Shown here piece by piece: positions 1 through 64,000 of a DNA stretch of 64,000 nucleotides (within the stretch, counting starts at the first letter, position 1; the number at the start of each line of letters is the position of its first letter). A model generated the notes under the pieces. That model saw only the letters and a list, made by a program, of their open reading frames with translations, had not been told where the DNA came from and made no database searches. The position numbers and the translations under genes are program-made. Source of the stretch: Ranitomeya imitator (Eukaryota); the NCBI RefSeq assembly GCF_032444005.1, contig NC_091290.1, positions 147,064,001 to 147,128,000 on the forward strand, given 5' to 3'.

Positions 1-591
1 TTAAACATTCAAAAAATTCCTGTGAAGCACCAGAAGGGTTAATAAACTTCTTGAATATGGTTTTGAGCACCTTGAGGGGTGTAGTTTTTAGAATGGTGTC
101 ACACTTGGGTATTTTCTATCATATAGACCCCTCAAAATGACTTCAAATGAGATGTGGTCCCTAAAATAAAATGGTGTTGTAGAAATGAGAAATTGCTGGT
201 CAACTTTTAACCCTTATAACTCCCTAACAAAAAAAAATTTTGTTTCCAAAATTGTGCTGATGTAAAGTAGACATGTGGGAAATGTTATTTATTAAGTATT
301 TTGTGTGACATATCTCTGTGATTTAATTGCATAAAAATTCAAAGTTGGAAAATTGCGAAATTTTCATAATTTTCGCCAAATTTCCGTTTTTTTCACAAAT
401 AAACGCAGGTACTATCAAATAATTTTTACCATTGTCATGAAGTACAATATGTCACGAGAAAACAATGTCAGAATCACCAGGATCCATTGAAGCGTTCCAG
501 AGTTATAACCTCATAAAGGAACAGTGGTCAGAATTGTAAAAATTGGCCCGGTCATTAACGTGCAAACCACCCTTGGGGGTAAAGGGGTTAA
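1..591. mobile_element. End of a piggyBac-like non-autonomous DNA transposon (truncated by window start)
   Basis: AT-rich non-coding sequence ending ...GGGGGTAAAGGGG followed by TTAA at 588-591 (reverse TTAA-CCCC), the piggyBac-type terminus. Family assignment is by recall, not by search. Confidence 0.5.
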
Positions 592-2084
592 TGGGTGATC
601 AGTACAAATACATTATTATCTATCAGACCCCTCCCTGGATGGAATACATGACGCACAGTCACGGCTCCTGGAGTGAAAACTTTAAGAAGTCAAGTGACTG
701 CAGTTACGGCCGGACTCTGCCCTCGGAGTCATCCCTTACCATATCTGTTCCGTATTGGAAAACTGCAATAATGTGAACAAACCAACACAGCAACGCCTAA
801 AGGGCCCTCAATCGCCCTCGTGTTGTCAATATACCCATCTGCTGAAATACTCTGTGCTGCTGAGACTCTGTTTACATGCAGCTTTGGATGTTACTGGAGT
901 AACACATTCATTAAATGTACATTAGCCCTTTAAAATGCATCCTCATTTTGGCATGACCCCCCAAGAAGGCACTTTATTGGGTGTCATGACGTAACTCGGT
1001 AGAGGATGGTGACTTTTTTCTAGTGGAGATATCTTATCTAAGGAATGAGCAAATAAAAGATTGCTTGATGACCAAGGGATGGGCCGCGGAGAATTCCCAT
1101 CCCCATTGTGGTTACTGGGAGCTACAACGAGGGGTTGGGGTCTCTGTGCGAAGAGGGGCTCCATAGTGTAGACAGGACGATGTCAGGATGGGTTTTCAGG
1201 GCATATTTCCATCTTCTTAGACGGATATTGTTGGATAATGCTTGACAAAAACAAGCACTTTTGCAATTTACACCTCGTTAAAATTTGCAGCCGTTCTTGA
1301 GATATTCACACTTTTCTCTTTTTGTTTACAGCCGGTTTCCATGGAGAAGTGAACGTAAACAAAGTGTAAACAAAAGAAAAGTGTTAATATCTCAAGAACG
1401 ACTGAAAATTTTAATGAACGGTAAATTACAACAGTGCTCATCTTTACAAGCTCTATCCGACAATATCCCGTCTACGAAGATGAGGAATAACCCGTTAATT
1501 TCACTTATGCAACAATGTATCTGGTGTGTGACAATTGTTTACAGGAAGGTTTTTTTTTCTGATAAAGATGAAAATCATCAATTACACACGAGTCATAAAA
1601 ACAGTAATTACAGCCTGATGTAATGTACGGGGGTCTCTGCTGCGTACCCCGAAATTGGACAATCAAGAACTTTGATTAAAATCCCTTGGTGAGGAACAAT
1701 GCAATGATGAAATCCGTAGAAATAGGGTGATTTTACAGGGAAAGCCCACCCAAAGACTCTCATTACCTTACTAAGTCATGTTGTTGTCACAATGTATCAG
1801 CGACATCAAGATATCTGGTCTGTCTTACTAGTCACAAGCCTATGAGTGAGGGGTCACCCAGCTTTCCCAGACACACGAATGGTAAATCGGCCTAGTACAA
1901 AGTGAGATTTCCCTCTCACCATCTTTCCCAGATACAGATATATCCCCACAAAAAAGTGTGGAAATTTGATAGAAGTAAATTACAACAGGACTTCCCCCAT
2001 AGTAGACGAGCGAGGTCCAGACGACTCCGCGCCCAGAGCAAACGTCATCACCAGTTACCCCGGAGCCTGCCACAACTATACGTC

Positions 2085-2111
2085 TTGTGTATATGTATGT
2101 ATGTGTGTGTA

Positions 2112-2145
<34 letters not shown>

Positions 2146-2150
2146 CATAC
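2085..2150. repeat. Compound (TG)n/(TA)n microsatellite
   Basis: gtatatgtatgtatgtgtgtgtatgtgtgtgt...atatatatatatac directly preceding the 35-bp array. Confidence 0.9.
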
Positions 2151-5100
2151 TACTATATATACTGCCCCTATGTACAAGAATATAACTACTATAATACTAC
2201 CCCTATGTACAAGAATATAACTACTATAATACTGCCCCTATGTACAAGAATATAACTACTATAATACTGCCCCTATGTACAAGAATATAACTACTATAAT
2301 ACTGCCCCCTATGTACAAGAATATAACTACTATAATACTGCTCCTATGTACAAGAATATAACTACTATAATACTGCCCCTATGTACAAGAATATAACTGC
2401 TATAATACTGCCCCTATGTACAAGAATATAACTACTATAATACTACCCCTATGTACAAGAATATAACTACTATAATACTGCCCCTATGTACAAGAATATA
2501 ACTACTATAATACTGCCCCTATGTACAAGAATATAACTACTATAATACTGCCCCCTATGTACAAGAATATAACTACTATAATACTGCCCCTATGTACAAG
2601 AATATAACTACTATAATACTGCCCCTATGTACAAGAATATAACTACTATAATACTGCTCCTATGTACAAGAATATAACTACTATACTACTGCCCCTATAT
2701 ACAAGAATATAACTCCTATAATACTGCTCCTATGTACAAGAATATAACTCCTATAATACTGCCTCTATGTACAAGAATATAACTAATATAATACTGCTCC
2801 CTATGTACAGGAATATAACTACTATAATACTGGCCCCTATGTGCAAGAATATAACTAGTATAATACTGCCCCTATGTACAAGAATATAACTACTATAATA
2901 CTGCCCCTATGTACAAGAATATAACTACTATAATACTGCCCCTATGTACAAGAATATAACTACTATAATACTGCCCCTATGTACAAGAATATAACTACTA
3001 TAATACTGCCCCTATGTACAAGAATATAACTACTATAATACTGCCCCTATGTACAAGAATATAACTACTATAATACTGCTCCTATGTACAAGAATATAAC
3101 TACTATAATACTGCCCCTATGTACAAGAATATAACTACTATAATACTGCCCCCTATGTACAAGAATATAACTACTATAATACTGCTCCTATGTACAAGAA
3201 TATAACTACTATAATACTGCCCCTATGTACAAGAATATAACTGCTATAATACTGCCCCTATGTACAAGAATATAACTACTATAATACTACCCCTATGTAC
3301 AAGAATATAACTACTATAATACTGCCCCTATGTACAAGAATATAACTACTATAATACTGCCCCTATGTACAAGAATATAACTACTATAATACTGCCCCCT
3401 ATGTACAAGAATATAACTACTATAATACTGCCCCTATGTACAAGAATATAACTACTATAATACTGCCCCTATGTACAAGAATATAACTACTATAATACTG
3501 CTCCTATGTACAAGAATATAACTACTATACTACTGCCCCTATATACAAGAATATAACTCCTATAATACTGCTCCTATGTACAAGAATATAACTCCTATAA
3601 TACTGCCTCTATGTACAAGAATATAACTAATATAATACTGCTCCCTATGTACAGGAATATAACTACTATAATACTGGCCCCTATGTGCAAGAATATAACT
3701 AGTATAATACTGCCCCTATGTACAAGAATATAACTACTATAATACTGCCCCTATGTACAAGAATATAACTACTATAATACTGCCCCTATGTACAAGAATA
3801 TAACTACTATAATACTGCCCCTATGTACAAGAATATAACTACTATAATACTGCCCCTATGTACAAGAATATAACTACTATAATACTGCCCCTATGTACAA
3901 GAATATAACTACTATAATACTGCTCCTATGTACAAGAATATAACTACTATAATACTGCCCCTATGTACAAGAATATAACTACTATAATACTGCCTCTATG
4001 TACAAGAATATAACTAATATAATACTGCTCCTATGTACAAGAATATAACTACTATAATACTGCCCCTATGTACAAGAATATAACTACTATAATACTGCTC
4101 CTATGTACAAGAATATAACTACTATAATACTGCCTCTATGTACAAGAATATAACTACTATAATACTGCCCCTATGTACAATATAACTACTATAATACTGC
4201 CCCTATGTACAAGAATATAACTACTATAATACTGCCTCTATGTACAAGAATATAACTACTATAATACTGCCCCTATGTACAAGAATATAACTACTATAAT
4301 ACTGCCCCTATGTACAATATAACTACTATAATACTGCCCCTATGTACAAGAATACAACCACTATAATACTGCCTCCTATGTACAAGAATACAACCGCTAT
4401 AATACTGCCCCTATGTACAAGAATACAACCGCTATAATACTGCCCCTATGTACAAGAATACAACCGCTATAATACTGCCTCCTATGTACAAGAATACAAC
4501 CGCTATAATACTGCTCCTATGTACAAGAATATAACCGCTATAATACTGCCCCTATGTACAAGAATATAACCGCTATAATACTGCCCCTATGTACAAGAAT
4601 ACAACTGCTATAATACTGCCCCCTATGTACAAGAATATAACCGCTATAATACTGCCCCCTATGTACAAGAATATAACCGCTATAATACTGCCCCTATGTA
4701 CAAGAATACAACCGCTATAATACTGCCCCTATGTACAAGAATACAACCGCTATAATACTGCCCCTATGTACAAGAATACAACCGCTATAATACTACCTCC
4801 TATGTACAAGAATACAACCGCTATAATACTGCCCCTATGTACAAGAATACAACCGCTATAATACTGCCCCTATGTACAAGAATACAACCGCTATAATACT
4901 GCCCCTATGTACAAGAATACAACCGCTATAATACCGCTCCTATGTACAAGAATACAACCGCTATAATACCGCTCCTATGTACAAGAATACAACCGCTATA
5001 ATACCGCTCCTATGTACAAGAATACAACCGCTATAATACCGCTCCTATGTACAAGAATACAACCGCTATAATACCGCTCCTATGTACAAGAATACAACCG

Positions 5101-8100
5101 CTATAATACCGCTCCTATGTACAAGAATACAACCGCTATAATACCGCTCCTATGTACAAGAATACAACCGCTATAATACCGCTCCTATGTACAAGAATAC
5201 AACCGCTATAATACCGCTCCTATGTACAAGAATACAACCGCTATAATACCGCTCCTATGTACAAGAATACAACCGCTATAATACCGCTCCTATGTACAAG
5301 AATACAACCGCTATAATACCGCTCCTATGTACAAGAATACAACCGCTATAATACCGCTCCTATGTACAAGAATACAACCGCTATAATACCGCTCCTATGT
5401 ACAAGAATACAACCGCTATAATACCGCTCCTATGTACAAGAATACAACCGCTATAATACCGCTCCTATGTACAAGAATACAACCGCTATAATACCGCTCC
5501 TATGTACAAGAATACAACCGCTATAATACCGCTCCTATGTACAAGAATACAACCGCTATAATACCGCTCCTATGTACAAGAATACAACCGCTATAATACC
5601 GCTCCTATGTACAAGAATACAACCGCTATAATACCGCTCCTATGTACAAGAATACAACCGCTATAATACCGCTCCTATGTACAAGAATACAACCGCTATA
5701 ATACCGCTCCTATGTACAAGAATACAACCGCTATAATACCGCTCCTATGTACAAGAATACAACCGCTATAATACCGCTCCTATGTACAAGAATACAACCG
5801 CTATAATACCGCTCCTATGTACAAGAATACAACCGCTATAATACCGCTCCTATGTACAAGAATACAACCGCTATAATACCGCTCCTATGTACAAGAATAC
5901 AACCGCTATAATACCGCTCCTATGTACAAGAATACAACCGCTATAATACCGCTCCTATGTACAAGAATACAACCGCTATAATACCGCTCCTATGTACAAG
6001 AATACAACCGCTATAATACCGCTCCTATGTACAAGAATACAACCGCTATAATACCGCTCCTATGTACAAGAATACAACCGCTATAATACCGCTCCTATGT
6101 ACAAGAATACAACCGCTATAATACCGCTCCTATGTACAAGAATACAACCGCTATAATACCGCTCCTATGTACAAGAATACAACCGCTATAATACCGCTCC
6201 TATGTACAAGAATACAACCGCTATAATACCGCTCCTATGTACAAGAATACAACCGCTATAATACCGCTCCTATGTACAAGAATATAACCGCTATAATACC
6301 GCTCCTATGTACAAGAATATAACCGCTATAATACCGCTCCTATGTACAAGAATATAACCGCTATAATACCGCTCCTATGTACAAGAATATAACCGCTATA
6401 ATACCGCTCCTATGTACAAGAATATAACCGCTATAATACCGCTCCTATGTACAAGAATATAACCGCTATAATACCGCTCCTATGTACAAGAATATAACCG
6501 CTATAATACCGCTCCTATGTACAAGAATATAACCGCTATAATACCGCTCCTATGTACAAGAATATAACCGCTATAATACCGCTCCTATGTACAAGAATAT
6601 AACCGCTATAATACCGCTCCTATGTACAAGAATATAACCGCTATAATACCGCTCCTATGTACAAGAATATAACCGCTATAATACCGCTCCTATGTACAAG
6701 AATATAACCGCTATAATACCGCTCCTATGTACAAGAATATAACCGCTATAATACCGCTCCTATGTACAAGAATATAACCGCTATAATACCGCTCCTATGT
6801 ACAAGAATATAACCGCTATAATACCGCTCCTATGTACAAGAATATAACCGCTATAATACCGCTCCTATGTACAAGAATATAACCGCTATAATACCGCTCC
6901 TATGTACAAGAATATAACCGCTATAATACCGCTCCTATGTACAAGAATATAACCGCTATAATACCGCTCCTATGTACAAGAATATAACCGCTATAATACC
7001 GCTCCTATGTACAAGAATATAACCGCTATAATACCGCTCCTATGTACAAGAATATAACCGCTATAATACCGCTCCTATGTACAAGAATATAACCGCTATA
7101 ATACCGCTCCTATGTACAAGAATATAACCGCTATAATACCGCTCCTATGTACAAGAATATAACCGCTATAATACCGCTCCTATGTACAAGAATATAACCG
7201 CTATAATACCGCTCCTATGTACAAGAATATAACCGCTATAATACCGCTCCTATGTACAAGAATATAACCGCTATAATACCGCTCCTATGTACAAGAATAT
7301 AACCGCTATAATACCGCTCCTATGTACAAGAATATAACCGCTATAATACCGCTCCTATGTACAAGAATATAACCGCTATAATACCGCTCCTATGTACAAG
7401 AATATAACCGCTATAATACCGCTCCTATGTACAAGAATATAACCGCTATAATACCGCTCCTATGTACAAGAATATAACCGCTATAATACCGCTCCTATGT
7501 ACAAGAATATAACCGCTATAATACCGCTCCTATGTACAAGAATATAACCGCTATAATACCGCTCCTATGTACAAGAATATAACCGCTATAATACCGCTCC
7601 TATGTACAAGAATATAACCGCTATAATACCGCTCCTATGTACAAGAATATAACCGCTATAATACCGCTCCTATGTACAAGAATATAACCGCTATAATACC
7701 GCTCCTATGTACAAGAATATAACCGCTATAATACCGCTCCTATGTACAAGAATATAACCGCTATAATACCGCTCCTATGTACAAGAATATAACCGCTATA
7801 ATACCGCTCCTATGTACAAGAATATAACCGCTATAATACCGCTCCTATGTACAAGAATATAACCGCTATAATACCGCTCCTATGTACAAGAATATAACCG
7901 CTATAATACCGCTCCTATGTACAAGAATATAACCGCTATAATACCGCTCCTATGTACAAGAATATAACCGCTATAATACCGCTCCTATGTACAAGAATAT
8001 AACCGCTATAATACCGCTCCTATGTACAAGAATATAACCGCTATAATACCGCTCCTATGTACAAGAATATAACCGCTATAATACCGCTCCTATGTACAAG

Positions 8101-10770
8101 AATATAACCGCTATAATACCGCTCCTATGTACAAGAATATAACCGCTATAATACCGCTCCTATGTACAAGAATATAACCGCTATAATACCGCTCCTATGT
8201 ACAAGAATATAACCGCTATAATACCGCTCCTATGTACAAGAATATAACCGCTATAATACCGCTCCTATGTACAAGAATATAACCGCTATAATACCGCTCC
8301 TATGTACAAGAATATAACCGCTATAATACCGCTCCTATGTACAAGAATATAACCGCTATAATACCGCTCCTATGTACAAGAATATAACCGCTATAATACC
8401 GCTCCTATGTACAAGAATATAACCGCTATAATACCGCTCCTATGTACAAGAATATAACCGCTATAATACCGCTCCTATGTACAAGAATATAACCGCTATA
8501 ATACCGCTCCTATGTACAAGAATATAACCGCTATAATACCGCTCCTATGTACAAGAATATAACCGCTATAATACCGCTCCTATGTACAAGAATATAACCG
8601 CTATAATACCGCTCCTATGTACAAGAATATAACCGCTATAATACCGCTCCTATGTACAAGAATATAACCGCTATAATACCGCTCCTATGTACAAGAATAT
8701 AACCGCTATAATACCGCTCCTATGTACAAGAATATAACCGCTATAATACCGCTCCTATGTACAAGAATATAACCGCTATAATACCGCTCCTATGTACAAG
8801 AATATAACCGCTATAATACCGCTCCTATGTACAAGAATATAACCGCTATAATACCGCTCCTATGTACAAGAATATAACCGCTATAATACCGCTCCTATGT
8901 ACAAGAATATAACCGCTATAATACCGCTCCTATGTACAAGAATATAACCGCTATAATACCGCTCCTATGTACAAGAATATAACCGCTATAATACCGCTCC
9001 TATGTACAAGAATATAACCGCTATAATACCGCTCCTATGTACAAGAATATAACCGCTATAATACCGCTCCTATGTACAAGAATATAACCGCTATAATACC
9101 GCCCCTATGTACAAGAATATAACTACTATAATACTGCTCCTATGTAGAAGAATATAACTACTATAATCCCCTTTGTACAAGAATATAACTACTATAATAC
9201 TGCTCCTATGTACAAGAATATAACTACTATAATACTGCCCCTATGTACAAGAATATAACTACTATAATACTGCTCCTATGTAGAAGAATATAACTACTAT
9301 AATACTGCCCCCTATATACAAGAATATAACTACTATAATACTGCTCCTATGTACAAGAATATAACTACTATAATACTGCCCCTATGTACAAGAATATAAC
9401 TACTATAATACTGCCCCTATGTACAAGAATATAACTACTATAATACTGCCCCTATGTACAAGAATATAACTACTATAATACTGCCCCTATGTACAAGAAT
9501 ATAACTACTATAATACTGCCCCTATGTACAAGAATATAACTACTATAATACTGCCCCTATGTACAAGAATATAACTACTATAATACTGCTCCTATGTACA
9601 AGAATATAACCGCTATAATACCGCCCCTATGTACAAGAATATAACTACTATAATACTGCTCCTATGTAGAAGAATATAACTACTATAATCCCCTTTGTAC
9701 AAGAATATAACTACTATAATACTGCTCCTATGTACAAGAATATAACTACTATAATACTGCCCCTATGTACAAGAATATAACTACTATAATACTGCTCCTA
9801 TGTAGAAGAATATAACTACTATAATACTGCCCCCTATATACAAGAATATAACTACTATAATACTGCTCCTATGTACAAGAATATAACTACTATAATACTG
9901 CCCCTATGTACAAGAATATAACTACTATAATACTGCCCCTATGTACAAGAATATAACTACTATAATACTGCCCCTATGTACAAGAATATAACTACTATAA
10001 TACTGCCCCTATGTACAAGAATATAACTGCTATAATACTGCTCCTATGTACAAGAATATAACCGCTATAATACCGCTCCTATGTACAAGAATATAACCGC
10101 TATAATACCGCTCCTATGTACAAGAATATAACCGCTATAATACCGCTCCTATGTACAAGAATATAACCGCTATAATACCGCTCCTATGTACAAGAATATA
10201 ACCGCTATAATACCGCTCCTATGTACAAGAATATAACCGCTATAATACCGCTCCTATGTACAAGAATATAACCGCTATAATACCGCTCCTATGTACAAGA
10301 ATATAACCGCTATAATACCGCTCCTATGTACAAGAATATAACCGCTATAATACCGCTCCTATGTACAAGAATATAACCGCTATAATACCGCCCCTATGTA
10401 CAAGAATATAACTACTATAATACTGCTCCTATGTAGAAGAATATAACTACTATAATCCCCTTTGTACAAGAATATAACTACTATAATACTGCTCCTATGT
10501 ACAAGAATATAACTACTATAATACTGCCCCTATGTACAAGAATATAACTACTATAATACTGCTCCTATGTAGAAGAATATAACTACTATAATACTGCCCC
10601 CTATATACAAGAATATAACTACTATAATACTGCTCCTATGTACAAGAATATAACTACTATAATACTGCCCCTATGTACAAGAATATAACTACTATAATAC
10701 TGCCCCTATGTACAAGAATATAACTACTATAATACTGCTCCTATGTACAAGAATACAACCACTATAACAC
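2150..10770. repeat. About 8.6-kb tandem array of a 35-bp unit (CTATGTACAAGAATATAACTACTATAATACTGCCC and variants), about 245 copies
   Basis: Line pattern recurs every 420 nt (12 x 35). Core about 4930-9100 is near-perfect CTATAATACCGCTCCTATGTACAAGAATA(C/T)AACCG; flanks are diverged. Confidence 0.97.
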
Positions 10771-11089
10771 TGCCCTGTATGTGATATGTAGTGTTGGTCG
10801 GGGTGGGGACGTCGCTCTGTTCTCGCAGTTGTGAGAATACAATGTCACCATGACTGTTCCGCCATGATTAGCACCAATCAGCCATCATATTGTACACAGC
10901 ACTGATGAGATATTTGACCCTGTAACTATATTAGTGGAAGGTTCCCAGGGACAGTGTAGCTGCAGTTAGAGTTTATGATACTGTTGCCTTAGGTACTGTA
11001 TCTAATCCCATGATGAGTGATACAGTATCAGAGCTCGCAGCGCTACTCCCCATTGTGTTGCTGCTTTGTGTGGCCCCCTGTGTGGCTGC

Positions 11090-11480
11090 ACCTTGTGCTC
11101 CGGCAGGTGGAGGGTTAAGCACGGGGCGCACAGGTGAGGCTATAGCCGCAGACTTTGCCCCGTGTGTCGGTGCCCGGATCCTATTACTGTGTGCCCGCGG
11201 CGCCCGCCCCCCTGCACCTTGGTGTCTGGGGCGGAGGTTGGGAGCGAGGTGAGGCCGCCCCAGTGTCTGCTCCTCGCCCGTCCTGTCCACACCCGCATGT
11301 GACCGATCCCCAGCACCATGGCCGATTTCCCTGCCAAAGTCAGCACCCAGACCAGCACCCCGGAGGCCTCCGGCGGAGGAGGATTCTGCCCCAGGCCGGA
11401 CATCTCCTTCCTGCAATCCATCCCTGGGATCCTCATCATGGTGGAGCTGGTAAGTACCGGCCATCATATGGCGTGACCAT
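11090..11480 (+). promoter_or_regulatory. PLLP: CpG-rich promoter/exon-1 region of PLLP with GC boxes
   Basis: High CpG density, GGGCGG near 11229, CGCCCGCCCC, and strong Kozak CAGCACCATGG at 11318. Confidence 0.6.
11318..11449 (+). CDS. PLLP: Plasmolipin (MARVEL-domain proteolipid), coding exon 1
   Basis: MADFPAKVSTQTSTPEASGGGGFCPRPDISFLQSIPGILIMVEL resembles the recalled plasmolipin N-terminus (MAEFPSKVSTRTSSP...PDLGF). Donor CTG|GTAAGT, 132 nt, phase 0. Confidence 0.93.
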
Positions 11481-11764
11481 CAGGGACCGTGCCAGGCACC
11501 GGCACAACTACAATGGGTGCAGGGGTTGTAATCACACCCAGGTCCTGGAGCCCCAAAACCTCCCACTGGACTATATGGGAAGACCGGGGGCCACTGGGCA
11601 GCGGCCAATATTTCCTAGTATGACCCTAACCATCCGCCCCGTGGGGGTCCCCGCTCAGATCCATGGGGATGCCTTTGTTTATTCCGTTTATCCTCCTTTT
11701 CCCTGAGGGCCTCCGGGGAGGAAAGTCAGAGACGAGAGCAAGTGGCATCCACCTGGATGCCTGA

Positions 11765-14645
11765 GCGAGCGCAGCACCGAGCAAACGGGAAACACCGCAG
11801 CCCCGAGCAAACGGGTAACACCGCAGCACCGAGCAAACGGGAAACACCGCAGCACCGAGCTAACGGGAAATACCGCAGCACCGAGCAAACGGGAAACGCC
11901 GCAGCACCGAGCTAACGGGAGACACCGCAGCACCGAACAAACGGGAAACGCCGCAGCACCGAGCTAACGGGAGACACCGCAGCCCCGAGCTAACGGGAAA
12001 CACCGCAGCACCGAGCTAACGGGAAACACCGCAGCACCGAGCTAACGGGAAATACCGCAGCACCGAGCTAACGGGAAATACCGCAGCACCGAGCAAAAGG
12101 GAGACACCGCAGCACCGAACTAACGGGAAATACCGCAGCACCGAGCAAACGGGAAACGCCGCAGCACCGAGCTAACGGGAGACACCGCAGCACCGAACAA
12201 ACGGGAAACGCCGCAGCACCGAGCTAACGGGAGACACCGCAGCCCCGAGCTAACGGGAAACACCGCAGCACCGAGCTAACGGGAAACACCGCAGCACCGA
12301 GCTAACGGGAAATACCGCAGCACCGAGCTAACGGGAAATACCGCAGCACCGAGCAAACGGGAAACACCGCAGCCCCGAGCTAACGGGAAATACCGCAGCA
12401 CCGAGCAAACGGGAAACACCGCAGCACCGAGCTAACGGGAAATACCGCAGCACCGAGCTAACGGGAAATACCGCAGCACCGAGCAAAAGGGAGACACCGC
12501 AGCACCGAACAAACGGGAAACGCCGCAGCACCGAGCTAACGGGAGACACCGCAGCCCCGAGCTAACGGGAAACACCGCAGCACCGAGCTAACGGGAAACA
12601 CCGCAGCACCGAGCTAACGGGAAATACCGCAGCACCGAGCTAACGGGAAACACCGCAGCCCCGAGCTAACGGGAAACACCGCAGCACCGAGCTAACGGGA
12701 AACACCGCAGCACCGAGCTAACGGGAAACACCGCAGCACCGAGCTAACGGGAAACACCGCAGCACCGAGCTAACGGGAAATACCGCAGCACCGAGCAAAC
12801 GGGAAATACCGCAGCACCGAGCAAACGGGAAACACCGCAGCCCCGAGCTAACGGGAAACACCGCAGCACCGAGCTAACGGGAAACACCGCAGCACCGAGC
12901 TAACGGGAAACGCCGCAGCACCGAGCAAACGGGAAACGCCGCAGCACCGAGCAAACGGGAAATACCGCAGCCCCGAGCTAACGGGAAACACCGCAGCACC
13001 GAGCTAACGGGAAACACCGCAGCACCGAGCTAACGGGAAATACCGCAGCACCGAGCAAACGGGAAACGCCGCAGCACCGAGCAAACGGGAAATACCGCAG
13101 CGCCGAGCTAACGGGAAACACCGCAGCACCGAGCAAACGGGAAATACCGCAGCACCGAGCAAACGGGAAACACCGCAGCCCCGAGCTAACGGGAAATACC
13201 GCAGCACCGAACAAACGGGAAACGCCGCAGCACCGAGCTAACGGGAAACGCCGCAGCACCGAGCTAACGGGAGACGCCGCAGCACCGAGCAAACGGGAAA
13301 TACCGCAGCACCGAGCAAACGGGAAACACCGCAGCACCGAGCTAACGGGAAATACCGCAGCACCGAGCTAACGGGAAACACCGCAGCACCGAGCTAACGG
13401 GAAATACCGCAGCACCGAGCTAACGGGAAATACCGCAGCACCGAGCTAACGGGAAATACCGCAGCACCGAGCTAACGGGAGACGCCGCAGCACCGAGCTA
13501 ACGGGAAATACCGCAGCACCGAGCTAACGGGAAATACCGCAGCACCGAGCAAACGGGAAACGCCGCAGCACCGAGCTAACGGGAGACGCCGCAGCACCGA
13601 GCAAACGGGAAATACCGCAGCACCGAGCTAGCAGAAGACAGCGCAGCACCGAGCAAACGGGAAACACCGCAACACCGAGCTAACGGGAAATACCGCAGCA
13701 CCGAGCGAACGGGAAATACCGCAGCACCGAGCGAACGGGAAATACCGCAGCACCGAGCTAGCAGAAGACACTGCAGCACCGAGCAAACGGGAAATACTGC
13801 AGCACCGAGCAAACGGGAAATACCGCAGCACCAAGCTAGCAGGAGACACCTCATCACCGAGCTAAAGGGAGACATCGCAGCACCAAGCAAACGGGAAACG
13901 CCAAAGCACCGAGCAAGCGGGAAATACCGCAGAACCAAGCTAATGTGAGACACCGCCGCACCGAGCACATGGGAAACGCCACAGCACTGAGCAAGCGGGA
14001 AGTACCAAGCTAACGGGAGAAGCTGCAGCACCAAGCGAGCAGGAGACACCGCACCACCGAGCTAATGGGAGACACCACAGCACTGAGCAAACGGGAGATG
14101 CCACAGCATCGAGCAAGCGGGAAATACCGCAGCACTGAGCTAACAGGAGACGCCGCCGCACCAAGCAAGCGGGAAATAACGCAGCACCGAGCTAGCCGGA
14201 GACACCTCAGCACAGAGCGAGAGATACCGCAACATCAAGCTAACGGGAGACGCTGCAGCACCGAGCGAGCGGGAAATACCGCAGCACCAAGCTAACGGAA
14301 GACACCGCAGCACACAGCGAGATACCGCAACACCAAGCGAACGGGAGACGCCGCAGCACCAAGCGAGCGGGAAATACCGCAGCACCAAGCTAACAGGAGA
14401 TGCCGCAGCACCAAGCGAGCAGGAAATATCGCAGCACCGAGCTAACAGGAGATGCCGCAGCACCAAGCGAGCAGGAAATATCGCAGCACCGAGCTAACAG
14501 GAGATGCCAAAGCACTGAGCGAGCGGGAAATACCATAGCACTGAGCTAACGGGAGACACCGCAGCACAGGAAGCTACTGCAGCACCAAGCGTGCGGGAAA
14601 TACCGCAGCACCGAGCGAACTGGAAATACCGCAGCACCGAGCGAG
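11765..14645. repeat. About 2.9-kb CpG-rich tandem array of a 26-bp unit (CCGCAGCACCGAGCTAACGGGAAATA) in PLLP intron 1
   Basis: 26-nt period (26-aa repeat in ORF track = 3 units). Divergence increases after about 13780. Confidence 0.95.
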
Positions 14646-14699
14646 CGGGACACACTGCAGAATGACGCAGTCGCCGCTTTCTGCGCGGTATCAGCAAAG

Positions 14700-14960
14700 G
14701 CTGAATGAATATACTTTTTTTTCTGTTCGCTGTCAGTGAATGTGAACATTCTTTACAGCCAGAGACCGAAATACACACTCGACTCTGCTCACAGCTGAGG
14801 GTTTGTTACACTTGCATCTGGTCTGCTGTCCTTAGTTACATTGTATCTATGGAGCCTGCGGTTACATGACTGGATCCAAAATGTAACAAACCCTCTGCTG
14901 TGAGAAGTGTGAAACCCGGACACAAGATCGCTTCACTGACAGCAAGCAGAGATGTGGGAG
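14700..14960. mobile_element. Degenerate palindromic MITE remnant (T2/Kolobok-like)
   Basis: Inverted pair CTCACAGCTGAGGGTTTGTTACA (14788-14810) / TGTAACAAACCCTCTGCTGTGAG (14882-14904), 1 mismatch. Outer arms CTGTCAGTGAA / TTCACTGACAG. The same motifs recur at about 19612, 27674, 39350-39740 and 43956. Confidence 0.5.
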
Positions 14961-16109
14961 ATAGCGAGGAAAGGAAATGACAAGTGTATAAGGAAATGTG
15001 CAACGATTAATGATCAGATCCATAAAGATCATATTAGATCACAAGCTCCTCGGGTCACAGATCTGGTTTATTATTGACACCGAAGTCCAAGGGTCACCGA
15101 AGAGCTGTGATTCCCTATCGAGAGGTTGGGAAGAACATAGCGGCCCATTTATTGCCTGTAGCCCCAGCGAACCCATGTGCCGCCATATTGACCCCGGTCA
15201 GCACCACGTCAGAGCCTTGTACACTGCCTCCACCTAGTGGCTCCATGCACACGAGACCTCTGCCGGACCGACTAACCGCAGGGGTACTGCAGGGTCCCGG
15301 CCAGTGACTACTGACGTGGCCGCTGACCCGGGTCCTGCTCCTCTCTGGAGACCACCTGGCCGCCCCCTAAGGTCCAGTGACCACTTTCTGCATAGTGGGG
15401 GCTGTCATGTGGACCAATCGCTGTTTACGAAATCACTAAAGAATCGCCCGATGGTGGGTGTCACACGAGCCCCGACGTCAGCAATCTGCTTCCAGCGCCC
15501 TGTAAACAGTGACGATCACAGCAGCACAGAGTGTTTCAGGATGGAATCTGTAGGGAAATGATCTGTGATTATTTCAGGGAGGACGGGCCGGATACAAAGG
15601 GTTAAGTTCTGTGGGTTTGTCGTCAGCACCAACCAGTCCTGGAGTTTTGCACAACACTGACAGCCGCACCCCGTCCCTGGCACCGACACTGGCGTAGAAC
15701 CGGCCCCAGAACATTTACAGGGGCCACCACAGCCGGGTCTATGGCATATGACCTATGGAGCGCTTTTGCCCTCTGTTTTCAGCCACCATGTGCTCTTCAA
15801 TGAATTCTGCAGTTCCTATTTTCTTTTTCGAGTTTTCTCCTCATCAGTTTATGAGAAAACTGAGGGGTAACCAACATGGCTGCCATTAAAGGGGATGTGT
15901 CACCGAGGACTCGTCTAGCGGTGATAGAATATGCCCAATAGGACGCTGTGAGACGGGTCCGCGCTGTCATTTCTACAGGACGCCTCCTCGTTATGTGTAT
16001 GCAGCGGGTGCATGCACCCTTTGAATGCTGCTCTGGATGCAACCGGAGTAGAAATTGTGAATGCAGATTTTGCTGTGGCTTGTGCATGTAAATTGTTATG
16101 GTGGCTGCA

Positions 16110-16545
16110 GCTGTGACTGTGTATGTGACTGGTGCATGTGATTGCAGCTCTGGAGCTAACTGGTGCATGTGATTGCAGCTCTGGAGGTGACTGGTGCATG
16201 TGATTGCAGCTCTGGAGGTGACTAGTGCATGTGATTGCACCTCTGGAGGTGACTAGTGCATGGGATTGCAGCTCTGGAGGCGACTGGTGCACGCGATTGC
16301 AGCTCTGGAGGCGACTGGTGCACGCGATTGCAGCTCTGAAGGCGACTGGTGCACACGATTGCAGCTCTGGAGGTGACTGGTGCACGTGATTGCAGCTCTA
16401 GAGGTGACTGGTGCACGTGATTGCAGCTGTAGAGGTGACTGGTGCACGTGATTGCAGCTCTGGAGGTGACTGGTGCACGTGATTGCAACTGTAGAGGTGA
16501 CTGGTGCACGTGATTGCAGCTCTGGACGTGACTGGAGCACGCAAT
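16110..16545. repeat. Tandem array of a 31-bp unit (TGACTGGTGCACGTGATTGCAGCTCTGGAGG), about 14 copies
   Basis: 31-nt period visible; ends about 100 nt before the PLLP exon 2 acceptor. Confidence 0.92.
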
Positions 16546-16643
16546 CTGTGAATCAGACTGACGCATTTCCTGCAGATTTTTTCACCTCCAGCCCGGCAGG
16601 GTGATGATGGGGCAGATCGTTGCTGATCGTCGCTCTCTTGCAG

Positions 16644-16817
16644 GTCCTGGGTCTCATCGTCTGGGCGCTGATCGCGGACACCAAGTACTATTACGTGGCG
16701 GCGTTCGGCTGGGTCTTGTTCGTGGCCATCATCTTCTGGGCGCTCACCCTCGTCCTCTTCTTGTTGTTCTTTCTGCAGCTGCACAAGAGGATCAGCTCTG
16801 TTCCATGGCCTCTGACG
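16644..16817 (+). CDS. PLLP: Plasmolipin coding exon 2
   Basis: Acceptor CTCTTGCAG|GTC; VLGLIVWALIADTKYYYVAAFGWVLFVAIIFWALTLVLFLLFFLQLHKRISSVPWPLT (MARVEL TM segments); donor ACG|GTGAGT; 174 nt. Confidence 0.95.
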
Positions 16818-17049
16818 GTGAGTACCGCATCGTCCACCATCGGTGTCACACGTACGTGGAGAAGTAATGGGTGGGGGTCCGTTTACGTCTATGGGAGACA
16901 CGGACACAGCCGAGCTGCTCGGCCTCAGACTCTGTAACCCCATAGAAGTGAGGCGCAGCAGTGTCAAAGGGAAGGGGCCTGATGTAAGTCGGCCCACGCG
17001 GACCCGCTCACCATCAGCTGGGGGTCTAACATTTTCTTCTCACCCGCAG

Positions 17050-17169
17050 GTGTTTATTTGCCACGCGGCGGCCTTTGTCCTGTACATCACCGCATTCATC
17101 ACCTGCGCAGCGTCCGTGAAGCTGGAAGATCCCCGGGGAATGGACTACAACAAGAGAGCCGCCGCCTCG
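17050..17169 (+). CDS. PLLP: Plasmolipin coding exon 3
   Basis: Acceptor CACCCGCAG|GTG; VFICHAAAFVLYITAFITCAASVKLEDPRGMDYNKRAAAS; donor TCG|GTAAGA; 120 nt. Confidence 0.95.
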
Positions 17170-17674
17170 GTAAGACAACGCCGTAACATACACCATCATG
17201 GCGGATGCTGGGAGATGTACTGCGCAGCGGCGCAAATACTATTTTTGTTAGAATCTCCAGTTTTGCTGGAACCACAACTCCCAGCAAAGATCGGCCTCCG
17301 TTCATTGTTTTATGCTGATAAAAGTGCGCGGCCCACGCCTCCGTAAATCACACATGGACCTAACGCCGCCAGGCATTATATATATATATAATATATATAT
17401 ATATATATAATTTATCTGAGCATGAGGGTCTTGACTTTACATTCTGATCAGACTGTAGGAAGCCGCTGCCTCGTCACAGCGCAACTGAGGGTCCTATTAA
17501 TTGAATCAAATGAGCATTTATTGGAGATGAGGTCCGTTCTCTTATCAGCGTATTACATTCAATGTTTACACCAGGCCTTCACCAGAGTTACCAACAGCTG
17601 ATAAGTGAGTGGGCCGGACCCCACCAATAGGACAGCGGGAACCTGCTAAGGATAGGACATTTAAATGTAGGTAA

Positions 17675-18535
17675 TGAGCTCTCCCTAGTGGTGGCAGTAT
17701 AAATCTGTACGTAGTGAGCTCCCTCTAGTGGTGGCTGTATAAATCTGTATGTAGTGAGCTCTCCCTAGTGGTGGCTGTATAAATCTGTATATAGTGAGCT
17801 CCGTCTAGTGGTGGCAGTATAAATCTGTACGTAGTGAGCTCCCTCTAGTGGTGGCTGTATAAATCTGTATGTAGTGAGCTCCCTCTAGTGGTGGCAGTAT
17901 AAATCTGTATATAGTGAGCTCCCTCTAGTGGTGGCTGTATAAATCTGTATATAGTGAGCTCCCTCTAGTGGTGGTTGTATAAATCTGTATGTAGTGAGCT
18001 CCCCCTAGTGGTGGCTGTATAAATCTGTATGTAGTGAGCTCAGTCTAGTGGTGGCAGTATAAATCTGTATGTAGTGAGCTCCTCCTAGTGGTGGCTGTAT
18101 AAATCTGTATGTAGTGAGCTCCCCCTAGTGGTGGCTGTATAAATCTGTATGTAGTGAGCTCCCCCTACTGTCAACTGTATAAATCTATTGGCAGTGAGCT
18201 CTCGTAGTGGTAGATGTATAAATCTGCATGTAGTGATCTCCCCCTAGTGGTGGCTGTATACATCTGTATATAGAGAGCACTTCCTAGTGGCAACTATAAA
18301 TCTGTTAATGTGAGCTCCCCCTAGTGGTGGCTGTATAAATCTGTTAATGTGAGCTCCCTCTAGTGGTGGCTGTATAAATCTGTTAATGTGAGCTCCCTCT
18401 AGTGGTGGCTGTATAAATCTGTTAATGTGAGCTCCCTCTAGTGGTGGCTCTATAAATCTGCATGTAGTGAGCTCCCCCTAGTGGCTGCTGTATAAATCTG
18501 TGCGTAGTGAGCTCCCCCTAGTGGTGGCTGTGTAG
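17675..18535. repeat. Tandem array of a 40-bp unit (GAGCTCCCTCTAGTGGTGGCTGTATAAATCTGTATGTAGT), about 21 copies, PLLP intron 3
   Basis: 40-nt period. Reverse strand reads CAGCCACCACTAG(A/G)GGGAGCTC in most units. Confidence 0.93.
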
Positions 18536-18893
18536 ATTTATAGACAGACATATAATTAGCCTACAGCTAAACGATAACTTTGGCCGTGTCTATTACTGAT
18601 ACACAGTGAATGATAGTAGATGCAGTCGGGTTGAAATCCTGCAGATTTGGACTTTGGTGCCTGTCATGAAGTAATGTGGCCACATTCATTACAGGTTTGT
18701 GATTCTGCAGTGTGATGTCACCGTAATGTGGCCATGAAGCCCTCACTTTACTTAAATCCTTTCAGGGGGTCCAGGAAGAAGTCAAAGGCCATACAATGGG
18801 GGACGGGTAGAAGTCGGAGACCGTATAATGGGAACCGGGTATAAGTCAAAGGCCACATATCTGCTCTCAATGATGACATTTTGCCTCCCCCAG

Positions 18894-18995
18894 TTCTTCG
18901 CCTGCCTGGTGATGATCGCCTATGGAGGAAGCGCCTTCTTCAGCTTCGGAGATTGGAGGGGCACTAACAGTAACTCGGCCTCGGGGCAGGCCTGA
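18894..18995 (+). CDS. PLLP: Plasmolipin coding exon 4 (terminal, stop TGA 18993-18995)
   Basis: Acceptor CTCCCCCAG|TTC; FFACLVMIAYGGSAFFSFGDWRGTNSNSASGQA* resembles the recalled plasmolipin C-terminus FFACLVMIAYGVSAFFSYQAWRG. Total protein 175 aa. Confidence 0.95.
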   Translation, partial: FFACLVMIAYGGSAFFSFGDWRGTNSNSASGQA

Positions 18996-19902
18996 ACACC
19001 TCCACACTCGCTGTAAATAAGTCTTTCCTTTATTTTTTTTTTAATGAATCCTTGGACTGTTTACCTCAAACACGAACTTGAATAAGTCGCTGGGATTCTC
19101 CGTCCGCAGAACTTGCTGCAACCGAGAAATGCACTGACATATGCAGCAAACCCCCCACGTCCGGGAGCAGACTTCTCCCGTTACCCAATATCTCCAAATC
19201 AATTCATTTGGTGAGATCACTGATCTACAGTGTGAGCTATTGCAGAACTACAACTCCCAGGATCGTGTTGTCACTTTTACAACACTTACAGAATGGAGAC
19301 CCCTAGTGTTTCAGATGCCACAGATACAAGGACAATTCAGACCGTCATGTTTTCTGACCGTGTTCTTCCGTGCCGTGGCTCCGTTACAGGTTTGGGAGGA
19401 ATGACTGTCATCCAGCCCTGTCACTGCTTCCTAGGGGCTGAGTACTGGCTACTGCTCCCTGTTATCAGCTGTGAAGATACTGACTGCATAATTGGGGAAA
19501 AATAGAAAAATTACGTTCAAATTAATTTCATCCTCTGCAGATGGTAAAATAGAAAATGTATTTTTAATTTTTGCAGTAAAACTATCAGTATATGTTACTG
19601 TAGCCTAATGCTCACAGCTGAGGATTCGGTACAATGTATCAGAGAACAGTTAGATCACCAGAATGATCCATTGTGGCGATGGATCAGGCACCGCTGTGTT
19701 CATATAATACTTCTATAATGAACCACATCAAATCCTGACGAGTCTTTATAAAAGTGAAGATTGGGGCCTCAGTGGTTTCCCCCATCCGATTCATCTACAC
19801 AAGTTACAACTATGAAAAATGAAGAGTGTGTATATTATTTTTTTTCCCCCTTTTTTTTTAGGCTGACAGCAAACAGGTGTATAGAAAAGGGTGAGAAATC
19901 GA

Positions 19903-19908
19903 AATAAA
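19903..19908 (+). terminator. PLLP: Candidate PLLP polyadenylation signal AATAAA
   Basis: First canonical AATAAA I found after the stop (about 900 nt downstream). No transcript evidence. Confidence 0.3.
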
Positions 19909-20047
19909 GCTCTTGTGTTCTCATATAACAGATCATTACTGTCTGTGCATGAAACGTATACAATAGAGTGGTTGATGAGGGTCTTTAGATCGCCTGTGAC
20001 TTTTCCAGGGTCAACCTCCACTATAATACATTCCTGTATTTAATAGG

Positions 20048-20369
20048 TGCAGTGCTCAATGCCACCACAAGGTGTCAGCAGATCATTACATCTTAATCTG
20101 CTCTACTGGACAACTGTTCTGAGGACTCTGCTGCCACCTGGTGGTGACCACACACACACACACACACACCAGCCTACATCACAACACTAAATGATCCAAC
20201 AACTCTAGAAAAACTTGTAAAAAAATCAGATTCTCCCCTCAGGACACAATCTGTTAAGTTGAATATTTTTACAATTTTCCCTACTTTTTATTAATCTTCC
20301 TCCATCGGCAGTTGCAAATTGCTTCTTCAGAGAAAAAAAGAGCTTGAACTCTATAGCGCCACCTGTAGG
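20048..20369. promoter_or_regulatory. Cluster of three CTCF-consensus motifs between the convergent PLLP and ZNRF1 3' ends
   Basis: CCACAAGGTGTCAG (+, 20065-20078) with upstream TGCAGT at 20048; CCACCAGGTGGCAG (-, 20131-20144); CCTACAGGTGGCGCTA (-, 20354-20369). Confidence 0.55.
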
Positions 20370-20602
20370 AAGTTGGATTTGTGTTACTTTTGTGTGTGAA
20401 GGTATTATCCTGCAAGCAAGTTCTTAAAAAAGGTTACAGACCAGATTACTAGACATTCATCTGCTTTTTGGTTCCTGTGCCATTGTGAGTGATGGCTGCA
20501 CAGGGTCCCATGATAGCTCTGACTACAACTCCCAACATCCCCATCTTGTATTGTATTTTGCTACCCACGATCTGACAGTGTGTATGACAAAAACATGACT
20601 AC

Positions 20603-20812
20603 AAGGCTGCCGTCACACTAGCAGTATTTGGTCAGTATTTTACCTCAGTATTTGGTCAGTATTTTACATCAGTGTTTGTAGCCAAAACCAGGAGTGGGTG
20701 ATAAATACAGAAGTGGTGCAGATGTTTCTATTATACTTTCCCTCTAATTGTTCCACTCCTGGTTTTGGCTACAAATACTGATGTAAAATACTGATAGTGT
20801 GACCACAGCCTT
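20603..20812. mobile_element. Short Harbinger/Tourist-like MITE
   Basis: TIRs AGGCTGCCGTCACACTAGCAGTATTT vs reverse end AGGCTGTGGTCACACTATCAGTATTT. Internal inverted GCCAAAACCAGGAGTGG / CCACTCCTGGTTTTGGC. A related remnant lies at about 62820-62937. Confidence 0.75.
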
Positions 20813-20894
20813 AAATGTCCACACACCACCATTAGATTGCAGGCTCTGCAGACCAGGCCTCCTGGACGGGGGCAGAGATTGTATCGATGGAGAG

Positions 20895-22203
20895 AACGGC
20901 ATCATATCGAGTAAGAGGGGGTGGGGGCACGAGATCTGCGCAGAACGGCATCATATCGAGTAAGGGCGGGTGGGGGCACGAGATCTGCGCAGAACGGCAT
21001 CATATCAGGGGCCACGAGATCTGCACAGAACATCATATCGGGGGCCACGAGATCTGCGCAGAACAGCATCTTATCAGGGGCCTGATCTGCGCAGAACGGC
21101 ATCATATCGGGGGGCCAGGAGATCTGCACAGAACGGCATCATATCGGGGGGCCTAATCTGCGCAGAACGGCATCATATCGGGTAAAGGGGGTGGGGGCAC
21201 GAGATCTGCGCAGAACGGCATCATATCGGGGGCCACTAGTTCTGCGCAGAACGGCATCATATCGGGGGGCCACGAGATCTGCGCAGAACGGCATCATATC
21301 GGGGGCCACTAGTTCTGCGCAGAACGGCATCATATCGAGGGGGCCACGAGATCTGCGCAGAACGGCATCATATCGGGGGCCACTAGTTCTGCGCAGAACG
21401 GCATCATATCGGGGAGCCAGGAGATCTGCGCAGAACGGCATCATATCGAGGGGGCCACGAGATCTGCGCAGAACGGCATCATATCGGGGGGCCACGAGAT
21501 CTGCGCAGAACGGCATCATATCGGGGAGCCAGGAGATCTGCGCAGAACGGCATATCGAGGGGGCCACGAGATCTGCGCAGAACGGCATCATATCGGGGGC
21601 CACGAGATCTGCGCAGAACGGCATCATATCGAGGGGGCCACGAGATCTGCGCAGAACGGCATCATATCGGGGGGCGAGGAGATCTGCGCAGAACGGCATC
21701 ATATCGGGGGGCCACAAGATCTGCGCAGAACGGCATCATATCGGGGGCCACGAGATCTGCGCAGAACGGCATCATATCGGGGGCCACGAGATCTGCGCAG
21801 AACGGCATCATATCGGGGGGCCACGAGATCTGCGCAGAACGGCATCATATCGGGGGGCCAGGAGATCTGAGCAGAACGGCATCATATCGAGGGGGCCACG
21901 AGATCTGAGCAGAACGGCATCATATCGGGGGGCCACGAGATCTGCGCAGAACGGCATCATATCGGGGGGCCACGAGATCTGCGCAGAACGGCATCATATC
22001 GGGGGCCACGAGATCTGCGCAGAACGGCATCATATCGGGGGCCACGAGTTCTCTGCAGAACGGCATCATATCAGGGGGCCACGAGATCTGCGCAGAACGG
22101 CATCATATCAGGGGGCCACGAGATCTGCGCAGAACGGCATCATATCGGGGGCCACGAGTTCTGCGCAGAATGGCATCATATCGAGGGGCCACGAGATCTG
22201 CAT
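20895..22203. repeat. Tandem array of a 36-37-bp CpG-rich unit (GAGATCTGCGCAGAACGGCATCATATCGGGGGCCAC), about 35 copies
   Basis: Direct periodicity; variable G-run length. Confidence 0.93.
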
Positions 22204-22329
22204 CGATAGCAGGTTAGCGCGTGTGTATACTTCTGCTCACACTCCATTACCGATGCCCGGTGGGGCCAAAATGAAGAAAGCCGCTGACTCTTAAAGCACC
22301 AGTCCACGCGGCCCGTCACAGTCCGGACT

Positions 22330-24226
22330 CTGTAGAGGCCCATCCTTTATTATAGAACAACAGATATACAACACAGTCCGCAGCTCACCGCCCCCCGCTA
22401 CAAAGTAACAAAAAAAAATGAATGAAAGTCACAACAGGGCAAATAATATTTGGCCACGAGAAAGTTCCCCTCTTCTTCCATCCAACATACAAAAAGGGGG
22501 CTCGTTCCAGCAAGACCCAGTAAGCCCCCCGCGCTGTAACACTGGTGGGTGCAAACGTTTATGTCTTTAATAAGTTATTTAAAAAAAAAAAAAAACACAC
22601 ACATGCAAACTGAAGAGAAGTGATTGATTATATTGGCAGCACCGCGAGGGTCCCTGGGATCAGAGCTTTGTACCCCAAAAAAAGCAAAGTTCTCCCACGT
22701 CCTAAGTTTTTACACAAGCGCGCATTTGTAACAGGATTAGAAAAATAAGTGATTTATCTATTGGCACCAGTTTGCTCCCCCCCATATTTGGGTGTAATCC
22801 CCCCTCATCCCCCAAATACTGGGGTGTAAACGCCACAAGATTGAAAAGAGGAGAAAGACTGCGCTACCTCAACTATCCACCAGGTGGCGATACATTACAT
22901 CACGCAACAGCGGCCATTATAAAATATAGATAGTCTCCACAAGTGGGGGAAGGGACTGTGTACAAAAAACGAGGGGCCCCCCAAATAAATATGACATCCG
23001 GCTCCCAACACCTCCTGATTCTAAACTGAAACCGTGCAAAAAGCTTTTTTTGGCGGAGCTCAAGAGGCAGAGGATATGGGGGGGGGGGATAAAGAGTCTG
23101 TGATATAAGGGGGTGTCACAACCCACTCAGGACCCCATTAGAGGTTACACTGTCCAGAATGTAAGTGTCCCCCCCCCAATAATATAATGTAATGGGTGAA
23201 AAAGGAGGGTGATCAATACCGAGGGCACAAAGGGTTAACAGATAGGGTGATGGGCATGACGCCTCTTCCCCCTGTAAATCCAGCAATGAACGGGGCTAAA
23301 CCGCCAGAACATACACAGAAAGTGACACTAAAAACTTCACGACCGGCCACCCAGAGGTTAAAATAAGGAGGGTCCGGAGTGAGAGACCCCAGTAAACCTC
23401 CCTGGAGATACGGCGCCTGAGCTCGTCCAGCATAAATTAATTAATTCATACTAATTATAATAATATTACAGGTCGGGAGGGATGGGATGTTGGCAGAAAC
23501 AACAAAAAAAAAAAAACCTCTTGTGGGGGGTAGCGAGACCCCACCCTGTATTCCCTCCGCTCCCAGCAGTCACTATGGACTCCGACATCGTCCTTCCTCC
23601 TGTGCAAAAACCTCAGCTCTGCTGGAACAGTGCGGCCCAGTCCAACAGCGCTCACCATCTACAAAGCTTTATACTGGGAAGCATTGGGAAAAACAAAAGA
23701 ACAACCCTGGCTTAGGTCAGACGCCAGGAGAGCCGAGCAGAACGACAACACCGCCCCTCCCCCATCTTCAGCCCCCAGCGTCGGTTCTGTCCTTCCATAA
23801 CCTTGAAATATTCAGTGCAAAGTGCCAGGAAGTAAAAAGCCCAAATGTTCCTGTCCTGGTGTTGCAGGTGACAACGTCTCCCCGGCGGGGGCACCGGGAC
23901 CAGCAGATTCTCCTCCATTCCCCTCTTTGCTCTTCTCCCCCCTCCCCCCTAAACCACACCTCAGGACACAAGAGCCGTCAGCATGGCCGCCCCGGGGGGC
24001 AGACGCCTCCGCCGCCTTCTCCCCTTCCCGCTGCCTTCTCCCCACGAGCAGTTATAGATGAGGATGGGAAGAGTCTTCAGTTTGGCTTTTGGTTTCCCCC
24101 AAATCTTCAGTCTTGGAGAAGTGGAGGAGCGCATGAAGGAGGGGACGAGTGACGAAAGCAGAGCGGACCACCCTGCGAGGACGCGGATCCCAGTCTGTGA
24201 TCCTAAAGAGGGCGAAACCAGGTGCT
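22330..24226 (-). other. ZNRF1: Predicted non-coding terminal exon (3'UTR) of ZNRF1
   Basis: Minus-strand acceptor CTCTCCCGTTTGCAG|AGCACC at 24227/24226 pairs with the post-stop donor at 24803. Minus-strand AATAAA at 22346-22351. AU-rich stretches. Confidence 0.6.
22346..22351 (-). terminator. ZNRF1: Candidate ZNRF1 polyadenylation signal AATAAA
   Basis: TTTATT on + strand at the end of the predicted 3'UTR, just before the 36-bp array. Confidence 0.5.
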
Positions 24227-24269
24227 CTGCAAACGGGAGAGGCGACAAGGTGAGTGCAAAGCAACAGAC

Positions 24270-24630
24270 GGGTCAGAGCCGTCGCGGGGTCAGACAAGTC
24301 ACAGGGTCAGGAGGAGCAGTCACAGGGTCAGGAGGAGCCGTCGCGGGGTCAGACAAGTCACAGGGTCAGGAGGAGCAGTCACAGGGTCAGGAGGAGCCGT
24401 CGCGGGATCAGACAAGTCACAGGGTCAGGAGGAGCCGTTGCGGGGTCAGACAAGTCACAGGGTCACAGGTTCAGGAGGAGCAGTCACAGGGGCGGACAAG
24501 TCACAGGGTCAGGAGGAGCCGTAACAGGGGCGGACAAGTCACAGGGTCAGGAGGAGCCGTAACAGGGGCAGACAAGTCACAGGGTCAGGAGGAGCAGTCA
24601 CAGGGGCAGACAAGTCACAGGGTCAGGAGG
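24270..24630. repeat. Composite tandem repeat (GTCACAGGGTCAGGAGGAGC / GTCGCGGGGTCAGACAA modules) in the ZNRF1 3'UTR intron
   Basis: Alternating about 20-nt and about 17-nt modules. Confidence 0.88.
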
Positions 24631-24834
24631 AGTTGTCATAGGTCCATGTATCATGTGACTTGTGAGTGTCCCCATCAGGCAGAGCAGTCATAGGGACGTA
24701 TGATATAGCACAGCGGGCTGCAGAGACCACGCGCTCGGCCTGTGTACATGTGAGGTCCGGTGTGCAAGAGGGGAGACAATGTTCAGGGGGTCACTTTCTT
24801 ACCTTAAGAAAAAGTCAGCAAGAACGGCCGCAGG

Positions 24835-24892
24835 TCAATCAGACGGGTGCTCCGGACAACACCTGTTCACCTCAAACCAGGAATCTATACAG
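24835..24892 (-). CDS. ZNRF1: ZNRF1 coding exon 4 (end of RING domain, stop TGA)
   Basis: Acceptor CTCTCAG|C; (S)CIDSWFEVNRCCPEHPSD*; 58 nt. Exon continues 32 nt to donor AAG|GTAAGA at 24803. Confidence 0.95.
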
Positions 24893-25365
24893 CTGAGAGG
24901 AGAGACGCGAGGTCAGCGGAGGAAACATCTACATCCACTGACACTGTAACAAAGTATCAGGAAAGCAAGTAACTATCCCCCCCAAAAAATAATAAACCTG
25001 GGCCTCTGCTCCTGACAGGCCGCCCACCCCTCTAGTAATTGGGCCCGAGCGGCTTGGTGCAATAAAAGTCTATTAAAGCTGTACAGGGAAGTTGGCGTCT
25101 GCAGCACACAAGGGGTTAAGAGCTGCGCCAGGAGCCCGATCACTCACAGGTAATTGCCCCAGGGCCGGTGTATTACTCAGGAGACTGTTACTACGGTAAC
25201 ATCCACCGCAGGCCGGGCCGGCCGCCAGGTTACTATGGACACGTGTCGCAGACCCAGCACCACAGGCTTCACCTAATTGAGGAGCTCGAGGCGGCAAAAA
25301 CCAGAGCAGGAGCTGGAAATATCCAGAAGGAGACCCAGAATACGGGGGGAGCGCGGGGGTCTTAC

Positions 25366-25471
25366 CTTTTGTGGTAGATGCACAGGCAGGGGAGTCTGGC
25401 TATGGTGTCCCCCTGTGACAGCTCCTCCAGGCAGATCACACACTCGCCAGCGTCCCTCGTTAAAACGTCGT
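25366..25471 (-). CDS. ZNRF1: ZNRF1 coding exon 3 (RING-H2)
   Basis: Acceptor CTCTGCAG|AC; (D)DVLTRDAGECVICLEELSQGDTIARLPCLCIYHK(S); donor AAG|GTAAGA; 106 nt. Confidence 0.96.
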
Positions 25472-25629
25472 CTGCAGAGGAAAGAAAACAAGAAATTCAG
25501 AGCAAGTCAGGGGTCCGCATCTCTCCAGCGCGGGTGTCACTACAACTCCCAGCATGCAGTCATTGGCGACCTCAAGAGCTGAATTAACAATTCTGCTGCA
25601 GGAGAAGCGACTTCTACACCCAGGGACGA

Positions 25630-26479
25630 GGCGGAGGCCACATGAGCCGGGGGAGCGGAGGCCACATGAGCCGGGGGAGCGGAGGCCACATGAGCCGGGG
25701 GAGCGGAGGCCACATGAGCCGGGGGAGCGGAGGCCACATGAGCCGGGGGAGCGGAGGCCACATGAGCCGGGGGAGCGGAGGCCACATGAGCCGGGGGAGC
25801 GGAGGCCACATGAGCCGGGGGAGCGGAGGCCACATGAGCCGGGGGAGCGGAGGCCACATGAGCCGGGGGAGCGGAGGCCACATGAGCCGGGGGAGCGGAG
25901 GCCACATGAGCCGGGGGAGCGGAGGCCACATGAGCCGGGGGAGCGGAGGCCACATGAGCCGGGGGAGCGGAGGCCACATGAGCCGGGGGAGCGGAGGCCA
26001 CATGAGCCGGGGGAGCGGAGGCCACATGAGCCGGGGGAGCGGAGGCCACATGAGCCGGGGGAGCGGAGGCCACATGAGCCGGGGGAGCGGAGGCCACATG
26101 AGCCGGGGGAGCGGAGGCCACATGAGCCGGGGGAGCGGAGGCCACATGAGCCGGGGGAGCGGAGGCCACATGAGCCGGGGGAGCGGAGGCCACATGAGCC
26201 GGGGGAGCGGAGGCCACATGAGCCGGGGGAGCGGAGGCCACATGAGCCGGGGGAGCGGAGGCCACATGAGCCGGGGGAGCGGAGGCCACATGAGCCGGGG
26301 GAGCGGAGGCCACATGAGCCGGGGGAGCGGAGGCCACATGAGCCGGGGGAGCGGAGGCCACATGAGCCGGGGGAGCGGAGGCCACATGAGCCGGGGGAGC
26401 GGAGGCCACATGAGCCGGGGGAGCGGAGGCCACATGAGCCGGGGGAGCGGAGGCCACATGAGCCGGGGGAGCGGAGGCC
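25630..26479. repeat. Perfect tandem array of a 24-bp unit (GCGGAGGCCACATGAGCCGGGGGA), about 35 copies, ZNRF1 intron 2
   Basis: Two sequence lines alternate identically over 850 nt. Confidence 0.98.
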
Positions 26480-27145
26480 AGGAGCTGACAACCGTCCCGG
26501 GTGCTGACAGACCCCAGTAGGCCCACGGCAGGGGCGCAGCGGGTGGCATCTGGGCGCGGAGCTATATGTAGCCGGCGCGGGCGACACTGACAGCTGCCTG
26601 CAGGAGACGACCGTATTCTACCCGGCTCTGGCATTAGCGGAGGCAGCGCCCGCTGCGGTATACCCGGCATGACCCCACCTGCGTCATCTGCGACCTTCCA
26701 GAGGCCGATTATTACATAGTGATGGCTGATGTCACCGGCACAGACCCCCCGCCGCCTCAATGAGGGTCTCAGTCAGATAACGAGCAACATCGGAAACAGA
26801 CAACAAAATGAGCCGCACGACATCTGCGCAGAGCGGCCACGTGGTCCGGAGACCCCTCTGCTCACAATTAACCCCTTCCTTAGCACAAAGTCTAAAAGGA
26901 AAAATGCTAAACCTCTTTCCAAACTGGCTAGCCCTCATTCACACTTCCTCCATGGTGGTCATGCAGGACATCGATCCTACAGATAGGTGGCGCCACTTAC
27001 CCAATATCCCTCAATTCCCATGATAATGTATGCGGCTTCTGATTGGGGGGAGACAGTTTGGGCCCCTAGTTCAGGCATATTTACACCCATTAGTTTTTTC
27101 TTGGGGGCCCTAGTTGGCAGTGGTGGGTACATATTCGGTACGTAC

Positions 27146-27241
27146 CGTTATAGGACAGCCGTGGTTTGCTCAGACACATTATAAAGTGCATCTCCATTTC
27201 ATCAGACGACACGGATTTGGAGCAAATGGGGCAGCGGAAGC
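27146..27241 (-). CDS. ZNRF1: ZNRF1 coding exon 2 (UBZ-type zinc finger)
   Basis: Acceptor TCTTTCCAG|GC; (G)FRCPICSKSVSSDEMEMHFIMCLSKPRLSYN(D); donor ACG|GTACGT; 96 nt; phases match exons 1 and 3. Confidence 0.96.
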
Positions 27242-27338
27242 CTGGAAAGAAGAAGACAGACGTCAGTAATGTCAGCCAGAGACCTGAGAGGCGGTGGAGG
27301 AACGATGGCGCGTGGCAGTGACCGACAGGCGTACGTTA

Positions 27339-27645
27339 GGCTAAGTTCACATTAGCGTTGCGCCGCTGTTGCGTCGGCGACGCAGCGGCGACGCGCCCCT
27401 ATGTTTAACATAGGGGACGCGTGCGTCTTTTTGTTTGCGTTTTTCGCCGTGTGCGTCGTTTCCGACGCTGGCGTCGGACGCACGAAAACGCTACAAGTTG
27501 CATTTTCTGTGCGTCCGATTTTGGTCAAAAACGACGCACGCGTCGCAAAACGCGCGCGTTTTTGCGCGCGTTTGCGCGCGTTTTTCGATGCTTCGCGCGT
27601 TGCGTCGCCGACGCAGGGCGGCGCAACGCTAGTGTGAACGTACCC
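27339..27645. mobile_element. Harbinger/PIF-type MITE with TTA target-site duplication
   Basis: TTA at 27336-27338 and 27646-27648. About 45-bp TIRs (GGCTAAGTTCACATTAGCGTTGCGCCGC... vs reverse GGGTACGTTCACACTAGCGTTGCGCCGC...). Internal hairpin CCCCTATGTTTAACATAGGGG. Confidence 0.85.
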
Positions 27646-28649
27646 TTACACAGACACAGGGGGGTAGGACTCTGTTCACTGACAGCAAGCAGAAACACAA
27701 GGGAGGACATATACTAAGCTGTTATTGGTGAAAACAAAGGTTGCAAATGTCGACAGATGCCAGTTTTGAGCAATGACTACTTTTTGGGAGGGTCCCCAGA
27801 CTGATCGCCAGGTTTCGGTGATCTGCGGCACATGGCTGCGCTATGACGCCCCCCTTTCCTTCAGCAGCACCTGGATTACAGGGGCCGCCACCCGTCTAGT
27901 GTGTAAATGAGGACAAGGAAGGAAGACGCCCCCCACAGCAGACCCCGGAGTTCTGCAGCTGTGCCTCCTCCGCTGCGGTCAGCCTGACATTTTGCAGGAA
28001 CACGTGGAGGAAGCTGCGGTGTCGGAGGGGTAAAACCGACATCCTGCGTGTGATGCAGCTGCCATCTGTCCTCTGCAGAGCTGTCAGTGTACGGCGGCTG
28101 TAAAGTGCAGAGCACACGGCCACAGACATGGGGGTCACATCCGCCTTGTAAAACACACAAGGCGTTCACTGGCAGGTGTCACCAGGCGGACAAGCAGGGG
28201 CAGGGAGCAAGGATGACTCTGCTGATACATGAAAGGGATTAATACCCAAACAGCAGAAAGGGCTGGAGCCATAATCACTGACAAAGCGGAGTGGTGGCCA
28301 CCCCAGCAAGGGAGGGATCATACAATGTTAAGAGATGGAAGGGACCCCCAGGGTCGTCGTGTCCAACCCCCTGATCAATAAAAGGAGTCACTAAACCATC
28401 TCCGACAGATGTCTGTCCAGGATACCGGGAGCCACCGAAACCATCCGCAGTGAGGAGACCGGGAGCACGCTGCTAACATCCAGCAAGGGCAGAAGCTCCC
28501 CTTACACAGGCAGATTTCAGCAGGACAATAAACCATTATATCAGGACAGGTGCACAATATACGATCAAAGATGAGTGAGTGGAAACACCTCCACCCAAGG
28601 CAGGAATCAGTATTCCAGAGAGGGAAAACTCAGATTCCCAACAGTCAGG

Positions 28650-30545
28650 ACCTCCCTGTATACAGAGATACATGATAAGGTCCTGTCTGCAGCCACCACT
28701 AGGGGGAGCTCCCTGTATACAGAGATACATGATAAGATTATATCTGCAGTCACCACTAGGGGGAGCTCCCTGTATACAGAGATACATGATAAGATTATAT
28801 CTGCAGCCACCACTAGGGGGAGCTCCCTGTATACAGAGATACATGATAAGGTTATATCTGCAGTCACCACTAGGGGGAGCTCCCTGTATACAGAGATACA
28901 TGATAAGATTATATCTGCAGCCACCACTAGGGGGAGCTCCCTGTATACAGAGATACATGATAAGATCCTGTCTGCAGCCACCACTAGGGGAGCTCCCTGT
29001 ATACAGAGATACATGATAAGGTCCTGTCTGCAGCCACCACTAGGGGGAGCTCCCTGTATACAGAGATACATGATAAGATCCTGTCTGCAGCCACCACTAG
29101 GGGAGCTCCCTGTATACAGAGATACATGATAAGATTATATCTGCAGTCACCAGTAGGGGGAGCTCCCTGTATACAGAGATACATGATAAGATTATATCTG
29201 CAGTCACCACTAGGGGGAGCTCCCTGTATACAGAGATACATGATAAGATTATATCTGCAGCCACCACTAGAGGGAGCTCCCTGTATACAGAGGTACATGA
29301 TAAGATCCTGTCTGCAGCCACCACTAGGGGGAGCTCCCTGTATACAGAGATACGTGATAAGATCCTGTCTGCAGCCACCACTAGAGGGAGCTCCCTGTAT
29401 ACAGAGATACGTGATAAGATCCTGTCTGCAGCCACCACTAGGGGGAGCTCCCTGTATACAGAGATACATGATAAGATCCTGTCTGCAGCCACCACTAGGG
29501 GGAGCTCCCTGTATACAGAGATACATGATAAGATCCTGTCTGCAGTCACCACTAGGGGGAGCTCCCTGTATACAGAGATACGTGATAAGATTCTGTCTGC
29601 AGTCACCACTAGGGGGAGCTCCCTGTATACAGAGATACGTGATAAGATCCTGTCTGCAGTCACCACTAGGGGGAGCTCCCTGTATACAGAGATACATGAT
29701 AAGATCCTGTCTGCAGTCACCACTAGGGGGAGCTCCCTGTATACAGAGATACATGATAAGCTCCTGTCTGCAGCCACCACTAGGGGAAGCTCCCTGTATA
29801 CAGAGGTACATGATAAGCTCCTGTCTGCAGCCACCACTAGGGGGAGCTCCCTGTATCCTGTATACAGAGATACATGATAAGATCCTGTCTGCAGTCACCA
29901 CTAGGAGGAGCTCCCTGTATACAGAGATACATGATAAGATCCTGTCTGCAGTCACCACTAGGGGAAGCTCCCTGTATACAGAGGTACATGATAAGATCCT
30001 GTCTGCAGTCACCACTAGGGGGAGCTCCCTGTATACAGAGATACATGATAAGCTCCTGTCTGCAGCCACCACTAGGGGGAGCTCCCTGTATACAGAGATA
30101 CATGATAAGATTATATCTGCAGCCACCACTAGGGGGAGCTCCCTGTATACAGAGATACATGATAAGATCCTGTCTGCAGCCACCACTAGGGGAGCTCCCT
30201 GTATACAGAGATACATAAGATCCTGTCTGCAGTCACCACTAGGGGAGCTCCCTGTATACAGAGATACATAAGATCCTGTCTGCAGCCACCACTAGAGGGA
30301 GCTCCCTGTATACAGAGATACATAAGATCTTGTCTGCAGCCACCACTAGGGGGAGCTCCCTGTATACAGAGATACACAAGATCCTGTCTACAGCCACCAC
30401 TAGGGGGAGCTCCCTGTATACAGAGATACATGATACGATCCTGTCTGCAGCCACCACTACGGGGAGCTCCCTGTATACAGAGATACATGATAAGATCCTG
30501 TCTGCAGCCACCACTAGGGGGAGCTCCCTGTATACAGAGATACAC
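28650..30545. repeat. Tandem array of a 57-bp unit (CTCCCTGTATACAGAGATACATGATAAGATCCTGTCTGCAGCCACCACTAGGGGGAG), about 33 copies, ZNRF1 intron 1
   Basis: 19-aa repeat in ORF track (57 nt); 53-56-nt variants toward the 3' end. Confidence 0.95.
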
Positions 30546-30573
30546 AATAAGATTATGTCCAGAGGACAGAGTA

Positions 30574-31311
30574 AAGGCCCCTTCACATTAAGCGACGCTG
30601 CAGCGATCCAAACAACGATCCGGATCGCTGCAGCGTCGCTGTTTGGTCGCTGGAGAGATGTCACACAGACCGCTCTCCAGCGACCAACGATGCCGGTAAC
30701 CAGGGTAAACATCGGGTAACTAAGCGCAGGGCCGCGCTTAGTAACCCGATGTTTACCCTGGTTACCATCCTAAAAGTAAAAAAAACAAACAGTGCATACT
30801 TACCTAACGCTGTCTGTCCTCCAGCGCTGTGCTCTGCACTCCTCCTGTACTGTCTGTGTGAGCACAGCGGCCGGAAAGCAGAGCGGTGACGTCACCGCTC
30901 TGCTTTCCGGCTGACCGACGCTCACAGCCAGTACAGGAGGAGAGCAGAGCACAGCGCTGGAGGACAGACGGCTGTAGGTAAGTATGTACTGTTTGTTTTT
31001 TTTACTTTTAGGATGGTAACCAGGGTAAACATTGGGTTACTAAGCGCGGCCCTGCGCTTAGTTACCCGATGTTTACCCTGGTTACCAGTGAAGACATCGC
31101 TGGATCGGTGTCACACACGCCGATCCAGCGATGTCCACGGGAGATCCAGTGACGAAATAAAGTTCTGGACTTTCTTCAGCGACCAACGATGGCACAGTAG
31201 GGGCCTGATCGTTGGTCGCTGTCACACATAGCGATTTCCTTAACGATATCGTTGCAACGTCACCAAAAGCAACGATATCGTTAACGATATCGTTATGTGT
31301 GAAGGTACCTT
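30574..31311. mobile_element. Palindromic MITE (Harbinger-like; target TA or TWA, ambiguous)
   Basis: Ends AAGGCCCCTTCACAT... / ...GTGTGAAGGTACCTT flanked by TA. Each arm carries the hairpin GGTAACCAGGGTAAACAT..ATGTTTACCCTGGTTACC. Confidence 0.8.
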
Positions 31312-32126
31312 TAGTTCAGAGATCGGTTGCTGGAGACCAAATTCACATTGCCAAAAGGAAAGAATGACTGGCGGGCAGGGAATCCTCGGCATCCTGATTA
31401 TCACCAGACTCTCATCCACAACACACAGAACCTGATGATGCAGAGATCAGATTGCGATGATTAACCCTTTATGCCCGCACAGTGGACACTCCACCCATAT
31501 CCCCAGGAGTCCCGGATATCTTGAATATAAGAAGTTATGAGATGTCTGTTTATACATTCTAAATACAGGAGGACGACACCGCAGGTAAGCGAAATAGCAG
31601 ATGCCGCAGTCTCATCCTCCACAAGTATTGCACCCATGAAATCAGGGCAGGGGAGCGGCGATAGACGATCAATCCACGAAAACCGCCAATGCCGGGTCCA
31701 CCGCACTGTGCGGCGTGTAAGAGATAACAGGACAGAAGGACCAAAATCTAACTCCCACTGCGCCCGAGAACCAGACACCTCCATCCGCAGCTCGTGAAAT
31801 TCAAAATGAACACAAAAATTCTGATAAAAATTTGAGAAGTGACCACAAATAATCATAATATTCCGCTAAACACCACAGATGACCCCCATTTAACTGGATT
31901 GGGGTCACCACCAGACAAGTACAATGCCTGTCCGTACATGCCATAAAGCAACAGTCATTAAATTCCAGTCCGTGAGTCACTGCCTGAAGCCGCACAAACC
32001 ACGTGACTATGTACGGTGACGGCAACACAGGAAGCACGTGTCACACCGTGTACGACATCCGATAAGGAAGACCGCCGCATCAATAGAGGAGCGGCGACCA
32101 CCAATGCAACACCGATCCGCGGATAT

Positions 32127-32842
32127 GTCCTGCATGATACCCCAGAGCTGCACTCACTATTCTGCTGGTGCAGTCACTGTGTACATACATTACTGATCCT
32201 GAGTTACATCCTGTATTATACTCCAGAGCTGCACTCACTATTCTGCTGGTGCAGTCACTGTGTACATACATTACTGATCCTGAGTTACATCCTGTATTAT
32301 ACCCCAGAGCTGCACTCACTATTCTGCTGGTGCAGTCACTGTGCACATACATTACATTACTGATCCTGAGTTACATCCTGTATTATACTCCAGAGCTGCA
32401 CTCACTATTCTGCTGGTGCAGTCACTGTGTACATACATTACATTACTGATCCTGAGTTACATCCTGTATTATACTCCAGAGCTGCACTCACTATTCTGCT
32501 GGTGCAGTCACTGTGTACATACATTACTGATCCTGAGTTACATCCTGTATTATACCCCAGAGCTGCACTCACTATTCTGCTGGTGCAGTCACTGTGTACA
32601 TACATTACTGATCCTGAGTTACATCCTGTATTATACCCCAGAGCTGCACTCACTATTCTGCTGGTGCAGTCACTGTGTACATACATTACATTACTGATCC
32701 TGAGTTACATCCTGTATTATACTCCAGAGCTGCACTCACTATTCTGCTGGTGCAGTCACTGTGTACATACATTACTGATCCTGAGTTACATCCTGTATTA
32801 TACCCCAGAGCTGCACTCACTATTCTGCTGATGCAGTCACTG
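32127..32842 (+). repeat. Tandem array of an 81/86-bp unit (CCAGAGCTGCACTCACTATTCTGCTGGTGCAGTCACTGTGTACATACATTACTGATCCTGAGTTACATCCTGTATTATAC), about 8 copies
   Basis: 27-aa repeat in ORF track; optional extra ACATT. Confidence 0.93.
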
Positions 32843-33451
32843 GACATAACTTCCTCTGGCTCCAGATTCCTGCCTCTGGGTCCCATGACTGGTTGGCAGC
32901 CCCCCAACCAGTGCCATGCAGGGGCTCTAGGGTTGGTCAGGTTGACTTTCCATCCTGCCATCTAATCACTACCTTATCACCTGACCAATAGCAGCTTATC
33001 CCAACATTTGCAGAGTGTGAAGACACTGCAGATGAACTGCCCCTTTAATTGGCACCAAGACTAAGAGGCGCCCTGACCCCGCAAGCAGCTGAAACGTATG
33101 AGGAGACACATTAAAGTGGAGCACAGTGTGACGGAGCGGATCAGTGTCAGCTCTCCCAGCCCCCCCCATCTCTCGGCTGTTTCGCCCCCAGGCAGATTCC
33201 TGCTCTGTTCCATCTCTGGAGCCTCCAATTCATCACATCTTTCTTGCTCTGCGATCGCTCAGTTTAGCAGAACATCCCTCGTCCCGATAAGACACGAGGA
33301 TGAAGAACTAACACCTCCGCCTCGGGGAGCCGACAATGTGGATCACCGTCCCGCACAGCCCCACTGTCGCCGCCAGGGCCCGTCCCGCACAGCCCCACTG
33401 CCATCAGGCTCATCTTCAGCATACCTGTGCTATTCCATGTGAGCAGCGCTG

Positions 33452-33615
33452 ATGATTATTATTATTATTTATATAGCACCATTGATTCCATGGTGCTGTA
33501 CATGAGAAGGGGTTACATACAAGTTACAAATATCACATACAGTAAACAAACTAACAATGACGGACTGATACAGAGGGGCGAGGACCCTGCCCTTGCGGGC
33601 TTACATTCTACAGGA
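33452..33615 (-). mobile_element. Heavily 5'-truncated L2 LINE 3' end (or L2-dependent SINE tail)
   Basis: Reverse strand: TGTAGAATGTAAGCCCGCAAGGGCAGGGTCC...GCACCATGGAATCAATGGTGC...(AAT)n; homologous to the L2 end at 50321-51650. Confidence 0.75.
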
Positions 33616-34039
33616 TTTTACATTGAAACAAACCTGTGATGATCCTGCCCGCCTGTCAAGTACCACACAAATGTCCAATTCACAATACCTGTGTCACCAG
33701 AAGCATCATCATCATTTCCGCTCCCCTACCTATGTGGAACGACAATCCCTTTCCACTTTCTGATTGTGCAGTTGTCACAGCCCGTCCCTCACTTCTAGCA
33801 CCACTGAAGAGTAATAGGATTTCTGTCCTAAACTATTAGAGAGCACTGCAGGGGGCTTTATAATGGAAAGCTGGGGGTCCGGAGGTAAACAACAAGATTA
33901 CAGATATAACCACTGGAACAGGAAAAGAAATCCAAACCTGTTACTAAATCCATCTGCAATGATTGTCAATGATCTATACACAAAGCAGGGGGCACAACAA
34001 CTCCCCTCATGCCATCTGTTACTATGAATTGACTGTCCC

Positions 34040-35160
34040 CACTACTCAGCATCACCTCTTGGCCCATACATTGGGTACAATGCCCCCTACGGCCCTCCAG
34101 CGTCACCTCTAAGCCCATACATTGGGGATGATGCCCCCTACGCTCGCCCTGTCAACTTAGCTAATACATAGGGGATGATGTCCCCACCTGCCCCTCCGTC
34201 ACCTCTTAGCCAATACATGGGGGACGATGCTCCCTACGCCCCTCCAGCATCACCTCTTAGCCCATACATTGGGGACGATGCCCCCTATGCCCCTCCAGCG
34301 TCACCTCTTAGCCCATACATTGTGGACCATACCCCCTATGCCCCTCCAGCGTCACCTCTTAGCCCATAGATTGGGGACAATCAACCCTACGCCCCTCCAG
34401 CATCACCTCTTAGCCCATACATTGGGGATTATGCCCCCTACACCCCTCCAGTGTCACCTCTTAGCCCATACATTGGGGATTATGCCCCCTACACCCCTCC
34501 AGTGTCACCTCTTAGCCCATACATTGGGGACGATGCCCCCCTACACCCTCTTCCAGCATCATCTCTTAGCCCATACATTGGAGATTATGCCCCCTACACC
34601 CCTCCAGTGTCACCTCTTAGCCCATACATTGGGGACGATGCCCCCCTACACCCTCTTCCAGCATCATCTCTTAGCCCATACATTGGGGATTATGCCCCCT
34701 ACACCCCTCCAGTGTCACCTCTTAGCCCATACATTGGGGACCATGCCCCCCTACACCCTCTTCCAGCATCATCTCTTAGCCCATACATTGGGGATTATGC
34801 CCCCTACACCCCTCCAGTGTCACCTCTTAGCCCATACATTGGGGACGATGCCCCCTACACCCTCTTCCAGCATCATCTCTTAGCCCATACATTGGAGATT
34901 ATGCCCCCTACACCCCTCCAGTGTCACCTCTTAGCCCATACATTGGGGACGATGCCCCCCTACACCCTCTTCCAGCATCATCTCTTAGCCCATACATTGG
35001 GGATTATGCCCCCTACACCCCTCCAGTGTCACCTCTTAGCCCATACATTGGGGACCATGCCCCCTACAGTGTCACCTCTTAGCCCATACAATGGGGACGA
35101 TGCCCCCATACGCCCCTCCGTCAACTCGTAGCCCATACATTGGGGACGATGCCCCCCCAC
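34040..35160. repeat. Tandem array of a 51-53-bp unit (GTCACCTCTTAGCCCATACATTGGGGATTATGCCCCCTACACCCCTCCAGT), partly dimeric
   Basis: 17-aa repeat in ORF track; two unit variants alternate after about 34500. Confidence 0.9.
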
Positions 35161-36470
35161 GTCACTCTGCATTCTGGAGAACATCCGCTGCAGCACTGAG
35201 GGGACTCGTCTGCGGCCAGACTAACGCGTTCCGCGAGCTGCGGATTCTCCTCCGGAGCACAGTTTAGGGATGGAGCAGATACATAGGTTGTGCCAGACGG
35301 GTGTGGGACTTTACCTGCAAATACACCCCAAGAGGTCTCAGAAGGGGGAACCTCGGCCATTAATATACCCTTCAGCCCGGACCACCTCCGTATAGGATAA
35401 GCAGGCGAGAGATGTAATCGCCCTTCACATGCAGATTCATTCTACTATATGGAAAATAGTCAAGGGCAGTGGTTAAAATTAGCCGGAAGACACCTGTTCA
35501 TTTAGAAGCCAATACTCCCCTCCCCCCACTAGCGCCAGCCCGGACTCCAGACCCCCTCACTTTGGAAGTCAACTTGACCTTTGCAGTTGCCAAGACTAGT
35601 ATTGTGGCTGCTGGAACCCATATAAAAGATGCTGGATGACGGCAGGGACCCCGGTCATATACAGGGGGCTTGGTACATAAGCTAGCACAGTGCTGCTGCA
35701 GAACTGCGAGTACAGCTCTGGATGCAATGCAAAAATCAGCAAACGTAACAAATTGACGAAGCATTGTCCTTAGGTTATACTCGATCTCACGCTTTGAGGT
35801 CATACTCTCCCCTTCTGCTGTGTAGAGGTTTAAAACCTTTTACTCGCTGTTATCAGCCATTTCCAACAAGTAAGAGTTAAACTTATGTTCCTTCGTGGGA
35901 TGAAAATACCTCCTGTCCTCCATGATCACTACTTTCCAACCAGTGCAGAGGGGGGACAATTTATGTGGCCGAGATCTGCAGCGTCTCTCATTATGCTGCT
36001 GTACTATTATAATCTGGGAATATCGATGCTCTGCCCCTTTAAGACTTTCGAACCAGAGGTCTCAGGAGGAAATGTATCAGATGAGTTGCTACAAGTCCCC
36101 AGCAGTGGCACAAAGTATCAGTACTGGGGGAGGTTTCCTCTATTTTGCAACACTGGAAAGAGGACAGAGCTGCTGTTTCCAGGATGTGCCGGGAACCTCG
36201 ACATCATCTGGGATTACTGGAAAGTTCCAGGAAACTGGGACCCTCGTAACTAAAAGTTCTCATCATCAAAATCCTTTATTGTCCAATACATAAAGAAAAA
36301 CTGTACACAGACTATGAACTGTGACTTATCACAAGACTGGGGGGTGGGGTGCCACAAAATGTGTGCTCTACCCAAAATCAGAGCAGAAGAGGGACAGCAA
36401 AAACTGAGGGATGTTACAGGAAACTCAGTGACAGTTCACAGATTGCCCCCTGGAAACTGAACTGGCGCTA

Positions 36471-37083
36471 GGCTATGTGCACACGTTCGCAATTCCGCGA
36501 CTCCCTGCTGCGGGAAATACGCATGCGGAATTGGCATGCGTATTCCAAGCGATCTGTAGCATCGCTAGGAAAACTGCTTGACAGGTTGGTCACACTTGTC
36601 TAACAGTGTTTGATAAGTGTGACCAACTTTTTTTTTTTTTTTACTATTGATGCTTCCTATACAGCATCAATAGAAAAAGATAAAATGTTAAAAATAATAA
36701 TTAAAAAAAAAAAACATCTTGATATTCTCTCCCTCCGGCGCCCCCCACAGCCTTCCCAATCCTCGCAATGCTCCCGTTCCCAGTGATGCCTTGCGACAAT
36801 GACCCCAGATTATGTAGAATCACGCGAGACCACTACGTCATCACAGGTCATTGTCGCAAGGCATCACTGGGAACGGGAGCTGGTGGGAGCATAGCTAAGG
36901 CCTGGGCTGGATCCGGGGACCGCCAGAAGGTGAGTATATAACTATTTTATTCCCAGGGCCTCGAGGAGAGCCTCCTCTCCACACCCGAATTCAATGGGTT
37001 GTGTTGTGTATGAGTTTTTGCAGCGTTTTTGCTGTGTTATCGCTGCAAAAAATGCATACAATCCGCAACATGTGCACATAGAG
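36471..37083. mobile_element. Diverged non-autonomous DNA transposon (Harbinger-like)
   Basis: Ends GGCTATGTGCACACGTT / ACATGTGCACATAG. Internal inverted ATGCTCCCGTTCCCAGTGATGCCTTGCGACAATGAC / GTCATTGTCGCAAGGCATCACTGGGAACGGGAGC. Confidence 0.6.
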
Positions 37084-37113
37084 CTGAAGGAATAAGGATG
37101 ACAACACCTGCCA

Positions 37114-38280
37114 CAGCAGAATAGTGAGTGCAGCTCTGGGGTATAATAAAGGATGTAACTCAGGATCAGTAATGTAATGTATGTACACAGTGATTGCACC
37201 AGCAGAATAGTGAGTGCAGCTCTGGAGTATAATACAGGAGGTAACTCAGGATCAGTAATGTAATGTATGTACAGTGACTGCATCAGCAGAATAGTGAGTG
37301 CAGCTCTGGGGTATAATACAGGATGTAACTCAGGATCAGTAATATAATGTATGTACAGTGACTGCATCAGCAGAATAGTGAGTGCAGCTCTGGGGTATAA
37401 TACAGAATGTAACTCAGGATCAGTAATATAATGTATGTACAGTGACTGCATCAGCAGAATAGTGAGTGCAGCTCTGGGGTATAATACAGGAGGTAACTCA
37501 AGATCAGTAATGTAATGTATGTACACAGTGACTGCACCAGCAGAATAGTGAGTGCAGCTCTGAGGAATAATACAGGATGTAACTCAGGATCAGTATTGTA
37601 ATGTATGTACACAGTGACTGCACCAGCAGAATAGTGAGTGCAGCTCTGGGGTATAATACAGGATGTAACTCAGGATCAGTATTGTAATGTATGTACACAG
37701 TGACTGCACCAGCAGAATAGTGAGTGCAGCTCTGGAGTATAATACAGGATGTAACTCAGGATCAGTATTGTAATGTATGTACACAGTGACTGCACCAGCA
37801 GAATAGTGAGTGCAGCTCTGGGGTATAATACAGGAGGTAACTCAGGATCAGTAATGTAATGTATGTACAGAGTGACTGCACCAGCAGAATAGTGAGTGCA
37901 GCTCTGGGGAATAATACAGGATGTAACTCAGGATCAGTATTGTAATGTATGTACACAGTGACTGCACCAGCAGAATAGTGAGTGCAGCTCTGGGGTATAA
38001 TACAGGATGTAACTCAGGATCAGTAATATAATGTATGTACAGTGACTGCATCAGCAGAATAGTGAGTGCAGCTCTGGGGTATAATACAGGATGTAACTCA
38101 GGATCAGTAATATAATGTATGTACAGTGACTGCATCAGCAGAATAGTGAGTGCAGCTCTGGGGTATAATACAGGATGTAACTCAGGATCAGTAATGTAAT
38201 GTGTGTACACAGTGACTGCACCAGCAGAATAGTGAGTGCAGCTCTGGGGTATAATTCAGGATGTAACTAAGGATGAGTAA
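37114..38280 (-). repeat. Second array of the 81/86-bp family, inverted relative to 32127-32842, about 14 copies
   Basis: Reverse complement gives the same unit; ORF-track peptides are identical (ELHSLFCWCSHCVHTL). Confidence 0.93.
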
Positions 38281-39721
38281 TTTAAGTACACAGAAGATGA
38301 CCACAAAATCATCATCATTCCCAACACCCCCCTCCTAGCTCACAGGATAAATTTTACATGAATATAAGTGGCTACCAAACATCAGTGGGGGCTGAATATC
38401 TCCCTGTGAAGAGCTGGATCATACAGAGAGAATGTAAGTCTCATCCACAGCGATATCACAAGTTTAGGGTTGATATCTTCTGAGGTGCGAGGTGTACGTC
38501 GGCTCATGACCCAGTACATGTTATCTGCCAGGAATCCACAACGTAGCACACACATATTAATGCTCGACCACAGGGTGCTGCAAACTCACCACAAACTGAA
38601 TGCAGCACATCATGGCCACAGGCCTAATCATCTGACAGCAAAACAGGGTAGTGGGGGGCAACTGCTACCAATACACAGAGACTGAAGGGTCAAACAAGCA
38701 GGAAAACCTGATAACTGAAAACAAAAGACTATTCAAATGTAGAGAGCAGATGGACTGGTTCCTTAGAAACTAAATTACAATAAGGACTGGGTAAGGTATC
38801 TTGCAAGGAATGCTGGGGAGCGGGGCTGGCAATTGGGAGCTGCCATATTTGGGGGTTCCATTATTACAAAAACTGTGGTGTGCAGCTCTCCAGCTTTTAC
38901 TAAACTACAACTCACGGCATGGCCCAACATGGGTGCTGTAGTTTTACAACTGCAGGAGATGGACGGACGTTACAGTGGCTCCACCAATCTGTTCCGTATG
39001 TACAGGGTGGACGAGCGCTGACATAGTGGAGCCGTGAGGCATGCAACGCCTCGTTGAGTCCCGGTGACTGGTATGCAGGACATCCATGACGTCTGCTGCA
39101 GGTGAGGATGCCAACACAATGGAAACGTGCAGAAGTTCTCACGCCCCAGTGATGGTCACCATCAGCTCTTCATTTCCCTTCTGAGAACGCTCAGATTACA
39201 AATGTCATCCAAGTCTTTCCAACGAAGGATGCAAAGCTCTATAAATGCTCAAACTTTGGGGAAAAATTTTGATACTTTTCATAAGATCGATCTGCAGTAG
39301 CCAAGTTTTTGTAAATCTGCCCTTGTGCTTCAGTTCCTCAACTATTAAGAGCTCTGCTTCCTGTCAGTGAATGGGAATATCTTGTGTACATACAAAGGTT
39401 GCAAACGTAAACTTGTTGCTTCTGAGGTTGTTACAATTGTATCCAGTCTAATAGAGTCTGGACCCCAATCTGACACACTGAACCAACCTCGGCACTCAAA
39501 AAAAGCCATTTATTGTTATTAAGACTAAATATATCAGACCCAAGTTAACAGTGAGCGCCCCATAGCTACTGACACACTGTAGCAAACCAGCAGGACAGAG
39601 AAGAGGGACTGCAGTGTGCAGATACCATTGTAGCACATCCCTCTTGTCCTGGTCTTTTGTTACAATGTGTCAGAGATCAGCTTTACACAAAAGTTAATGT
39701 CTGTGAGATGATTTCACATTC

Positions 39722-40862
39722 ACTAACAGCAAGCAGAGCTCCAGGAAAAGCACGAGAAACTACAACCAACAGCAAGAAGAGCTCCGGGAAAGCGCAAGAA
39801 ACTACAACTAACAGCTAGCAGAGCTCCAGGAAAAGCAGGAGAAACTACAACTAACAGCAAGCAGAGCTCCAGGAAAAAACGTGAGAAACGACAACTAACA
39901 GGAAGAAGAGCTCCGAGAAAGCGCAATAAACTACAACTAACAGCAAGCAGAGCTCCGGGAAAGCGGAAGAAACTACAACTAATAGCAAGAAGAGCTCCAG
40001 GAAAGCGGAAGAAACTACAACTAACAGCTAGCAGAGCTCCGGAAAAGCACGAGAAACTACAACCAACAGCAAGAAGAGCTCCGGGAAAGCGCAAGAAACT
40101 ACAACTAACAGCTAGCAGAGCTCCGGGAAAGCGGAAGAAACTACAACTAATAGCAAGAAGAGCTCCAGGAAAGCACGAGAAACTACAACTAACAGCAGGA
40201 AGAGCTCCGGAAAAGCGCGAGAAACTACAACTAACAGCAGGAAGAGCTCCGGAAAAGCGCGAGAAACTACAGCTAACAGCAAGCAGAGCTCCGGCAAGGG
40301 TGAGAAACTACAACTAACAGCAAGAAGAGCTCCGGGAAAGCACGAGAAACTACAACTAACAGCAAGAAGAGCTCCGGGAAAGCGCAAGAAACTACAACTA
40401 ACAGCAAGAAGAGCTCCGGAAAAGCGCGAGAAACTACAACTAACAGCAAGAAGAGCTCCGGAAAAGCGCGAGAAACTACAACTAACAGCAAGCAGAGCTT
40501 CGGAAAAGCGCGAGAAACTACAACTAACAGCAAGAAGAGCTCCGGAAAAGCGCGAGAAACTACAACTAACAGCAAGAAGAGCTCCGGAAAAGCGCGAGAA
40601 ACTACAACTAACAGCAAGCAGAACTCCGGCAAGGGTGAGAAACTACAACTAACAGCAAGAAGAGCTCAGGGAAAGCACGAGAAACTACAACTAACAGCAA
40701 GAAGAGCTCCGGGAAAGCGCAAGAAACTACAACTAACAGCAAGAAGAGCTCCGGAAAAGCGCGAGAAACTACAACTAACAGCAAGAAGAGCTCCGGAAAA
40801 GCGCGAGAAACTACAACTAACAGCAAGAAGAGCTCCGGAAAAGCGCGAGAAACTACAACAGT
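39722..40862. repeat. Tandem array of a 42-bp unit (AACTACAACTAACAGCAAGAAGAGCTCCGGAAAAGCGCGAGA), about 27 copies
   Basis: 14-aa repeat in ORF track. Confidence 0.93.
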
Positions 40863-41224
40863 CATGTAGAAGCTGGCGTTGTTGCATACATCTGATAAGG
40901 ATACCTCCCATGACGCCCCCTTATCACTGCTCATAGAATATTCAGGGGTTGGGGTGGGAACAGAAGAAGGTGGGCAAATAATATTGGTGGCACAGTATTA
41001 TTGGGGTAGGTCAGAAAGACGAGCTAGTATCATTGGGGGTACAGGGAGGGGAGGACAGGTAGGTGAGGACACAGTACTAGAGATGGGACAACAAAGTGAA
41101 CACAGTATTTGGGGCACACACCATTATGAAGGGGCACAGACAGGTTTTGAGGGATGGCACAGTATTAGGTGGGTCACAGCATAGGAGGTACACATTATTA
41201 GGGTTGATCACACACCACCACTAT

Positions 41225-43272
41225 GGGGTGTCAGGCACTCACCGCTCTGGGGGGGGGGGTCACACACCAGTATCGGGGGGCACCATCACTCACCGATCTG
41301 GGTGAGGGTCACTGACGCCATTATTGGGCATCCCCGGCATTCACTGCTCTGGGAGCGGTCACACACCATTATCGGGGGTCACACAAGCAATTATCAGGGG
41401 TCCCCGCCACTCACCACTCTGGGGGGGGGGTCACACACCATTATTGGGGTCCTCAGCCCTCACTGCTCTGGGGGGGGTCACACACCATTATTGGGGTCCT
41501 CAGCCCTCACTGCTCTGGGGGGGGTCACACCATTATTGGGGGCCCTCAGCCCTCACTGCTCTGGGGGGGTCACACACCATTATTGGGGGCCCTCACTGCT
41601 CTGGGGGGGGTCACACACCATTATTGGGGGCCCTCAGCCCTCACTGCTCGGGGGGGGGTCACACACCATTATTGGGGGCCCTCAGCTCTCACTGCTCTGG
41701 GGGGGGGGTCACACACCATTATTGGGGCCCTCAGCCCTCACTGCTCTGGGGGGGGGGGGTCACACACCATTATTGGGGTCCCCAGCCCTCACTGCTGGGG
41801 GGGTCACATGCCATTATTGGGGTCCTCAGCCCTCACTGCTCTGGGGGGGGGGGGGGGGGTCACACCATTATTGGGGGTCCTCACCCTCACTGCTCTGGGG
41901 GGGGTCACACACCATTATTGGGGGTCCTCACCCTCACTGCTCTGGGGGGGGGTCACAAACCATTATTGGGGGTCACACACCATTATTGGGGTCCCCAGCC
42001 CTCACTGCTGGGGGGGGGGGGTCACATGCCATTATTGGGGGTCCTCACCCTCACTGCTCTGGGGGGGGGGTCACACACCATTATTGGGGTCCTCAGCCCT
42101 CACTGCTCTGGGGGGGGTCACACACACCATTATTGGGGGTCCCCAGCACTCACCGCTCTGGGGGGGGGTCACACACCATTATTGGTGTCCTCAGCCCTCA
42201 CCGCTCTGGGGGGGGGGGGGTCACACACCATTATTGGTGTCCCCAGCACTCACCGCTCTGGGGGGGGGTCACACACACCATTATTGGGGGTCCCCAGCAC
42301 TCACCGCTCTGGGGGGGGGGGGGGTCACACACACCATTATTGGGGGTCCCCAGCACTCACCGCTCTGGGGGGGGGGGGTCACACACCATTATTGGGGTCC
42401 CCAGCACTCACAGCTCTGGGGGGGGGGGTCACACACCATTATTGGGGTCCCCAGCCCTCACCGCTCTGGGGGGGGGTCACACCATTATTGGGGTCCCCAG
42501 CACTCACCGCTCTGGGGGGGGGGGGGGGCAACACACCATTATTGGGGTCCCCAGCACTCACCGCTCTGGGGGGGGGGGGTGTCACACACCATTATTGGGG
42601 GTCCCCAGCACTCACCGCTCTGGGGGGGGGGTCACACACACCATTATTGGGGTCCCCAGCACTCACCGCTCTGGGGGGGGGGTCACACACACCATTATTG
42701 GGGTCCCCAGCACTCACAGCTCTGGGGGGGGTCACACACCATTATTGGGGTCCCCAGCCCTCACCGCTCTGGGGGGGGGGGTCACACACCATTATTGGGG
42801 TCCCCAGCACTCACCGCTCTGGGGGGGGGGGGGTCACACACACCATTATTGGGGTCCCCAGCACTCACAGCTCTGGGGGGGGTCACACACCATTATTGGG
42901 GTCCCCAGCCCTCACCGCTCTGGGGGGGGGGGTCACACACCATTATTGGGGGTCCCCAGCACTCACCGCTCTGGGGGGGGGGGGTCACACACACCATTAT
43001 TGGGGTCCCCAGCACTCACCGCTCTGGGGGGGGGGTCACACACCATTATTGGGGTCCTCAGCCCTCAGCCCTCACCGCTCTGGGGGGGGGGTCACACGCA
43101 TTATTGGGGTCCTCAGCCCTCACCGCTCTGGGGGGGGGGGGGTCACACGCATTATTGGGGTCCCCAGCACTCACCGCTCTGGGGGGGGGGGTCACACACC
43201 ATTATTGGGGTCCTCAGCCCTCACCGCTCTGGGGGGGGGGTCACACGCATTATTGGGGTCCCCAGCACTCAC
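41225..43272. repeat. Tandem array of an about 48-bp unit with variable G-runs (CAGCACTCACCGCTCT-Gn-TCACACACCATTATTGGGGTCCC), about 40 copies, starting at the ZNRF1 exon 1 donor
   Basis: The unit overlaps the true exon-1/intron-1 junction at 43273/43272; G-runs vary from about 6 to 15. Confidence 0.93.
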
Positions 43273-43900
43273 CGCTCTGCGCTCCGATCCACCGCGGGGC
43301 CAGCTGCAGGGTGTCGGTGAGGGAGGCCCGCGGGCCCAGGTACAGGCCTCCCCGCGTCTCCTCTGCTCCGGAGCTGCCGCCTCTCTCGGGCTCGGGTCGG
43401 TACAGGCCGAACGGCAGCGCCGCCGCCGGGGGCTCCAGGCCGGACACGGAGCTGACAGAGCGGCTCCGCAGCCCCATGGCGCCGCCGGGCCGGTAGTGTC
43501 CGAAGTGCGAGGCCGGGGGCACGGCGCTGTCATCTGACGACACCCGGGAGCGGGCGGCCGAGCTCTGCTTCCCCCCCATGTGGAGGCTGCTGCGGGAGAG
43601 GAGGGCGGGCGGGAGCGGGAGTCGGCGGGCGGAGGAGCCGGCCTCTCCTCACATGTGTCCAGGGAGCGGCGGAGGCCTCGGGGCGCGGAGTGTCGGCAGC
43701 CCGGACTCTCACTCAGGTCTCCGGGGTGACGGGCCCACCAGACCCGGGCTGTCCATCCCGAGCTCCGCACTGACTGCGGCCTGCGCTCCGGCCGCTCCGC
43801 GCACAGATCCGCTGCTTCTGTCTGACGCGCCGCTTGTTGCTGGGCTGTAACAATGGCGCCGCCGAGTGCGCATGCGCGGCTGTGCGGCTCCGCCCCCTCA
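43270..43900 (-). promoter_or_regulatory. ZNRF1: CpG island / promoter of ZNRF1 with NRF1 motif
   Basis: Very high CpG density; TGCGCATGCGCG at 43867-43878; GC boxes. Confidence 0.7.
43273..43579 (-). CDS. ZNRF1: ZNRF1 E3 ubiquitin ligase, coding exon 1
   Basis: MGGKQSSAARSRVSSDDSAVPPASHFGHYRPGGAMGLRSRSVSSVSG...LYLGPRASLTDTLQLAPRWIGAQS(G): N-myristoylation start and blocks matching recalled human ZNRF1. Donor AGCG|GTGAGT; 307 nt. Four exons sum to 567 nt = 188 aa + stop. Confidence 0.95.
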
Positions 43901-44065
43901 CTGGCATATACGTTAACCCTTCACCCTCCATCCTCCCTGCTACAGACCTGTATCGCTCACAGCTGAGGAGCTGTTACAGTGTGCCAGGCAGCAAAATCCT
44001 GTATACTGTGCACGAGTCCGGGGTCAGAACCAAGGGTCTACCCGAAATACAGGGGTCACATGGGG

Positions 44066-47000
44066 GATTAGATACAGGAGAGGATTGCATACAGCAGACA
44101 GTATTACACAGGACAGGATTAGATACAGCAGACAGTATTACACAGGGCAGGATTAGATACAGCAGACAGTATCACACAGGATAGGATTAGATACAGCAGA
44201 TAGTATTAGACAGGGCAGGATTAGATACAGCAGACAGTATCACACAGGATAGGATTAGATACAGCAGACAGTATCACACAATATATGATTAGATACAGCA
44301 GACAGTATCACACAGGATAGGATTAGATACAGCAGACAGTATCACACAGGATAGGATTAGATACAGCAGATAGTATCACACAGGATAGGATCAGATACAG
44401 CAGACAGTATCACACAATATATGATTAGATACAGCAGACAGTATCACACAGGATAGGATTAGATACAGCAGACAGTATCACACAGGATAGGATTAGATAC
44501 AGCAGATAGTATCACACAGGACAGGATTAGATACAGCAGACAGTATCACACAGGATAGGATTAGATACAGCAGATAGTATTAGACAGGGCAGGATTAGAT
44601 ACAGCAGACAGTATCACACAGGATAGGATTAGATACAGCAGACAGTATCACACAGGGCAGGATTAGATACAGCAGACAGTATCACACAGGGCAGGATTAG
44701 ATACAGCAGACAGTATCACACAGGATAGGATTAGATACAGCAAATAGTATTAGACAGGGCAGGATTAGATACAGCAGACAGTATCACACAGGATAGGATT
44801 AGATACAGCAGACAGTATCACACAGGATAGGATTAGATACAGCAGACAGTATCACACAGGATAGGATTAGATACAGCAGACAGTATCACACAGGATAGGA
44901 TTAGATACAGCAGACAGTATCACACAGGATAGGATTAGATACAGCAGACAGTATCACACAGGATAGGATTAGATACAGCAGACAGTATCACACAGGGCAG
45001 GATTAGATACAGCAGACAGTATCACACAGGGCAGGATTAGATACAGCAGACAGTATCACACAGGATAGGATTAGATACAGCAGACAGTATCACACAGGGC
45101 AGGATTAGATACAGCAAACAGTATCACACAGGATAGGATTAGATACAGCAGACAGTATCACACAGGGCAGGATTAGATACAGCAGACAGTATCACACAGG
45201 ATAGGATTAGATACAGCAGACAGTATCACACAGGGCAGGATTAGATACAGCAGACAGTATCACACAGGATAGGATTAGATACAGCAGACAGTATCACACA
45301 GGGCAGGATTAGATACAGCAGACAGTATCACACAGGATAGGATTAGATACAGCAGACAGTATCACACAGGGCAGGATTAGATACAGCAGACAGTATCACA
45401 CAGGATAGGATTAGATACAGCAGACAGTATCACACAGGATAGGATTAGATACAGCAGACAGTATCACACAGGATAGGATTAGATACAGCAGACAGTATCA
45501 CACAGGATAGGATTAGATACAGCAGACAGTATCACACAGGGCAGGATTAGATACAGCAGACAGTATCACACAGGATAGGATTAGATACAGCAGACAGTAT
45601 CACACAGGATAGGATTAGATACAGCAGACAGTATAACACAGGATAGGATTAGATACAGCAGATAGTATCACACAGGGCAGGATTAGATACAGCAGATAGT
45701 ATCACACAGGATAGGATTAGATACAGCAGACAGTATTACACAGGGCAGGATTAGATACAGCAGACAGTATCACACAGGATAGGATTAGATACAGCAGACA
45801 GTATCACACAGGGCAGGATTAGATACAGCAGACAGTATCACACAGGATAGGATTAGATACAGCAGACAGTATCACACAGGATAGGATTAGATACAGCAGA
45901 CAGTATCACACAGGATAGGATTAGATACAGCAGACAGTATCACACAGGGCAGGATTAGATACAGCAGACAGTATCACACAGGATAGGATTAGATACAGCA
46001 GACAGTATCACACAGGATAGGATTAGATACAGCAGACAGTATCACACAGGATAGGATTAGATACAGCAGACAGTATCACACAGGGCAGGATTAGATACAG
46101 CAGACAGTATCACACAGGATAGGATTAGATACAGCAGACAGTATCACACAGGATAGGATTAGATACAGCAGACAGTATAACACAGGATAGGATTAGATAC
46201 AGCAGACAGTATTACACAGGATAGGATTAGATACAGCAGACAGTATCACACAGGATAGGATTAGATACAGCAGACAGTATCACACAGTATAGGATTAGAT
46301 ACAGCAGATAGTATCACACAGGATAGGATTAGATACAGCAGACAGTATCACACAGGATAGGATTGGATACAGCAGACAGTATCACACAGGATAGGATTAG
46401 ATACAGCAGACAGTATCACACAGGATAGGATTAGATACAGCAGACAGTATCACACAGGATAGGATTAGATACAGCAGACAGTATTACACAGGATAGGATT
46501 AGATACAGCAGATAGTATCACACAGGATAGGATTAGATACAGCAGACAGTATCACACAGTATAGGATTAGATACAGCAGATAGTATCACACAGGATAGGA
46601 TTAGATACAGCAGACAGTATCACACAGGATAGGATTAGATACAGCAGACAGTATCACACAGGATAGGATTAGATACAGCAGACAGTATCACACAGGATAG
46701 GATTAGATACAGCAGACAGTATCACACAGGATAGGATTAGATACAGCAGATAGTATTACACAGGATAGGATTAGATACAGCAGACAGTATCACACAGGAT
46801 AGGATTAGATACAGCAGACAGTATTACACAGGATAGGATTAGATACAGCAGACAGTATCACACAGGATAGGATTAGATACAGCAGACAGTATCACACAGG
46901 ATAGGATTAGATACAGCAGACAGTATCACACAGGATAGGATTAGATACAGCAGACAGTATCACACAGGATAGGATTAGATACAGCAGACAGTATCACACA

Positions 47001-48592
47001 GGATAGGATTAGATACAGCAGATAGTAACACACAGGATAGGATTAGATACAGCAGACAGTATTACACAGGATAGGATTAGATACAGCAGACAGTATCACA
47101 CAGGATAGGATTAGATACAGCAGACAGTATCACACAGGATAGGATTAGATACAGCAGACAGTATCACACAGGATAGGATTAGATACAGCAGACAGTATCA
47201 CACAGGATAGGATTAGATACAGCAGATAGTATTACACAGGATAGGATTAGATACAGCAGACAGTATCACACAGGATAGGATTAGATACAGCAGATAGTAT
47301 CACACAGGACAGGATTAGATACAGCAGATAGTATTACACAGGATAGGATTAGATACAGCAGACAGTATCACACACGATAGGATTAGATACAGCAGACAGT
47401 ATTACACAGGATAGGATTAGATACAGCAGACAGTATCACACACGATAGGATTAGATACAGCAGACAGTATTACACAGGATAGGATCAGATACAGCAGACA
47501 GTATCACACAGGATAGGATTAGATACAGCAGACAGTATCACACAGGATAGGATTAGATACAGCAGACAGTATCACACAGGATAGGATTAGATACAGCAGA
47601 CAGTATCACACAGGACAGATTTAGATGCAGCAGACAGTATCACACAGGACAGGTTTAGATACAGCAGACAGTATTACACAGGATAGGATTAGATACAGCA
47701 GACAGTATTACACAGGATAGGATTAGATACAGCAGACAGTATTACACAGGATAGGATTAGATACAGCAGACAGTATCACACAGGATAGGATTAGATACAG
47801 CAGACAGTATCACACAGGATAGGATTAGATACAGCAGACAGTATCACACAGGATAGGATTAGATACAGCAGACAGTATCACACAGGATAGGATTACATAC
47901 AGCAGACAGTATCACACAGGACAGATTTAGATACAGCAGACAGTATCATACAGGGCAGGATTAGATACAGCAGACAGTATCACACAGGGCAGGATTAGAT
48001 ACAAAAGACAGCATCACACAGGGCAGGATTAGATACAGCAGACAGTATCACAGAACAGGATTAGATACAGTAGACAGTATCACAGAACAGGATTAGATAC
48101 AGCAGACAGTATCACACATGATAGGTTTAGATACAGCAGACAGGATCACACAGGAGAGGATTAGATACAGCAGACAATATCACATAGGAGTGGATTAGAT
48201 ATAGCAGACAGAATCACACAGGATTAGATACAGCAGACAGTATCACACAGGATTAGATACAGCAGACAGTATCACACAGGATTAGATACAGCAGACAGTA
48301 TCACACAGGATTAGATACAGCAGACAGTATCACACAGGATTAGATACAGCAGACAGTATCACACAGGATTAGATACAGCAGACAGTATCACACAGGATTA
48401 GATACAGCAGACAGTATCACACAGGATTAGATACAGCAGACAGTATCACACAGGATTAGATACAGCAGACAGTATCACACAGGATTAGATACAGCAGACA
48501 GTATCACACAGGATTAGATACAGCAGACAGTATCACACAGGATTAGATACAGCAGACAGTACCACACAGAACAGGATTAGAAAGAGCAGACA
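44066..48592. repeat. About 4.5-kb tandem array of a 34-bp unit (GATTAGATACAGCAGACAGTATCACACAGGATAG), with a 29-bp deletion variant run at about 48220-48565
   Basis: Direct periodicity; ATAG/GCAG variants. Confidence 0.96.
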
Positions 48593-48867
48593 GCAGAGTC
48601 GGACTGGCCCACCTGGAAATTGGAGAATCCTCCGGTGGGCCCACCTCACAACTCCTGCCTACTTCACTTGTGCCTGCTCTGCCCTGTATTCCTATCATGC
48701 TCACCGAGCAGTCAGCGCATTATTCTGTACTGGGACGCCTGACTGCTGAGGAAACTGGAGAAGAGGGAAACATGGAGCTGTGTGAAGAAAGGACTGACGG
48801 GCCGCACCATGGAGCCCTGTGCAGATTGGAATGAGGACCCAGGACTCAGTGTGAATACTCTGAAGAT

Positions 48868-48946
48868 GTAGTTCTGTGAATATCTGAGGTAAATCATCAT
48901 GATTCTGTGGATATCTGAGGTAAATCATAATTATTCTGTGGATATC
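48868..48946. repeat. Left remnant (2-3 units) of the 31-bp array interrupted by the L2 insertion
   Basis: GAATATCTGAGGTAAATCATCATGATTCTGTGGATATCTGAGGTAAATC... same unit as 51651-52975. Confidence 0.8.
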
Positions 48947-50277
48947 CTCTGTATCTAGCTATCGCCCTACATCACTTCTCCCCTTTGCCTCCAAACTACT
49001 GGAGCAACACGTCCATCTTGAACTGTCCTCCCATCTCTCTTCTTGCTCCCTCTTTGACCGCTTACAATCTGGCTTCCGGTCACACCACTCCACTGAAACT
49101 GCCCTAACTAATGTCACCAATGACCTCTTAACCGCCAAGAGCAAGCGACACTACTCTGTCCTCCTCCTCCTCGACCTGTCCTCTGCCTTTGACACAGTGG
49201 ACCATTCCCTGTTACTGCGGACCCTCTCATCCCCTGGCATCACAGACTTGGCCCTATCCTGGATCTCGTCATACCTAACAGAGCGGACATTCAGCGTCTC
49301 CCACTCACACACCACCTCCTCACCTCGCCCCTATCTGTCGGAGTCCCACAAGGTTCAGTTCTAGGGCCCCTGCTCTTCTCCATTTACACCTTTGGCCTGG
49401 GACAGCTCATAGAATCTCACGGCTTTCAGTATCATCTCTATGCTGATGACACACAGCTCTACATCTCTGGACCAGATATCACCTCCCTACTAACCAGAAT
49501 CCCTCAATGTCTGTCCACTATTTCATCCTTCTTCTCCGCTAGATTTCTAAAACTTAACATGGACAAAACAGAATTCATCATCTTTCCCCCATCTCACGCG
49601 ACCCCCCCAACGAACCTATCCATTACAGTAAACGGCTGCCCACTCTCCCCAGTCCCACAAGCTTGCTGTCTCGGGGTAATCCTTGACGCTGATCTCTCCT
49701 TCAAACCGCATATCCAAGCCCTTTCCACTTCCTGCCGCTTTCAACTCAAAAATATTTCACAAATCCGTTCATTCCTCAACCATGAATCTGCAAAAACCCT
49801 AGTCCATGCCCTCATCATCTCCCGCTTCGACTACTGTAACCTCCTGCTCTGTGGCCTCCCCTCTAACACTCTTGCACCCCTCCAATCTATTCTAAACTCT
49901 GCTGCCCGACTAATCCACCTGTCCCCCCGCTATTCCCAGCCTCTCCCCTCTGTCAGTCCCTTCACTGGCTCCCCATTGCCCAGAGACTCCAGTACAAAAC
50001 CCTAACCATGACATACAAAGCCATCCACAACCTGTCTCCTCCATACATCTGTGACCTCATCTCCCGGTACTTACCTACACGCAACCTCCGATCCTCACAA
50101 GATCTCCTCTACTCCCCTCTTATCTCCTCTTCCCACAATCACATCCAAGATTTCTCTCGCGTATCACCCCTACTCTGGAACTCTATACCCCAACATATCA
50201 GACTCTCGCCTACCATCGAAACCTTCAAAAAGAACCTGAAGACCCACCTCTTCCGACAAGCCTACAACCTACAGTAA
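48947..50277 (+). pseudogene. Frameshifted reverse-transcriptase remnant of L2 ORF2
   Basis: Translates [83 protein letters not shown]. Split across frames; no endonuclease domain. Confidence 0.9.
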
Positions 50278-50320
50278 CCACCGATTGACCAAACCGCTGC
50301 ATGACCAGCTCTACCCTCAC

Positions 50321-51528
50321 CTACTGTATCCCCACCCATCCCTTGTAGATTGTGAGCCCTCGCGGGCAGGGTCCTCTCTCCTCCTGTATCCTCACCCATC
50401 CCTTGTAGATTGTGAGCCCTCGCGGGCAGGGTCCTCTCTACTCCTGTATCCTCACCCATCCCTTGTAGATTGTGAGCCCTCGCGGGCAGGGTCCTCTCTC
50501 CTCCTGTATCCTCACCCTTCCCTTGTAGATTGTGAGCCCTCGCGGGCAGGGTCCTCTCTCCTCCTGTATCCTCACCCATCCCTTGTAGATTGTGAGCCCT
50601 CGCGGGCAGGGTCCTCTCTCCTCCTGTATCCTCACCCATCCCTTGTAGACTGTGAGCCCTCGCGGGCAGGGTCCTCTCTCCTCCTGTATTCTCACCCATC
50701 CCTTGTAGATTGTGAGCCCTCGCGCGCAGGGTCCTCTCTCCTCCTGTATCCTCACCCATCCCTTGTAGATTGTGATCCCTCGCGGGCAGGGTCCTCTCTC
50801 CTCCTGTATCCTCACCCATCCCTTGTAGATTGTGAGCCCTCGCGGGCAGGGTCCTCTCTCCTCCTGTATCCTCACCCATCCCTTGTAGATTGTGAGCCCT
50901 CGCGGGCAGGGTCCTCTCTCCTCCTTTATCCTCACCCATCCCTTGTAGAGTGTGAGCCCTCGCGGGCAGGGTCCTCTCTCCTCCTGTATCCTCACCCATC
51001 CCTTGTAGACTGTGAGCCCTCGCGGGCAGGGTCCTCTCTCCTCCTGTATTCTCACCCATCCCTTGTAGATTGTGAGCCCTCGCGCGCAGGGTCCTCTCTC
51101 CTCCTGTATCCTCACCCATCCCTTGTAGATTGTGAGCCCTCGCGGGCAGGGTCCTCTCTCCTCCTGTATCCTCACCCATCCCTTGTAGATTGTGAGCCCT
51201 CGCAGGCAGGGTCCTCACTCCTCCTGTATCCTCACCCATCCCTTGTAGATTGTGAGCCCTCGCGGGCAGGGTCCTCTCTCCTCCTGTATCCTCACCCATC
51301 CCTTGTAGATTGTGAGCCCTCGCGGGCAGGGTCCTCTCTCCTCCTGTACTCTCACCCATCCCTTGTAGATTGTGAGCCCTCGCGGGCAGGGTCCTCTCTC
51401 CTCCTGTATCCTCACCCATCCCTTGTAGATTGTGAGCCCTCGCAGGCAGGGTCCTCACTCCTCCTGTATACTCACCCATACCTTGTAGATTGTGAGCCCT
51501 CGCAGGCAGGGTCCTCACTCCTCCTGTA
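50321..51528. repeat. 20 tandem copies of a 60-bp unit within the L2 3'UTR (CCTTGTAGATTGTGAGCCCTCGCGGGCAGGGTCCTCTCTCCTCCTGTATCCTCACCCATC)
   Basis: 20 consecutive 60-nt lines (50341-51481) are near-identical. Confidence 0.97.
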
Positions 51529-51650
51529 CCAGTTGTGACTTGTATTGTTTAAGATTATTGTACTTTGTTTTTGTTATGTATACCCCTCCTCACATATAAA
51601 GCGCCATGGAATAAATGGTGCTATAACAATAAATAATAATAATAATAATA

Positions 51651-52975
51651 TGTGTGGTAAATCATCATTATTCTGTGGATATCTGAGGTAAATCCTCATT
51701 ATTCTGTGGATATCTGAGGTAAATCATCATTATTCTGTTGATATGTGAGGTAAATCCTCATTATTCTGTGGATATCTGTGGTAAATCCTCATTATTCTGT
51801 GGATATCTGTGGTAAATCCTCATTATTCTGTGGATATCTGTGGTAAATCCTCATTATTCTGTGGATATCTGTGGTAAATCCTCATTATTCTGTGGATATC
51901 TGTGGTAAATCCTCATTATTCTGTGGATATCTGTGGTAAATCCTCATTATTCTGTGGATATCTGTGGTAAATCCTCATTATTCTGTGGATATCTGAGGTA
52001 AATCATCATTATTCTGTTGATATCTGAGGTAAATCCTCATTATTCTGTTGATATCTGTGGTAAATCCTCATTATTCTGTGGATATCTGAGGTAAATCCTC
52101 ATTATTCTGTGGATATCTGTGGTAAATCCTCATTATTCTGTGGATATCTGTGGTAAATCCTCATTATTCTGTGGATATCTGTGGTAAATCCTCATTATTC
52201 TGTGGATATCTGTGGTAAATCCTCATTATTCTGTTGATATCTGTGGTAAATCCTCATTATTCTGTGGATATCTGAGGTAAATCCTCATTATTCTGTGGAT
52301 ATCTGAGGCAAATCCTCATTATTCTGTTGATATCTGTGGTAAATCCTCATTATTCTGTGGATATCTGAGGTAAATCATCATTATTCTGTTGATATCTGAG
52401 GTAAATCCTCATTATTCTGTTGATATCTGTGGTAAATCATCATTATTCTGTTGATATCTGAGGTAAATCATCATTATTCTGTGGATATCTGTGGTAAATC
52501 CTCATTATTCTGTGGATATCTGTGGTAAATCCTCATTATTCTGTGGATATCTGAGGTAAATCCTCATTATTCTGTGGATATCTGAGGTAAATCCTCATTA
52601 TTCTGTGGATATCTGTGGTAAATCCTCATTATTCTGTTGATATCTGAGGTAAATCCTCATTATTCTGTGGATATCTGTGGTAAATCCTCATTATTCTGTG
52701 GATATCTGTGGTAAATCCTCATTATTCTGTTGATATCTGAGGTAAATCCTCATTATTCTGTGGATATCTGTGGTAAATCCTCATTATTCTGTGGATATCT
52801 GTGGTAAATCCTCATTATTCTGTGGATATCTGTGGTAAATCCTCATTATTCTGTGGATATCTGTGGTAAATCCTCATTATTCTGTGGATATCTGAGGTAA
52901 ATCCTCATTATTCTGTAGATATCTGAGGTAAATCCTCATTATTCTGTAGATATCTGAGGTAAATCCTCATTATTC
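51651..52975. repeat. Tandem array of a 31-bp unit (GTAAATCCTCATTATTCTGTGGATATCTGTG), about 43 copies
   Basis: Direct periodicity; TGTG/TGAG and GTGG/GTTG variants. Confidence 0.95.
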
Positions 52976-53187
52976 TGACGAGGCTGAAGTTGAATTCTTA
53001 TTTGTCCAGTTTCTTATTTGGCAATTTTTTCTTTTCAATTTTTATAGGTTTAACAACAAAAAATAAGTATCAGAATAATAACATACAATGCAGCAAGATG
53101 CCCTGATGTGAATACACTTAAAAATAGCTACAAAAACTATAAAACTGGCACAAAAATGGCCTCAAAGTGGGCACCAAAGAGCATTAA

Positions 53188-53814
53188 AGGGAACCTGTCA
53201 CCCCCAAAATGGAAGTTGAGCTAAGCCCACCGGCATCAGGGGCTTATCTACAGCATTCTGTAATGCATTCTGTAATGCTGCAGATAAGCCCCCGATGTAT
53301 CCTGAAAGATGAGAAAAACAGGTTATATTATACTCACCTGGGGGGCGGTTCGGTCCGATGGGCATCGCGGTCCTGTCCAGGGCCTCCCATCTTCTTACAA
53401 TGACGTCCTCTTCTTGTCGCGGCTCCGGCGCAGGCGTAATTTGTCTTTCCTGTTGAGGGCAGAGCAAAGTACTGCAGTGCGCAGGCACTGGGCCACTCTG
53501 ACCTTTCCCGGCGCCTGTGCACTGCAGTACTTTGCTCTGCCCTCAACAGGACAGACAAAGTACTCCGGAGCCGCAGCGTGAAGACAAGAAGAGGACGTCA
53601 TAGTAAGAAGATGGGAGGCCCCGGACCGGACCGTGACACCCATCGGATCGGACCGCCCGCCCAGGTGAGAATAATCTAACCTCTTTTTCTCATCTTTCAG
53701 GATACATCGGGGGCTTATCTACAGCATTACAGAATGCATTACAGAATGCGGTAGATAAGCCCCTGATGCTGGTGGCCGCAGCTCATCTTCGATGTTGGGG
53801 CTGACAGGTTCCCT
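53188..53814. mobile_element. T2/Kolobok-family palindromic MITE
   Basis: TTAA (53184-53187) then AGGGAACCTGTCA...TGACAGGTTCCCT then TTCA (mutated TTAA). Near full-length inverted arms and central hairpin CCTGTTGAGGGCAGAGCAAAGTACTGCAGTGC / GCACTGCAGTACTTTGCTCTGCCCTCAACAGG. Confidence 0.85.
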
Positions 53815-54097
53815 TTCATGAAAGGGTTAAATTACTTTGGGCCACTGATATCACAGTGCAGACAAATAGAACAGGGCACCCCACATCAAACCCAGGACCC
53901 TCCAGCCTGCCCCAAATGGGTTCTGGGCATCAGTTGCTTATTAAAATCTGTGAAAATCGGCTGTTTGCCCACTTTGATGGCAAAAACAGTTTTCTACATT
54001 AATCCGATTTGGATGCTAGAATTTTTCTGAATTTTCCCTCAGTTTGCATTTTGCAATATTTGAATATCCTACTGCCAGTGATTACTAATTTGCTTAT

Positions 54098-55760
54098 AGT
54101 ATCACACAGGGCAGGATCAGATACAGCAGACTGTGTCACACAGGATAGGATCAGATACAGCAGACAGTATCACACAGGGCAGGATTAGATACAGCAGACA
54201 GTATCACACAGGATAGGATTAGATACAGCAGACAGTATCACACAGGATAGGATTAGATACAGCAGACAGTATCACACAGGATAGGATTAGATACAGCAGA
54301 CAGTATCACACAGGATAGGATTAGATACAGCAGAGAGTATCACACAGGGCAGGATCAGATACAGCAGACAGTATCACACAGGGCAGGATCAGATACAGCA
54401 GACAGTATCACACAGGATAGGATTAGATACAGCAGACAGTATCACACAGGATAGGATTAGATACAGCAGACAGTATTACACAGGATAGGATTAGATACAG
54501 CAGACAGTATCACACAGGATAGGATTAGATACAGCAGACAGTATCACACAGGATAGGATTAGATACAGCAGACAGTATCACACAGGATAGGATTAGATAC
54601 AGCAGACAGTATCACACAGGATAGGATTAGATACAGCAGACAGTATCACACAGGATAGGATTAGATACAGCAGACAGTATCACACAGGATAGGATTAGAT
54701 ACAGCAGACAGTATCACACAGGGCAGGATCAGATACAGCAGATAGTATCACACAGGATAGGATTAGATACAGCAGACAGTATCACACAGGATAGGATTAG
54801 ATACAGCAGACAGTATCACACAGGGCAGGATCAGATACAGCAGACAGTATCACACAGGATAGGATCAGATACAGCAGACAGTATCACACAGGATAGGATT
54901 AGATACAGCAGACAGTATCACACAGGATAGGATTAGATACAGCAGACAGTATCACACAGGGCAGGATCAGATACAGCAGACAGTATCACACAGGATAGGA
55001 TTAGATACAGCAGACAGTATCACACAGGATAGGATTAGATACAGCAGACAGTATCACACAGGATAGGATTAGATACAGCAGACAGTATCACACAGGATAG
55101 GATTAGATACAGCAGACAGTATCACACAGGATAGGATTAGATACAGCAAACAGTATCACACAGGATAGGATTAGATACAGCAAACAGTATCACACAGGAT
55201 AGGATTAGATACAGCAGACAGTATCACACAGGATAGGATTAGATACAGCAGACAGTATCACACAGGGCAGGATCAGATACAGCAGACAGTATCACACAGG
55301 ATAGGATTAGATACAGCAGACAGTATCACACAGGATAGGATTAGATACAGCAGACAGTATCACACAGGATAGGATTAGATACAGCAGACAGTATCACACA
55401 GGGCAGGATCAGATACAGCAGACAGTATCACACAGGATAGGATTAGATACAGCAGACAGTATCACACAGGATAGGATTAGATACAGCAGACAGTATCACA
55501 CAGGATAGGATTAGATACAGCAGACAGTATCACACAGGATAGGATTAGATACAGCAGACAGTATCACACAGGATAGGATTAGATACAGCAGACAGTATCG
55601 CACAGGACAAGATCAGATACAGCAGACTGTGTCACACAGGATAGGATTAGATACAGCAGACAGTATTACACAGGGTAGGATTAGATACAGCAGACAGTAT
55701 TACACAGGGTAGGATTAGATACAGCAGACAGTATTACACAGGGCAGGATTAGATACAGCA
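54098..55760. repeat. Second array of the 34-bp family, same orientation as 44066-48592, about 49 copies
   Basis: Same unit; enriched for the GGGCAGGATCAG variant. Confidence 0.95.
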
Positions 55761-56549
55761 GGTACAAACTAAGAGTAGTCGTCTCCATATCTAATAACTA
55801 AGTAGCCCTGTAACGCATGGAATCTATGACATATGAGTGACGTTACTGCTCTAGGTAATAGGAATAATGAAGGGATAAATAGGCCAGGTGCTGTGTGACC
55901 CGCAGCCACGATAAGGCGATTCTCTCTGCTGGGAACCTCCCGTGTGATTTCTGTCCGGGGCTGCTCCCCCATTATCTGCAGCAGTAATGTCATTCCTAGT
56001 CCGTATAGTTCATGTTTTTGTGCTGTAGCGTTACACAGTGCAGCTTTATTTGTTAATTACACATCACATAATATTCGCCAATATTGATGATTCGGCCGAT
56101 GGTCCAATGTGTCCGAGCCGCCGGCGGACTGATGGCCGAGGATTTGGCTTTGGATTCAGGACTGACAGTCACATCGATCTCCAGTAGAGACCTCGGCCTT
56201 TGTCATACAGGACACAGGAGCTCGTGTGTACGGGAGAGATGGCGGAAGACGACAGCATCTAATGTGTATGGACGGGCAGAGCCGTGAGACGTCTTCATAC
56301 ACTACCTGTCGGCAGCACATCTATTGCTTGCAACTATTCTAATATCAGAAAAAAACATCCAACGCTTGAAAAACGCGGTCAATGTATGGGAGCAATAATC
56401 GGCTCATGTGAATGGGCCTCTACCCCGCAGACCTCCAGGATGAAGGCATCGCACCTCTGGATGCTGCTGTGACAATACATCTGTTTCTTCTGAATTGTCC
56501 ATTAAATCGTCCTAAAAAGGTGAACTACCCAGAGATTCTGACACTGCTC

Positions 56550-56715
56550 CCTCCTGACCTCTGGTGGCCACATTGAGCATTACAAGTAGAAGTATAAAAC
56601 TACAACTCCCAGAACACCTTGCGCCTGCGTGACGTCGTTGCTAGGTGACGGCGACGTGATGGCGCAGAACGTTTGTTGTTGTTTCCGCTGCTTGGCCGGA
56701 AAGATGGCGGCTCAC
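56550..56715 (+). promoter_or_regulatory. WDR59: WDR59 core promoter with CTCF-, ZNF143/THAP11-, CRE-, RFX- and YY1-like motifs
   Basis: CCACCAGAGGTCAG (-, 56554-56567), ACTACAACTCCCAGAA (56599-56614), TGACGTC (56630-56636), GTTGCTAGGTGAC (56637-56649), and AAGATGGCGG over the ATG. CpG-rich. Confidence 0.6.
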
Positions 56716-56757
56716 TGGAGCAGCGAGAACGTGGTGGTGGAGTTCCGCGACTCGCAG
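56704..56757 (+). CDS. WDR59: WDR59 (GATOR2 complex subunit) coding exon 1
   Basis: MAAHWSSENVVVEFRDSQ (recalled human MAARWSSENVVVEFRDSQ); donor CAG|GTCAGT; 54 nt. Confidence 0.94.
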
Positions 56758-57109
56758 GTCAGTGGAGGGAAGGAGAAGCGTCCTGTGCGGGGACCTCCCG
56801 GGAGCTTCAGCCGGATGTCAGGGCAGTGACACTATCGGAAGCGAAGGAGTGCAGCCTGGTCACACTGCGCATGTGCAGCCCTGAACTGCGCTCCATGGGA
56901 CCGCAGAGAGCATGCCGGGAAAACTCCTTCCTCTACCAGGCAACTACAAGTCACAGCATGGCAATATGTATCTGCTGCACTGCTATCTGTGGGAAATGTG
57001 TAAAGAAGAAGGAAAGGGTTCTCTCTGCTGAGGGTTTGTCGCAGTGTGATGTACAGAGCAACTCCCCTCCCTGTGCTGCTGGTTTGTCACAGTGTACAAG
57101 TGCAGCGGA

Positions 57110-60100
57110 ATGTCTCTGCATGCCTCCCTTGTCCCCATGTCTCTGGACCCCTCTGCATGCCCCCAGATTTCCTGACATTGCCCCCCATGTCTCTGGACCC
57201 CTCTGCATGCCCCCAGATTTCCTGACATTGCCCCCCATGTCTCTGGACACCTCTGCATGCCCCCAGATTTCCTGACATTGCCCCCCATGTCTCTGGACCC
57301 CTCTGCATGCCCCCAGATTTCCTGACATTGCCCCCCATGTCTCTGGACACCTCTGCATGCCCCCAGATTTCCTGACATTGCCCCCCATGTCTCTGGACAC
57401 CTCTGCATGCCCCCAGATTTCCTGACATTGCCCCCCATGTCTCTGGACACCTTTGCATGCCCCCAGATTTCCTGACATTGCCCCCCATGTCTCTGGACCC
57501 CTCTGCATGCCCCCAGATTTCCTGACATTGCCCCCCATGTCTCTGGACCCCTCTGCATGCCCCCAGATTTCCTGACATTGCCCCCCATGTCTCTGGACAC
57601 CTTTGCATGCCCCCAGATTTCCTGACATTGCCCCCCATGTCTCTGGACACCTCTGCATGCCCCCAGATTTCCTGACATTGAGCCCCATGTCTCTGGACAC
57701 CTCTCCATGCCCCCAGAATTCCTGACATTGCCCCCATGTCTCTGGACACCTCTGCATGCCCCCAGATTTCCTGACATTGCCCCCCATGTCTCTGGACCCC
57801 TCTGCATGCCCCCAGATTTCCTGACATTGCCCCCCATGTCTCTGGACCCCTCTGCATGCCCCCAGATTTCCTGACATTGCCCCCTCTCCATGTCTCTGGA
57901 CACCTCTGCATGCCCCCAGATTTCCTGATATTGCCCCCCATGTCTCTGGACCCCTCTGCATGCCCCCAGATTTCCTGACATTGCCCCCATGTCTCTGGAC
58001 CCCTCTGCATGCCCCCAGATTTCCTGACATTGCCCCCCATGTCTCTGGACCCCTCTGCATGCCCCCAGATTTCCTGACATTGCCCCCCATGTCTCTGGAC
58101 ACCTCTGCATGCCCCCAGATTTCCTGACATTGCCCCCCATGTCTCTGGACACCTCTGCATGCCCCCAGATTTCCTGACATTGCCCCCCATGTCTCTGGAC
58201 CCCTCTGCATGCCCCCAGATTTCCTGACATTGCCCCCTCTCCATGTCTCTGGACACCTCTGCATGCCCCCAGATTTCCTGACATTGCCCCCATGTCTCTG
58301 GACCCCTCTGCATGCCCCCAGATTTCCTGACATTGCCCCCCATTTCTCTGGACCCCTCTGCATGCCCCCAGATTTCCTGACATTGCCCCCCATGTCTCTG
58401 GACCCCTCTGCATGCCCCCAGATTTCCTGACATTGCCCCCATGTCTCTGGACCCCTCTGCATGCCCCCAGATTTCCTGACATTGCCCCCCCTCCATGTCT
58501 CTGGACCCCTCTGCATGCCCCCAGATTTCCTGACATTGCCCCCCATGTCTCTGGACACCTCTGCATGCCCCAAGATTTCCTGACATTGCCCCCCATGTCT
58601 CTGGACCCCTCTGCATGCCCCCAGATTTCCTGACATTGCCCCCCATGTCTCTGGACCCCTCTGCATGCCCCCAGATTTCCTGACATTGCCCCCATGTCTC
58701 TGGACCCCTCTGCATGCCCCCAGATTTCCTGACATTGCCCCCCCTCCATGTCTCTGGACCCCTCTGCATGCCCCCAGATTTCCTGACATTGCCCCCCATG
58801 TCTCTGGACACCTCTGCATGCCCCAAGATTTCCTGACATTGCCCCCCGTGTCTCTGGACCCCTCTGCATGCCCCCAGATTTTCTGACATTGCCCCCCGTG
58901 TCTCTGGACCCCTCTGCATGCCCCCAGATTTCCTGACATTGCCCCCCCTCCATGTCTCTGGACCCCTCTGCATGCCCCCAGATTTCCTGACATTGCCCCC
59001 CATGTCTCTGGACACCTCTGCATGCCCCCAGATTTCCTGACATTGCCCCCCCTCCATGTCTCTGGACCCCTCTGCATGCCCCCAGATTTCCTGATATTGC
59101 CCCCCCTCCATGTCTCTGGACCCCTCTGCATGCCCCCAGATTTCCTGACATTGCCCCCCATGTCTCTGGACCCCTCTGCATGCCCCCAGATTTCCTGACA
59201 TTGCCCCCTCTCCATGTCTCTGGACACCTCTGCATGCCCCCAGATTTCCTGATATTGCCCCCCATGTCTCTGGACCCCTCTGCATGCCCCCAGATTTCCT
59301 GACATTGCCCCCATGTCTCTGGACCCCTCTGCATGCCCCCAGATTTCCTGACATTGCCCCCCATGTCTCTGGACCCCTCTGCATGCCCCCAGATTTCCTG
59401 ACATTGCCCCCTCTCCATGTCTCTGGACACCTCTGCATGCCCCCAGATTTCCTGACATTGCCCCCATGTCTCTGGACCCCTCTGCATGCCCCCAGATTTC
59501 CTGACATTGCCCCCCATGTCTCTGGACCCCTCTGCATGCCCCCAGATTTCCTGACATTGCCCCCTCTCCATGTCTCTGGACACCTCTGCATGCCCCCAGA
59601 TTTCCTGACATTGCCCCCATGTCTCTGGACCCCTCTGCATGCCCCCAGATTTCCTGACATTGCCCCCCATTTCTCTGGACCCCTCTGCATGCCCCCAGAT
59701 TTCCTGACATTGCCCCCCATGTCTCTGGACCCCTCTGCATGCCCCCAGATTTCCTGACATTGCCCCCCCTCCATGTCTCTGGACCCCTCTGCATGCCCCC
59801 AGATTTCCTGACATTGCCCCCCATGTCTCTGGACACCTCTGCATGCCCCAAGATTTCCTGACATTGCCCCCCGTGTCTCTGGACCCCTCTGCATGCCCCC
59901 AGATTTTCTGACATTGCCCCCCGTGTCTCTGGACCCCTCTGCATGCCCCCAGATTTCCTGACATTGCCCCCCCTCCATGTCTCTGGACCCCTCTGCATGC
60001 CCCCAGATTTCCTGACATTGCCCCCCATGTCTCTGGACACCTCTGCATGCCCCCAGATCTCCTGACATTGCCCCCCCTCCATGTCTCTGGACCCCTCTGC

Positions 60101-61492
60101 ATGCCCCCAGATTTCCTGATATTGCCCCCCCTCCATGTCTCTGGACCCCTCTGCATGCTCCCAGATTTCCTGATATTGCCCCCCCTCCATGTCTCTGGAC
60201 CCCTCTGCATGCCCCCAGATTTCCTGACATTGCCCCCCATGTCTCTGGACCCCTCTGCATGCCCCCAGATTTCCTGACATTGCCCCCCCTCCATGTCTCT
60301 GGACCCCTCTGCATGCCCCCAGATTTCCTGATATTGCCCCCCCTCCATGTCTCTGGACCCCTCTGCATGCTCCCAGATTTCCTGATATTGCCCCCCCTCC
60401 ATGTCTCTGGACCCCTCTGCATGCTCCCAGATTTCCTGATATTGCCCCCCCTCCATGTCTCTGGACCCCTCTGCATGCCCCCAGATTTCCTGACATTGCC
60501 CCCCCTCCATGTCTCTGGACCCCTCTGCATGCCCCCAGATTTCCTGACATTGCCCCCCATGTCTCTGGACACCTCTGCATGCCCCCAGATCTCCTGACAT
60601 TGCCCCCCCTCCATGTCTCTGGACCCCTCTGCATGCCCCCAGATTTCCTGATATTGCCCCCCCTCCATGTCTCTGGACCCCTCTGCATGCTCCCAGATTT
60701 CCTGATATTGCCCCCCCTCCATGTCTCTGGACCCCTCTGCATGCCCCCAGATTTCCTGACATTGCCCCCCATGTCTCTGGACCCCTCTGCATGCCCCCAG
60801 ATTTCCTGACATTGCCCCCCCTCCATGTCTCTGGACCCCTCTGCATGCCCCCAGATTTCCTGATATTGCCCCCCCTCCATGTCTCTGGACCCCTCTGCAT
60901 GCTCCCAGATTTCCTGATATTGCCCCCCCTCCATGTCTCTGGACCCCTCTGCATGCTCCCAGATTTCCTGATATTGCCCCCCCTCCATGTCTCTGGACCC
61001 CTCTGCATGCCCCCAGATTTCCTGACATTGCCCCCCCTCCATGTCTCTGGACCCCTCTGCATGCCCCCAGATTTCCTGACATTGCCCCCCCTCCATGTCT
61101 CTGGACCCCTCTGCATGCTCCCAGATTTCCTGACATTGCCTCCATGTCTCTGGACCCCTCTGCATGCCCCCAGATTTCCTGATATTTCCCCCCCTCCATG
61201 TCTCTGGACACCTCTGCATGCCCCCAGATTTCCTGACATTGCCCCCCATGTCTCTGGACCCCTCTGCATGCCCCCAGATTTCCTGATATTGCCCCCCCTC
61301 CATGTCTCCTGACATTGCCCCCCCTCCATGTCTCTGGACCCCTCTGCATGCCCCCAGATTTCCTGATATTGCCCCCCCTCCATGTCTCTGGACCCCTCTG
61401 CATGCCCCCAGATTTCCTGACATTGCCCCCCATGTCTCTGGACCCCTCTGCATGCCCCCAGATTTCCTGATATTGCCCCCCCTCCATGTCTC
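57110..61492. repeat. About 4.4-kb tandem array of a 50-bp unit (GTCTCTGGACCCCTCTGCATGCCCCCAGATTTCCTGACATTGCCCCCCAT) with 49- and 53/54-bp variants, about 85 copies, WDR59 intron 1
   Basis: 50-nt period; degenerate continuation at about 61600-62200. Confidence 0.96.
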
Positions 61493-62311
61493 GGGACATC
61501 AATCTCCACAACGGTCAATCTCCTCCACCTCTCACTGTCTTGGGTTTCGAAACACTGCTGTCCAGCTACCCCACCCCTGGGTGAAGGGACGTTTCTGTCT
61601 ACACTAACCCCCCCCCCCCCCCCCCCATGTCTCTGGACGCCTCTGCCTCCCTAACTCCCCCATGTTTCTGGACCCTCCTGTTACCCCAACCCTGGGTATC
61701 GAGATGCCTGTGTCCACACGCCCAACACCATGTCTCTGACACCTGTCACCCCCCCCCCCCCCCCCCTTCAATGTCTCTGGACACCCCTGCTCCCCACGTC
61801 TGGGGATGTGTCTGTCCACACCCTCCCCATGTGTCTGGATGCCCCTGGTTCACCTCCCCCCCGGGTCTCTGGACGCCCCTGTCCACTCCCCCACCCCTAT
61901 GTCTCTGGACATCCTTGTCTCTCCACCCCTGGGTCTCTGGACGCCACTGTCAACCCCCCCCCCCCCCCCCCATGCCTCTGGATGCCCCTGCTTCACCTCA
62001 GGTCTCCTGACACGGCTGTCCTCCCCTCTCCCTCCTCTGGGTCTCGTGACCCCCATCTCTAACCCCCCTCCGTACACTGCTCTCCGACCCCTCATGTCTC
62101 CGAATGCCTCTATGGACCCCCCATGTCTCCTGACCCCTCTGTCCCATCTCGCCCTCGAGTCTCCGTTCGCCTCTGTCTCCCTGCCCTCTCCCATATCTAG
62201 ACATCATCTGTTGGGGGCGCTCTGCGCCTCACTAGACGTCCGCTCTCCCTGATGTTGCTGGGTCGTCTGATTTTTCTTGTGGCATCATGACCTCCATCTT
62301 TATTGTTCTAG

Positions 62312-62361
62312 GCGACTGCGATGTCGGTGGACTGTCAGGGGCAGCTCGCCGTCCTCTCTGG
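62312..62361 (+). CDS. WDR59: WDR59 coding exon 2
   Basis: Acceptor TTGTTCTAG|GCG; ATAMSVDCQGQLAVLS(G); donor TGG|GTGAGT; 50 nt. Confidence 0.93.
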
Positions 62362-63086
62362 GTGAGTGTCTTATTGGGTTATATCTACAAGGGGAAGCAT
62401 CCAAGGATTAGGTACAAACCGATGTGATACCGTCTGCTTAGTTGTATCTTAGCCTGCTCTTTTTCTTTAAAATCTTTTTATTGAAAGATTCCACAGGATA
62501 AAGTTACAAACCTATAATATCACAGTATAAGGTCAGAATGCTACAAACAGTCACCCTTTACAATAACATGGAGGTAACATTACACTCTCAATAATAAACA
62601 AATAAAAAAAGTGAACAAACCGTATAGAACATGGCACATTAGGATCATTTCCATTAGGAAGCATTGCACACTGTGGTTTTTTTCTGGCAGTTCTATAATC
62701 TGCCTTTTCCTTTATGGTGGAGGCAGCAGCGAGCGAGGAGCTTAACGATATGATGTGGAGGGGAGAGGCGGCAGTCGCTCCATCCCTGTGGCCGCTCATA
62801 GTGGGGGATGGGCAGAAACTGCATTTTACGTGAGTATTTGTAAGCCAAAACCAGGAGTGGAAAACACTTCTCCATTGTCACCCACTCCTGGTCGTTGCTT
62901 ACACATACCGAAATACTGACTGTGTGAACGTGGCCTTTCTGACATGCACTAGTAGAATCATATGTCGGTAAGAAATCATTTGTGGGACTACAACCCCCAG
63001 CCTCTGCTGCTGCAGTTCTTGTGACACGCAGGCGCTTACTCTTTATTCTTGGTGATGTTACTTCTTGCCTGTCTTTTCCGTCACAG

Positions 63087-63222
63087 CCGCCGTTTCCTTT
63101 ACATCGTCAACTTGGAAACCCCCAACGAAGCCCCCCGAAAAATATCCCGGCAGAGCAAGTGGGACATCGGCACGGTGCAGTGGAACCCACACGACAGCTA
63201 CACTCACTTTTTTGCAGCCTCT
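63087..63222 (+). CDS. WDR59: WDR59 coding exon 3 (gene continues beyond window)
   Basis: Acceptor CGTCACAG|C; RRFLYIVNLETPNEAPRKISRQSKWDIGTVQWNPHDSYTHFFAAS; donor TCT|GTAAGT; 136 nt; exons 1-3 sum to 240 nt, in frame. Confidence 0.95.
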
Positions 63223-63469
63223 GTAAGTTTTCTTCTATTTCGGTCAGAGCTGTGATCATGAATGATTGTTCTGGGTTATGGGAGGTTTTCCTGATCCGGG
63301 GGCTGGAGATCTGCATGGGGAAGACCCCTTTAACCTCTGGACGACATTTGACATATCCATACGTTCAGGTTGTCCGGCAGTGCAGAGCTGACAGTAAAAC
63401 CGAGCAATGCTCCTCTGTCCCCATGCAATACAAGCGATCAGACTGCAGAAAGTGAAAGTCCCATAGAGG

Positions 63470-64000
63470 GACATAGTAAAAAGTGAGAAATATTGTAAAA
63501 ATATGAAACAATATCACAAAATAATATTAAAAATAAAGAGATTGTACCCATAAACATTTTTATGGAGGGGGGAGAACAAAAGTACACATTTGGTATCGCT
63601 GCGTCCGAAACGACATGGCCTGTAAAACTGTGGCACCGTTAACCCCTTTAGTGAAGACCGCAAGCAACATTGATTTATAATCATACTATCGAATAAATAG
63701 TGGAATAAAATGTGATAATAAAGACAAATGTAAATAAAATTAGTACCGCTGAAAACGTCATCTTGTCCCGCAAAAAGCAATCCCCCATACATCTCCATCA
63801 GCAGAAAAATAAAAAAGTTATAGCTTTCAGAATAAAGCAATGCAAAAATAGTTTTCTGTAATTTTTTTTTTTTTTGTGTGTAAAAGCACCAAAACATACA
63901 AAAAATAAATGCGGTATCGCTGTAATCGTACTGACCCAAAGAATAAAACTGCCTTATCAATTTTGCCACAAATGGAATGGTATTAAAAAAATCTCCTAAA
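63470..64000. mobile_element. Probable diverged DNA-transposon remnant in WDR59 intron 3
   Basis: AT-rich non-coding sequence with GTTAACCCCTT and motifs recalled from anuran piggyBac-like repeats; no TIR pair visible. Confidence 0.4.

What the first reader, a model, noticed from the sequence alone, without database searches (positions are those of the whole stretch)
41225..43290. ZNRF1 exon-1 splice donor amplified into an array of about 40 decoy donors behind an in-frame stop
Seen: the repeat unit on the ZNRF1 sense strand is AGAGCG|GTGAGTGCTGGGGACCCCAATAATGG..., a copy of the true exon/intron junction at 43273. Roughly 15 copies, mostly in the proximal half (42100-43270), keep GTGAGT; others read GTGAGG, and most distal copies decay to GCA|GTGAGG. 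The first unit puts an in-frame TAA at 43250-43252. Established: GTGAGT is a strong 5' splice site, and a premature stop followed by downstream exon junctions triggers NMD. Inference: any shift to a downstream copy gives an NMD substrate or a 109-aa myristoylated, RING-less peptide. Array length could therefore act as a heritable rheostat or U1 snRNP sink for ZNRF1.
Basis: partly seen in the sequence, partly recalled or inferred. Interest (0 to 1): 0.7.

Follow-up and report, generated by a model that had tools for sequence, protein, structure and literature searches.

The report
Splice-donor minisatellite in frog ZNRF1 intron
A 2-kb tandem repeat that grew out of the exon 1/intron 1 boundary of the mimic poison frog's ZNRF1 gene puts 40 look-alike splice-start signals behind the real one; human F7, IFI6, CBS and other genes have the same layout and mostly use the first site, so this is probably a by-product of a repeat-rich region rather than a regulatory device.

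Summary
The window is Ranitomeya imitator, with ZNRF1 on the minus strand. Exon 1 ends at 43273 (AGAGCG|GTGAGT). From 43278 to about 41200 lie 41 tandem units of 40-70 bp (mostly 46-56), and each starts with the last 6 exon bases plus the donor. Thirteen downstream copies match the true 9-nt donor exactly. Fourteen distal units have decayed to GCA|GTGAGG/A. An in-frame TAA at 43252-43250 closes a 109-aa ORF.

The only reads call returned no ZNRF1 transcript contig. The RefSeq protein (188 aa) joins at the first donor, and that junction residue is invariant in seven frogs.

This is a known kind of structure: a minisatellite whose first monomer spans an exon-intron boundary. Human examples are F7 IVS7, IFI6, CBS, LMNB2 and PDGF (PMC1557585). 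There the most upstream donor is used, with at most the two nearest copies as well.

The window is 57% minisatellite. Two distant frogs carry unrelated arrays 13-19 nt after the same conserved donor. This scan noted the same arrangement in FLVCR1 and MED21 of this genome, on other DNA.

Verdict: a new member of a known kind, most likely neutral or slightly deleterious. Use of the copies was not tested.

The parts
43273..43579 (-). ZNRF1 exon 1 coding part (ATG 43579, 102 codons + 1 base, N-terminal MGGKQSS)
   Evidence: 100% identical to RefSeq XP_069595460.1 = P0001
43267..43275 (-). Authentic 5' splice site GCG|GTGAGT (cut between 43273 and 43272)
   Evidence: AGCG|GTGAGT is identical in Nanorana parkeri and Pelodytes ibericus. 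Junction residues G103/F104 are invariant in 7 frogs.
41200..43278 (-). Whole minisatellite: 41 units (u0-u40), each AGAGCG|GTGAGT...CCCCAATAATGGTGTGTGAC(C)n. The first unit contains the last 6 exon bases and the real donor.
43250..43252 (-). First in-frame stop (TAA) in unit 0, closing a 109-aa read-through ORF
42110..43230 (-). Proximal sub-array, units 1-22: 12 exact 9-nt copies of the donor, 7 GCG|GTGAGG and 3 GCT|GTGAGT. A 3-unit (151-bp) higher-order period is present.
41421..42109 (-). Distal sub-array, units 23-36: GCA|GTGAGG (one GTGAGA), weakened at both -1 and +6
   Evidence: approximate PWM 4.4-4.7 against 9.1; U1 duplex -4.6 to -5.1 against -10.5 kcal/mol
41200..41420 (-). Old edge units 37-40, the most diverged overall. 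Three keep GTGAGT. Unit 40 reads GTGAGTGCCT like the Pelodytes intron start.
27146..27241 (-). ZNRF1 exon 2 (acceptor ttctttccag|GC; GFRCPICSK...SYN), the partner of the exon 1 donor
25366..25471 (-). ZNRF1 exon 3 (RING part)
24835..24892 (-). ZNRF1 exon 4 coding part with the stop codon
   Evidence: the four parts sum to 567 nt = 188 aa + stop

Best explanation
This is a lineage-specific minisatellite that arose by tandem duplication of a roughly 50-bp segment spanning the ZNRF1 exon 1/intron 1 boundary. It then grew and turned over by slippage or unequal exchange, in a genomic region where minisatellites make up more than half of the DNA. The first donor is embedded in the exon and nearest the cap, and it is the one that makes ZNRF1 mRNA. 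The 40 downstream copies are pseudo-sites: silent, or at most used at a low level (nearest copies first), giving stop-containing transcripts that NMD would remove. On this view the array is a neutral or slightly deleterious passenger, not a regulator. What is shown: the anatomy, the ancestry of the donor, the annotated junction, and the repeat-rich setting. What is inferred: which donor is used, and how the array arose.
For: The donor AGCG|GTGAGT and the junction residue are conserved across frogs, so the exon end is ancestral and the array copied it. The RefSeq model joins at the first donor. The RING half is 100% conserved among the three dendrobatids, so a full-length protein is under purifying selection. 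No 109-aa product is on record. Tandem repeats cover 56.8% of the window in 18 arrays and 50.3% of intron 1. The orthologous introns of Nanorana and Pelodytes also begin with arrays, but these have unrelated units that exclude the donor. The Pelodytes locus lies 3.3 Mb from a chromosome end. Frog subtelomeres are about 20 Mb long, satellite-rich and highly recombining, and different expansions arise repeatedly there (PMC10794172). Units 0, 2 and 3 share a private AATAATGCG variant, and a 151-bp higher-order period is present, so there has been recent block duplication that included the junction unit. Precedent: in F7 IVS7, LMNB2 and PDGF only the first of the reiterated donors is used, and in IFI6 and CBS the two nearest copies are used as well (PMC1557585). 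FLVCR1 and MED21 in this genome show the same arrangement. A weak hint: 13 runs hold 0.71-0.81 of the sampled words of 43150-43800, and words lying wholly in the exon part make up 0.80 of that stretch.
Against: There are no RNA data. The reads call returned no ZNRF1 transcript contig, probably because conserved contigs were filtered out, so donor choice is inferred from annotation and precedent. The precedents are mammalian, and F7 is an internal exon rather than a first exon. Classical duplicated-donor experiments have sometimes favoured the downstream site, a conflict discussed in PMC1557585. Thirteen perfect copies have not decayed. Predicted local RNA structure does not hide them: the 9-nt unpaired probability is 0.004 for the true site and a median 0.006 for identical copies. 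An array lies within 20 nt of this donor in three frog lineages, which could also mean the position is selected.
Confidence: 0.7

Rival explanations
1. One reading: downstream copies are used at a level that depends on array length. This would divert ZNRF1 pre-mRNA into stop-containing, NMD-degraded or truncated products, giving a heritable rheostat, or it would soak up U1 snRNP.
For: Thirteen downstream 9-mers are identical to the true donor, and others score close to it. The TAA precedes every copy. Structure does not mask the copies. In IFI6 and CBS the nearest pseudo-sites are used, and a paper listed in PMC1557585's references (seen by its title only) links the CBS 31-bp VNTR to reduced enzyme activity.
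Against: In F7 the pseudo-sites are functional but silent even when strengthened to a consensus value of 91. In IFI6 and CBS, use stops at the second copy, so leakage should not grow with length. The nearest copy here (unit 1) is the weaker GTGAGG form. No read-through or decoy product is on record. The donor-containing unit is absent from the two other frogs examined. The same layout in FLVCR1 and MED21 argues for a general mutational origin. U1 is far too abundant for 40 sites to act as a sink (own knowledge).
Confidence: 0.1
2. The array is a positively acting promoter-proximal element. Many U1-binding sites, G-runs and poly-C tracts just after exon 1 would help transcription, first-intron splicing or suppression of premature polyadenylation. 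That would explain why an array persists at this position in distant frogs.
For: Arrays start 13-19 nt after the same donor in Nanorana and Pelodytes and at -6 in R. imitator. The region distal to the R. imitator array shares more 8- and 9-mers with the Nanorana array than shuffles do (18 against 2.95, 0 of 300). Each unit carries GGGG at +11 to +14 and a C8-18 tract.
Against: The units are unrelated between species beyond poly-C. These introns are 50% or more tandem repeat, so a nearby array is not rare. Intron 1 has only 4 AATAAA or ATTAAA hexamers to suppress. The shuffle control was a simple mononucleotide one. Nothing here measures activity.
Confidence: 0.08
3. The array's size or unit order is an assembly artefact, that is, a mis-expanded or collapsed repeat.
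For: Homopolymer C runs of variable length are error-prone in long reads. I could not lay raw reads on the array.
Against: Unit variants are ordered in blocks, with a decaying distal edge, as in real arrays. At 2 kb the array is shorter than HiFi reads (own knowledge). An independent run holds an 80-nt array contig.
Confidence: 0.04

Closest known systems
Human F7 intron 7 37-bp VNTR (Borensztajn et al. 2006, PMC1557585)
   Same: The first monomer spans the exon-intron boundary (4 exon bases there, 6 here), so the authentic donor is followed by identical pseudo-donors at short regular spacing. Using a pseudo-site retains intron sequence in the mRNA.
   Different: F7 has 5-9 units of 37 bp behind an internal exon, and its donor is weak (UGG|gugggu). 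Here there are 41 units of about 50 bp behind the first exon, the donor is strong (GCG|GTGAGT), and a stop lies ahead of every copy. Donor choice was tested by experiment in F7 and not here.
Human IFI6 (6-16) intron 2 and CBS intron 13 minisatellites (as described in PMC1557585)
   Same: Long arrays of reiterated donors: 25 pseudo-sites in IFI6 and 15-20 repeats in CBS.
   Different: In those genes the two nearest pseudo-sites are used constitutively. Whether any copy is used here is unknown, and any use would be out of service because of the TAA.
Human LMNB2 and PDGF intron minisatellites that reiterate the donor (as described in PMC1557585)
   Same: The donor is reiterated 10-18 times and only the authentic site is used. 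This is the behaviour I predict here.
   Different: Their units are larger (100 and 81 bp), and they are mammalian.
Frog subtelomeric minisatellite expansions (Bredeson et al. 2024, PMC10794172)
   Same: A GC-rich region dense in minisatellites, with species-specific units and repeated independent expansions attributed to high recombination.
   Different: That paper describes the genome-wide landscape, not arrays that capture a splice site. The chromosomal position of this window was not available to me; only the Pelodytes orthologue's position is known (3.3 Mb from the end).
FLVCR1 intron 1 and MED21 intron 3 arrays in the same genome (scan notes s1-271841, s1-294914)
   Same: Each is a tandem array built from the gene's own exon-intron junction, with 33 and about 39 donor copies.
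   Different: They are other genes with other units. I did not examine their sequences.

Membership tests
Boundary-spanning intronic minisatellite with reiterated donor (F7 / IFI6 / CBS / LMNB2 / PDGF type) | Head-to-tail array of 10-100-bp units inside an intron | tested here: met
   TRF period 47-51, score up to 1918; 41 units
Boundary-spanning intronic minisatellite with reiterated donor (F7 / IFI6 / CBS / LMNB2 / PDGF type) | First monomer contains the last exon bases and the authentic 5' splice site | tested here: met
   Unit 0 is 43278-43231: AGAGCG is the exon end and GTGAGT the intron start. TRF extends the array to 43279.
Boundary-spanning intronic minisatellite with reiterated donor (F7 / IFI6 / CBS / LMNB2 / PDGF type) | [quoted passage not shown] | tested here: met
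   13 downstream 9-mers equal GCG|GTGAGT. Unit 2 equals unit 0 except for poly-C length.
Boundary-spanning intronic minisatellite with reiterated donor (F7 / IFI6 / CBS / LMNB2 / PDGF type) | mRNA made from the most upstream donor (at most the two nearest copies as well) | tested here: inconclusive
   The RefSeq protein joins at the first donor, and no 109-aa product is on record. The reads call gave no transcript contig.
Boundary-spanning intronic minisatellite with reiterated donor (F7 / IFI6 / CBS / LMNB2 / PDGF type) | Copy number varies among individuals (VNTR) | not tested
Regulated unproductive splicing (alternative splicing coupled to NMD) | The alternative site introduces a premature stop upstream of exon junctions | tested here: met
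   TAA at 43252-43250 lies ahead of every copy, and three junctions follow.
Regulated unproductive splicing (alternative splicing coupled to NMD) | The alternative junction is seen in RNA and rises when NMD is blocked | not testable with these tools
   One search returned nothing usable, and there are no NMD-inhibition data.
Regulated unproductive splicing (alternative splicing coupled to NMD) | The alternative site is conserved between species | tested here: not met
   The Nanorana and Pelodytes intron 1 arrays do not contain the donor, and their units are unrelated.
Recursive (ratchet-point) splice sites | 3' splice site AG directly abutting a regenerated 5' splice site (Yn-NCAG|GTRAGT) | tested here: not met
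   Each unit has (C)n-AG, but it lies 4 nt (AGCG) before the GT, so splicing to it would add 4 nt rather than regenerate the donor.

The most novel reading that the evidence does not exclude
The array is not a passenger. One possibility is that leakage to the nearest pseudo-donors, followed by NMD, sets ZNRF1 output in a way that depends on array structure. The other is that a minisatellite abutting the first donor is kept by selection across frogs as a promoter-proximal platform binding U1 and poly-C proteins. An array lies within 20 nt of the same donor in three superfamilies, and FLVCR1 is reported to show the same pattern.
Probability: 0.08. Interest if true: 0.5.

Novelty: new member of a known kind. 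Interest (0 to 1): 0.25.

Why it matters
With 40 pseudo-donors, 13 of them perfect copies of a strong site, behind a first exon, this is one of the largest natural cases of reiterated donors. It could serve as a non-mammalian test of the 'most upstream site wins' rule, which was established on human F7. With FLVCR1 and MED21, it suggests that the repeat-rich frog genome builds such arrays often, which would provide a set of natural competition experiments. It also matters for annotation and for RNA-seq mapping in these genomes. It does not reveal a new mechanism, and there is no evidence that it regulates ZNRF1.

Tried and rejected
1. RNA evidence. The run search listed 20 runs that hold the stretch, none on record as RNA. 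Laying four of them on 42900-44050 gave a single 80-nt array contig and no exon 1 contig, most likely because conserved-gene contigs are filtered out. Both caps are now spent, so usage remains untested.

2. Closer relatives. The R. imitator, R. variabilis, D. tinctorius and Gastrophryne loci are on record, but no DNA was served because the files are too large. Four other frog proteins were not on record. The age of the array within Dendrobatidae is therefore unknown.

3. Structural masking of the copies was rejected. The predicted 9-nt accessibility is about equal for the true site and identical copies. Only the GTGAGG forms are less accessible.

4. Selection against decoy strength. The two most variable non-homopolymer columns of the unit are -1 and +6 of the splice site. 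They reflect only three or four mutations amplified by block duplication, so there is no statistical weight.

5. Homology of the arrays between frogs. The present unit shares no more words with the Nanorana or Pelodytes units than shuffles do. Only the region distal to the array shows an excess, and that is against a weak null.

6. Coding on the opposite strand. Three stop-free frames of 637-737 aa run through the array on the + strand, but there are no Pfam hits. This is an effect of unit composition.

7. MaxEntScan was not available. I used an approximate position matrix written from memory and the ViennaRNA U1-duplex energy instead.

Exons were mapped with the database protein P0001.

Full report
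**What is there.** The window comes from the mimic poison frog Ranitomeya imitator. The 109-aa ORF that starts at 43579 on the minus strand is 100% identical over its exon part to RefSeq ZNRF1 XP_069595460.1 (188 aa, assembly GCA_032444005.1).

The exon 1 coding sequence runs from 43579 to 43273 (307 nt, phase 1). It ends AGAGCG and is followed by GTGAGT. Exon 2 starts at 27241 behind a clean acceptor and reads GFRCPICSKS. I mapped the exons with the database protein P0001 and checked the splice contexts. This gives four coding exons: 43579-43273, 27241-27146, 25471-25366 and 24892-24835. They sum to 567 nt, which is 188 aa plus the stop.

Tandem Repeats Finder reports one array from about 41255 to 43279, with periods of 47-51 and a 151-bp higher-order period. 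Anchoring on the donor motif gives 41 units, mostly 46-56 bp, and the first unit contains the real junction.

- Units 1-22 form the proximal family. It has 12 exact 9-nt copies of GCG|GTGAGT, 7 copies of GCG|GTGAGG and 3 of GCT|GTGAGT.
- Units 23-36 form the distal family, GCA|GTGAGG (one GTGAGA). It is weakened at both -1 and +6.
- Units 37-40 are the most diverged overall, yet three of them keep GTGAGT.
- In total, 13 downstream 9-mers match the true donor: 12 proximal ones and unit 40.

An approximate splice-site matrix (frequencies from memory) and the U1-duplex energy rank the forms as follows: true site and exact copies 9.1 bits and -10.5 kcal/mol; GTGAGG copies 7.9 and -8.8; GCT copies 5.8 and -6.6; distal copies 4.7 and -5.1.

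The TAA at 43252-43250 is the first in-frame stop and closes a 109-aa ORF. The unit occurs nowhere else in the window. An 80-nt contig from an independent public run carries it.

**Is the exon end ancestral, or made by the array?** In Nanorana parkeri (L001) and Pelodytes ibericus (L002), exon 1 ends ...AGCG|GTGAGT, exactly as it does here. The junction residues G103/F104 are invariant in seven frog ZNRF1 proteins. The donor is therefore old, and the array copied it.

Unit 40, at the far edge, reads GTGAGTGCCT like the Pelodytes intron start, whereas unit 0 reads GTGAGTGCTG. Units 0, 2 and 3 share a private AATAATGCG variant, and unit 2 equals unit 0 apart from poly-C length. Together this describes an array that began as a duplication across the junction. 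Its distal edge has aged, and its exon-proximal end is still being duplicated in blocks.

**Setting.** Eighteen distinct arrays cover 56.8% of the window and 50.3% of intron 1. The orthologous loci of Nanorana and Pelodytes are also crowded with arrays.

In both species an array begins 13-19 nt after the ZNRF1 exon 1 donor, but it does not include the donor. The units are unrelated to the one here beyond poly-C. Only the sequence distal to the R. imitator array shares an excess of short words with the Nanorana array (18 against 2.95 8-mers, 0 of 300 shuffles; the null was a simple one).

The Pelodytes gene sits 3.3 Mb from a chromosome end. Frog chromosome ends carry about 20 Mb of satellite-rich, GC-rich, highly recombining DNA, in which different expansions arise repeatedly (PMC10794172). 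Earlier notes of this scan report the same donor-array arrangement in FLVCR1 intron 1 and MED21 intron 3 of this genome. I did not inspect those sequences.

**How it most likely works.** The architecture is already described. Borensztajn et al. (PMC1557585) list minisatellites whose first monomer spans an exon-intron boundary in human F7, IFI6, CBS, LMNB2 and PDGF.

- In F7, every pseudo-site can work once the sites upstream of it are destroyed.
- In the intact F7 gene, only the most upstream site is used. This held even when pseudo-sites were strengthened to a consensus value of 91.
- In IFI6 and CBS, the two nearest pseudo-sites are used in addition to the authentic donor.

By analogy, I expect ZNRF1 mRNA to be made from 43273. 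This fits the RefSeq model, and it fits the complete conservation of the RING half among dendrobatids, which shows the full-length protein is needed. At most there would be a low level of splicing from unit 1 (the weaker GTGAGG form) or unit 2. Those products would carry the TAA and be open to NMD. That last step follows from established knowledge of exon-junction-dependent NMD; it was not shown here.

For a first exon, the cap-binding complex also favours the cap-proximal donor (own knowledge). Predicted RNA structure does not explain any silence of the copies.

The consequence-of-use logic is correct. The claim of a rheostat or a U1 sink is untested, and precedent argues against it: where copies are used at all, use stops at the second one and so should not scale with array length.

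PMC1557585's reference list includes a paper whose title associates the CBS 31-bp VNTR with reduced enzyme activity (I saw the title only). A length or structure effect on output is therefore not excluded, but it would not be a new idea.

**What I could not do.** The single reads call returned no ZNRF1 transcript contig, probably because conserved-gene contigs are filtered. The share of sampled words held by 13 runs (0.71-0.81) matches the share lying wholly in the exon part of the query stretch (0.80). That is only a hint that those runs hold spliced message.

**Verdict.** This is a real and well-described structure, a new and unusually large member of a known kind. It is most likely a passenger of a minisatellite-prone region.

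Noticed in passing
window 1-64000: Eighteen distinct minisatellite arrays (units of 24-86 bp, up to 246 copies) cover 56.8% of the window. This fits the satellite-rich terminal regions described for frog chromosomes.
   Followed up: partly
L001:2293-2557 and L002:1823-3153: In Nanorana parkeri and Pelodytes ibericus, ZNRF1 intron 1 also begins with a tandem array, 19 and 13 nt after the conserved donor. The units are unrelated to the R. imitator unit. The position seems to be a long-lived or recurrent site of array formation.
   Followed up: partly
window 41302-43537, + strand: All three frames on the strand opposite to ZNRF1 are free of stops through the array (ORFs of 637-737 aa). There are no Pfam matches. 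The unit simply lacks stop triplets on that strand.
   Followed up: yes
window 41200-43278, - strand: Each unit also carries a C8-18 tract ending in AG, 4 nt before the GT. This looks like an acceptor next to every donor copy. Splicing to it would add AGCG rather than regenerate the donor, so it is not a recursive site.
   Followed up: partly
window 44074-48593 and 54098-55761: The same 34-bp unit (in rotated register) forms two arrays of 135 and 49 copies between ZNRF1 and the neighbouring gene. About 5.5 kb holding two other arrays separates them. This looks like one array split by an insertion, or a duplicated block.
   Followed up: no
window 32128-32842 and 37114-38285: Judging by their consensus units, these two arrays in ZNRF1 intron 1 (81- and 86-bp units) are reverse complements of each other, which makes them an inverted pair of arrays 4.3 kb apart.
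   Followed up: no
window 25631-26480: A 24-bp unit is repeated 35.4 times at 100% identity in ZNRF1 intron 2. It is either very young or smoothed by the assembly.
   Followed up: no
L002:4147-4931, 6248-7560, 20709-27208: In the Pelodytes ZNRF1 locus, one 31-bp unit forms three separate arrays (25, 42 and 211 copies), and tandem repeats fill most of the gene's introns.
   Followed up: no
window 57110-61492: Another first-stage note covers a 50-bp array (81 copies) in intron 1 of the neighbouring gene WDR59. I confirmed only that the array exists.
   Followed up: no
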